Positions 1 through 64,000 of a stretch of DNA of 64,000 nucleotides are shown piece by piece; within the stretch, counting starts at the first letter, position 1; each line of letters opens with the position of its first letter. The stretch is from positions 17,769,101 through 17,833,100 of the forward strand of contig NC_134025.1 in assembly GCF_964204645.1 (NCBI RefSeq), in the 5' to 3' direction. The DNA is from Tubulanus polymorphus (Eukaryota > Animalia > Nemertea). Both the position numbers and the translations under genes were made by a program. A model generated the notes under the pieces. It had not been told where the DNA came from, ran no database searches, and saw nothing but the letters and a program-made list of their open reading frames with translations.

Positions 1-590
1 TATTCTACTATGCAAAACCCAATGACCTTAAAACTCACCACAATCGTAGTACATGTCATGAAATACAACTTTGCAATTGACCATGGTAACAAAATATGCC
101 TAGGTACCAATCTAATAAGGAAATACTAAGCTATTCTACTATTCAACGCCCCCTGGTGACTATATGGAATAACTCATGTCCTTAAAAACTCACCACAATC
201 ATAAACAATGTCATGAACTACAACTTTGCATTTGATCATGGTAACAAAATATGCCTAGGTACCAATCTAATAAGGAAATACTAAGTTATTCTACTATTCA
301 ACGCCCCCTGGTAACCATATAGAATAACTAATGTCCTTAAAACTCACCAAAATTATGGAAGATGTCTTGAGCTACAACTTTGCAATTGATTGTGGTAACA
401 AAATATGCATAGGTACAAATATTATATAGAAATACTAAGTTATTGCATTATTCAACGCCCCCTGGTGGTCACATACAAAAACCAATGACCTTGAAACTCA
501 CCAAAATCATAGAACACGTTATGGGCTACAACTTTCCGATTGAATATAGTAACACAATATGCTTAGGTATGAATATAATGTGGAAAAACA
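1..590. repeat. ~154-bp tandem satellite inside family A element
   Basis: The unit TATTCAACGCCCCCTGGT...AAACTCACCA...TACAACTTT...GGTAACAAAATATGC recurs at ~140, ~295 and ~450. Confidence 0.9.
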
Positions 591-1163
591 TTTTTCCACC
601 TACAAATGAGTAATGATGACACCAAGATGGCCGCCAATTGTGTCATAATTGGCTGATCAAAAATACATGTCTCAGGTATAAAACATCCCTTCCCAAAGAA
701 TACCCATCACAATGAGAAATGGCAAACCAGTAGGAAGCTATAGGAGTCAGAATTTGGCCCAAAATTGGGCACTAAAACGGTCATAGGACGGCCATCTTGA
801 GTCCGATCGACACAATTTTTCTTATGTTGATGGACCCTTGGGAGGTACAAATATACACAAACAATCAAGGTAATTGATCAAAGCATCTTCAAAATATCCC
901 TCGAAAACTTTGAAAATGTGTAAAAAGTGCTGATTTTGGCGAACAACAATGGCTGCCAGTCGGCCATCTTGAATCTGGCAGGGCCAGTTTTGGGGCTGAA
1001 GATGTGTCTAGGGTAGATACATGTATAAATCAAATATCAAGACATAACCTTGAACCGTCTTCAAAACTTCCCAAAATAACTGGATTCCGTCTACGGACGG
1101 ACAGACGATGGATGATAACTGAACGCAATAGCCCGCTGGGACTAAAGTCCCAAGTGGGCTAAA
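1..1163 (-). mobile_element. Non-autonomous Helentron/DINE-1-like element (family A), cut by the window edge
   Basis: Terminal hairpin AGCCCGCTGGGAC-TAAA-GTCCCAAGTGGGCT followed by an A-run at ~1130-1163. An ACGG/ACAG (GTCY on minus) microsatellite lies at ~1093-1108, and there are internal ~154-bp tandem repeats. The same sequence recurs at 45925-47141, 59857-60659 and 63229-64000. Confidence 0.8.
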
Positions 1164-2289
1164 AATTTTGCATAATACCTGATACAATGAAGCTCTGTTA
1201 CCCAATAATCATGGTTTTCCACTAAAGAAATCAGAGATGTAAGACTTCCGTTTTTTGACAGATTTCCGTTTTTTTTTTTTCATTTTCCTGGTAAAAAAAC
1301 ACAGTGAAATTGCATCTGAGAGCACTAACAATTTGAAAAATTTCCCAATTTTTCAGGATATCAACTATTTTCCTTTTTTTTTCTTTTGGCCACTTACATC
1401 TCTGATAAATCAACAAAAAACGCTTCTCACGTCAACGTCACTCAAGTGTTCCTACAATTTCAAAAGAATTTTGCGGGCTTTAGACATTGATGGAATAAAT
1501 CAAAATCAAAATTCCATCAACATCAGACCCAACATTGCCATACTTAACTGAGTTCGTACACTACATTAGATCATATTTGGCAAAAAAGAAGAAATTCACT
1601 TACCCACTTCACGTCAAAATGGCGTGTATTCCTTGTTAATCTAAACTGATTGTTTGCAGGGATGAGAACCAGGGATTATGAAAAAAGCGGGACTTTTGAT
1701 GAAAATTTCTGTTAATTACTAAAATTGCAGCTAAATTGCAACATAGGCACTAAGCTCAAAGTGGGGGTTCCCAGCATGATTTCCTCAACAGCCCTGTGTT
1801 AATTCTAGATGGCAGCACGAACTGGTCATTTTTTCACAGTAGTTTATATTGGCAATACCAGATGGCAGCACATAATGAAAATCTTTCGGCGAAGTACAGT
1901 CGCATGCTTAAATACTCGTGAGCCGAAACATAATACATAATGCCAGACACAGCAAACCTTCCACCCCCCCCCCCCCATCAATTTTTCAACGGATCTGGAC
2001 AATTTGGAGAGCTTGTTTTTTTAAATTTCTTATCACAAAAAGTGATAATTTCTTATCCCATGATGATGTCAAAAAGCACGATTATGTAGGTCGCCGCCTG
2101 AACCATTGAAGAGTGGTGATTATGTGGAAAACCACGTGATAGCCACAGATCACCAGGGAGACAAAGGTTTTTTTCGGAGCATATATTCGCGATAAAATAC
2201 TGAACTTTAAATGTAAGAACTGAGGAACGGTTATACAACCTTGAACAAAAATCTGCAGACGACAATAAAACACTGCAGGAATTCCAACT

Positions 2290-2835
2290 CACCCATGACC
2301 GAGAAATGCAAGAATTAGCTAATGAAAATTGTGGGCTACGTAAGCAGCTATTAGAAACAAAGAAACTAGCAGCGGAGAATAACCAGTACTCTCGCCGTAA
2401 TCATTTGCGTTTATATGGAATTGTTCAAACACCCGCCGAAAATTGCGTGCAATTAGTCGTAACTCTTTGAATGCCGGCCTCCAACTAAGTGATCATGAAA
2501 AAATTTGTTCGGAGAATATGGAAGTAGCCCATCGCGTTAAAAACAGATTCAAAACTACTGACGACACAAACACTAAACCGAAGAATATTCTTATACGCTT
2601 TCATGACCACAAGATCAGAGACAATATTATTTCGAAACGTGCACGTTTAAAAGACTCCGGATTATCAATTTGTGATGATCTGTGCCCGGAGATAGGAAAA
2701 CTTGTTAATAGAGCAATTAACTCGGGAATCTACGACAAAGTCTGGACCATGAATGGTAAGGTTGAGGTAGTAGTCGACAAGATGGTAAGAAAAAACGTAT
2801 CGATCTCTACGAACCACTGCCCAATTAAACAATGA
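2290..2835 (+). pseudogene. LINE ORF1 remnant (coiled coil + L1-type RRM-like domain), frameshifted
   Basis: Motifs NQYSRRNHLRLYGI, EVAHRV, PKNILIRF, LSICDDL and KVWTMNGKV, typical of L1-like ORF1 in CR1/L2 elements. Confidence 0.75.
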
Positions 2836-3604
2836 ACTCAAATTCACTGACTGTTATAACTATGCCTGCTATATAAATTGAACTATTGTGTACTACTCCA
2901 TAGCAAACTTCAATACAATCGGACGGTCAACTCGACTCATATTTTAAAAAAAAAATTATGAAACAGTTTTGCAGTATATCCGTCATTCTGTCTCAAACCT
3001 TTCAAAACCTTATGTACCGTATATCAATTTTACAGTCTATATCCACAGGTTACTCAGCAGTCTTCCACTGTCCATTATAAAATATAGAATATCTAACCAA
3101 CTTTAAACTGTACATTATAAACTAGTATCTTTGAGTGTATATAATGCTGAGTGTCAATAAGGATTTGAATTTTCTTAGATGTATCGCATATAAACAAATG
3201 TTTAATTACAGCAACATGTGAGAAATTCTAAATTTCCTCATTGCATTAGTAACTGACAAATTTGATCCTATTTTGTATCTAATATCCAATATATATTTAT
3301 CAATGCCCCTACCTTAAAACTAAATTAGATTTTTTCAGGTTGATCTAATAGCCTAATATGCAATAACAACTGGCCTCTTTTATTTCCGCCAATTGTTGAC
3401 GCCGGTCTAACCGGACCATCACATGACATTATTTATATCACTATGAAAGTTTTTCTCTGTATTTACGTACAGGTTTATTGAATATTTTCTATGTATCATA
3501 TTTCATTTTTACAATACCTTTCATTTCAACTCATCTCATCACCCTGTTGATTATTCACTTATATTCGCTGGTTGAACTAATATTAAAGTTTATCATTTTC
3601 AGAT

Positions 3605-5666
3605 ATGTGTTTAGGAAACTTTGAACCAAAAGCACGCAATACACAAAATTTTGACAGTCTCCATTTAAATGACCTAACAGATGAGCAGTTATTTCTAAAT
3701 TATGATTCTCCATACAGTGAAATGCAAAATGTGAAGCAAGTTGATAACAATAGTTTGAATATCCTACAATACAACATACATAGCGTTCCGAGCAAACTTA
3801 ATGAGCTAAAAACTTTGATACATAAATTTAAAATGGCTAATATTGATATACATTTACTTCTTCTCTGTGATAGTCTACCCCTATGTCATTTACCAGGATA
3901 TGAACTTATAGAAAAACACAGAGACACTCGTAGTTGAGGAGGTGTTGCAATTTATCTAAATAAAAAACTCTCATTCAAACCTAGAGATGACCTAGGTATT
4001 TTTAAAGAGGGTAAACTTGAAACCTGCTTTGTTGAAATCTTATCGAAATCAGGTAAAGTCAGTGAAAATCTTATAGTCGGTGAGTTATACCATGTCCCTG
4101 GTACAGACGAACTAGACTTTTCCAGGATTATGAAACTATTTTGAATAAAGTGAAATCAGAAAGAAAGAAGGTCATAATCGGTATGGACCAGAACTTAGAT
4201 TTATTAAAACTAAATTAAAACTAAATATTCATAAAAACATAGCTAATTTCCTTGATATCAATATTTCTAATGATTTACTGCCAACAATATTTCGACCTAC
4301 TAGAATCACCCATAAAACAGCAACCCTCATTGATAACATCTACTTAAGCTCTAACTTACATAATAATTACAAATCTAATATAATCACTACATACTTATCA
4401 GATCATCTTCCTTGTTTTGTTTCTATTGCTGATCAAAATTCAAATACCAAAAATGTACCCACATTGTTAAGAAATTTAAATAAAGCTAATATTGACTTAA
4501 TTAAACAGGAACTATCCAATGTGGATTGGACCACAACAACAAATATGACGTGTGATGACAGTTATGACTTTATAGTTCAAAAAATTCAAGCATCATTGAA
4601 TCACTATGCTCCGCTTGAAATTGTGAAAAAACGACAATCTACACCTGTGGAACCCTGGATGTCATCTGGTTTAGTAAAGTGTTCTAGGAAATGTGATAAC
4701 TTGTTTAAGAAAACGTTAGATCTTCCTAAAACCAACCCCAAATATATACATTTTATAAACTACAGAAACCATTTTAATTACATTAAGAGAAAAGCAAAAC
4801 AGAATTATTATGCAAATAAGATACTTACTTCAAAAACGATAGTAGAAAATTGTGGAGTTTCATGAAACATTCTATTGGTAAGTTGAATAATAAATCTTCC
4901 TTCGTTGAATGTATAAAATTTCAAGGCAATAATATATCAGATCCAACATCTTTTTCAACATTTTTCAGTAAAATTGGAGAAGAATATGCTAACAAAATAA
5001 CAAATTCAAATAAACCCTTCACCGATTACCTAAAGACTCCTAATGATAACAATATATTTCTGAATCCAACTGACCCAAAAGAAATACTAACTCTGGTCAA
5101 ATCCCTACCAAATAAAAATAGCTCAGGATATGACGATATAAATAATACCCTGTTAAAAAATATTATTACTGCCATCAACCAACCATTAGCAAGCATTTTC
5201 AATAAATCTTTAAGTGAGGGAGTGGTGCCTGCAAACATGAAATTAGCTGAAGTTATTCCAATTGATAAGTCTAATGATAAAACCCTAACAACCAACTACA
5301 GACCAATTTCCCTCCTCCCTGTACTTTCTAAAATCCTAGAAAAGATTGTTTATGATAGATTATACAAATTTCTCTCAAAACAGAAATATAAACTTATATA
5401 CTATATAAAAGTCAATACGGATTCAGATCTAACCACTCATCAAGTCAAGCAATTATGGAATTATCAGGAAATATTTTAAAGGGATTTGAAAGGGGAAATT
5501 GTACTATGGGTCTATTTTTAGATCTTTCAAAAGCATTCGATTCTATAGATATGAACAAACTTTTAGTTAAACAGGAAAAATATGGTGTAAGGGGGGCCCC
5601 ACTAAATTGGTTTAGCAGTTATCTGACAAATAGACGTTTCTACATAAAAACTAATGAAACAAAATC
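3605..5666 (+). pseudogene. LINE ORF2, 5' part: APE endonuclease and RT N-terminus, with stops and frameshifts
   Basis: LNILQYNIHS, GGVAIY, PTRITHKTATLIDNIY, SDHLP, EPWMS, SSGYDDI, NYRPISLLPVLSKILEK and FLDLSKAFDSI. Confidence 0.92.
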
Positions 5667-8064
5667 AACAAGAGCCCCAAGGGGCACAATGGCCAGCCTG
5701 TCAGATTTGCTTTTTATAAATGATGTAATCTGTGGGTTATATTTATCAATATACACTCCCTGCTCAATGTCATTTACATAGTACAATCGTGTGTTAACAC
5801 AGACAGCAGGAGCGAATGTAATATAGAAATACTAAGTTATTGTATTGTTCAACGCCCCTGGTGGCCATATACAAAAACCAATGAGCTTGAAACTCACCAA
5901 GATCATAGACCATGTCATGAGCTACAACTTTCCAATTGATTGTGGTAGCAAAATATGCATAGGTACGAATGTAATATAGAAATACTAAGTTATTGTATTG
6001 TTCAACGCCCCCTGGTGGCCATAAACAAAAACCAATGAGCTTGAAACTCACCTCAATCATAGAACATGTCATGAGCTACAACTTTCCAATTAATTATGGT
6101 AGCAAAATATGCTTAAGTATCAAAATGATGTGGCTAAACTTTTTTTCCACCTACGAATGAGTACTGATGACCCCAAGATGGCCGCCAATTGCGTCATAAT
6201 TGCCTGGTCAAAAATACCCTCTCGGATATAAAAGATCCTTTAACAAAGAATACCCATTACAAATTGCAATGAAAAATGGCACACCATTAAAAAGCTACAG
6301 GACTCAGAATTCAGGCCAAAATTAACATTTTTGGGAACAAAAAAGGTCACAGGACGGCCATCTTGAGTCCGATCGACCCAATTTTTCTCATGCCGATGGG
6401 CCCTCGGGGGATACAAATATATACGAATGATCAAGGTTATTGATAAAAGTGTCTTCAAAATTTCCCTCGAAAACTTCTAAAATGTGTAAAAAGTGCTGAT
6501 TTTGGCGAACAACAATGGCTGCCAGTCGGCCATCTTGAATCTGACAGGGCCAGTTTTTGGCCTGAAGATGTGTCTAGGGTAGATACACGTATAAACCAAA
6601 TATCAAGACATTACCTTGAAGCGTCTTCAAAACTTTGGAACTCTCACGAACTATCTAGATGGTTATCTCTCGACTCAATAGCTTCAAGACCCATCTCAAA
6701 ACAACTTTGTTCCATGCAGCATACCATTAACTCTCGGAAAGCGAATTGGATTTAACATTTTTTTGGCAGAATAAAATTTGATTGAATTTGCAATTCGAGC
6801 ACATGGCTAATTAGCATATCAAGTTCATACACTCGATTTGGGAAAAGCAATTTTTTGCGAACCTTGCGCAATTGTCAAGGATGAATTTTCTGTAGAGCAA
6901 ATAAAAATTCCTCCCAAACACCAAATCAACTAAAGATTTCATAGAAATCGATCTTGAAATACGATTTTAAATCTTAAAATAAAACCCGGAAGTAAAACAA
7001 TAGACGATACCGCGGGTTCACGTGAACACCTGATTTCTGTAAACGAAATGTTGGTTGTGACAAAATTGTTCAGACGGTTATAGGTGGTAATTAGTACGGA
7101 AACGTAACGACCATGGTCGACTTATTCGATGAAATCAGGCCTACGTGATATCCAAATTTTGACTTTTTTATTCTCCAGACCTCCCTGATATAGAAATAAA
7201 AAATTTTGGTGGTACGAATAGTGCAATCACAGCGCCGACGGCGACAGAGCCGTGTCAGAGATCGGCAGAGTGAAAATTGCAGAGGTGGACGAACACAAAG
7301 AAGTAGGCTATTGAGCTACTTGAATCGTGAAAACTCCTGGCGCGGCCCCGACGCTTTTCGTTGATTAAGTAGTACAAATATCAAGCAATGGGTTTTCACC
7401 ACAATCTACCGCCGGTGTTTACCGGATTTCAATATCACTCCAAAATTCAAAGAAACCTCGAAATATCGAACCGCAACACTTTCGGTAGATATCCGCAGCT
7501 GCCCAACCGGGAAACTTATTTGTTGATAGCATCGATAGGATCCATCATCTTCTCCCGTCAAGGGATTCGAACCCACTAAGCTAAAGCCGTGCCAGAATCG
7601 GGTCGGGCCAATCACAGCGCTTGTAACAAACCACATTAGGCTTCTGTGGAATTTCCCAGTAAATGGGCCAATCAGCGAACACGTAGCGAACGCGGAAGTA
7701 TTGTCGCGTGTTGATACATGACGTCATGCGCAAAAGCGCCAGTAATGAGATCACGATAATTCACGTGAACAGCTGCTGATATTTTTAGATAAACCAATCA
7801 CAGGGAAGACACAACTTCCTGATTGGCTGATAAAAATTGAAATTTTCCCGATTTTATTTTCGTGAAAAATGCAGAAAACATTTTTATGAAAGCCTATTTC
7901 AAAATTCTGCTCGCTACGATTCCGAGAATGGATTACGCTTAAATACGTGATTTGTTCGAATATGCCCTCACTTGGCAAGCAAAAGAGCCTTTTGTGTGGA
8001 AACCATGTCATTTAAATTCGCTCCATTTGTATAGTAATAGGCTCAGCCTACGGCTGGCCTAAAA
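5667..8064 (-). mobile_element. Chimeric HINE-like element inserted in the LINE RT at an AA/TT site, no TSD
   Basis: Ends are ACAAGAGCCCCAAGGGGCAC-AATGGCCAGCC and AGGCTCAGCCTACGGCTGGCCTAAAAA, with an inverted GGCCAGCC/GGCTGGCC subterminal motif. 5800-6635 is family A sequence. About 6720-7040 and 7790-8064 match family B copies at 38770-39192 and 39860-40407. Confidence 0.8.
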
Positions 8065-9010
8065 ATAGATCATGTAGCGTATGGAATCCCTCAAGGTTCA
8101 ATATTAGGCCCTCTGTTATTTCTTATATATAAAAATGACCTTTACCAATCCCTTAAATATTGTAAATGTATTCTCTTTGCTGATGATACAACTATTCTTA
8201 TTACAGGCAAAAAATTATTAGATATTCAGGAAAAGGTAAAAAATGATGTTGAAATACTTGTAGATTGGTTTAGAGCGAACAATTTGACTCTGAATTTAAA
8301 TAAATCAAATTACATCATTTTCCATCTGAAAAATTTTACATTGAATACTCGTAATTTTGAACTTAAAGTTAATGATCAAATTATCAAAACAACCAATTTC
8401 TGTAAATTTCTTGGTCTCTATATCGACGAAATACTTTCTTGGGATCAACATGCCAAGCATGTACGGGCAAAAATTAATAGCAAATTATATCTTTTAAGAA
8501 ATCTGAAAAAGTTTCTGCCTTCATGGAACAAGAAGCTACTCTATTTTAGTTTCATTCATCCCTATTTGACCTATGGAATTACATTATGGGGTCCATTTCT
8601 CTCACAGAAACAGTCAAAATCAATTCTCAAATTACAGAAAAAACGACATACGTTACATCGATAATGCGTCTTACAATTCTCCCTCAACACCTATTTTCAA
8701 AAAATATGAAATTCCAAAATTTGATGATATTATCCAAATTGAACTAGCAAAACTTGGTTACAGCTTCTCAAAACAGCTCCTGCCTGAACCCATTATGAAT
8801 TTTTTTACAACTCACTCCTCAAATCACAGGTATAATACAAGATCTCGCAATTTCCCTAAAACGATCCATCATAAAAGTACAATTTTCAACAGCTCATTCT
8901 TAAACAAGATTCCTACCATTTGGCAAAATTTAGATACTAAAATCAGGAATTCAAGAACTATCAGCTCTTTCACTCGTGGTTTTAAACACCAATTACTGAA
9001 AAAATATAAT
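8065..9010 (+). pseudogene. LINE ORF2, 3' part (RT core and C-terminus)
   Basis: GIPQGSILGPLLFLIY, LFADDT, WFRANNLTLN, KFLGLYID, YGITLWG and HRYNTRS. Confidence 0.92.
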
Positions 9011-10202
9011 GCTATACATGAATACCAAATTCATCCAATTAATTTCCATATCACTCCATCCATTCACCCATCCATCCATATCTTATCATCATTATCATCC
9101 TTTCATAAAGGTATGGCCCCTCGCATTTGCGATACAGCCTTGAGGCTTTGGGTCAGTCCTTCATAGAACTATAACAGTGTAGATATTTAACTAAATTTAG
9201 TCTAAATTAACAGAGCATTTTTTAGGTCTAGTGTATGATATCTATTTCTTATTTTACGAATATTGTCTTATTTTCTTTGATGTTACTAAGGGGGCAGGGT
9301 GTCAGTCAGTTTTGGGGTGTCGGACTGTTTGTTTTAGAAATGTCCTTGTAGTGTCAGTCAGTTTGTATTGTTTTGATAACTGCCTTCTGGTCTCTGCCAC
9401 CCTTGATGTCTTATGTAATAGCATCCAGTTAACATTTGTTGAAAGAAATCAGAGATTCGAGTTGTAGCTTTTGAGCGGGTTGGATGTCCAGCCTCGTCCC
9501 TCCGATATATCATAGAAAATAAAGTAAAATTTACGTTTGAAGTTTTAAGAACGTTTTCTCGTCGTTGCTTCCTGATCGTTGACTTAAGGATTTTTAACGT
9601 AGTTACCCTGTGCTTGCGATGCGGAAATTTCAGGGTGCTATAGAACCATCTCCTACTTAATGTATTAAATTAGTATTTTCATTATGTATTTAATAATTCT
9701 TGTCTCTGTATTATTGTATATGTTCTATGTAAATAAAATATCAATCAAAAACAATGTACGGTACAAAAGACCAGTTTGCGTCACAGCTGCCAACCACAGA
9801 ACATTGTTTTGAGGGACGGATCCCTTTTTTTCGGGACAGCCATCAATTTTCAGGGACATCCAAAAATGTCAGCATTTCAGCTTTTATACTTAGAATCGAG
9901 TACTTATTTTGTGCCCAGGTGAAGGGAGATGCATCATGAATGAAAGTTTCTTAAAGTTTACGGACAGGAAATCTAACTCAATTGAATGTGAAAGTTAAGT
10001 ACTGACTGCTAGCTCCAGTGTTCATATGCCATATTAAATCATTCCTGGTTACCGTCTGCTAGCGCTCCAGTGTTCACTTACCATGTTATACATGCCTAGA
10101 GCTAGATTCCCCTACCGCTAGCGAAAAAGAGCCAACTTTCAAATTGAAAACATTGAAATTAATAAAAACCATGACATTTTCTGTGACAAAAGCTAATTGT
10201 TT

Positions 10203-12670
10203 AACAAGAGGCCCAAGGGCCTTATACCTTCATGACGCAGTAGAAGAATGATTCAGTATTCAAAGTTTTACGGAAAGATTTACATTGTAGCGATGTAACA
10301 AGTTCAAATATAGTTAAGATGGTATAGGCTATGTGGCGATAATGTTCATTTTCTGTTAATATATCCTTACATGACAAGACAAGCCCATTTTAGCTGCTCC
10401 GAAGATTACACTACATGAAAAAATGCATCAAGAATTGGTGAAGCATCTTGCTGGAAAGAAATCGAAGATGGATGGCAACCCTGGTGGCCATACTTGAACT
10501 CAATTTTCAATAAGGGGTAGACATTTACCGACCGAAATTCTTACACCTAGTATCATGAAAATGTATCAAGAATTGCAGGCCGTTTCGTGCTAGAAATTCA
10601 AGATGGCTGACCTGGCGGCCATTTTTGAAAGCCGATGACCTCCATATACAAAAGGCATGGAAAGCTTACCTACTCTGATCCACACACCATATTTTGTGGA
10701 AATCCATCAAGAATTGTGGGCTGCATCGTGCAAACAAGAAATTCAAGATGGCAACCCCAATGGCAGCCATATTTGATCACCAATGACATTTTTTTACAAT
10801 AGGGGTGGACATCTCTTTGATGTCCCTGTTTTCATCGTGCACGTGGTAACCATGTGCACGATGAAAACAGGGACATCAAACTAAAATAAAAACAATAATA
10901 TAAACTGGGTTTATATTATTGTTTACTTTGAACGTCTTCAACAGCTGATACAACAACACCCGCGTCTGTCAATCATCTTAATTGATTCATATACTAAAAT
11001 GCTCACTATGAAAAAAATATGTGGTGAATCGATACAGAATTTTTCAGTAGAATATCAGACACTAGGTACCTTTCTTTAAAGGTTAATTTGTTGTATGTCA
11101 TTAACAATCAGTTATATAATACTTCATTCATAACTTTGAAGCGGCGCACCGGCAGCGAACGCTCAAGCAAGGTCAGTCACGTAGGCCAACAATAACACAA
11201 ACCAGACCACGGTTTTGCCAGTTAAGAGCGTCTCTCTGCATAAATTAGAGGGACTGTAATGGACCATTTGTTGACACTAACCTTTAATAAACTTCGTATG
11301 GATACAATCAAGATAATTCCACCCTATAATTCCACTATTCCAACGATCGACGCGCAGCTTAAACATGGCGCCGCCATTCAATACGCTCGCGATGTATCTC
11401 TACATATATCAAAATCACACTTGAATTACAAGTGTTAACTTATGAGAAACGATCGAAATCTAGCAATTTGATTGGGAAAATAGCAGCACTATAGTTGAAA
11501 AAAGTTGATAAACTACCTCCGACTGTCTAATCATTTAAAAGCTTTGCCTTCACATGGAACTATTTCCGCTTTATCACAGGTGCCCTCTGCCGCCGTGATT
11601 TGCCCATTCAACGATAAAAACTTTCCCACGGTCTTACTATCGGCATTTTCTAATAATTTAGGGAAATATTTTTAAAAAGCGAAATTTCACACTGTGCATT
11701 AATAAGATTAAAGTATTTATTCGTTTGACAAATCTTCCTCTGAACTCTCACCAACAAGTTATAAGTGGCGACACGAAAATGACGTCATCGACTCACTACC
11801 ATCTTATAACCTTCCTGACTACGTCAAGACGGTAAAAATCCTTGACATTTTAAAGCTTCCCAGGGCAGCGGATTGATTCACCACATATTTTTTTCATAGT
11901 AAGCATTTTAGTATATGAATCAATTAAGATGATTGACAGACGCGGGTGCGGTTGCATCAGCTGTTGAAGACGTTCAATGTAAACAATAATATAAACCATG
12001 TGCACGATGAAAACAGGGACATCAAACTAAATAGCACTGAATTTTTTAATTACATGTGATTTGAATAGGCATCTGTGCTGGTTTTTCAAAAAGTCGAATC
12101 TTAATTGACTCCTTTTGCATAGGCCTAAGCCTGGACCTCTGGAATTAAATTGAATTGACACAGAACTTCGCCTGTAATTTGTGATGAATCTTTTTGAAAA
12201 TTAGTTTGAAGATTGGGTCCGGCGAGATGTCCACCCCTATTGGAATAAAAGGTCATTGGTGATCAAATATGGCTGCCATTGGGATGGCCATCTTGAATTT
12301 CTTGTTTGCACAATGCAGCCCGCAATTCTTGATGGATTTCCGCAAAATATGGTGTGAGGATCAGGGTAGGTAAGTTGTCGATGCCTAATGTATATGGAGG
12401 TCATCGGCTTTCAAAAAAGGCCGCCAGGTCAGCCATCTTGAATTTCTAGCATAAAACGGCCTGCAATTATTGATGCATTTTCATGATACTAAGTGTAAGA
12501 ATTTTGGTAGGTGAAATGTATACCCCTTATTGAAAATTGAGTTAAAGTATGGCCGCAAGGGTTGCTATCCATCTTGGATTTCATTTCAGCACAATACCTA
12601 CACCAATTCTTAATGCATTTTTTCATGTAGGCCTAGTGTGATTGATATTTGGGGCAGCTAAAATGGGCAT
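10203..12670. repeat. Nested foldback: ~435-bp diverged inverted arms (10382-10814 / 12225-12668) around an inner TIR element
   Basis: GCCCATTTTAGCTGC...AGGGGTGGACATCT is mirrored by AGATGTCCACCCCT...GCAGCTAAAATGGGC. A HINE-like end ACAAGAGGCCCAAGGGCCTT lies at 10204, with a similar end at ~37307. Confidence 0.8.
10817..12026. mobile_element. Non-autonomous element with ~150-bp TIRs and a rearranged left TIR
   Basis: TTTGATGTCCCTGTTTTCATCGTGCAC...GGTTTATATTATTGTTTAC...GTGGTGAATC (10817-11030) is the inverse of 11874-12026. Confidence 0.75.
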
Positions 12671-12829
12671 TGCAGTAAGAAAAAACCTTATGCAACAAGT
12701 TCACCTTTTGAATGTATGAAATAAACTTATCATGTGGCTACTCATAGATAGATCTGTGTGTGGGTGGGGTCTAGGCCTATTTACCCCCAGAATCAACTTA
12801 TTATGGTAGTGTTGAACTATTTGACGAAT

Positions 12830-14490
12830 AGTAATAGATAACTATAGAGGTATTACCTCACTGTCATGCATGGGAAAACTATTCACAAGTGTGATCAATG
12901 ACAGACTATCTTCTTTCCTAGAGTCGAGTAATTTGCTGAATAACAACCAAGCAGGATTCCATAAGAAACACAGTATAGTTGACCATATTTTCACGCTAAA
13001 ATCCGTAGAGGACACCTTTCTTAATAGTAATCGTCGGCTAAACTGTGTGTTTATCGATTATAAAAAATGTTTTGATAGCATTTGGAGGAAAGCCCTACGC
13101 CATAAGTTAATCCAAACTGGAGTTACGGTAAAATTATTAAAAGTTATTTTCAATATGTACCAGCAAATTAAGTCATCTGTTGTTGCGAATTGTACGGTGT
13201 CAGCTCCGTTTGAAAGCGTCAAGGGTCTCAGATAGGGCGAAAACCTGTCGCCAATATTATTCTCTGTATATGATTTAGAGCAACATCTTCTCCAAAATAA
13301 TTGTCCATCGATAAATTTTGTCAAAGATGACAAAGTAGAAATATGGTTTAGGTTATCTATTTTAATGTATGCTGAGGATATGGTTATGATGGCTGAAAGT
13401 CCGCAAAATATCCAAGATATCCAAAAATTGATGAACTAATAGTTTATTGTAAAAAATGGAAATAAGTCATTAATTGTGAAAAGATGAAATATGTAATTTT
13501 CCAAAAAAAAGAAAAAAGGGCTATACCAGAATTCTTTATCGACAGACAAGTAGTTGAAACTGTGGATAGTTTCAAATACCTGGGTATTTTGTTTTCTCAT
13601 ACTGGCACATTTGCCAAATGTCGTAAAGGTCTGGCTGAACGAGCAAAGAGTGCAAGAATATTCTTTAGATGTAGATGTAGCACTTCAGCTCTTTGATTCA
13701 ATGGTTTTGCCAGTTATGACGTTTGGATGTGAAGTGTGGGGCTCGAAAATCTAAATATATTACAAAATCTTAGGTTTTGTAAATATTTATCGACGCTGAA
13801 AAAGATCAACAGCATGTATTTTTATACATGGTGAGCTGGCCCGGACCCCCCGAGAAATCAGTATTAAAATCCAAATGTTAAATTATTGGGCTAAGTTAGT
13901 CAGCCGAGAAACCCTCTCATCAATAACGTGCAGGTATATATACAGTCAATATGTAAGGGGGCTGCCAAACCAATGGATCCAGCACATACTATTAGAATCT
14001 AATGGACTGGGTAATTTTTGGATTGACCAATCAGTTCCGGATTTTACGATTATCAAATCATTGATTAAACAAAGATTGAACGATCAATATGTTCAAAATT
14101 GGTACAGCAGTGTCCAGGAGAGCCATATTGCAGCCACGTATAAATAAATACCTTTAAGTAGAATGGGGCTTTGAAATATATCTAATTAGTTTACCGTATG
14201 ACTTAAGAACCACCTTATGCCGATTTAGATGCTCAAATCACAAATCACCAATTTTAAGTTGGGAGATATAACCGAATTAATAGGGAAGAACGTCACTGCA
14301 CGAAATGTGAAATTCAAACCGTTGGCGACGAGGAAACATTTTTTACGTCATTGCCCTTTCTTTCATGAACTTTAGAATAAGTACATCCATCCCGCTTCCA
14401 GAGGGCTGGTCCAGGTCAGCTCAGCAGATTGTTTAACTCTGCTGAAACTTCAAAAGTAGCAGTATTCATGAAAAAAGGATAAGCATGCTA
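12830..14490 (+). pseudogene. 5'-truncated LINE RT remnant (RTE-X-like)
   Basis: NYRGITSLSCMGKLFTS, NQAGF, FIDYKKCFDSIWR, GENLSPILF, FKYLG, FGCEVWG and FRCSNH, followed by a C-terminal Cys-rich remnant. The clade call is by motif recollection. Confidence 0.8.
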
Positions 14491-14689
14491 TGTTTAACCA
14501 TAAACCATAATATCTGTGTTGAAGGTTGTGTTATCACTTGCTGAATGATTAATACCTGACGATTTTTAACCCTTTGGGACATGAAGCATAATCTTCCTAA
14601 AAACTCTTCATAACTATCGCGATGAAGATAATATAAGATAATATTTCATGTCTGAAACGCTTAACTTCTATAACTTCTGCCTTTATATT

Positions 14690-15000
14690 TAGGGTTTCTG
14701 CTGCCTTCACAGAAACCCTATTGTATTCCTGCTGATTATTATTATTAGAGTTTATGCTGCCTTCACAGAAACCCTTTTGTATTCCTGCTGATTATTATTA
14801 TTAGAGTTTCTGCTGCCTTCGCAGAAACCCTATTGTAATTCTGTTGATTATTATTATTATTATTAGGGTTTCTGCTGCCTTCGCAGAAACCCTATTGTAT
14901 TCCTGCTGATTATTATTATTATTAGGGTTTCTGCTGCTTTCGCAGAAACCCTATTGTAATTCTGTTGATTACTATTATTATTATTATTATTATTATTATA
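14690..15000. repeat. Five tandem copies (~55-60 bp) of the family C 5' hairpin plus (ATT)n
   Basis: Copies start at ~14690, 14744, 14802, 14864 and 14923. Confidence 0.9.
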
Positions 15001-15540
15001 TTCTTTTTCACACTGGATCGTACTGAAAGGATATAAACAACTGCAATTTACTTTCATTGTCGGTGAAACCATTCTGCATCACAAGTACTACGCTGCATTG
15101 ACAAATACTGTATATGATATTAATTAGAATTGCACTGTTTACTCACTGTGAGCCTCTAAACATCGAAATTTAAGCCCGATTCAAACAGTATCCATATACG
15201 TATGTGTATTGCCTATGTGTCATTCCCACAGCGCCTCCTAAATACGTGTGTTTGTGTCTGTGTCCTTATATCGATAGAGCTGTGTTGTTCTAGATCTGTA
15301 GTAAAGACGTAAGCAGTAGTGATATTTTTATCTCTTCCTTCTACGAATCGATTGTTGAATTAGCACATTGCTCAACTGAACGCAACTGAGGAATTTTTAA
15401 TAGCCTTGTTTGTGTTTGTCAACCCATTTAGTCTTCTGACATTTAGTCTCCCGGACATTTAGTCTTTTCCACTTGGTCTTCTGACAATTAGTCCTCTTTA
15501 CAATCTTCAGCACAGTTATTTATAATTATTCATTTGTCCA

Positions 15541-16971
15541 CTAATTTCGCAGGTTGCGTCCAACACGACGCAAAAAGTCAACTATACTTGATTTACCATC
15601 GCGATGTTGCTCACAGAGGTTTTTCAGCCGATTTTGTAGCTGAACGTAATTTCGTTTGACACGTTTTTTTGGTGGACTCCCAGCTTCCATTTGTGCCAGA
15701 ACAGTTTCAACAACGCAATTTTCCTGCTGCAAGCATTCGATAGCACGCCAGATAGATGGATGTTTTGTTCCGACCAATATACGGAATTTATTGTTCCAAG
15801 CCTCTGACAAATTGTTTGTTCTGTCCTAAGAATTTATGGTAACAGTATGCATGTTCCAGGTCTTTGGAGGATACTGTGGGGGAACATGCTTTAAACGGAA
15901 CAGTCCACCTGGAGCACTGATTTTACGGTACGTTGAAACAAAGTTACTGCCGAAGTAATCAACAAGCTCAGTTGCCTCTTCTGGAGCAGTCTCGCGTATA
16001 TGATTGTATCTGGATTCAACATCATCCACAGGCAAGAAGGCCAGTCCATTTAACTTTCCACAGAATAACTGAAAATCTTTATCGTCCCTGTACATAGTAG
16101 CAAGTCCAAGGTTTTGAATCTTACGATATATACACTGGGCTAAATGATAGAAGCATCCTCTTATTTCAATATCACCAAACACAGATTTTGTTGTATTGAG
16201 AACTGCCAACTCAAAATCTATCACAACAGTTTTCGGCGAGAGAAATAGTCCCTTCTCATCGCACTTTTCACATAATACGGTGAGAAATTCTTCATAAGTT
16301 TCCTGAGTTTTCCTTTGAAGGAATGCATAAACGGTTGAAATAGCAGAATCAGCCAGAGGGACATGGATTACATACAACTGTTCGAACAAAGTTGGTGCCA
16401 TCTGGAAATTTCCGTCCATGAACCACGTATCAGCTTCACAGAGTTTTTTCAAACATATGTCTGTTGCAAAAATCATGATTCTTGATGTTGTGCTTGCGTT
16501 ATCGTACAACAGGAACTCTTCTCCATCCTCTCGGGTTAGAGACCATGTATCTGTAATGAACAGCTCATCATGGGTTGCAGGATCTTTTGGATATTTCTTG
16601 CGTCGAACTCTTTGCATTACTTTCTTGCATGTATCAGCGTGAGGTAATCAGCTTTGTACATCTGGGTTGTTAAATCTTGAAATTATTTCTGAATGTATTT
16701 GAATTGGAATTTCTCTCGTATTTTCAGCTCGTTTCTTCATTTGAAATCTTGCTTTAGTTACTTCAATTTCTGTCATATCTCTACAATGACTATGTTCTGC
16801 GGTTTCTTTAGGTCCAGTGATTTCTTTACTCGTCATTAAGCTTCCTTTACAGCCATCATTTCTTTTTACACACACCCAGCGAATACTTTCTTTTTTGGTG
16901 TATTGCTTTGTATACATGTAACCACTGTAACACAACTTCTGGCCACCTCGGGTACTTTCAATTATTTCCAT
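15541..16971 (-). pseudogene. FLYWCH zinc finger + MULE transposase, one reading frame (~476 codons) with two premature stops
   Basis: GGQKLCYSGYMY...WVC...C...HSH, WFMDGNF, VIDFELA, GCFYHLAQ and RTNNLSEAWN. The three listed ORFs are in frame, separated only by TGA (16648) and TAG (15826). Confidence 0.92.
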
Positions 16972-18029
16972 CTTCTGAGAGCTGTCCTTTAAGCATGGAG
17001 TTTAATATTGGACTAAATGAAATTTGAAAATAGCCCCTTATATATGATTCAGTAGGGCCTTATATATGATTTAGTAGTATGATTTGCTGATAAATTACTG
17101 ATTGAATGATGATCAAAAGCAAGAAAATTGTCTGAGTTATGACTATATCGTCACTTCATTAGTTATCAATTAGGTACGTGAACATCTTATCACATTTATT
17201 GATTTAAGCCTATCCAATAGTTAATTAATCGATCAATTGATTATAATGCATGAACAGTCTTTGCGCTTGCATATTGTGCTATTATCCGCGAAGCAATAAC
17301 ATGAAAAGTAAAATTTTAAAAGCAAAAGGGGAAAAATAAGAAATGAAATTGAGTTTCCCTAAGTTTATTTTTTGGGTGTTTCAGAATTAAAATCTTCTTT
17401 GTAAATCCTTGCTGTAGTTCCTCCACGCACGTATCATCCCAAAGTCTTCAAAATAGAGTTTAAAGACAAGCTTTTGTTATTTTGGATATGGATATTCTAA
17501 AGGGGATATTTACTAAATATGATTTGCACTTGCTAGCTATTTAACTTTTCCTTTAGATTAAAGATCTATTTATCAATAAATTAATTAATGTTTCCTTAGA
17601 TTAAATCATCATCATCATCAATATCACGGACGAATGGAGGCCTGTTGAGGCCTATTGGTGTCTGGCTCGTTTGGTGATTAATATTAGTTTAGGTGAAAGG
17701 GTTAAAAATGTTTCTCATGTAGCCATGGTTTGATTTGCACCTACCCATCTTAAAGATGGGCGTTAAATGTTCTTAAGATCAGTTAGAATGGTTGCCAAGT
17801 AAACATATAACATAACATGACTAGTTTAAAATATTGATATCAATAACCTATCATTTCAGGTTTAGATTTTAGTTAAAATAATAAAGTTATCTATATATAG
17901 TTATTAAGTTCTAATAGTTTTCTAGAGAGAGGCTTTTGAGATTAGTTATCCGTACTCGAGTTATCTAAATAAGTTTTTCTCAGTAATTTCCACATTGATA
18001 AAAATGTGATATTCATAGGTATTGTTTCA

Positions 18030-18255
18030 TTAGATTAAAGAATAACTAATTAATAATTAATTAGTTCCCTTTAATCTAGCCTCTTTTAACAATAACCCTA
18101 CATGTGAACTGAAATCATTAGTACTCATTGGCCTGTTTAGGCTATATGTATTGTTTCCTTAGATTAAAGAATAACTAATTAATTAATTAATTAGTTCCCT
18201 TTAATCTAGCCTCTTTTAACAATAACCCAACATGATTGTGAACTGAAATCATTAG
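18030..18255. repeat. Direct repeat pair (~95 bp, period ~129 bp) in the MULE non-coding region
   Basis: TTAGATTAAAGAATAACTAATTAA...CTCTTTTAACAATAACCC...GTGAACTGAAATCATTAGT occurs twice. Confidence 0.8.
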
Positions 18256-19245
18256 TTCCCACTAGCTTATCAAATTATGCAGTTCCTAAAGAGCAACTAA
18301 TCTATTGTTGTCCTCAGATATATTTTTGGTAACAAGAAAATTGTGAAGAGAATTCAGCCATATTATCAGTATTTTAAGATAATAAACCCCAGGTTTCAGG
18401 CTTCCACTAACTGTACCTCCCTAGAAGGAAGACTAAATGTCCCAATTTGGAAGACTAATTGTCAGAAGACTAATTGGATGGAAACTAAATGTACAAAGAC
18501 TAAATGTCGGAAGACTAAATGTACCAAATTTGTATACAAGTTAGAGAGCTGGCAACACTAGTAGTGAGCATCATAGGCTTTAATACTTCGAATTCATCTA
18601 GTAACAAGAATATTACTCAACGGATTTACTTGAAACTTACGTGAGATGTACGGAACACAGGTACCTTGAGGTAAGTCTAATTGCTCTTTGATTGGGGACC
18701 CCGTTCACCCACAAGGGGGCGTTTTACTTTTGAAAATTCTGACATCGAAAAGTTAATGTGTGAGAAAAATTTTTGTCTTTGAGTTTTCAGCTTTGGCCGA
18801 AAGTTGTTCATGACAGCCCGGAGGCTAAAAAAGTCAGGGCACGCCCTATCTGCGATAAACCGTTTGGGCACTACGGGCTCGAAAATGGGACCCCAAATTT
18901 TTCAAAGAGATTTTTGCTCGTAGCTCCTTAGCCGGTGGAGATAGAATTGTGGTTGCAACGAGTGATCAGTAGCCCTTGACAAGACGCTTGTATTGATGTT
19001 TGGTATAACTATGTAACTCATATGGTTCTCCAGTAGCGCCACCTATAAGACGCTGGAAAAGACATTTTCATCTATATCGACTAAGGGTATCAATGGATTT
19101 TTATAAAAATTGATACACATATACCTGGTTACTAAATGCAACGAACCCCTCACATGATTAGTTCCTATTTTAACCACTAGGGAGCGTAAATTTTGAAAAA
19201 TCGATTTCGGCATCCATTTTTCGTATTTAATGCGGTCTGTTTATT

Positions 19246-20077
19246 CATGGTTCCTACAGATTGGTCTTTCCAGAATTTTAGGGTTTTTTTAGGGGTTTTC
19301 TAGGAGATATTAACCTAAATTTTAGGGGCCAATTATAATTATCGACACTTTTTTCCTACTGAAACTAACAACAAAAATCAAAAGCATATAACCATATGTA
19401 TTAACAAAACCCATATTTATTCTGCACTGTGTTCAGATACACAAAAGTTACAACGATATTCCTCACGACTGCTAAGAGAAACTATTCGATACTAAAGTGT
19501 AATATCCAGTTCATAAATTTTGCTTGAATAATATTCAATTAATTGGCTAACTTAGGGATTTGTTCAATAATGAGTAATTTGTCTATTGGTTTAATTAAGA
19601 GCCTGAGGTTTGTGGCCAGTTAAAAAACCGTTTAGTGTATATGACTAGTAGGCCTACTTAATTAGTGCTTGATAGACAATAAGCAGGAGGTGATTGGATA
19701 GTCTCTCTATCACCTCCCTGGTTAGTCAACAGTTCCTTCACTAGCCAGTACATTTCAATAATAATAGGCCTTTTGTGTCTGTGTGCTTTCATCTAATCTA
19801 AATTACATCTACAATGACCAGTGGAAACAATGAGCTGAATTGAGCTACTAACTTTAAAACAATTCAAAGGAATATAAAAGCCCACTATGATGTTTCACAT
19901 ACAGCATCACATTCAAAAATGATCCTAAGATTTTTTACGGAGATGATTTCCAGAATTTTAGGGGTATTTTAGGGGCCTGAGGTTCAAAAGCCAGAATTTT
20001 AGGGTATTTCTCCCCTAAAAAATGGAATTCCGGAATTTTAGGGTATTTTAGGAATTTTAGGGGCTGTAGGAACCATG
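19246..20077. mobile_element. MITE with 14-bp TIR CATGGTTCCTACAG and 5-bp TSD TTATT (hAT5-like)
   Basis: Perfect TIR. The empty site CTGTTTATTATGAAA is visible in the paralogous family C copy at ~21797. A near-identical copy lies at 48729-49550. Confidence 0.92.
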
Positions 20078-23000
20078 TTATTATGAAAATCACAAAACTT
20101 GGTGTAAGTACAAAGAAACGTGTGTGATATGCCAACCTGCATGATTAGTTCACACAACTGCCACCAGGGGACTCTGAAAACAACGATTTTTGCTCCCAGG
20201 TCCTTAACCGTTGGTGATAAAATCGAGGTTGAAATGTGTGGTTAGTAGCCCTATACAAGACACTTGTATCAGTGTATGGTTTAAGTAGGTAACTCATATG
20301 GTGCTCCAGAAGCGCCACCTACAAATTGTTGGAATTGCATTTTCATTGATATCTACTTATCGGATGGAGGAAATTCTATGAAAATTGATACACATGTACT
20401 TTGCTACGAGGAAATGGTAGAACACTGTATCACCTATTTTCACCTGTATCACCAAGTTATTTTCCCTAAACTTGGTACATCATTACTTTGCACTTAAGAG
20501 CCATGGGTCAACATATCCATGATATGGGCTGACCCATTATACAGGATGACCCCTAGGTGGCGCTTCTTCACAGATAGTGGTACGTAATGAACTGAAATCA
20601 GTGAAATATTTTGCAACCTTCCTAGTACGGTATTTAACCCGGCAAGGAAGAAACCCGTTATCGCTGCTTTGCAGCTATATTTATTATTATATTCTTTTTC
20701 ACACTGGATCTTACTGAAAGGATATAAACAACTGCAATTTACTTTCACTGTCGGTGAAACCATTCTGTATCACAAGTACTACGCTGCATTGATAAATACA
20801 GTACGTGATATTAATCAGAATTGCACTGTTTACTCACTGTGAGCCTCTAAACATAGAAATTTAAGCCCCGTTCAAACAGTATCCATCTACGTATGTGTAT
20901 TGCCTACGTGTCATTCCCACAGCGCGTCAGTGCGTCTGTTCGTGTCAGTGTCCCTATTAGCAGTGATAGAGCTGGTGTACTAGATCTGTAGTTTTTTAGT
21001 ATCTTAATATATATGTGGCGCACTGAATGGGGTCAGTCTCGAGTGAACGCAACTGAGGAATTTTTTGTGCCGCAACTTTGCAGTAACTTCCCTGGATAGA
21101 GCTAATGAATGCAGCTACGGTATCTATACGCGAGAGCCTGGATGGCTATATTCTGTTAGCATTACAATATTCCTTGACGGATTTACTTGAAACTTTCGTG
21201 AGATGTACGGATCACAGGTACCTTGAGGTAAGTCGAAGGGATCTTTGATTGGGGACCCCGTTCACCCACCAGGGGGCATTTTACTAGAAAATTCTGACAT
21301 CGAAAAAATACTGTGAGAAAAATTTTTGACTTGGAGTTTTCAGCTTCGGCCGAGCACAAAAGTTGTTCATAACAGCCTGGAGGCTAAAAAAGTCAGTGGC
21401 ACGCCCTATCTGCGATTAACCGTTTGGGCTCTACATGCTGAAAATGGGCCCCCAAATTTTTCAAAGAGGTTTTTGCTCCTAGCTCCTTAACCGGTGGAGA
21501 TAGAATCGTGGTTGCAATGAGTGACCAGTAGCCCTTGCGAAGACGCTTGTATTGATGTTTGGTATAACTATGTAGCTCATATGATTCACCAGTAACGCCA
21601 CCTATAAGATGCTGGAATACGCATTTTCATCTATATCGACTAAGGGTATCAATGGATTTCTATAAAAATTGATACACATGTACCTGGTAACTAAACGAAA
21701 CGAACCCCTCATATGATTAGTTCCAATTTTAACCACTATGGGGCGTAAATTTTGAAAAATCGATTTCAGCATCCATTTTTCGCATTTAATGCGGTCTGTT
21801 TATTATGAAAATCACAAAACTTGGTATAAGTACAAAGACATGTGTGTAATATGCCATCCTGCATGATTAGTTCATACAACTGCTACCAGGGGACTGTGAA
21901 ACCAACGATTTTTGCTCCTAGGTCCTTAACCGTTGACGATAGAATCGAGGTTGTAATGTGTGGTTAGCAGCCCTTTTCAAGATACTTGAAGTGATGTATG
22001 GTTTAAGTAGGTAACTTGTATGGTTCTTCAGGAACGCCACCTACATTTTGCTGGAAATACATTTTTATTCATATCTACTAAGCGGATAAAGGGATTTCTA
22101 TGAAAATTGATACACGTATACCTGGATATGAGATACAACAAACCCCTCACATAATAAGTTCCTATTCTAACCAGCGTGTCATTCCAATAGTGCGTCAGTA
22201 CGTGTGTTTGTGTCAGTGTTGATAGAGCTGGTGAGATTGATAGAGCTGGTGTACTAGATCTGTAGTTTTTTAGTATTTTTATCTCTTCTAATATATATGT
22301 GGCGCACTGAATGGAGTCAGTCTCGAGTGAACGCAACTGAGGAATTTTCATAGCCTTGTTTGTGCCGCATATACAAGCAATAGCATCCTTGCAGTAACTT
22401 CCCTGGATAGAGCTAATGAATGCAGCTATCTATACGCGTGAGCCTGGATGACTATATTCTGCTAGCATTACAATAATCCTTGACGGATTTACTTGAAACT
22501 TTTGTGAGATGTACGGAACACAGGTACCTTGAGGTAAATTGAAGGGATCTTTGATTGGGGACCCCGTTCACCCACCAGGGGGCGTTTTACTTTTGAAAAT
22601 TCTGACATCGAAAAGTTACTGTGAGAAAAATTTTTGTCTTTGAGTTTTCAGCTTCGGCCGAGCACAAAAGTTGTTCATGACAGCCTGGACCCGGTTCCAT
22701 AGTTGTAGGTTAAATTTTAACCCTAGGGTCAAATTCCTTAACCCCCCGTCAAATTTTAACCCTAGGGTCAAATCCGTTCCATAGTTGTCGGTTAGATTTG
22801 ACCCTAGGGTTAAAATTTGAAAAAAGAGTTAAATTTTAACCCAGGGTCAGACTAGAGTTAAATCCTTAACTCAGAGTTTTAAATGGCTGCTTTCTACTTG
22901 ATGGCTGGGCGACAAGCTAAGGAAAAGTCATATTCCTCGAGGATAGACCGTATTTTAACAGATGATGAACGCTACCACCGATATAGATTTAGTTTAGCAG

Positions 23001-23441
23001 GCATTGAGCGACTTTACGGTCTGTTATCACACCATCTCGTTGACAGAGATTCGAAATGTGGTCTACCTTTAACCAAAAAAAACAAACTTCTGATAGCATT
23101 GCGCTTTTACGCAAGTGGATCCTTCTTAGAAGTGATTGCTGATAGTTTTGGGGTGAGCAAATCAACGGTGTCAAGATGTATAAGCGAAGTGACCAATGCT
23201 CTATGCTCGTTGAAGAATGATATTATAAAATTTCCCACGTCAAATATTGAAATCGCAAAAACGAAAGCGGACTTTTATCTGATATCGCAATTTCCTGGTA
23301 TAATTGGGTGCATCGATGGAACGCACATACGAATACAGGGACCAAATGAGAATGAAGCCGATTATGTTAATAGAAAGGGATACCATAGTATCAATGTGCA
23401 GGCTGTTTGCAATGCCGATGGTAAGTTTAATATCTATAGTA

Positions 23442-24262
23442 CAGAGATGCTAGGGCCAAAGTACCAAAATTCCGGAATTTAGAACGGGCGTTTTTGCATC
23501 GCTGGAGATGCAGTGTCACGATCGGCATCTTTCATCTGAAAATACGACGGCAGGCATTCGTTGTGCTTCACATCCTCGCTGCCTTCTTATGCCGCGCGCT
23601 ATCCGGGTGACGAAGAATATCTTTTTTCCCGCCACTACCGTATTTGCCCTGGTCTTTACAAAGGACGCAGTACGCCACGCCAGCTAAGTCTATCTTATGA
23701 ATGTAGTTCGATAAGTAGTCCCCGTTACTGTTCTTACACTCTAGCCATTGCCGGTTAAATTTATTTTTTATACAGTTGTCAATTGCCTTTATATCGGCCG
23801 ACTCCCGACTGACAATCTTTCCGTGCATGCTCATTTTGCAGACCGTCTCGCAAAAAGAAAGTTACAAAGCTGCGTGGTAATAATTAAGATGATATTTATT
23901 AAATATTATCTTAATTATTACCACGTGCATCTTCACATTGTTGGCCGTCAGCGGGACGATGTACAACGGCACGTAAAGATAATTGACTTTTAATTGGAAA
24001 TGGCGTCACAACAGTGGCGCTCCGCCTACGCACGCACAGATACCACAACAAGCACACATATATACATTGTAGCAGAACGTCCTCGGAAACAGAGATCAAG
24101 ATAAAATAACACAGAAGCGACGACGAGTACAAACAAACGAACGCTTTTACGGTCCGTGCCATTACTGGTCGCCGCGAGGAATTCTCACCAAATTTCCGGA
24201 ATAGACATCGGCGATCCTAAATTTCTGGAATTCCGGATATTTCCAGAAAACTAGCATCTCTG
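23442..24262 (-). mobile_element. Internally deleted hAT-like element with 6-bp TSD ATAGTA in Harbinger intron 1
   Basis: Perfect 12-bp TIR CAGAGATGCTAG/CTAGCATCTCTG with ATAGTA on both sides. It retains an N-terminal zinc-finger ORF. Confidence 0.88.
23568..23834 (-). pseudogene. Truncated transposase N-terminus with BED-like zinc finger
   Basis: KNKFNRQWLE...AYCVLC...KKDILRHPDSARH (C2H2 spacing), inside the TIR element. Confidence 0.65.
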
Positions 24263-26045
24263 ATAGTAAGATATGTAAGCATATACATTTACACACCGCA
24301 AATTTATTGGTACAAAAAATAGATATTTAATTGACTCGCAAATAACAAGATTCGAAATATATACTTTAGAAGATTTTGGAATAGTGGTCTGAGCTCAGGC
24401 TAAGGGAGGGGGAGGGATTTTGGTAAGATATTCATACTTTTTAGCTTATGCTTTAAGAATATTCATTTCATCTTCAGGATTATTTACGAATATCGTTGCA
24501 CAATGGCCAGGAAGTTGTCACGATAGCTTCATCTACAGAGCCTCTCGCTTGCCAGGTAATGTATTGAGAAATTTAAGGCCTCGTAGTAAATGTAAAAGCA
24601 ATATTGGCCTACAAGGAGTTGAATTTAACTAAAGTGCTTAATGTTGCTTCAGCCGTTGTTGGCATAGCCCCGATTGGTTATTTAAGCCTAATAAACTTCG
24701 CAAAATGCAGTAGGTTTCTAAATAGAAAATGTCTACTCTAACTTCAATATAAAAAATCCATGTATTTTAATTAATCAATTATAATCTTACATTTTAGATA
24801 CTTGAATGGAACCCTTACAAAGGTCACTTGCTTGGGGATAGTGGATATGCCTTAAAACAACACCTCATTACACCATACTTGAATTGTAATGGACTGCAAC
24901 AACATAACTTTAATAGATCTCATAAACAAACCAGGTCAACTATAGAGAGAACATTTGGATGGCTAAAGAGAAGATTTCACTGTTTACATGGTGAATTAAG
25001 ATTAGCTCCTACAAAAGCATGCAAGGTTATAACAGCATGTGCAGTATTGCATAATTTCGCAATAATGAATAAAGAGGTTTTCAGGGATGAAGATGCAGTG
25101 AATTATGAACTAGTAGTAGATGAAAACTATGTTGCACATGCCGCTGATGAACAAGGGCTACATATGAGAACATATATCACAAACACTTATTTTTAAATAA
25201 GATTTGGTTCTACTTGTAATTGGTGAAGAGTGTGTGGAAAAGATGATTGGACAATTTCAATAACCAATACCATGAGTTTTCTGTCATACAATTAATGCAG
25301 ACTTGAGTATCAAATCATCAAAAAAATGTGCACGTATTAGCAATTTCAAGTTTTCGACACTAATTAGGTAAATGTTAGAGGTTATTGATGATATTAAATT
25401 TGGTAACTGGTAAGTAGTATCCCCTGGTAAAATTCCTCCAAATTTGAATTCGGAGCAAAATTCAACAAAATATTTTAATTTCAAAAACTTTTCAAATACT
25501 CTGTGGTGATATTATCGCAGTTTGGAAATTTCTATGAAGAAATATAGTATAAAAGTAGTAATACAATATCTATCTACATATTAGTTCCTAAATTTAATCG
25601 TAAAAAGTACTATCTATTTTCATTTGGGGTTTAACATAATACTGTAAATGATTGTGGTATGGAAATTTGGTCAATATTCTAAAAAAATATATTCGAATTT
25701 CGGATTTAGAATCATATCGACAGAAGCATGAACTATTGAGAGAGTTTCGGATTAGTACTTATTTATCACTTCAACTATATCAAAAATTTAGAATTAAAAA
25801 AAGATCTTTTCCATAGACTTGAATACAACATTTTTACCAACAGGGATAATTTCCACATTTTTTTCCTCAGCGACTGACACTCCAACATCCTCAACATAAT
25901 GCTGCTAACACAAGAGAGAACATGTAACAATTATTTCAAAGAATGGAACTTTTGCGACAATTTATTTGATAACAGAATTAACAAATATATAAAATATATA
26001 AAACTTTTGAAAAATAAACAAACAAATTCACTATTTTATACACAA

Positions 26046-27300
26046 TTATTCCTCTTTTTCTAAGTGTTTTATCTTCAATTCTAACAGGCGAACACGCAAT
26101 GCTGATTCTTTTTCGAAGACGGACATTTCCATTTCCATTTTCTTTGTTTTGGCCTTCATGAACATAACTTGTTCATTAAGTAGATCCTGCTGGGTAAATC
26201 TTCTTTTCTTCGCTTTGTTTTCTGGAACGAGAAATGAACGAGCATACAATCGATTTGTAATACAAAAATAAATCAGATTACATTTAGAATGCGATTATTT
26301 GATAACTTTGATCAATACATAATTTGTGACACTTACCGCATGAAATATTTTCGGTCGATTCTTTTAAAGAATTTTGCGTAACCGTATCTTGCAGCAGGAT
26401 TTTGTTGGAGAGTACGATGTAATCTGTGTGAAAAAATATAATTTTTGAGTCCAGCGGGATTCGAGCCCTGCCTGCTCTGCAAAAAAGGCGGCGCTCGTGG
26501 CACGATGCCAGCCATTGCTGCATGTATTTTTGGGTCTAGCAGTAGACACTGTAAATTTAGGATTATGTATCAATCACAAAGCACTTGGAGGGATTATAGG
26601 CTTTGAATGCTTGGAAGTCCAGACGTGTTCAGTGTACTATCCAGTAGGTAACATGGCATAAGCTTAGATAAACAGGGTAAGTAAGAATTTAAATCTTCTA
26701 GTCACGAGGTCATGATCTATTTTCCGACCCTGGAATTCCAGGATACTTCCTGGATAGTTTTTAAGGTCATCAATGACGTCATCACACAGCCGATGATGTA
26801 AACAAATGCTCAACTCATTAGATTCACACCCTCAGGTCCAAAACCAAATGATTTCTTACCCTGTTCTTCATTTAATGCATCCAATAAAGATATTCCTTGA
26901 CCTTCTTGTTGCCCAGTCTTTTCAAATACGGGAAAACTGTCGAGATAATCGGTGTCTGGAATGCCGCTCCATGCCACCCGGTTTTCATTCACGGCGACGA
27001 TCTTTTCATATTTTTCACTTTCGCTTTTGAGGACATGTTTTTCCATTTATACTTAATGTCCTCAGGCTTGCGGACAGCGTTTCCCAGGCTATTGACAGCC
27101 GCCGTAATATCTTTCCAAAGCGCCTGCTTCCTTCTATTGGAGATATCTGTCGTCAGTTTCGAAAACAAGACGTCCTTATTCTTGAGCACCATATCTGATA
27201 AAGCCGCCATTTCGTCTTTGCTAAAATTGCATCCTCTTGCCCTTTTTTGTTTGAAATCAGAGGAGGCAACGTCGCTGATGGGATTCGAAAACAACGCCAT
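26046..27300 (-). pseudogene. Harbinger Myb/SANT (MADF-like) DNA-binding protein, multi-exon, disrupted
   Basis: RARGCNFSKDEM...KQALWKDITAAVNS...RKPEDIKYKWKNM, and a C-terminal coiled coil (RVRLLELKIKHLEKEE). There is a premature stop at 26989. Internal exons are uncertain. Confidence 0.85.
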
Positions 27301-29928
27301 TTTTAACTCTGATGATGAATTGTGGGATACTAACTCAGAGTTAGTTAACTCAGAGCTAACCATGAACTGTGGAACACAATTTTAACCCTCGATTTACTAA
27401 CTCTGAGTTAAAAATTTGACCCTAGGGGCAAAAGCTAACCCAGAGTTAACTTTAACTCACAACTGTGGAACTGGGCCCTGGAGGCTAAAAAAGTCAATGG
27501 CAAGCCCTATCTGCGATTAACCGTTTGGACTCTACGGGCTCGAAAATGGGACCCCAAATTTTTCAAAGAGATTTTTGCTCCTAGCTCCTTAACCGGTGGA
27601 GATAGAATTGTGGTTGCAATGAGTGATCAGTAGCCCTTGACAAAACGCTTGTATTGATCATGGGTTAACTATGTAACTCATATGGTTCTCCAGTAGCGCC
27701 ACCTATAAGATGCTGGAAAACACATTTTCATCTATATCTACTAAGGGTATCATTAGATTTCTATAAAAATTGATACACATGTACCTGGTTACTAAATGCA
27801 ACGAACCCCTCACATGATTAGTTCCTATTTCAACCACTAGGGGGCATAAATTTTGAAAAATTGATTTCAGCATCGATTTTTCGTATGTAATGCGGGCTGT
27901 TTATTATGAAAATCACAACACTTGGTATAAGTACAAACACATGTGTGTAATATGCCAACCTGCATGATTAGTTCATACAACTGCCACCAGGGGACTGTGA
28001 AAACTACGATTTTTGCTCCTAGGTCCTTAACCGTTAGTGATAGAATCGAGGTTGCAATGTGTGGTTAGTACCCCTTTACAAGACACTTGTATTAGTGTAA
28101 GATTTAAGTAGGTAACTCATATGGTGCTCCAGTAGCGCTAACTACAAATTGTTGGAAATGCATTTTCATTGATATCTACTTATCGGATGGAGGGATTTCT
28201 ATGAAAATTGATACACATGTACTTTGTTACGAGGGAATGGTAGAACACTGTATCACCTATTTTCTTGAAGTTATTTTCCCTAAACTTGGTACATCATTAC
28301 TTTGCACTTACGAGCCACGGGTCAACATATCCATGATATGGGCTGACCCGTGATACAGGCTGACCCCTAGGTGGCGCTTCTCAGATAGTGGTACATAATG
28401 AACTGATTTCAGTGAAATCTTTTGCAACCTTCCTAGTACGGTATTTAACCCGACAAGACAGAAAACCGTTATCGCTGCTTTGCAGCTATATTTAGGGTTT
28501 TCTGTTACATCACAGAAAACCCTATTTAGATTCGCGTGTTTCTTATTATCATTTTTTTTTTTTCAACACTTTTTTTGTCTAAAGTACATAGGCTTTTTTA
28601 CATTATCGCTGTTGCCGATACAATCCGTCTGATATCATTCAGCTCACTTCGATCTACAAATATTCCGTGCAAATATTGAAGAATCAACGTTACAAAAGCA
28701 CTGTCAGGCCGTAAACATCGAAAATTGAGCCCCATTCAAAGAGCCGACATGTTTTTCTAAGTCGTCTTTCCGAAATCTATCGCACTTTTCTTGTCACGTC
28801 GATTATCAATTCAAGCATAAATTAACAAATTTATTACCTAAAGATTGCACATTCTGTCGCGGTTTTTAAAAACTAATTTTAACAATAGCCCATTTTCCTC
28901 ATCAAATCATATTACTGATACACAGGAAATTTACTACTAATTTCTAAAGCCGTAAACATCGACAAATCGACGTGTGTCACTACATCATCGTTCCGGGGAT
29001 CAGCTGCGAGTTTCTCCTCATCATGAGAATCAAATCGAGTACAAATCAATTTATTACTACCAGTGATTTGGCTGCGGGCGTCAAGCAGTTAGTTTAGCAA
29101 TACCTAGTTTTTTTCTTTATCAAATTAACCGTGTATTTGCTAAGATAAATCATAAGTGTACCGGGGAGTCGTAGGCCTAAACAAAACATGCCGAAGAGAT
29201 ATAGCGGAGAAAAGCTGTTATGTCGACGAGGTATCAAAATAAAAGAATATATTACTTTATTCGGCCGCAGGCCTCAACCTCTATATCAATACCATCAATT
29301 CTCTATATTTCCTACAGTACATACCGATCATTGTCAAATGCACAAGGTATTTACTAAATACAAGTATATAACACACTGCTTTCCGTATGCTGGACTCACA
29401 CTTGACATTCGGATTAAGCGTTCGCTGTGGGGGAAAGGAGATCGTTCGTTGTGTCGCTTGAAGTGTTTATCGAGTTTGACGCGACTTTAGGCCTAACGGT
29501 AGTGAGCTTTACTGTCTCAAACAATCACAGTATAATTGTTGCGTTTATTAACGGACTCATTGGATTGAACATCAAAACAAAATTTACGATATTTAGGAGG
29601 GTTGTTATTCAATAGGCCCACGACCAATCTGTCCGGATGTTAGGCCTACGCATATACATAGGCCTACATAGGCTAATATAGTAGCCTCTACTAGGTAAGG
29701 TTAAAGCTAAGTTCACTGTAAAGGAGGAATCAGATTTAGTAAAATGCATGTTAATTAGTGATTAACTGGTTCTGACTTGCAACGATCAATCACAATTATC
29801 AATTTTATTGGAAAAAATGAAGATTTTTTTGAAAATTTTGTCTGAGCAGGCAGCTTTATAAGCCAGACTTTTCATTTGAGTTTTTTCATAAAAAATGAAA
29901 CTGGTATTTCATTAATTCCTAATGACTA

Positions 29929-30248
29929 AAGCCGGGCCTAGGTCGGCCTTGCGATCGCTTGTGACTCACTGCGACGCCATTCACTGCGACGATTGTGTCA
30001 CAACGACTCATCGACCTATGCTCCCTTGCGACGGGTTGCGACTGTCAGCAACGCCAGTCTCAAGGAGTCGCACGTGTTCTACTTTCTGCGACGCGACACG
30101 ACTGTCACAACCGACCTACGCGCTCTTGCGACTGGCAGAAACTAGTCGCACACAGTCACTGACAATCGTATCGCAACCGATTTGCACCGAAACTTGCGAT
30201 GCAACGCGAGATTCGCATCGCATCACAAGGCTGACCTACGTCCGGCTT
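29929..30248. mobile_element. 320-bp MITE with ~27-bp imperfect TIR, flanked by TA
   Basis: AAGCCGGGCCTAGGTCGGCCTTGCGAT / ATCACAAGGCTGACCTACGTCCGGCTT. The interior is rich in GCGAC/GTCGC. Confidence 0.8.
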
Positions 30249-30289
30249 TAAGTTACTGCAGAGCCCCAGAAATATCTTTTTGTTCATTC

Positions 30290-30810
30290 AAAAGATCTTT
30301 CGCTTGAGAATTCTTTCGTCGGAACAAAATTTATTTCGTTCGAACCAATAATATTCTGTTCGATTGAACCAATTTGAAAAAATCGTTAGAAAAAAGTTGA
30401 ACACACTTTTTTTGTCCCAACGAAAGGTTTTTCGTTCGAACAATCGTTCGATCGAACAAATTTGTTTTAATTTGAACAGAATTTTCTTTTCAGAACATTA
30501 AGTTTTTCGTTCAAACAAGTAAATAGTAAAAAGTTTTTTCTCCGAACCAAAAGTATTAAGTATTTCGTTTAATCGAACAGAATTGTTTTCATTCAAACAT
30601 TCGTTCGAAAAAATTGTTTTCGCTCAACCAAATTTTTTTGCCGGGACAAAAAGTTTTTCATTTCAATAATAACATAGCTTTTCATTCGAACACATTTTTT
30701 GTCAGAATGAAGTTTTGGTTCAAACAAAAAGCGTATTGTTCGATCAAACTGAATTGTTTTCCCTCGCACAAGATTTTCTTGTCGGAACATTAAGTTTTTT
30801 GGTCAAACTG
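30290..30810. repeat. Degenerate TTCGTTCGAAC-rich repeat tract
   Basis: Many TTCGTT(C)GAAC/GGAAC variants spaced by A/T runs. Confidence 0.6.
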
Positions 30811-32021
30811 CGTGTTAAGTTCATTTTGGAAATTAACTCGGTCTGGTATATTTTGGATTACTGTGTATGTCATTTGTCAGGACATTAAACAGAAGACGAC
30901 TTAGGATACTTCCTTGCGTGACTCCACTAGTTAGACCGACTTATTCCAAGATGAGGCGTTGATTTCGGCTACAAGTTTTCGTTCAGAGATAACTGCTGAG
31001 CCATTTGGGCGACCTATCATTGATACTGTTTCCTAATAGCCTGTTTATTAATGGCTGATGTTGTGCCTTATCAAATGCTCTGTCGAAATCCACCGTTGAA
31101 CAGGATTCTTTGACTGTGCAGAAAACCCGTTATCGCTGCTTTGCAGCTATATTTATATTTCGTAATACTACTGTGCTCTGTGCAAACTTGTAAAATTTTT
31201 TGGAGCAAGGAAATAAACTTAAACTTAAACTCGATAAATAGCCCAAATCTAATTATCAGTCAATATAGCAAATACACTTTTGCCAAAGTGGAGATGAAGA
31301 AAAATTTGGATGGTGCCCGGCGTTAGGGGGTCATCGCCGGGGTGGATGTGTCTCATTTCAGGCAAGTAGTTTTTTCCAACAGTACGGTTTCCATGGAAAC
31401 CACATACAATTTTGGGGCTTGGACATTTTGCCCAAAAATGGCTCTAGTGTGTAAACGTGTAAATTCAATCACTGTTGTGGTGTTCAACCGAGGAAAAGAT
31501 AACAAGACTTATTTTTCCCAGCATGCATTAGAAAGCATACTAACTGCCAACTGCCTAAAACTGTCAGTCAACTGATTGATGATACAACACGACTGCCAAA
31601 CTATCGATTTATTGTGGTGCAATAAAGATAACATTGAATTAAATTGCAGTTTCAAATATATATATATATTACAAGCAGTAGATTTAACAGTCTCTCTTTT
31701 AGATGCTGTTGGAATTTTAGATATATTTTATTTTGTTTATAAAGTCTATTAGAGTTAAATAGTTTTTCCACTTGTAATTTTGCTAACTTATTTTTCAATT
31801 AAAAGTTGCGATCGAAATACACTTGTGACAATGTCTGATCTTTGTCTGTGGTCTCTCATTAGAAAATCAATATTTCCAACTTTGGCATGTGTCTAAAAAG
31901 GGGGGTGGGCGGTTTAAAACCAATTAGACAGTTATTCTAATTGACGGAGCTATTGAAATTATTAGATGCTCCCTTATTCTCGGCGTGCATAACTATGATA
32001 TTTAGACATCAACTGTTTCGT

Positions 32022-32401
32022 TGTGTGTATGTGTGTGTGCGTGTGCGCGTGTGCGCGTGTGCGCGTGTGCGCGTGTGCGCGTGTGCGCGTGTGCGCGTGT
32101 GCGCGTGTGCGCGTGTGCGCGTGTGCGCGTGTGCGCGTGTGCGCGTGTGCGCGTGTGCGCGTGTGCGCGTGTGCGCGTGTGCGCGTGTGCGCGTGTGCGC
32201 GTGTGCGCGTGTGCGCGTATGTATGTATGTATGTATGTATGTATGTATGTATGTATGTATGTATGTATGTATGTATGTATGTATGTATGTATGTATGTAT
32301 GTATGTATGTATGTATGTATGTATGTATGTATGTATGTATGTATGTATGTATGTATGTATGTATGTATGTATGTATGTATGTATGTATGTATGTATGTAT
32401 G

Positions 32402-32450
<49 letters not shown>

Positions 32451-32464
32451 GTATATATATATGT

Positions 32465-32534
<70 letters not shown>
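32022..32534. repeat. Compound microsatellite (GTGTGCGC)n-(ATGT)n-(AT)n
   Basis: Read directly: ~510 bp of alternating purine-pyrimidine. Confidence 0.98.
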
Positions 32535-32543
<9 letters not shown>

Positions 32544-33835
32544 AGTGATCACTCAGATCTGTCGTGTTCATATTCGAAATACTTGATAAATTGAAATCGG
32601 ATGATGTTGATCATAAGCTATTGGGTTTGAATCTCACTATAACCGTTGTGTGCAACATAAAAAAAAGTATCAGGGTGGATTTGGGCAGCTTGAGGAGTAA
32701 TAGGCAGGGCGGATACGGGCAGCTTGAGTGCTAATGGGTTAATGAAATGCATATGTAAATGCCTATAGGCACTTAAGGTTCCTATTAATCACATACCTGT
32801 TAATCTTCCAGAGCCTGGACAATTGGTGTCTACATCATTTATCCCCTTTTGGGGAGAGGCATAATTGATGTTCGTGATATCAATGATAGGTTCAACCGAT
32901 TCACAAGTTGCCAGTTTGCAAATTGAAGAGCAAAAGAAAAACCACTTAACGTATCTGCTGCCGTATTTTGGATCAACTAACGAAACTGAAAAAGAAAGAA
33001 AAAACATGCATACTTGATTTTAATGTGAATTTAAAATGTCAGACTGGGACAAATACCAATGCAACTGAGAAGAAATATATAGCCCAGCTTTTGATGGCAG
33101 CAGCCAAGTTACCAACAACTGAGCCAGAATGCTGGATATCATCACCCACCAGCGGCTTTTCGGCAACATTGGATTAACCTGGTAAAACTACGCAATGAAT
33201 TGCGAGAGACGAATAGAATAAAAGTCCCACAATCGCAGGATCTAAAAAGTTTAAAATCTAAAAAGTTCAATTAAAATTTATCAATAAACTGCCCATGGGC
33301 AAAGTGTGGTTTACCTTGAAAGCTAGAGGTTGTTTGGAGTAAGGGCATTGCTTGAAAAATCTTTTTAATTCGTGATTTCAAAGTTCTTGAAGTTTATATT
33401 TTATTTTATCTTTCTTAAAGAATTATTTTGTAGTCAAATAAGTCCATAGATAAACTTTTGTTTATTGTCTACGTCCAAAATTTTGTAGGGTACAGGGGTG
33501 CAGGGAAACTATTTTATATTTTCAAAAAATCATTTTTCACCATATGAAAAAAATATTCAAATATAATTCATATGATGTCACATATCAGGGGGTGGCTGAA
33601 TATTGAGTCTTGGAAAGGAAACCTCTTCCAATATATGACCGCGGAAGCTAAAACACGGGGGCGTAGTATTAGATCGTTTTAAATCCTGGAATTTACCACT
33701 TCAATATTCAGACCTCGACCTATACCTATAGTTTGCTGCTTCGTATTTCAGGTCACAAAAAATAACAATTTATTACAAATTCTATCAAACAGAAAACACA
33801 GCGCTAAAACACCATCCTATAGACTATCTAAATAT

Positions 33836-35176
33836 TTGGCGAAAACTCTTTCACCGGTTCTTGGCTCATTTTCGAATGCCCATTTACGCCATAACCAGGA
33901 CTTATTGGAATGTTTAAAAAATGTTATTCCTGGGCATGATAAATTTACATCTTTTGATGTTGCTAGCTTATTCACTAATGTTCCTTTAGAACCTACTTTG
34001 GACTTTCTTAGGAGAAAGTTACCTACTTTAGATTTTCATTTTGATATACCGGTTGATTGTCTTTTGGACTTAATTGAACTTTGTACAAAAAACTTAAATT
34101 TTCAATTTGGTTCTTACTTTTTTGAACAGATTTTTGGTATGGCTATGGGGAATCCACTTTCCCATGTTCTTGCTGGTTTTTTTTTGGAACATGTCGAAAG
34201 TGAAATTCTTCCTCTTTACACTGAAAGTAGACCCAAAATTTGGCGACGTTACGTTGATGATATTCTTTGTTTAGTTTCCCCCGATTTTAATGTAAATGGA
34301 TTCTTACATTATTTGAACTCTTTATATCCTACTTTGAATTTCACTTTTGAGTGGGAAGAAAAAAATAATTGCATCCCGTTTCTCGATGTACTCATTCATA
34401 ATTTCAAAACAAATTTGAAATAATCTGTATATAGAAAACCGACTAACGCTGAAGCTTATCTTCATTTTTTCTCATTTACTCCTTTGAACATCAAAATTCG
34501 AATAGCCCAAGGATTATTTCTTCGAGCTCTATGTATTTGTGATCAAATGTTTTTAGATAAAGAAATCAAACATATAAGAACTGCTCTCAAGAAACTAGCC
34601 TATCCAGACAAAATTTTGAACAAAGCTTATTTCAAAGCCCGAATTTCTCACTTTGGACATAATGACCTGACCAGAAAACGCAGAGCTCAAAAGAATATTA
34701 TAATCCCGTATTTACCTACTTTGGAACGCCTTAAATCCACATTAAGCACCATCGACACAAGATTAGTCTTTCAGTATAATAACAAACTCACTAATGTTTT
34801 AACCAAAAATAAACCCAACAGTGAGCTAATTGAGTCAGGGGTCTATAAGATACCATGTAAAGACTGTAATATGATGTACATCGGCGAAACGGGACGTAAT
34901 CTCAGTCAGCGTATTAAAGAACACAAAATAGATATCCGCAACCAAAAGCCTGAGAGTGGAATAGCGAATCATGTCTTTACAACCAATCACCAATTTGACA
35001 TTCAGAATTCGAAACTTATTTATCCTTGTAAAGATATTCATAAGAGACACATAGTGGAATCAGCCCTTATATGTAAACTTTCGAAATCCAATTTATCTAC
35101 TAATTTAAATACTGGTTTTTCTCCACATAACCAATTATTATCCAGACACATCAACTCTTTATTAGATTTGGGTTGA
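33836..35176 (+). pseudogene. Penelope RT + GIY-YIG endonuclease, one in-frame stop (34421-34423)
   Basis: SFDVASLFTNVP, GMAMGNPLS, WRRYVDD, PFLDVL, VYRKPT and SGVYKIPCKDC..YIGETGR...RIKEH. Confidence 0.93.
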
Positions 35177-35391
35177 TGTCACTATGTGTCACTCTGTTAT
35201 CGCCACCTTCTTCAGTCCACTTCACTTAGTTACATAATTTGTTTTTACTCTGAACTGTTTAGAATTGCTGTGGTTTCCATGGTACCCCTTGATGTTTTAT
35301 TGCTTGGTCTGTTTATCTTTAGTTTTGACACACTGCTTCTATTTTAGATCATGTGAGTTTATATGCTTTGTAACTTGTTTTCCTGGTCATT

Positions 35392-35437
35392 CCACCTGAT
35401 GATGGCTGTTAGTCAACAGCCGAAACGTGGTTTCGTA
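35392..35437 (+). ncRNA. Minimal hammerhead-ribozyme-like motif in the Penelope 3' region
   Basis: CCAC-CTGATGA-T-GGCTGTT-AGTC-AACAGCC-GAAAC-GTGG: catalytic core boxes and a 7-bp stem II. The cleavage triplet is ambiguous. Confidence 0.7.
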
Positions 35438-36229
35438 ATAATAAATTTGATAGTATAATTTCAAATTCGAAGTGTGGGATTTCTTCATTTAACTACAGTT
35501 TACACGGATTATAGTGTTTATTCGACAACTAACAGCGCTCATCTTCTTCTACGACGCTTATTCCGCATGTTATCATACCAAATGTGCACGTGCCAAGCAG
35601 CATTACAGCATCACCAATTCAAATTATAGAAGTCTGTATGAGCGTGTGTTTGTGTGTGCAACAGTCTAATGTTTAGCACTCCCATGCATGTGGAGGCCTT
35701 GTGTAGTGAACGTTCGCTTCACATCAATCTCAATCAACACAATCACCGGGTATTAAAATGAAACAATACCTATGGCGATATGCGAAATAACTATATTCTC
35801 ACCTGCAATGAGCATTAAAAATTGGCACATATACGGTACCTAGTCCGATGAAAAGTTCGCCATTAATGTTTTTCCCATAATTATTTCAGTAGCGCCAGAA
35901 TTTCCCGTATATCCCAAAAACAGCCAATCACATTCGCTTGTAGAGACGACGCCCCCCTATCAGGGTCATTGCAATCTTATACGCATGAGCAAAGAATTTT
36001 CCCGTCAAAAACAGTTTTTCGTTGAAAATATAAACAAAGTTGACCATGTCATCGACGGAGGTTTGTCATGTCTTCAATCGAATCGATTATACGTCGTTCA
36101 ACCCGAGAACCAATGAAAAAAAAGCTCACATAAAAATCAGCGCAATTTTACATGAATTGGCTCAATGCCAACCTCATACTGCTGACAAAGGTAAACCAAA
36201 AACCTGTATATTCGGTTTTATACTAAAAA

Positions 36230-36905
36230 CCATTTTTATAGCTAACTTATTTCTGGAACATGTTGAAACTGAAATTTTGCCCTTGTATACAGATATCCCC
36301 CCAAAGCTTGGTTTTGTTATGTTGATGATGTCCTTTGCTTGGTGTCTAATAATTTCACCCTTCCCTTATTTTCAGAGTTCTTAAATTCACGTCACCCTAG
36401 CCTTAAGTTCACATTTGAATGGGAATCCAATAATGCTATTCCTTTCCTTGATGTTCTTATACACAATTGTTTTGATCGTCTCCATTTTGCAGTCTATCGG
36501 AAAGCTACCCACTTCAATTCATATTTACATTTCATTTTCTTCACTAGTTTTAATATCAAGTAGTCTGTAGCCCAAGGGTTGTTTCTTCGGGCTCTTAAGA
36601 ATTTGTGACTCTGAATTTACTGCATGTAAACTGAAATTTTATCATCCAGATTATCCAGATTACGTCCTTGCGCTTCGTAAGGCTAAAAGCTCCCTTAAAC
36701 CTAATTTTATCCGTGTTGACTCTAACTCATTCAACGTAAGTCACACATTGTTGTCCCTCATGTCCCTTGTTTAGACATATTGAAACCCTCTCTCAAAGCT
36801 CTTAACACTGATATCATATTCAAGTATAAAATAAAAATCTCTAGTCATTTATCCAAAAATGATACTCCGTCCAACATACATGCCAATGTTTACAAAATCC
36901 CAGTG
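36230..36905 (+). pseudogene. Second, more decayed Penelope RT fragment
   Basis: ANLFLEHVETEILPLY, YVDDV, FTFEWE..AIPFLDVLIH, VYRKATH and VYKIP. It is paralogous to 34170-34860. Confidence 0.85.
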
Positions 36906-37956
36906 AATAGCAGTTATCCTATGTGGCATACTTTAGTATACATATAACGACCTGAGATGTGACTTATTGAAAAAAGGAGCACGAATTAGCCGTAATAGTT
37001 AGCGGAATAGCCATCTCCTTATCCTTCACTCAGTGCGTATAGTTCATATTAAACCCGCGGGTGGCGCTATTTATGATGATAACTATGACAATCAACACAA
37101 GCACGTGTGCACCTGCTGAGATAAACAGTGAGCACGTGCTGAAATTGCAAATTCAAAAGTCAAATTTCTCAGTAATAGCTGAACTAAAATTCAAATCAGT
37201 TCCATATTTGATATTTGTAAATACATCACATTTGAAAATGAATTTTACACAATATTCTATTTGGATGGCATATGCTCTTAAAGAGCATTGTCTTACTAAA
37301 AAAAAACAATAGGCCCATGGGCCTTGAAGCATTGGTAGATTATACTGTGGTAAGGTATTAAGTGGTAAATGCTTTGCATCTGCCGGCAAATGTTCTATGA
37401 CGATGTTGCTTGGGAGGATCACAGATGATACGATATTCATATATTATATATATATGTATATTGTACGATATTCATTTATGCTGAAAATAAATTTCATTTT
37501 TCTGCAAAACAATTTAGCAACGTTATTTGTATTGTTAAACCTCATTAATGTGATTCTGTTAAAGACGAAGCTAGTTTATTCTGATGTTTTCCATCATGTC
37601 CCAGCTAAGATATTCATATCAATCAAGATTTGGTTACAGAAACCCATTTAGTAGAACGATTTCTGCACCTTCGTCAACAAGATTTGTATCAACGAAGTAC
37701 GCCTACAACTGCAAGGGTAATCTCGACTGACTGTGTTTTTCTTGCATGAACTGTTAGGCCCTATTGCTGAATTATGAAAACAGAATGCAAAATAGGTACG
37801 GTAGATCAATTGGACAAACGTACACAACAAAACATGGCAGAGAATGATGGTGTCACTGAGGCCGGCAGATGTTTGTTTGTTTGTATTCGTCTGTTTGGCT
37901 TTACGTCATTTGGATCTTGGTTTCCCAAGACTGCCTCTATTGGATTTGAATTTGTG

Positions 37957-38031
37957 GTAGGACTCGAACCCACTATTCACTCAGCACTTACAGTGGATGC
38001 ATTAGCATAACGCCTTATCTTACTGTGCTAC
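37957..38031 (-). repeat. tRNA-derived (SINE-head-like) sequence
   Basis: Minus strand A-box-like TAGCACAGTAAG and B-box GGGTTCGAGTCC. No clean cloverleaf. Confidence 0.45.
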
Positions 38032-38769
38032 TAAGGCCGCTCGATTAAAATCCAAAAACTACAGCAGCGCAAATAACCATCGCAATATTGCAATTTACAA
38101 CAATGTGTAAATTTAATCACTGTTGTGGTGTTCGATGCTTGGAAACGATAATAAAAGTTATTTTTCCCGGCGCGCATTACAAAGCAAATCTATCCGCTGA
38201 GTGCGTAAGGGCCTGCTACCGCCTCATGAGTGCGCTGGAGGCGGGCAGGGCATCTTAAAGCAATAGACAGCCGCTGCAGGGCTGTCGGCAGCTAAGCTGC
38301 CACTCAAAACCATCCCTTACTTGAGTCTCAGTCCTTAATTCAATTGGCCACTTGAAAATGTTACTTCAGGTGAAGGGAAACCGAAAACTAAAAATAGATA
38401 GGATCAACGATTTTTCTTTTTAAATAATGAAGACATAAAGCAAGAATAGGTTGCATTTCTTTCAAATGACAATCCACTATGATCATCCGCTAAAGTTTAA
38501 TGCCACCATAGAAAGACTACCTCGCCAGGTTTTCTGAAGAGACAGGGAACCAGTCAATTCAATTCAGAATTCATTTTACAGAAACGGGGTATAAAAAAGT
38601 TTTCGATAAACAGTTACAATATATATGTTCATAAAACGATTTTTCAAATAGTCACTAACAAAAGTAAAAGAAAATTAAAAGAATCTTGAAAAACGTTAAA
38701 GTAAATGTTTTATTCTGAAATTATAATTTTGTCAATAAAGAATAAATAGAATGGTCGTCAGCACAGGAG

Positions 38770-39192
38770 TTTACAGTCAATGATAATTTCAGCAGGGCAA
38801 ATACAAATATTCCTCCCAAAACCAAAATTAACTAAAGATTTCACAGAAATCAATCTTGAAATACAATTCTAAAATAAAACCCGGAATAAAAACAGTAGAC
38901 GATACCACAGGTTCACATCAAAACCTGCTGATTTCTGCCGCCAAGCCTATCAGAGAGGAGTCTTAACTTTCTGATTGGCTCTTTAAAACCAATATTTTCC
39001 TGAAGAAGCTTATATGAATTTTAACAAGGCCCTTTTTCAAACTTCAGCTTGCTAGGATTTGGAGAATGGATAATGCTTTAAAAATTAATTTGTATGAGTA
39101 TATGCTCAGTTTAAGAGCCTAAGCTCTGGAAACCATGTCATTTACATTTGCTCCATTTGTATAGTAATAGGCTTTGCCTACGGCTGGCCTTA
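38770..39192 (-). repeat. HINE-like family B fragment
   Basis: Matches 6895-7040 and 7800-8064. Ends GTAATAGGCTTTGCCTACGGCTGGCCT. Confidence 0.75.
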
Positions 39193-39254
39193 AAGCATCC
39201 TCGCTTGCCAGGGGTCTGGTATCACTCCCGGGCTCTTTCCACCAGCCCCCTGGG

Positions 39255-39820
39255 CTGTACAACATCAGTTTTGCAGCCTCTGGACGGAGGTATAATCAAA
39301 AATCTCAAGGTACATCGTCGTAAACTTTAGTGCCAGAAGCGCTTAGCATACAATGAGGAAAAACTGAGTTCAAGTGGAATTTTTTAGATGCAATGTATGC
39401 AATTAAATCTGCATGGGAAACTGTTCCTAAAAGAACAATTCGTAACTGTTTCGCCGCCCCTGGATTGTACCTGTACAAGGACCACCAAATAAACCTCAGA
39501 AACAGTCATCTAAATCATGACGACATCAAAATCTTTGGGAAACTTTTGCATCAGAGTTGATCCAAACAAACTCGGACGGGGAATTCTGCAACATATTCGA
39601 AGCTTTATCATCACCCATCATAAGGCTGACGTTAATGAGGATCCTGAACCAAAAACCTCCTGTATCGAGGGCTAATACTCTGTCCTCAATTAACTGTGAA
39701 ACGATGTTTTTCACAATCTTATGAAACAGAAGATCGTCACTTCACGAACCTAAAATTTGAGAAAATGATTAACAGGAAAACAGCAACAAGACAGACATCA
39801 ATTCTGGACTTCTTGCAGAT
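39255..39820 (+). pseudogene. pogo/Tigger transposase C-terminal remnant
   Basis: TTSVLQPLDGGIIKNLK, LDAMYAIKSAWETV...TIRNCF and a terminal QTSILDF motif. Confidence 0.8.
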
Positions 39821-39859
39821 ACCTCAGATAAATCTTTACCTTCAGTCTAATTGATTTCA

Positions 39860-40407
39860 ATGCGGTATTGAATCGAATTTTCTGAAATTTGCTCAATAAA
39901 ACAAAATTGAATTGGATTTGATATCTTTTGCAGAATCAAATTTGATTGAAATGCTGTTTGAGCACATGGCTAATTAGCACATCAAGGTCATCCATCCCAT
40001 TTGAGAAAAAGCTATATTTCGGACTTTGCATAGTATTTTCTGTAGTGCAAATAAAATATTCCTCCAAAAAACCAAATCAACTAAAGATTTAACAGAAATC
40101 GATCTTGAATAACAATTTTAGATCTTAAAAAAACCCGGAAGTAAAACGGTAGATGATACTGCAGGTTCACGCGAACACCTGCTGATCTCTGTGGCTAAGC
40201 CAATCATAGAGGAGTCTTTGCTTTCTGATTGGCTTTTTAAAACAGATATTTTTGCATTCAGATTTTCGTGAAAAAGCTAATATAAATTCAAACGAGGCCC
40301 TTTTTCAAAATTCAGCTTCACAGGGTTTGGAGAATGGTCTGGATGCCATGTCATTTAAATTCACTCCATTTGTCTAGTAATAGGTTCAGCCTACGACTGG
40401 CCAAAAA
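39860..40407 (-). repeat. HINE-like family B fragment
   Basis: Matches 6720-7040 and 7790-8064. Ends GTAATAGGTTCAGCCTACGACTGGCCAAAAAA. Confidence 0.75.
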
Positions 40408-41883
40408 ATCCAGCCTTTTAAATCTATGGTTATGATTTCCTCACATTCCGACTATTCAGAAATCCCCCCCAACTGGTTTACCGGTAATAGGATGTTTGAT
40501 TCCAAAAAAGAGAAACCCATTGTTGAGCTTTCCTTGGCAAGACAATAATATAGAGACATATTCCATGTATGGGAAATTCCACCTTTTGTTATCGTGGTAA
40601 CTTGAGCTTCGTAATATATTCCATTATTCAGATCCCTGTTGAATATAAAAACTAATCAGAGTATAGGAAATCTCTTGGTTTGTGAAAGAAACCTCCAAAT
40701 TGTAAAAATGATAGTATGGGAACCCCGTAGATTTCATTCGTTAGGTTGGGGAGCATAGTCTATGCACAATGTTCAATCAAAGACAACAATAAGGTCAGAA
40801 AAATGATACCTTGTTTCTCATTTATGAAGGGAAACTGTATGCCCTAAAGTGACCCAGCAAGCAGCATTCTGTTTCTATTTTTCCATTAAAAAAGTATGAA
40901 ATTTGACATATTTCCATCAGGCCAGCCTTTTTTAATTTAATTTAAAAACAGTTCCCACTGAAAATTCTTAAAATAAAAAAAAATTATAAGTACAGGATAT
41001 GGTTGCAGAATTTCTTACTGTTGTCAAATACCATTCTAGTAGGCCTGTATATTTTTATTTGACAGATGCTGGATCATTCATATCTATTCGCCATTAGAAT
41101 GGGAAGTTATGATTCAATCACGTGAAAATACTTATTAAGTGCTATGAATTAAAAATCTATAAGTAAATGAAAATATATTCCCCGAATCCAAGACCAGAAT
41201 CATCATCAGCATGAACAAAATATGAATTATCTTATATCTACAAACTAATTCTGGTTTATTTTTAAATTACAACTTCAAAAACAATGATTTCTTAAAAAAC
41301 AAGTATTCAAGTTATAATTGTTCGATAGCCCCCTTTGCAAACAGAAGAACACACATAATTTCTGGGTTGTCAGATTTTGCGAGAACACAAGATCAGTGAA
41401 AGAACACCGAAAGCCTGGTGAGCCGTTACCAGAAGAAATTCAGGGCTCCGTGATTATTTTGTGAGATTAGCTCTCCTCATTTAAACGAATGTTTAAAGGA
41501 GGAAATCACAGCGATTGCTCAAAACCGTGCATTAGGGCGCAATAGTAAAATATTGCATTTGTGTCCGACCTTAGAGAACAATTCATTATTGCGTTTTGCG
41601 ATGGTTGGTTAAAACATGCAGAGTTTCGAACATATAATGTGGATTATCCGGTTATACTACCTCGTAAACATTGGATTACTAAATTGATCGTGAGAGATTA
41701 TCATATTCAGGGTGACCATATCGCAGGTACAAATCACACCTTCGCTCTTGTTTCGTTGAAATACTGGATTGTTGTGAAGGTGAATGCATAGTTTGTAACA
41801 GGAGAACTGTTAAAGCGTCGAGCCATTTCAAGTTCAAGTTTATTTTCCATTTATATATGATTAACAAATTACAAAGTATACAT

Positions 41884-41890
<7 letters not shown>

Positions 41891-41958
<68 letters not shown>
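41891..41958. repeat. (AT)n microsatellite in the LINE 3' UTR
   Basis: Direct reading. Confidence 0.95.
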
Positions 41959-41962
<4 letters not shown>

Positions 41963-43110
41963 GGATGCATGGAAGCCATTATAAGCTGTAAACCCGAGAG
42001 TCCCATGCACACTGACAACAATACAATGCAAGTACAAGTGTTATGGTTGAGATGAAATGGAATGGGGCGGATGAAGAGAGAAATAGCCTGCCTAAAATTT
42101 GATTCCACAAATAGAACATTTTTATCAATGTTTAAAGCGACAATGAATTGGAGAATTATTATTTAAGAGTACGATTATTTTATTTCAATTGACTTCAATA
42201 AGAGGAAATTGTGATTTTCTTAAATCTATTTATCAGTGTTTTGATGCTTGGAGAACTTCTCAAGGTGTCTGTGCTGTTTTGCCATATCATTGGTACATTT
42301 TTCATACAGGATCTATTATATAAACTTGTGTTATGTAAGCCTATTCTGGGATGGTTTCTTTGGCGGGTGTTATAATTATGAGTAAATGAATTTCTATTAA
42401 ATATATCTAGGACCGGCGCCGGTAGTTTGGATTTGCAGAAGTTATATGCAGTTTTTAACATTTCAAGATTGATTAGATCATATAGCTTTAATATATTTAA
42501 TGATTTGAATGCGGGGGACGATGGTGAGCAAATATCTGAATTTTTGATCAAACGTACTGCTCTTTTTTGAAGGATGAATATTTTGTCTAGAGTAGATTTG
42601 GTAATTAGAGGAGCCCATAAGTTTAGGCAATATGTTAGGTGGCTTTGGATATAACTGAAGTATAGGATTCTTTTGGTCCAGGTTGGAACAAAATTTTTAA
42701 ATGTTTTAATCATGTATAGATTTTTATTGATTTTGTTAATTACGGTATGGGCATGTTCTTCAAAGGACAAATTTTCACTTATATTAAGACCAAGCAGATT
42801 GAAATTTTTTACATTTTTTACGGACTGATTGCCAAATTTCAGATTGATTTCATTATGATTAACTTTAAATGAATAAGGCTTAAATAACATATATGCTGTT
42901 TTAGTAAGGTTAAGGGTAAGCTTATTGGCTTTAAACTGATCTATAACAACATTTAGGTCATTTTTCATATTAGAAACTCGAACTTTAAGATTTTTATTAA
43001 TAACAAATAGTGTACTGTCGTCCGCAAAGAGAACAGCTTTACAATTTTTTAAATTTAGGGTCAAGTCATTGGTATAAATGATAAAAAGCAGAGGCCCTAG
43101 TATTGAGCCC

Positions 43111-43410
43111 TGTGGTATTCCATACTCAATGCTTCTCAACTCTGAATTATGATTTTTATATTGCACTAACATATTTCCATCTGTAAGATAGCTTTTAAAC
43201 CAATCTAAAGCTATTCCACGAACGCCATATATAATTTAATTTTTTGATAAGAATATTAATTGTGGTATTCCATACTCAATGCTTCTCAACTCTGAATTAT
43301 GATTTTTATATTGCACTAACATATTTCCATCTGTAAGATAGCTTTTAAACCAATCTAAAGCTATTCCACGAACGCCATATATAATTTAATTTTTTGATAA
43401 GAATATTAAT
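43111..43410. repeat. 150-bp exact tandem duplication within the LINE RT
   Basis: TGTGGTATTCCATACTC...AAGAATATTAAT starts at 43111 and again at 43261. Confidence 0.92.
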
Positions 43411-45539
43411 ATCGAGTGAGTCGAAAGCTTTAGAAAGATCTAAATATACACTTAGCATAAAGTTCTTTGTATCAATACTATTAATAGCATGACTCAAAAA
43501 TTCAGTCAAAGCATGACAGGTTGAGTGATTGGCTCTAAATCCGTATTGGCTTTAATAGAGTAAGTTATTTTTATTGACAAAGTCGTAGTCTTTTATGTAT
43601 GATCTTTTCCAGTAATTTAGATAAAACTGGTAGGAGGGATATCGGTCTATAATTATTGATGTCTTTTTTGTCTTTAGCTTTAAAAATTGGCACAACTTAA
43701 GCGGTTTTCATATTTGTAGGCAAGTGACCTTCACTCATCGACTTGTTGAATACAATTGTTAAAGGCATAGAAATCTCATGGGCAATTGATTTTATTAGTA
43801 TGTTATTCAAATTATCATGACCACAGCTAGTTTTGTAAGGTAGACTATTTATGAAAGTTTGAACTTCTTTTTGGTCCGTAGGAAGAAGAAATATTGAGTT
43901 ATTGTTAGATCGCTTTAAGTATACATCATAATTATTGGTAGGGTTCTGTATTTTTGAGGCAAATGACTTTCCAACTGTACTGAAAAAATCATTGAAAGAG
44001 TTACATATTTCTACAGGATCACTTATTACTTTTCCTTTAATTATGAAATTACTAGAAGTTACACATGTTTTATCATTTGCTTACCTATGACTGTTTTCAA
44101 TAAACTCCACAGCTTTCTTGCATTATTTTCAAACGATAAAATTTTGTCAGCGTAGTAGGTTTTCTTGGCCCTACGCATTATATAATTTAAGTTGTTCCGA
44201 TAATTTAAGTAGTTTACATATCGTGGGTGAGTTTTCTCAAGTCCTATTACTTTTTTATACATTTTATCATTAGTGCGCGAAGCTATACAAAGGCCTTTAG
44301 TCATCCAAGGTTCATTAATGTTAAGTTTTCTAGTGGTTTTAAGTTTGCAAGGAGATACTTCATCTACAGAATGTTTTATATTTTGGACAACAAAATCATA
44401 ACCGGCTTCACAGTTTAATTCTTGCAGAGTGTGCCAATTTATATTAGACAATTTTTGTTTTATTTTAATGACATTTGCATCAGATAAATCTCTATAATAA
44501 AACTGTTCATTGACTACTTTGGTTGTATGCTTTTGTGTATCAATTGTAGTGAGGCACGCAAAATGATCAGATACATGATTAGTAAGAATGTAGCTTTCAT
44601 AATTATTGAACTCTGAACTAATATATATGTTATCTATTAAAGTTGCTGTTTTAGAAGTTACTCTAGTTGGTCTTATGATAGTTGGTAATAAGTTATGACT
44701 AAGATTTGAATTTAAAAATTCTGCAGTGTTTTTATGCTGATTAATTTTAATTAGGTCAAGATTCTGGTCCATGCCTAATGTAGCGAGTTTATTTTCTCGA
44801 CTTATAGCTTCAAGCAAGTTGTTCTAGTCGGACAGGAATTCCATTTCACTTGTTCCTGGGATTCTATAGATCTCACCTAGTATTATATTTTTAGAGTTTA
44901 TTCTTTTTATTTCGAGGATACACGATGCAAACTGTCTTTCTTTAAAAATTGATAGATCACCTCGAATTTTAAAATCGATTTCATCATTTATATAGATTGC
45001 AACTCCTCCTCGAATTAGATTGGTGCGGTGCCTTTCTACAAAATTATATCTTGGTATATTATAAAGATCAAAATTTACATCGTTTAGAAATGTCTCGCAT
45101 AACATTATTACATCTTACATTTTGCTCCTCTTCCGCAGATTCAACTCAAATTATCATTGCAAGCGTTTGCGGGATCAGCCGTCGATTTCGCTAGACTGTT
45201 TATTACCATTCAGGGTCGAGGAAAATGCCGTAAAAACGATATCTCTGTTTATTCGCATGTTTGCTTTCCCGTGCGGTCCATCTTGAGATGGCTACTAGTT
45301 TAGATACTGATGCATTTTTAAACCTGTTTTATGGAATGGCTAGTCGTCGAGGAATGCCGTTGGAAATGTCATCAGGTAATGGGACAAACTTTGTCGGTGC
45401 AGCTCTTGTACTTAAGGAATTGGTTAGTTTGTTAGATGTGGATAGAATTCAACAGCGACAATCAACAGCGAATCGTGGTGTTAGGTGGAACTTTTATCCA
45501 CCCGCAGCCCCTCATTTCTGGGGTGTCCACGAAACAATG

Positions 45540-45735
45540 ACTAGGGGTCCGGGGACACCATGCCCACTTGGGAAGTGGTTTCAAATGCTCAACAATCTAA
45601 CAATTTCAATATTCAATGCCCAATCCAATGACCTTGAAACTCACCACAATCATAGGACCATGTCAGCAGTTACAATTTTGTAATTGATTGTGGTAAAAAA
45701 ATATGCCTACTTACCAATAAAATATGGATATACTA
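45540..45735 (-). repeat. Family A terminal fragment
   Basis: ACTAGGGGTCCGGGGACACCATGCCCACTTGGGAAG followed by a partial satellite unit. Confidence 0.8.
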
Positions 45736-45924
45736 TCAACCTCGGTTAATCTGTCTCCGGTTAAACCATATAAGTGCTTATTAAATAACTTGGTCCCGTT
45801 TTTCGGTAACGTTATTCCCTTCAAAATTCTGTGTCTTATTCGAACTCCATAATCCGTATTTTCAATTATTCCATAGACAAATGCATGGTCCCGTAGTCCA
45901 ATTCATACGTAAATGTATAATTCA

Positions 45925-47141
45925 ACTAGGGGTCCAGGGACACCATGCCCACTTGGGAAGTGGTTTCAAATGCTCAACAATCTAACAATTTCAACATTCA
46001 ACGCCCCCTGGTGACCATTTACAAAAACCAATGACCTTGAAACTCACCACAATCATAGAACATGTCACCAGCTACGATTTTGTAATTGATTGTGATAACA
46101 AAATATGCCTCGGAAATACTAAGTCATTCTACTATTCAACGCCCTCTGGTGACAATATTCAAAACCCAATGACCTCGAAACTCACCCCAATCATAAAACG
46201 TGTCATGAAATACAACTTTGCAATTGATCATGGTAACAAAATATGCCTAGGTACCAATATAATAAGGAAATACTAATTTATTCTACTATTCAACGCCCCC
46301 TGGTGACCATATAGAAAAACTTATGTCCTTAAAACTCGCTACAACTTTCCAATTGATTGTGGTTACAAAATATGCATATAATAAAGAAATGCTAAGATAT
46401 TGTATTATTCAACGCCCCCTGGTGGCCATATACGAAATCCAATTACCTTGAAACTCACCACAATCATAGAACACGTTATGAGCTACAACTTTCTAATTGA
46501 TTGTGGTAGCAATATACGCTTAGGTATCAATAAAATGTGGAAAAACTTTTTCCCATTTACGAATGAGTACTGGTGACACCAAGATGGCTGCCAATTGCGT
46601 CATAATTGGCTGATGAAAAATGCCTGTCTCAGGTATAACACATCCCTTTCCAAAGAATACCCATCACAAATTGTAATGAGAAATGGCAAACCAGTAGGAA
46701 GCTACAGGACTCAGAATTCGGGCCAAAATTAACATTTTTGGGCACTAAAAAGGTCATAGGACGGCCATCTTGAGTCCGACCGACCCAATTTTTGTTATGT
46801 TGATGGGCCCTGGGGGGATTCACATACATCCAAAAGATCAAGGTAATTGATCAAAGCGTCTTCAAAATTTCCCTCAAAAAGTTCAAAAATGTGTAAAAAG
46901 TGCTGATTTTGGCGAAAAACAATGGCTGCCAGTCGGCCATCTTGATTCTGACAGGGCCAGTTTTTAGGCTGAAGATGTGTCTAGGGTAGATACATGTGTA
47001 ACCCAAATATCAAGACATTACCTTGAAGCGTCTTCAAAACTTCCCAAAATAACTGGATTCCGTCTACGGACGGATGGACGGACGACGGACGAAAAGTGAA
47101 CGCAATAGCCCGCTGGGACTAAAGTCCCAAGTGGGCTAAAA
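45925..47141 (-). mobile_element. Complete family A HINE-like element (~1.2 kb)
   Basis: Subterminal inverted repeat GCCCACTTGGGA (~45947) / TCCCAAGTGGGC (~47125), terminal hairpins, ACGG microsatellite and satellite units, with A/T-run flanks and no TSD. Confidence 0.85.
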
Positions 47142-47744
47142 ATGGAGGAAAAGAGTGTGACTATGAGAAATTTGGCATTATATTCACCGTAACTTGTTAT
47201 GATGTGCATCCATCACTTCATGTGCCGTAGATATGCTAAAAATGGACGTATTTTCGACGTATCACCAAAATGCCAAGCACATGGCCATCTTAATTATTGC
47301 AACGACTGCGTATGTCTATTATGCATATAAATAGCCTCTATTACGCTTGCGCATTCCCGTAACTCTGTTCCTGGAAACGAGACGCTAGCCAGTTGCTCGT
47401 AAAAACGCGCACCGGTTCACTGGTTCAGCGTCACTTGCAAATACAGTGTGAACGGCTGTTATCAGCGGGGCCTTTGATCTAATCGCTGGTGCACTGTCCT
47501 TCGGCCCAAGTATAGTATACAACGAAATAGTGCAATGCGCAAGGTGAATAAGTAGTGATTCGGTCCTGTATTATTCGATCTCAGATCAACAGGTCTACAC
47601 GTCGATTTTAGCCAATAACCGAAAATGAAATGTAGACCTGTTAACCTGTTTACAATTCCAGCACAAAAAAACATTAAAAAGAAAATAAATGGAAAGACGG
47701 CGAAAATATTTTAACACAATTGTTTCGTTTATTCAAAATAATGT

Positions 47745-49999
47745 TTATTTCACAGGGTACTTACTGGCTTGCAATATTCTCAAGCAGCTTGTAATAAACA
47801 TCACCATTTTTGGAACCAAAACGATAACGGTACATATACTCATCTAAGTATCAAGGTAGCTGACTGGACAAACAACCATGGCGCTGTTTGATTTTCCCCT
47901 TAACATGGCCCCAAATTCCTTCTATAGTATTGGTACATACGCCCTCAACACTTTTGAATTCCTTGGAGTGATTCACTGTACCATGCTTGTATCCTAGTTT
48001 CTGGAGGCTATTATACGAAGACCACATATCAGAGAACACAGTAGCCCCACTTTTAACCACTTCATTAATAATGGGCAGTAGCATATTTGCGATGATACGA
48101 TGTGCAATTCCAAATTACGAGTACCTCACTGACACAAGCCAAACACCCAATTTCGTTGTTTTCCAGTTCCCCGATGATACTTGGCTTTCTTCCCAAATAG
48201 GCTTTCGTCTATTTCTACAATACCATCTGAACAATCACCATTCATCTCAACTGGGTTTTTTATGAGAGCAGCGGACATAATCTCCTGTAAAAAATGGTAG
48301 TGGTCCATCACAGTCTTTTTACCAATGTCGGGATCCTCTTTCATCATTTCGGATTGTTGCAAGTCGATACCAAATGCGTAATTATAAACACCAGGGTTTC
48401 CAATTTTAATTTTGACTTGGAGAAATATGACCCGGTTCTGAGCGATTTCGAGCATTGACAACTCTTACAATACCATGCCACGCCATCAGATGTGTTCCCA
48501 CGTGGAGTCAATGACATATCAATGCAACATGTCTGAAACAGATGACAATTTATCATTAAAGGGGCACTGCACTCAGCAGATTGTTTATTCTATATTACCA
48601 CCAGATTTTGAAAACTTGTAGACCTGTAGAATGTAGACTTTCAACAATTATGTATCTAATATGCCATGTAACCGCTATGTTTATGTAATATTGTTTTGTT
48701 TTTCTTTTCATCTCGAGACCACATATAACATGGTTCCTACAGATTGGTCTTTCCAGAATTTTAGGGTTTTTTTAGGGGTTTTTTAGAAGATATTAACCTA
48801 AATTTTAGGGGCCAATTATAATTATCGACACTTTTTTCCTACTGAAACTAACAACAAAAATCAAAAGCATATAACCATATGTATTAACAAAACCCATATT
48901 TATTCTGCACTGTGTTCAGATACACAAAAGTTACAACGATATTCCTCACGACTGCTAAGAGAAACTATTCGATACTAAAGTGTAATATCCAGTTCATAAA
49001 TTTTGCTTGAATAATGTTCAATTAATTGGCTAACTTAGGGATTTGTTCAATTATGAGTAATTTGTCTATTGGTTTAATTAAGAGCCTGAGGTTTGTGGCC
49101 AGTTAAAAAACCGTTTAGTGTATATGACTAGTAGGCCTACTTAATTAGTGCTTTAAATACAATAAGCAGGAGGTGATTGGATAGTCTCTCTATCACCTCC
49201 CTGGTTAGTCAACAGTTCCTTCACTAGCCAGTACATTTAATAATAATAGGCCTTTAGTGTCTGTGTGCTTGCATCTAATCTAAATTACATCTACAATGAC
49301 CAGTGGAAACAATGAGCTGAATTGAGCTACTAACTTTAACACAATTCAAAGGAATATAAAAGCCCACTATGATGTTTCACATACAGCATCACATTCAAAA
49401 ATGATCCTAAGATTTTTTACGGAGATGATTTCCAGAATTTTAGGGGTATTTTAGGGGCCTGAGGTTCAAAAGCCAGAATTTTAGGGTATTTCTCCCCTAA
49501 AAAATGGAATTCCGGAATTTTAGGGTATTTTAGGGGCTGTAGGAACCATGTATAATGTCCCCGGACGATTTGTGGTCGTCCATTCTATATTGTAATTTTT
49601 ATGATCATTATAAAATTTCAATGGTTAAAAAAAACTGCCCAGGGGTAACACAGATCATGATCAATTGTATTTCGATAATTACTTTAGCCAAAATATGATG
49701 TCATGGCTTTGATAACTCGGCTTTAGATTAAGTTTCCACAGAGAAATTAATGATTTTGTTACACATTCAATTCCAATACAGAAAAGAATCAAACACTGAT
49801 TTTCCACAATGATTGAACAAGTAACATTTACTGAAAAACGTACCTTACACATGGATTTGGATGCAAGAAGTTTATGGGACATCAAATATTTCCGACAACT
49901 TTCTACAGATGCAAGGCTTTCGGGAACCAATTTTATCACACCAGGGGCTGGCGCATTTTCCACATTTCCAACCGATGAACTATTGCTTTCCTCCGCCAT
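47745..49999 (-). pseudogene. Merlin transposase, exon 1 49999-49844 and exon 2 from 48532, with stops and frameshifts
   Basis: Splicing yields MCK|TC...SDGVAWYCKSC (Zn ribbon). Also VEIDESLFGKKAKYHRG, WVFG, VFSDMWSSY, HGTVNHS, TNTIEGIW and YLDEYMYR. Confidence 0.9.
48729..49550. mobile_element. Second copy of the CATGGTTCCTACAG MITE, 5-bp TSD TATAA, in the Merlin intron
   Basis: Perfect 14-bp TIR with TATAA on both sides. Near-identical to 19246-20077. Confidence 0.93.
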
Positions 50000-50231
50000 T
50001 TAAGACAAATTGATAAACATATATAACTATTTTATCATGAGGCCAATTATTTTACAATGTCGTGGGCGTTCGCAAGGCCGTCACCACATGTTATTCGCCT
50101 CGGATAAGCATTCATAATTGCGAATATGCCCATTCAAAATCGGATTAGCTGGATTCCATGCCGTCGTTATTTCCTCTTGTCATATTTGAACCCGGTCAAT
50201 CGTCTTCCACCAATCAGATGGCCGTATTTGC

Positions 50232-50383
50232 TGTCGATATTTCCTCGATATATACAACTACGTCTTTATAGTACGAGAACACCGTTTATTCTGCCTAATC
50301 CCGCCAACCCCGGTGAGCGTTGGCGCATGGAAAATATATGAAAGTTAATCTACCGTTTCAATGACTAAATCATATCTCCAACA
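50232..50383 (-). repeat. 3' LTR of BEL/Pao
   Basis: TGTCGATATTTCC...CTCCAACA, direct repeat of 55873-56024. Confidence 0.95.
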
Positions 50384-50419
50384 CTCTCCGGGGGTGAACG
50401 AGTTACATAATATTAATTA

Positions 50420-53400
50420 CGAGAAATTTCGGTTCTTGGCTTCTGTTTTGGCTCGTCTTGGTAACCAATCATCTTCTGCATGAGTTCTAGTTCGGCCATC
50501 TTCTTCTGCATGAGTTCTAGTTCAGCCATCTTCTGCTGCATGAGTTCGTCTATCGTCTTCGACGTCTATGTTGGTGTATTTGACATCTGGACTGGCTTGT
50601 AGTTCAAGCGGATACAGCTTGGACACTGCTCGGTTCGTGAAACCATTTGCTGTCTTTAATGCAACAGATCTACATATTCTATCTGGTCCATAGAACAGTT
50701 CTGTCACTAGTCCCAACTTCCATTTAAGCCTTGGCGTTTCTTCATGTATGATCACCACTTCGCCAACCTTTATTTGTTCTTCTTTTCCAGATCGTTGATT
50801 ATACTCTCTTAGGGCTGTAAGATACTCTTTAGACCATCGACTACGAAATCGCGTTAATATCTCGTCTAATCTTCTAGCTCTCACGTCTGCTTCATTCTTC
50901 TGAATCTGGAAGTCTGGATCTTCCAGCTCTTCCGGGGTGATAAAATCATGTGGAAGTGTAGTCAGCCGATGACCACACATCAGCTGCGACGGTGTAACAG
51001 GGGCTTCATCGTTTATGTCGGTAGAACTGTACGTCAGTGGTCTGTCGTTGACGATAGCCTCTGCTTCCGATACCACTGTCCGAAATTCATCAAACGAGAT
51101 AAGAGCTCTTCCTATAACCTTCTTCAATACCATCTTTACAATGCCAACTAAACGCTCCCAAAAGCCTCCATGCCATGGAGCCCTTTTCGTTATGAAGGAC
51201 CACTCTACTCCTTTCTTTGACACATATTCTGATGCTTTCTTGAAGGTTGCAGCATTATCAGTCAAAACCTTCTTTGGTAGAGATCTACGGCTTACGAATC
51301 TTCTAAAAGCTCTCATGAACGATTCTGTAGACTGATCTTCTGTGACTTCCAAATGTAAACCTCTACTCACTGAGCATGTGAATAGACAGATATAGCACTT
51401 CTGAGATTCTGACATCATCTTCACGTTGAACGGACCAGCAAAGTCAATACCAGTATGGAAAAACGCGGGAACATCTGCTACTCGCGCACCTGGCAACGGT
51501 GGCTCGACAGGAAGCTTGAATGGACGACCTGATAGTTTACGACAGACGACACATTGACGGACCATACTCTTCACTAACTGACGTACACACGGAATCCAAA
51601 TGACTGTCGGATGAAAGTTACGGTTGAATTAATCCCAAGATGGAAAACTCTCTCATGTGCATCTCGAACGACAAGTTGAGCCAATCTGTGAGTTTTCGGC
51701 AACAATACTGGGAACTTTGCAGAGAACGGCAGATCCGAGTTACCAATTCGACCATGACATCTAATCACGCCATCATCATCGATGTAGAGATTAAGTTGAT
51801 GAACGATATCAACCTTAATCTTACTACGTACTAGATCTGCATCATTTCTCGAGCAGCAGCGAATTCGTCTCTCGGTGCCGCTTTAATCCATTCAATTCTA
51901 GCTCTTTCGATTTCAGACGATCTCAAATTTTCTTCTCTGTTTTTCTGATCACCACGTACAACATCAACGAATCTCATTACCCATGCTGATATTCTAAATA
52001 ATCTGTTTAAATCAGAATAATCTCGAGCATCAATAATCTGATCAATCCCAATCTTCTCAGGTTCAATGTTCTTTCCTACTTCTTCAAGTACTGGTAATTG
52101 AACATTCAGCAACGTTGACTCAGCAGACCATTTAGGGTGATCACCAGTGCGTAACCATTCTGGGCCTTCCCACCATAGTCTATTGCATCTTAGCTCAGAT
52201 GCTGTACAACCGCGTGTTAATACATCAGCTGGATTCTCTGAACTTGGGCAGTATCCCCAAACAGCATCTGGAACTTGACTCTTAATTTCTGTAATTCTGT
52301 TCAATTCGAATGACTTCAATGATTTATCAGATTGTAATCTATACAGTACTGACTGGTTATCAGACCACGCAAACAGCTTCTTAGGTGTACCAATCGCATC
52401 CAAGATAAACTTAGCCAACCGTGACGCAATTACACCAGCGACAAGTTCCAGTTGTGGAATTGATAGTTGTTTAACGGGTGCAACTCTTGACTTCGACATC
52501 AGTAATCTTGAATCTGTATCACGAACTAGATAAGCGACAGCTCCATAAGCCTGTTCACTTGCATCTGCTAATACATGTAACTCGCAGCCTTCTATCGAGT
52601 CTAAACCATAGTCAAACGTCATACGTCCATAGTCAAAATCCAGAGCTTGAGATGTTTCTGTCGAAATTTTAACCCAACGATCTTTAATATCTTCTGGTAC
52701 TGGATCATCCCATACAAGACTTCTTCTCCATATATCCTGCAGCAGTGCTTTAGCGTTAATCAACAGTGGAGAAATAAATCCTATCGGATCGTAGACCTTT
52801 GATGTATCACTGAGAATCATTCGTTTAGTCAATGAATCTTGATGAATCGACGAAAATGTAACGGGTAATAGTCTCAAATTATCATTTTCAGAATCCCATC
52901 TGAGTCCAAGTACCTTCACTTTAACCGATTTCTCAGCAACACCATCTCGTTCCGCTCGTTCCATTACTTCTGGACAATTACTACTCCATGATCGTAAATT
53001 AAAACCACCTTTCTTCAATAACTGACGAGAATGTTCTTAAAAATCTGTCATAGATGACTGCTCATTCATCGAGATTATGACATTATCCACGTATATATTC
53101 TTAGCAATCAAATCAGTGATTGATGACGTATTCAGCTGTAAATGTTTAAGGACTGTAGCATTAAGAATGAACGGCGAGCACGTTGCTCCAAACAATACCG
53201 CGCAAAATCTGAATGTCACCAAATTACTTCCTGGATTTTTTGGATCTTCTAACCAGAGAAAACGTGTCATATCTCTATCCTGTTCTGCCAGAAGGATGAA
53301 TAGAAAAGCTTTTTCCAAGTCTGAGACCGCAGCATATCTCCCGATTCTAAAACGCAATAACATTCCGACAATATCATTGTGTAGAGGGGGTCCCGATTCC

Positions 53401-55846
53401 AGAGAGTCATTCAAGCTTATGGATGAATTTGTCTTACAGCTACAATCAAAGACAATACGGAGCGGTGTTGTACTAGAGTCTTTTATCACGGCATGATGTG
53501 GTAAATAATTACATGATCCATCAGTTGGTGCTGCGTCTGGAACTCGTTCTATAAATCCTCTTCTTTCTTGTTCTGTTATTAGACCAGCATAAGTCTCTAA
53601 CATTGAATTGCTAACCAATCGTTTTATAGTCGACATAGTCCGTGCACGACACATTGTAAAATTGTCATTCAATGGCGGGTGGTCACTCTTCCATTGTAGA
53701 CGCGCAACATATTTACTGTCGGTAAATTTAATCGACTCAGCACAGTACTCCTCCATAGAAACTGACTCACACTTCGATGCATCAGGACTTTCAATCCCTA
53801 TAGATTCCAATTCCCATAGTCTTTTCATATTGAGTTTATCGTCGGTACTGTCAACCAATGTGTCTAGCATTGTCACCATTGACGCGGACGAATGACTACT
53901 ATATGCTTCGCTGATCGGACCCGACAATAAATAACCAATTTTCGAATTAACTGCCACGGGATAATTTTCACTCGATCCTCTGATTATCTCATTATATCAT
54001 CAACAATATTGTAGTAATAATCCGATCCGATTAGTACAGTGATGTTGAATAAATCAGTATCATCAACGGGATGCGCTAATGTCAAATTTTCCAAATGAGA
54101 AAATTCTTTAGTAATTTTAGACATATTCTTTATCGGTGCTGCAATTTCCGGAACGACAAGTAACTCCATCTCAAAAACTTCTTCACCTCTGCATATCAAC
54201 CTTAGTTTAACCACAGGAAGAAGACGTACATCACTTGCCGACTGAGACCCAAAACTAGCCAATTGTAACAGATCTTCACGCTCAGTAACAAGTTGAAGTT
54301 CTTCAGCCAACGAATCTTGAATAAAACTTCTTTGAGACCCATCATCTAATAAAATATTAGCTTTTGTTCTAATTCCCGATACAGCATTTTCAACTTGCGA
54401 AACAGCAGTTTTCAGTTATCCTCCTTGTAGTGTAGCATTACAGTAATTTCCAGAGACAGCAACAGCAACATTCCTAGATACGGTTGGGGCATCAATATTC
54501 TGAATTACATCTACCTGGCTAGAATCAGCATTATCATGGACCGCAGCAGAGACCTGACTTTGACTTTGACCTTGACCTTGACCATTTTGTAATGACGAAT
54601 CTGGTACTCTTGGGTTTTGAACACCTGCCAAATCTGAACTCGAACCCTGTCCTCCAGTCTGTGCTTGTCCTCGTGACTGACTTCCGGTACAAATACTAGT
54701 GTGATGTCTTCCAACATGGCATTTTTTACATTTGATTCTTGACGGACACTGACGTGACTGATGACTCGAAATTAAGCAGTTAAAACAAAGACCAAGTTGT
54801 TTTATTCGATTTTTCCTCGCTTCGACGGTTACGAATTGAATACAGTTGGTAGCTTTATGTCCAGCTGAACAATAGTGACACTTCAAAGGACCAATCTGGC
54901 ATCGAATACCTGCAGAACCAACGACCATTGTGGAAATTTCTTCGGGCTTTGTGCCAGGTTGGTAACCAGCTCCCATGACAAAAACCTCATTTTCCAGCCC
55001 ACTAATAACCTCGCTTAAGCTATATTCACGGTCACCATATTTTCTCGCTAGGTTACGTTGTACTTCACTGGGCAACTTGTCCATAACAATAGGGACCAAT
55101 ATACCGCCGAAATAATCGTCGTCTTTACCGTATGTTCTCAATGTACGCATATACGAGCCCAATTTATCGGAAAATTTACGGAGACAAATATAAGTATATA
55201 AAGGCTTTTCCAAATCAATCACGGCACGCATATATGCCTTTGTAACTACGTGTGGCTGTCCGAATCGACTTTTCAAAATTGTACAGGCTTCCTTATAAGC
55301 ATTTTCTGTTATTGGCAAACCAGCAATAGCGTCAGCTGCTTCTCCAATGAGCTGGGCTTTCAAATAAGTGAATTTCTGAACATTAGTCATCATGGTGGAC
55401 GAGTTTACAGCGCTGTCAAAGCTATCCCAAAAGCCAGACCATTCTAGTATTTTTCCAGAAAATTTGGGTAGAATTAATTTTGGTAGATTTACCTTTCTAG
55501 CGTTGTCAGAATTCCTAGATAGTCCTGAATTTCCTTGTCCTGAATTTCCAAGAGGCCAATCGATGAGTTTTGATTCCACTTTTCGCAAATCCAATTTTTT
55601 TGACAGAATATCCTCCTCCGCTCCTTCGAAAAATGCTGCGAACTGATCATCGGTCGACAATTCACATATCCTTTAATTCAATTCCTCAATTTTAGCTAAT
55701 GTTCCTCGAACGCTTTCCAAAATGATGCAGATTTCTTGCGATTTAGTATAATCAGATGTAGCGATTAATGCGTTAATCTTCGTAATTTGATTATCGTAAT
55801 GCCCCCGGTGGGCGTCCCTAGATCGCACGATCGTATCCCTGCTCAT
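50420..55846 (-). pseudogene. BEL/Pao gag-pol polyprotein with several stops and frameshifts
   Basis: Gag LPKLILPKFSG..EWSGFWDSF with Zn knuckles, protease LLDDGSQRSFI, RT YLPHHAV/LRIVFD/YVDN, RNase H ADASEQAYGAVAY and integrase GIDFAGP/TDNA/GGFWERLV. Confidence 0.95.
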
Positions 55847-55872
55847 TTTTCCAAGCTCAAGAGGAACCAAAA

Positions 55873-56024
55873 TGTCGATATTTCCTCGATATATACAACT
55901 ACATTTTTATAGTACGAGAACACCGTTTATTCTGCCTAATCCCGCCAACCCCGGTGAGCGTTGGAGCATGGAAAATATATAAAAGTTAATCTACCGTTCC
56001 AATGACTAAATCATATCTCCAACA
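55873..56024 (-). repeat. 5' LTR of BEL/Pao
   Basis: Direct repeat of 50232-50383. Confidence 0.95.
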
Positions 56025-56139
56025 TTTGCCGTATCTATTTCATGTAGAAACTTCTACGAGCTCTGCCAGTTAGAAAGAACCCGATTCTATTTCATGTTGA
56101 AATTGATCACGTGACCAACCCCTTCTCTGAAAACGACAC

Positions 56140-56206
56140 AAACTCGTGGGATTCGAGACCACTGACACCATTATCAAAACCTACGTCTTAACCACCTAAG
56201 CCACGA
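56140..56206 (-). other. tRNA-like sequence (Pol III A/B boxes) inside Merlin
   Basis: Minus strand GTGGCTTAGGTGGTTAAGACG...GGTCTCGAATCCCACGAG. Anticodon arm is poor. Confidence 0.5.
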
Positions 56207-57093
56207 AGGATTGATATAGAGGCCTTTATTTCATAAGCTATAGTTTTGGTTGAGTAGTCAATTAATCATTGTGTATTATCTGCGACATGAATCTCATTTG
56301 ATATTGTTTTTAATAAACATGAAATATATATTTATTCTTATTCTTATTGATTTATTAACTACATTCACATTTTTTATTCATAACTTGTGGATTAATTCAA
56401 TAAAGTTTAATCACCTAATCATAACTACATTGAATAACTATAACGATATTTAATTATTTTTATTTTGGCACAATTATACTAATATGATTATGATAAGTAT
56501 AATCATTTGATTATTCTATCAAAATTAGGCCTATGTTTAAGTTTGATCACCTAGTCATAACTTTTCTAACGATATTATATTCATAAATATATCAGGGATT
56601 AATGATTCACGTTTAATCACCTGATCATTTTTTTTCAGTAGGATTGCACTTAATCTTATACAGCTTTTTTAGAGTATTAAATGGGGATATACATTTCAAT
56701 ACAATTATTAGGCTAGAATTATTGGATTGTTTTATCATAATTATATCTAAAGTTTGATTTCCTAATCATAACTATATTAGGGAGTCATTTAATCAAGTTT
56801 GATCACAATTTCATTTCACCCTAAATTATCATGGAAAAATCTTCGAGCAATGATAGTTTTCAGTAGGCATCAATCTTCAACAAGTCAGTGTATATGAAAT
56901 GAGGATTTACATTTCAACCGTAAGGCTGGTACGACGAGTATGTGATATATGTCTCGGTCGATTGACCGGGTTCTATAATGATGTCACATTTCTACGTGAA
57001 TAGAACGCGAATACGCGGTTCTATATCGCGTAGAAATGTGGCCTCGTTTTCTAACAATACATTGAATACTATCGTCGCATACTGACCAGCAAC

Positions 57094-57749
57094 ATGTCGA
57101 CGAGTAGACGTACGTTCAGTAGGGAAAGTATTAAAAAGATATATAAAACTGCATATTCTATTAAAGTACCATGGTCAGATATATTATCGCCAGAAATATA
57201 TCAATGGATAACCATAATACAGAAAGCCTACAATATTCCAATGGAGATACTGATCACTAGTATTTGCTCAATGGCAGCCGCACTTACCGGTCCAACAACT
57301 ACGATTACAGCTGGCACCTACCAATCACCAATGAATGTTTATCTAATCACAGTGAGTGATCCCGGAGGTGGCAAGTCCATGGCTTACCAGAAGATAATAT
57401 TGCCGGGAATGAGGTTTTACATCAGTGTGGTTTCTAAAAAATTACAGCCTCGAAACATACACTACCGCCGGCATTCATCATCACCAAGCTACCAATAAAG
57501 GATATGGCATTATAGTTAGCGATGAAGGAACAAGAATACTTCAACAGATAAACTCGAAACAAAACAAGGGAGAATCTGAAAGGAGCTTATTATGTAAAAT
57601 GTGGGGAGGGCTTGGTGATGCCAGCACTTTGTCAACGGGGGTAAGGGGATTCGAAAGAATGGCACTATGTATGCAGGTGATGATTCAAATAGACCCACTG
57701 ATACACGAATTGGATAACATGATTAATATCAACGATGGCTTCCTGGATG

Positions 57750-57824
<75 letters not shown>

Positions 57825-57991
57825 CATCCATAGATATTCAGAGATATACTGACAAGTTCTTCAATACAGACGGAGTCTCACACGTAATTCTGGAACTTAC
57901 TAAAACACACCACCCGCACATCGAGATAATATCCCATCGCATCGATTTCGGAGACGAGCCTACACAGAATGATGGCTCCCAAACTCAATAA
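57094..57991 (+). pseudogene. DUF3987/YfjI-like P-loop NTPase gene carried inside Merlin, frameshifted and broken by (TA)n
   Basis: MNVYLITVSDPGGGKS (Walker A), YTTAGI, GIIVSDEG (Walker B), ERSLLCKMWGG, MIQ and NDGFLD. An open C-terminal piece after the TA run ends at TAA ~57990, overlapping AATAAA. Confidence 0.7.
57751..57822. repeat. (TA)n microsatellite
   Basis: Direct reading. Confidence 0.95.
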
Positions 57992-58249
57992 ACTCCGAGG
58001 CTCAAACTTATCGAGATTTTTATTTAATCGATGTAATTGTATTTTCAGACATGTAATGTTGACAACAGTGTCAAGACTGGGTCAAGCACCCATTTTGTTT
58101 GTTATTTTTTTGTTACTGAATAAACCAGTATTGGATCTGTTGTCTTGTTTACTGCATCTGTCTGTTCACCCGTTTACCTGCAAAGAATTGGCGGCTTCAG
58201 TGTATGCAAGTTCACCTGTTTACCTCGTGTTGAAACCCTATTTGGCGTA

Positions 58250-58600
58250 TCGTAGACCCGTAAACCTGTTCAACTCTTGTGTTCACTATTTCCCTGCCCC
58301 TCATCAGTGTTTTCCAGTTAACCAGTCCACCTGTAGACTTTGTGTGTCCACCCCCATTTATGTAGTGTATGCCCGTAGACCTGCAAACCTGTTCAACGTG
58401 TGTATCCCATGACATGTCCCCTCGAGCCACATGTCAGTTGACCGGTCAACCTGTAGACCTTGTGTGTCCACCCCCAATTACGTAGTGTAAGCCCGTAGAC
58501 CTGCAAACCTGTTCAACGTGTGTATCTGATGACGTGTGTATCTGATGACATGTCCCCTCGAGACACATGTCAGTTGACCAGTCAACCTGTAGACCTTGTG
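58250..58600. repeat. Merlin right subterminal tandem repeats (~120-bp units)
   Basis: ACCTGTAGACCTTGTGTGTCCACCCC...CCCGTAGACCTGCAAACCTGTTCAACGTG is repeated. The core also appears at 47589-47650. Confidence 0.85.
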
Positions 58601-59157
58601 TGGCGTAGGACTGGTATATATAAAGGCTTAACCTTTGTATGTCATGACTATCATAATTATAGATATATTATACACTCATGCGCATGAATATCTGCACTAT
58701 TTTTGTCGTATACTATACTTGGGCCTGTCCTTCTAGTTTACAAGTCCATGGTGAGTACAATGACAGTAGGCCTACATAATTGACATTAGTTCCCATTTAT
58801 ATTGACCTTTTCACTGCTTACATAAAACAATGAATGATAGAGAAACAGCCTTTTATATTGATATGTCCAGTGGCAAGTGGTACCAATGTGACTATTGTGT
58901 GGAGTTAATTGCAAATTGTAGGGAGGTGTCTGGTCAATGGACTATAGGCCTATGCATAAGCACAGGGCTGCATTCACAAATTGAATTGAAAAAAAATTTA
59001 CGGAGGCAATTTTCAGAATTTAAGGGGGATCATGGAAATTTGAGAGGTAAGCTTAAAATTTTAGGGTATTTAACCCCTTCAATGTGGATTTCCTGTATTT
59101 TAGGGTATTTAAGAAATTTAAGGACCATTCAAAGCAATTGATCATGGTAACAAAATA

Positions 59158-59856
59158 CAGAGATAAGAACGCCAATTTATAAAATCCACGGGTTTTTTTT
59201 TTGAGTTGCACACGCGAACCAGCTGACGGCATAGCCGTCAGCACTCGCGAGCGCCGAAGCGATTTCCGGGAGTTTGGGGGTCTTCCCCCAAGAAAATTTT
59301 AGAAATTAAAAGCGTTTTCCGAGCACTTAGAGCGATCTTGAACCCATGAACGACTATTATATTTTGGAAGGTAATGGCTAGTTCCGATGTGGTACATCCT
59401 CATTCGATGACATTCAGCATCTCATGCATTACGGGTCGAGCCCTGAATTATTGCAGTTAAAACGCGCCGATGAATGCTCACTAAAAAATCATCACCCAGT
59501 AGTTTATAATATCTGAAGGCGTTCGCCACACACGTGTGGCAACAGTAAGTAGGCCTATATACATTACTACTGCTGCCGCACGCACATGCCTGCAACCGAT
59601 CGATAAAATACATACAAACTCATCGTAGTACAAAATCAGGGTTGCAATGAATATGCAATGAAATGCGATACTTTTACGCGACGAAAAGTAAAACAGGCAC
59701 TGAACGCTTTTACGGTTAACCTGAATACCGATCGCACCAGACCAATTGAATGAGATCATCAACCCCCCCATACTTTTACATCATTTTTGGACTATTTGGA
59801 AAATCGATATTTTTCAATACCGAAATCCGCGGATCCGCGGGGAATTCTCATCCCTG
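59158..59856. mobile_element. MITE with 6-bp TSD AAAATA inserted in a family A satellite unit
   Basis: TIR CAGAGATAAGAA / TTCTCATCCCTG (2 mismatches). The host reads GGTAAC-AAAATA-TGCCTAG when the insert is removed. Confidence 0.8.
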
Positions 59857-60659
59857 AAAATATGCCTAGCTACCAATATAATAAGGAAAGTATACTAAGT
59901 TATTGTATTATTCAATGCCCCTTGGTGGCCATATACACGAAGCAATGACCTTGAAACTCACCAATATCATAGAATACGTTATGTACTACAACTTTCCAAT
60001 TGATTGTGCTAACAAAATATGCTTAGGAATCAATAAAATGAGGAAAAACTTTTTTCTGCCTACGAAAGAATACTGATGACACCAAGACGGCCACAAATTG
60101 CGGCATAATTGGCTGATCAAAAATACCTGTCTTGGGTATAAAAGATCCCTTTTCAAAGAATACCCATCATAAATTGCAATGAGAAATGGCAAACCAGTAG
60201 GAAGCTACAGGACTCAGAATTCGGGCCAAAATTGACATTTTTGGGCACAAAAAAGGTCATAGGATGGCTATCTCAAGTCCGATCAACCCAATTTTTCTTA
60301 TGCTGATGGACACTACATCAAGATCATACAAATACATCAAGATCAAGATAATTGATCAAAGCCTCTTCGAAATTTCCCTTTGGTCACAGCTGAGCTAAAA
60401 ATGTGTTAAAAGTTCTGATTTTGGCGAACATCAATGGCTGCAAGTCCGCCATCTTGAATCAAACAGGGCCAATTTTTGGGCTGAAGATGTGTCTAGGGTA
60501 GAGACATGTGTAACCCAAATATCAAGACATTACATTGAAGTGTCTTTAAAACTTCCCAAATAAACTGGATTCCGTTTACAGACGAACGGACCGACGGACA
60601 GACGAACGGAAAGTGAACACATTTGCCCGCTGGGACTTAAGTCCTGAGTGGGCAAAAAA
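59857..60659 (-). mobile_element. Family A HINE-like element, partial and more diverged (host begins ~59133)
   Basis: Satellite unit, shared body, ACGG microsatellite and hairpin GCCCGCTGGGACTTAAGTCCTGAGTGGGC. Confidence 0.8.
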
Positions 60660-61164
60660 TTGCCGATTTTGCATAAAGAGGGGGAGTTGAATGAATGATC
60701 CCTTTATGAAAATAACAAAGTATTCATGGTAAGCATTTCTCTTAAAATTGTTATTATCTTAAATTGTTATTATTATTATTATTACTATTATTACTATTAC
60801 TATTTACAGTAAACTCCGCCTAAGTCGGATCAATTCGTATCCGATAATTTCGTCCGACATAGCCGGAATCCGACTAAATATTTTGGAACTCATTTGTTAA
60901 GGACTATGGTTGCTAATATAAGGTTTATTCACTGTAAAAACTGTTATGCAGCAAAAATTGTAAATAAATAATCAAATGTGTACTACTTGAATAAGTTCTA
61001 TATAAGTTAATATCTCAGTTTTTGGTTGTTTGCGGCTTGTATCATCTAGATCGATTGGCCCAATTTAAATCTGTAGCCGGGGAATCCCTAGTCAGCATTC
61101 ACATTTTTTGGGCCTATCCGGGATTCGAACCCACCCATAGAATTCATTAAATGAAAAAAATAAA

Positions 61165-62295
61165 TTGCCCATGGGCAAAGTGTGGTTTACCATGAAAGCT
61201 AGATGTTGTTTGGAATAAGGGCATTGCTTGAAAAATCTTTTTAATTCGTGACTTCAAAGTTCCACAAGTTTATATTGTATTTTATCTTTCTTAAAGAATT
61301 ATTTTGTAGTCAAATAAGACCAAAGATATACATTTGTTTACGGTACACGTCCAAAATTTTGTAGGGTACAGGTAGGCGCGGCAGGGAAACTATTTCATAT
61401 TTTCAAAAAAATATGTTTCACAATATGAAAAAATATTCAAATAAGGCCATCCCAAAATAATTGTCTGTTTGCCGTAACACCGACTCAACTTTTCAGGATG
61501 AGTCGGTAGGTAGGTAGAAATTTATCACCTTTTTACATGGAAACAATATCGCAAAAAATCATCTACGTTGTGCACGAGAAATTTGTCTAATAGCGTAGAT
61601 TTCAAGAATTATTCTAAAATTATAACTTCGTCCAGAGCGTCATCTCTGTGTTAAAAATGAAACAGTACATTGAATATGTGCGTGCTTTTACGTTACCAGC
61701 TTTACAATATAGTCACTATTAGAATGAATGGCAGCTTATTGGAACACTGCCAGTTTCCTGGAAAACTTAAACAAGGCCACAGGTCAAGGCATGTTTTCAC
61801 AGATGCACACTTGAATTCAACCATACCTAAAAGCTCATACACCGGCAGTGGGTCGTCGGTCGGTCGGCCGTTTTTATCCAAAAAAAATTTATTTCAATGA
61901 ATCCCAGAAAAAAGTTTTCACTCGGTACCTTTGAAGTCGGGTCGGTCGGGTTACGGCAAACAGACCATTATTATGGGATGGCCTAAAATTCATATGATGT
62001 CACATATCAGAGGGTGGCTGAATATTGGGTCTTGGAAACCTCTTCCAATTTTGGCCGCGGAAGCTAAAATACCGGCACAGAAGAAATCAGCTATTAGATC
62101 GTTTTAAATCCTGGAATTTACCACTACAATATTCAGACCTCGACAGACCTTATAGTTTGCTGCTTAAGTATTTTCAGGTCATATGAAATTACAATTTATT
62201 ACAAATTCTATCGAACAGAAAACACAGCGTTCATCTTCTGCTACGATTATTCAGCCCATTTTCATGTCAAACGTGCACGCGTTACAGCATCACCC
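61165..62295. repeat. Dispersed repeat family D, second copy
   Basis: Matches 33289-33805 plus 35540-35620. Confidence 0.8.
61445..61983. mobile_element. PIF/Harbinger-type (Tourist-like) MITE, TSD TAA
   Basis: TIR GGCCATCCCAAAATAATTGTCTGTTTGCCGTAAC / GTTACGGCAAACAGACCATTATTATGGGATGGCC with TAA on both sides. Absent from the family D copy at ~33560. Confidence 0.88.
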
Positions 62296-63228
62296 TTAGT
62301 AGTGTACTGTACGAGATGGTCAAACTTTTCCTGTTTGAATATGAGTACAACCAGCACGGTGTTGTCATATCGGGGAATCACAGAACCGAGAATTTTCAAA
62401 AAACACGGAATTTCTTCATTTTCACTATAGGCCTACATAGTAACCTTGTAAACCACGGGATACCCCTTGTTGGGCAAGGCACCGGATGCATGTTTCCATT
62501 ACTGCTACCTGGTAGGCCTATGTGATGATCTATTACTATCATCACTCAACAAATTAACAATACATCCAAAGGAGAAAATGGAGAACCTACGTAGGCAATT
62601 AATCTATCAACATTGACTGCTGACCCGATCACAGTAACTCGTGCATTGGGCCTACACTCAAGGCAGTATGTCGGTTAAGACCGCATCTACGATTTCTGCG
62701 AATGTTACCATTAATAAACCTTTAACTAATTTAATAAATGCTGCATTGTAAAATGGATATAAAACGATGGTTTATTTAGACTGCACTGTTTCACTGGTCG
62801 TATTCAGACAAACTGAAGTATGTTTTTATACTGTCAATAGAAATATCCCAAAATGAACGAGGTCAGATGAAAACAAATACACATTATGCATATTCTGGCT
62901 TTGGATTTTTAATGCATCTCGTGCATGTATATTCTGATTAATGTGAGTGTGGTGTATCTAGAAGAGTTAATAAAAGTTGAATGATATGAAAGATTATATA
63001 TAAAATGGTTTCTTTTTTTAACTCTGTTATTTGTGACGAGAAAGCTGTTACCTAGTTGCTTCTCCTTGTTGATTCCTTGGGTTTAAAAAACCGTATCATT
63101 GATACTAGATGGTGGTTTCTATCAAAATTATTTTTAAGGAATCGCGGTACATAGTTGGTAGTAGCACATATCACGTTTGCAGGCATCTGAAACTATGGTC
63201 GAAACTAGAACGTGCTACTAAGATTGCA

Positions 63229-64000
63229 ACTAGGGGTCCAGGGACACCATGCCCACTTGGGAAGTGGTTTCCAATGCTCAACAATATAACAATTTCAAAA
63301 TTCAACGCCCCTGATGACCATACACAAAAACAAATGACCTTGAAACTCACTACAATCATTGAACATGTCAGCAGCTACGATTTTGTAATTGATTGTGATA
63401 ACAAAATATGCCTCGTTACCAATTTAATATGGAAATACTGAGTAATTCTACTCTTAAATGCCCCCTGGTGACCATATGCAAAACCCAATGACCTTGAAAC
63501 TCACCACAATAATAGAACATGTCATGAACTACAACTTTGCAATTGATCATGGTAACAAAATATGCCTAGCTACCAATCTAATAAGGAAATACTAAGTTAT
63601 TCTACTATTCAACACCCCCTGGTGACCATATAGAATAACTAATGTCCTTAAAACTCACCACAATCATAGACAATGTCATGAGCTACAACTGTGATTGTGG
63701 TAACAAAATATGCTTAAGTATCGATATAATGTGGAAAAACTTTTCCCCACCTACGAATGAGTACTGATGATACCAAGATGGCCGCCAATTGTGTCATAAT
63801 TGGCTGATGAAAAATACCTGTCTCAGGTATAAAACATCCCTTCCCAAAGAATACCCATCACAAATTGTAATGAGAAATGGCAAACCAGTAGGAAGCTACA
63901 GGACTCAGAATTTGGGCCAAAATTGACATTTTTGGGCACTAAAAAGGTCATAGGACGGCCATCTTGAGTCCGATCGACCCAATTTTTCATAAGGTGATGG
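63229..64000 (-). mobile_element. Family A HINE-like element, cut by the window edge
   Basis: ACTAGGGGTCCAGGGACACCATGCCCACTTGGGAAG, then three satellite units and the shared body. Confidence 0.85.

What the first reader, a model, noticed from the sequence alone, without database searches (positions are those of the whole stretch)
47503..58725. Two-gene Merlin transposon carrying a divergent DUF3987/YfjI-like P-loop NTPase
Seen: ~32-bp TIRs and a perfect 8-bp TSD bracket 11.2 kb. Removing the BEL/Pao and the MITE leaves a ~4.6-kb element with a minus-strand spliced Merlin transposase and a plus-strand second ORF with Walker A (SDPGGGKS) and Walker B (IIVSDEG) motifs. Known: Merlin elements are IS1595/IS1016-related, make 8-9-bp TSDs and are usually described with the transposase alone. 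DUF3987/YfjI proteins are helicase-like NTPases mostly associated with prokaryotic mobile elements. Inference: this may be an undescribed Merlin lineage with a dedicated accessory ATPase, or a vehicle that spread DUF3987-like genes in invertebrates. Both genes are disrupted in this copy.
Basis: partly seen in the sequence, partly recalled or inferred. Interest (0 to 1): 0.9.

Follow-up and report, generated by a model that had tools for sequence, protein, structure and literature searches.

The report
Merlin transposon carrying ring-helicase gene
This is a dead copy of a cut-and-paste "Merlin" jumping gene from an animal genome that holds, between its ends, the broken remains of a second gene for a predicted phage-type ring helicase; it likely belongs to a two-gene Merlin lineage that I did not find in print, in which the helicase would assist jumping, though I could not check that pairing in other genomes.

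Summary
Observation confirmed. 32-bp TIRs and a perfect 8-bp TSD bracket 47503-58725. Without a BEL/Pao and a MITE, 4,593 bp remain: a spliced, broken Merlin transposase (minus) and a head-to-head DUF3987 gene (plus).

Two corrections. (1) The gene is internally deleted, not merely disrupted: profile positions 7-226, then (TA)36 at the arginine-finger codon, then the C-terminal tail and stop (57824-57991). Both gene ends lie inside the TIRs, with no nested ends of their own. (2) DUF3987 is a published SF6, MCM-related helicase family. A full-length animal homologue models as MCM-like AAA+ plus winged helix.

Named animal homologues occur as 96-100% identical copies at several places per genome, as transposon genes do. 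In reads of the same species the helicase gene has about the depth of transposase exon 1, while the ends are 2.5-4-fold deeper; one internally deleted copy is mapped.

Not shown: adjacency to Merlin in other genomes; every route I had gave nothing. The scan noted this pairing before in two other genomes, and DUF3987 beside KDZ and Mutator transposases in three (unchecked). Verdict: new variant of a known kind; about 0.6 that the gene is a standing part of the lineage.

The parts
47495..47502 (.). left 8-bp target-site duplication
   Evidence: identical to 58726-58733
47503..47534 (+). left TIR, 5'-GG start
47593..47655 (.). left subterminal 8-bp units (GTNNACC-type), likely transposase-binding repeats (inferred)
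47745..48532 (-). Merlin transposase exon 2 with D (IDES), D (FSDM), E (TIEG); three frame breaks (near 48410, 48100, 47765) and two in-frame stops
   Evidence: Pfam PF12762 E 2.9e-16; tblastn of homologues at 43-58% over the C-terminal piece; motif frames
48533..49843 (-). phase-0 GT..AG intron of the transposase, holding the MITE
48729..49550 (.). nested MITE, CATG ends, 5-bp TSD; not part of the Merlin
   Evidence: 97.6% copy at 19246-20078
49844..49999 (-). transposase exon 1 (52 codons from ATG); predicted from splice signals and reading frame only
   Evidence: no Pfam match on its own
50232..56024 (-). nested BEL/Pao LTR retrotransposon between the two start codons; not part of the Merlin
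   Evidence: 152-bp LTRs, 5 differences, 5-bp TSD; ORFs; family label recognised from the ORFs, not scanned
57094..57750 (+). DUF3987 gene, 5' part (about 219 codons, one frame break near 57410-57445): Walker A, Walker B and sensor-1 position present; cut at the arginine-finger codon
57751..57822 (.). (TA)36 tract standing where profile positions about 227-482 are missing
57824..57991 (+). C-terminal remnant of the DUF3987 gene with stop codon and overlapping AATAAA
   Evidence: best of 6,384 six-frame windows with a C-terminal profile, E 0.0058, 15.2 bits; best window elsewhere 6.2 bits
58164..58602 (.). right subterminal repeats (8-bp units within 58- and 120-bp periods)
58693..58725 (-). 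right TIR
58726..58733 (.). right 8-bp target-site duplication

Best explanation
This is a dead Merlin DNA transposon whose TIRs enclose a broken transposase gene and a broken DUF3987 gene set head to head, and it is likely a decayed member of a two-gene lineage in which the second product, a predicted MCM-like ring helicase, would act as a transposition helper. Shown: the ends, the 8-bp TSD, the DDE gene, both ends of the DUF3987 gene inside the TIRs, the family's conserved ATPase motifs, and later damage by a MITE, a BEL/Pao and an internal deletion. Established from print: DUF3987 proteins are SF6 helicases, and one is a 5'-3' ATP-dependent helicase. Inferred: the two genes were transcribed outward from the 1.3 kb between their start codons; the transposase bound the TIRs and 8-bp subterminal units and inserted with an 8-bp stagger; the helicase assembled as a ring and unwound or cleared DNA at the strand-transfer or donor site so that host repair synthesis could finish the job, rather than replicating the element by itself, since no primase or polymerase gene was seen. 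I put the standing two-gene lineage at 0.6 and, given that, a direct role at the transposition site at about 0.6.
For: Both termini of the gene, with stop and AATAAA, lie inside the TIRs and upstream of the right subterminal repeats. No nested TIR pair flanks the gene: 1 inverted 10-mer, 1.56 +/- 1.70 expected. In raw reads of a separate study (X5), depth over the helicase gene (9.3, 7.0, 5.9) is near that of exon 1 (5.1), while exon 2 (20.3, 18.5) and the right-end bins (21.6, 28.4) are higher; a joint 48423->58186 (7 reads from 5 starts in X5, one contig each in X1 and X3) marks a deletion derivative. So the only long form seen has both genes. Homologues: 234 representatives at E<=0.001 among 1.84 billion; Walker A K in 130 of 137, Walker B E in 130 of 139, arginine finger in 83 of 89 aligned residues. 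Named homologues are multicopy: Tubulanus 2 copies 99.8% identical on 2 contigs; 4 M. edulis proteins 98.3-99.8% on 4 scaffolds; Nematostella 2 copies 96%. Model of P0024 (pLDDT 88.8): the top Foldseek PDB hits are MCM; VIA Z 15.0, rmsd 4.4 over 271 residues to MCM7, and winged helices at 389-470; the top viral hits include phage DUF3987 and primase-helicase proteins. Precedent: Kolobok lineages with a RecQ helicase (PMC9587614 passages) and AcademH (PMC10045372 passage).
Against: No DNA around any animal homologue was obtained, so lineage-wide adjacency is untested. No contig length was shared between the DUF3987 proteins listed and the 81 Merlin/IS1595 hits (compared by eye; one search scored only 117 candidates). 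The Exaiptasia homologue KXJ08785 has no near-numbered Merlin in the Lopes protein list (0 hits for KXJ087 or AIPGENE266). Curated bivalve Merlins average 1,635 bp (3 consensus sequences; PMC10294476 passage), too short for two genes. Multicopy homologues show carriage by some transposon, not by Merlin; unchecked scan notes put DUF3987 beside KDZ and Mutator transposases too. Only about one long copy exists in this species, so n = 1. Mussel assemblies hold haplotigs, which inflate copy counts.
Confidence: 0.6

Rival explanations
1. One-off capture: an ordinary single-gene Merlin picked up a DUF3987 gene from another transposon (for example a KDZ or Mutator type) and carried it as passive cargo.
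For: Only about one copy with the gene in this species. Described Merlins have one gene and are short. Unchecked notes place DUF3987 in other superfamilies. The tests for adjacency elsewhere were blank.
Against: The whole gene from ATG to stop was inside, in a head-to-head layout, with no foreign ends or second transposase remains found. The same depth pattern appears in two independent samples. The copies lacking it also lack transposase exon 1.
Confidence: 0.27
2. The gene belongs to a separate nested element whose ends have decayed or were removed by the deletion.
For: This copy has already taken two nested insertions. The region 56030-56860 is AT-rich, internally repetitive and partly multicopy.
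Against: No inverted pair above chance and no direct repeat placed like a TSD around the gene. The deletion is internal to the gene, so it did not remove ends. The younger-looking nested elements kept their TSDs.
Confidence: 0.08
3. A captured host gene (Pack-type transduplication) of an ordinary animal DUF3987 enzyme.
For: The family has introns in animals: gene models of 500-550 aa against unspliced calls ending near residue 300.
Against: Homologues are near-identical and multicopy within genomes, and M. galloprovincialis holds at least two lineages about 48% alike. The nearest structural relatives are phage helicases. No deeper-covered parent locus shows at 88% likeness.
Confidence: 0.05

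Closest known systems
Merlin superfamily / IS1595 family (PMC8101967: abstract, introduction, section 10 part 1, passages, supplement 5 part 1)
   Same: GG termini, TIR within 24-462 bp, 8-bp TSD, DDE_Tnp_IS1595 domain with D, D, E, internal tandem repeats.
   Different: A second, divergently transcribed gene; the paper describes a transposase gene only and holds no 'helicase', 'DUF' or 'P-loop' in its main text and no 'DUF3987' in 11 supplements.
DUF3987 (PF13148, YfjI-like) SF6 helicases of phages and bacterial mobile elements (PMC4889955 passage; PMC11724360 passages)
   Same: Pfam match (full-length homologues E 1e-20 to 5e-32), Walker A/B, MCM-like AAA+ fold, C-terminal winged helix.
   Different: No primase or PriCT domain or partner; spliced animal gene; neighbour is a DDE transposase; sequence link to phage proteins is remote (one tblastn hit in 50,697 phage records, 22%, E 8e-3).
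AcademH and KolobokH helicase-carrying DNA transposons (passages in PMC10045372 and PMC9587614; the AcademH paper itself was not held)
   Same: Eukaryotic DDE TIR transposon with a helicase as accessory protein.
   Different: KolobokH carries a RecQ helicase; AcademH a helicase I recall as RecQ-like. Here it is a predicted AAA+ ring helicase, in a separate head-to-head gene, in another superfamily.
Transposon AAA+ regulators IstB, TnsC, MuB (recalled; only a reference title seen)
   Same: AAA+ ATPase encoded beside a DDE transposase.
   Different: None of them is among the 50 rows listed or the rows, which are led by MCM, BrxL, BchI, RavA, ComM and Cch; absence from a list does not exclude kinship.

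Membership tests
Merlin superfamily | DDE_Tnp_IS1595 transposase domain with D, D, E | tested here: met
   PF12762 E 2.9e-16; IDES, FSDM, TIEG located; best database hits 50-61%
Merlin superfamily | TIRs of 24-462 bp with 5'-GG | tested here: met
   32-33 bp, GG start (definition)
Merlin superfamily | 8- or 9-bp TSD | tested here: met
   8/8
Merlin superfamily | dispersed copies sharing the ends | tested here: met
   33 X5 reads and 6 X1 contigs at 47544 against 6-9 reads over the helicase gene; one deletion derivative mapped. Flanks of other copies were not seen.
Merlin superfamily | single transposase gene (as described for the IS1595 family) | tested here: not met
   second gene inside the TIRs; hence filed as a variant
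DUF3987 / SF6 helicase | PF13148 match above gathering score | tested here: met
   27.7 bits on one window piece; 7 of 7 full-length homologues 73-112 bits
DUF3987 / SF6 helicase | Walker A, Walker B, arginine finger | tested here: inconclusive
   conserved in the family; this copy keeps Walker A and B but is cut at the arginine-finger codon
DUF3987 / SF6 helicase | MCM-like AAA+ fold with C-terminal winged helix | tested here: met
   on the model of homologue P0024, not on this copy
DUF3987 / SF6 helicase | oligomeric ATP-dependent DNA unwinding | not testable with these tools
   shown only for bacterial AgaPH (PMC11724360 passages)
DUF3987 phage replication module | fused or adjacent AEP/DnaG primase | tested here: not met
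   no primase family on 7 window ORF pieces or 7 homologues; the gene begins at the AAA+ N-terminus; the deleted stretch is internal to the gene
Two-gene Merlin lineage (proposed) | Merlin and DUF3987 genes inside one TIR pair in several genomes | tested here: inconclusive
   met for this locus; no DNA from other animals obtained; indirect checks blank
Two-gene Merlin lineage (proposed) | purifying selection on the second gene among copies (dN/dS) | not testable with these tools
   no homologue DNA; only motif conservation at protein level

The most novel reading that the evidence does not exclude
Animal genomes harbour a phage-derived SF6 ring helicase that has become a swappable helper module of several cut-and-paste superfamilies (Merlin here; KDZ and Mutator in unchecked scan notes), giving these transposons an ATP-driven unwinding step, possibly a copy-out or replicative mode, not known for eukaryotic DDE elements.
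Probability: 0.3. Interest if true: 0.85.

Novelty: new variant of a known kind. Interest (0 to 1): 0.62.

Why it matters
Merlin is described as a one-gene superfamily, and DUF3987 helicases are described from phages and bacterial mobile elements; Kazlauskas et al. note that SF6 members were not found in eukaryotic viruses (PMC4889955 passage). A Merlin with an MCM-like helicase would be a eukaryotic TIR transposon with an AAA+ ring motor, which I did not find in print. It would explain a multicopy 'uncharacterized' (in Mytilus mislabelled RAD54) gene family of molluscs, nemerteans and cnidarians. It would also make a standing question testable: what accessory helicases do for cut-and-paste elements. 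Near-identical intact-looking copies in Mytilus and Tubulanus offer material for that. This particular copy is dead and matters only as a witness of the architecture.

Tried and rejected
No whole genome is held, so no TIR consensus or dN/dS. TIR scan of metagenome contigs: 2 hits (L001, L002), sharing only 18-19 bases, with no partner TIR, Merlin or DUF3987 profile match; rejected as uninformative. The search for related loci: viral contigs 0 confirmed in 5 scans; prokaryote genomes 1 weak locus of 31 candidates (L003, E 4e-4; no match to my animal profile at E<0.1). Word-based search for longer homologues: 0 of 1,092 candidates, a false blank, since one search found 501-515-aa relatives. Plasmids: no match. 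PDB sequence search: nothing better than E 0.025. No RNA holder listed. No fine-scale read picture of the right part of the element was obtained, so whether the (TA)36 junction is fixed, polymorphic or an assembly misjoin is open. Two of 271 proteins scanned (P0062, P0170, both DUF3987 pieces) hold peptide repeats that an 8-bp unit like this element's subterminal unit would give; tblastn support is only E 0.1, so it is kept as a lead. The rejoined empty site shows no long open frame. No complex was predicted, as no intact same-element pair was available. The tree of 45 homologues (FastTree) places the window protein in a 99-supported clade of 18 with the Tubulanus and Mytilus proteins, apart from the cnidarian ones; it says nothing on donor or order of events.
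Full report
Anatomy. The element runs from 47503 to 58725. Its first 18 bases match the reverse complement of its last 18 exactly, and the pair aligns over 32-33 bp at 91%. The 18-mer occurs nowhere else in the window with up to 3 mismatches (0.04 expected). An 8-bp TSD flanks it. Two nested elements have their own TSDs: a MITE (48729-49550, second copy at 97.6%) and a BEL/Pao (50232-56024, 152-bp LTRs with 5 differences). The remainder is 4,593 bp. All 16 matches to a tandem 8-bp unit in the 64-kb window (both strands, partly the same sites) fall in the two subterminal regions; I infer these are transposase-binding repeats.

Transposase. On the minus strand, exon 1 (49999-49844) joins in phase across a GT..AG intron to exon 2 at 48532. 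Exon 2 matches DDE_Tnp_IS1595 (E 2.9e-16) and carries D, D and E, the last two 36 codons apart. It has three frame breaks and two in-frame stops. The best database relatives are 50-61% identical over the C-terminal part (81 hits among 117 candidates), and one of them falls among eukaryotic clusters in the Atlas. Every positive Merlin criterion listed in PMC8101967 is met.

Second gene. Starting at ATG 57094, 1.3 kb from the transposase ATG once the BEL/Pao is removed, two frames match DUF3987. Read through its single frame break, the protein finds 14 close homologues among 151 candidates at 38-49% and 234 cluster representatives at E<=0.001. Full-length relatives are 500-550 aa. The window copy covers positions 7-226 of a 521-position profile and stops at a (TA)36 tract exactly at the arginine-finger codon. 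A profile of the C-terminal 60-78 residues of five homologues, run over 6,384 six-frame windows of the whole 64 kb, ranks the frame just after the tract first (E 0.0058, 15.2 bits; best elsewhere 6.2 bits), ending at a stop at 57989-57991 that overlaps an AATAAA. So about 255 codons were deleted from the middle, and both ends of the gene lie inside the TIRs. No nested TIR pair flanks the gene (1 inverted 10-mer, 1.56 +/- 1.70 expected).

What the protein is. Across aligned homologues the Walker A lysine (130 of 137), Walker B glutamate (130 of 139), the position I read as sensor 1 (Q, 86 of 103) and the arginine finger (83 of 89) are conserved (motif names from knowledge of AAA+ proteins). An AlphaFold2 model of the Tubulanus homologue (pLDDT 88.8) matches MCM helicases first in Foldseek (E 3.7e-8) and in VIA-align (Z 15.0, rmsd 4.4, 271 residues), with a winged helix at 389-470. 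Among viral models the top hits include phage DUF3987 and primase-helicase proteins (E down to 6.6e-15). This agrees with print: DUF3987 is an SF6 family distantly related to MCM with a C-terminal winged helix (PMC4889955, one passage), and a bacterial PriCT-DUF3987 protein is an oligomeric 5'-3' ATP-dependent helicase (PMC11724360, seven passages). No primase family was found on the window pieces or the homologues scanned.

Copies in this species. Raw reads of run X5 (a different study from the best holders) give depths of 9.3, 7.0 and 5.9 over the helicase gene and 5.1 over transposase exon 1, against 20.3 and 18.5 over exon 2, 33 at 47544 and 21.6 and 28.4 at the right end. Contigs of X1 show the same shape, though summed contig depth is no copy number. 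A joint 48423->58186 (7 reads from 5 starts in X5, one contig each in X1 and X3) defines a derivative of about 1.5 kb lacking both genes' 5' parts; 185 further joints were not displayed. The family thus looks like about one long, two-gene copy and a few deleted ones. This does not separate 'standing gene' from 'one-off cargo', but no full-length single-gene form showed up at 88% likeness.

Homologues elsewhere. Of 30 homologues looked up, seven carried organism names or had named members: Tubulanus, Mytilus (three clusters), Nematostella and Exaiptasia; the rest were unnamed or 'hypothetical'. The nearest Atlas cluster is 94% eukaryotic, commonest Rotifera. Within assemblies they are multicopy and nearly identical: Tubulanus 99.8% on two contigs, four M. 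edulis proteins 98.3-99.8% on four scaffolds, Nematostella 96%. This is how transposon genes behave, with the caveat of haplotigs in mussel assemblies. It does not show which transposon carries them.

What I could not show. No DNA around an animal homologue was available. Indirect checks were blank: no shared contig lengths with the 81 transposase hits, and no Merlin accession next to the Exaiptasia protein in the Lopes list. Curated bivalve Merlins average 1,635 bp, so most Merlins are not of this kind.

Mechanism. Shown: insertion with an 8-bp duplication by a Merlin DDE enzyme; a complete helicase-family gene once inside the ends. Inferred: divergent transcription, ring assembly, and ATP-driven unwinding or clearing at the strand-transfer or donor site, leaving synthesis to the host. 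Self-replication is less likely without a primase; an IstB/TnsC-like targeting role is possible, but the fold matches listed point to MCM. Precedents for helicase helpers are KolobokH (RecQ; PMC9587614 passages) and AcademH (PMC10045372 passage; the original paper was not held).

Novelty. Ten full-text searches (listings and abstract starts only, apart from the six papers opened) returned no paper pairing Merlin with a second gene; by title and abstract start, all 13 papers holding 'DUF3987' concern prokaryotes or their viruses. For PMC8101967 I saw the abstract, introduction, first part of section 10, passages, term searches of 11 supplements and part 1 of 2 of the Repbase table. Repbase and Dfam themselves, subscription papers and bioRxiv supplements could not be searched and may already hold such a consensus. 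Verdict: new variant of a known kind, interest 0.62.

Noticed in passing
window 57744-57829: The bases on either side of the (TA)36 tract are a 7-bp inverted pair, so the deletion junction reads as a hairpin centred on the microsatellite; may bear on how the deletion arose, or mark an assembly misjoin.
   Followed up: no
window 48729-49550 and 19246-20078: MITE of about 820 bp with CATG ends and 5-bp A/T-rich TSDs, two copies 97.6% alike; a related end-like stretch at 58997-59113. Superfamily not determined.
   Followed up: partly
window 46900-47143: Very high-copy short repeat with a sharp 3' boundary at 47142-47144 (about 8,500-fold in X5 against 6-9 over the helicase gene); SINE-like.
   Followed up: no
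window 49870-49844 and 48532-48460 (minus): The spliced transposase N-terminus has two cysteine clusters split by the intron, zinc-ribbon-like; PMC8101967's introduction says described Merlins lack Zn_Tnp_IS1595. The separate pieces gave no Pfam match.
   Followed up: partly
window 22883-27381: ORFs that look like a two-gene Harbinger element (nuclease on plus, Myb-like protein on minus); labels recalled, not scanned.
   Followed up: no
window 15826-16647; 33683-35176; 45234-45683: ORFs resembling a MULE transposase, a Penelope-type RT with GIY-YIG nuclease and a second BEL-type integrase piece; labels recalled, not scanned.
   Followed up: no
proteins P0026, P0177, P0184: Mytilus edulis homologues are named RAD54/RAD54L by their source; P0026 matches DUF3987 and no SNF2 family, so the name looks like a misannotation.
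   Followed up: partly
proteins P0062, P0170, P0079: Broken DUF3987 homologues from other genomes run into short tandem repeats; two fit an 8-bp unit like this element's subterminal unit.
   Followed up: partly
window 47244-47414: The left flank shows several sequence variants at about 35-fold depth in X5, so the Merlin inserted into another low-copy repeat.
   Followed up: no
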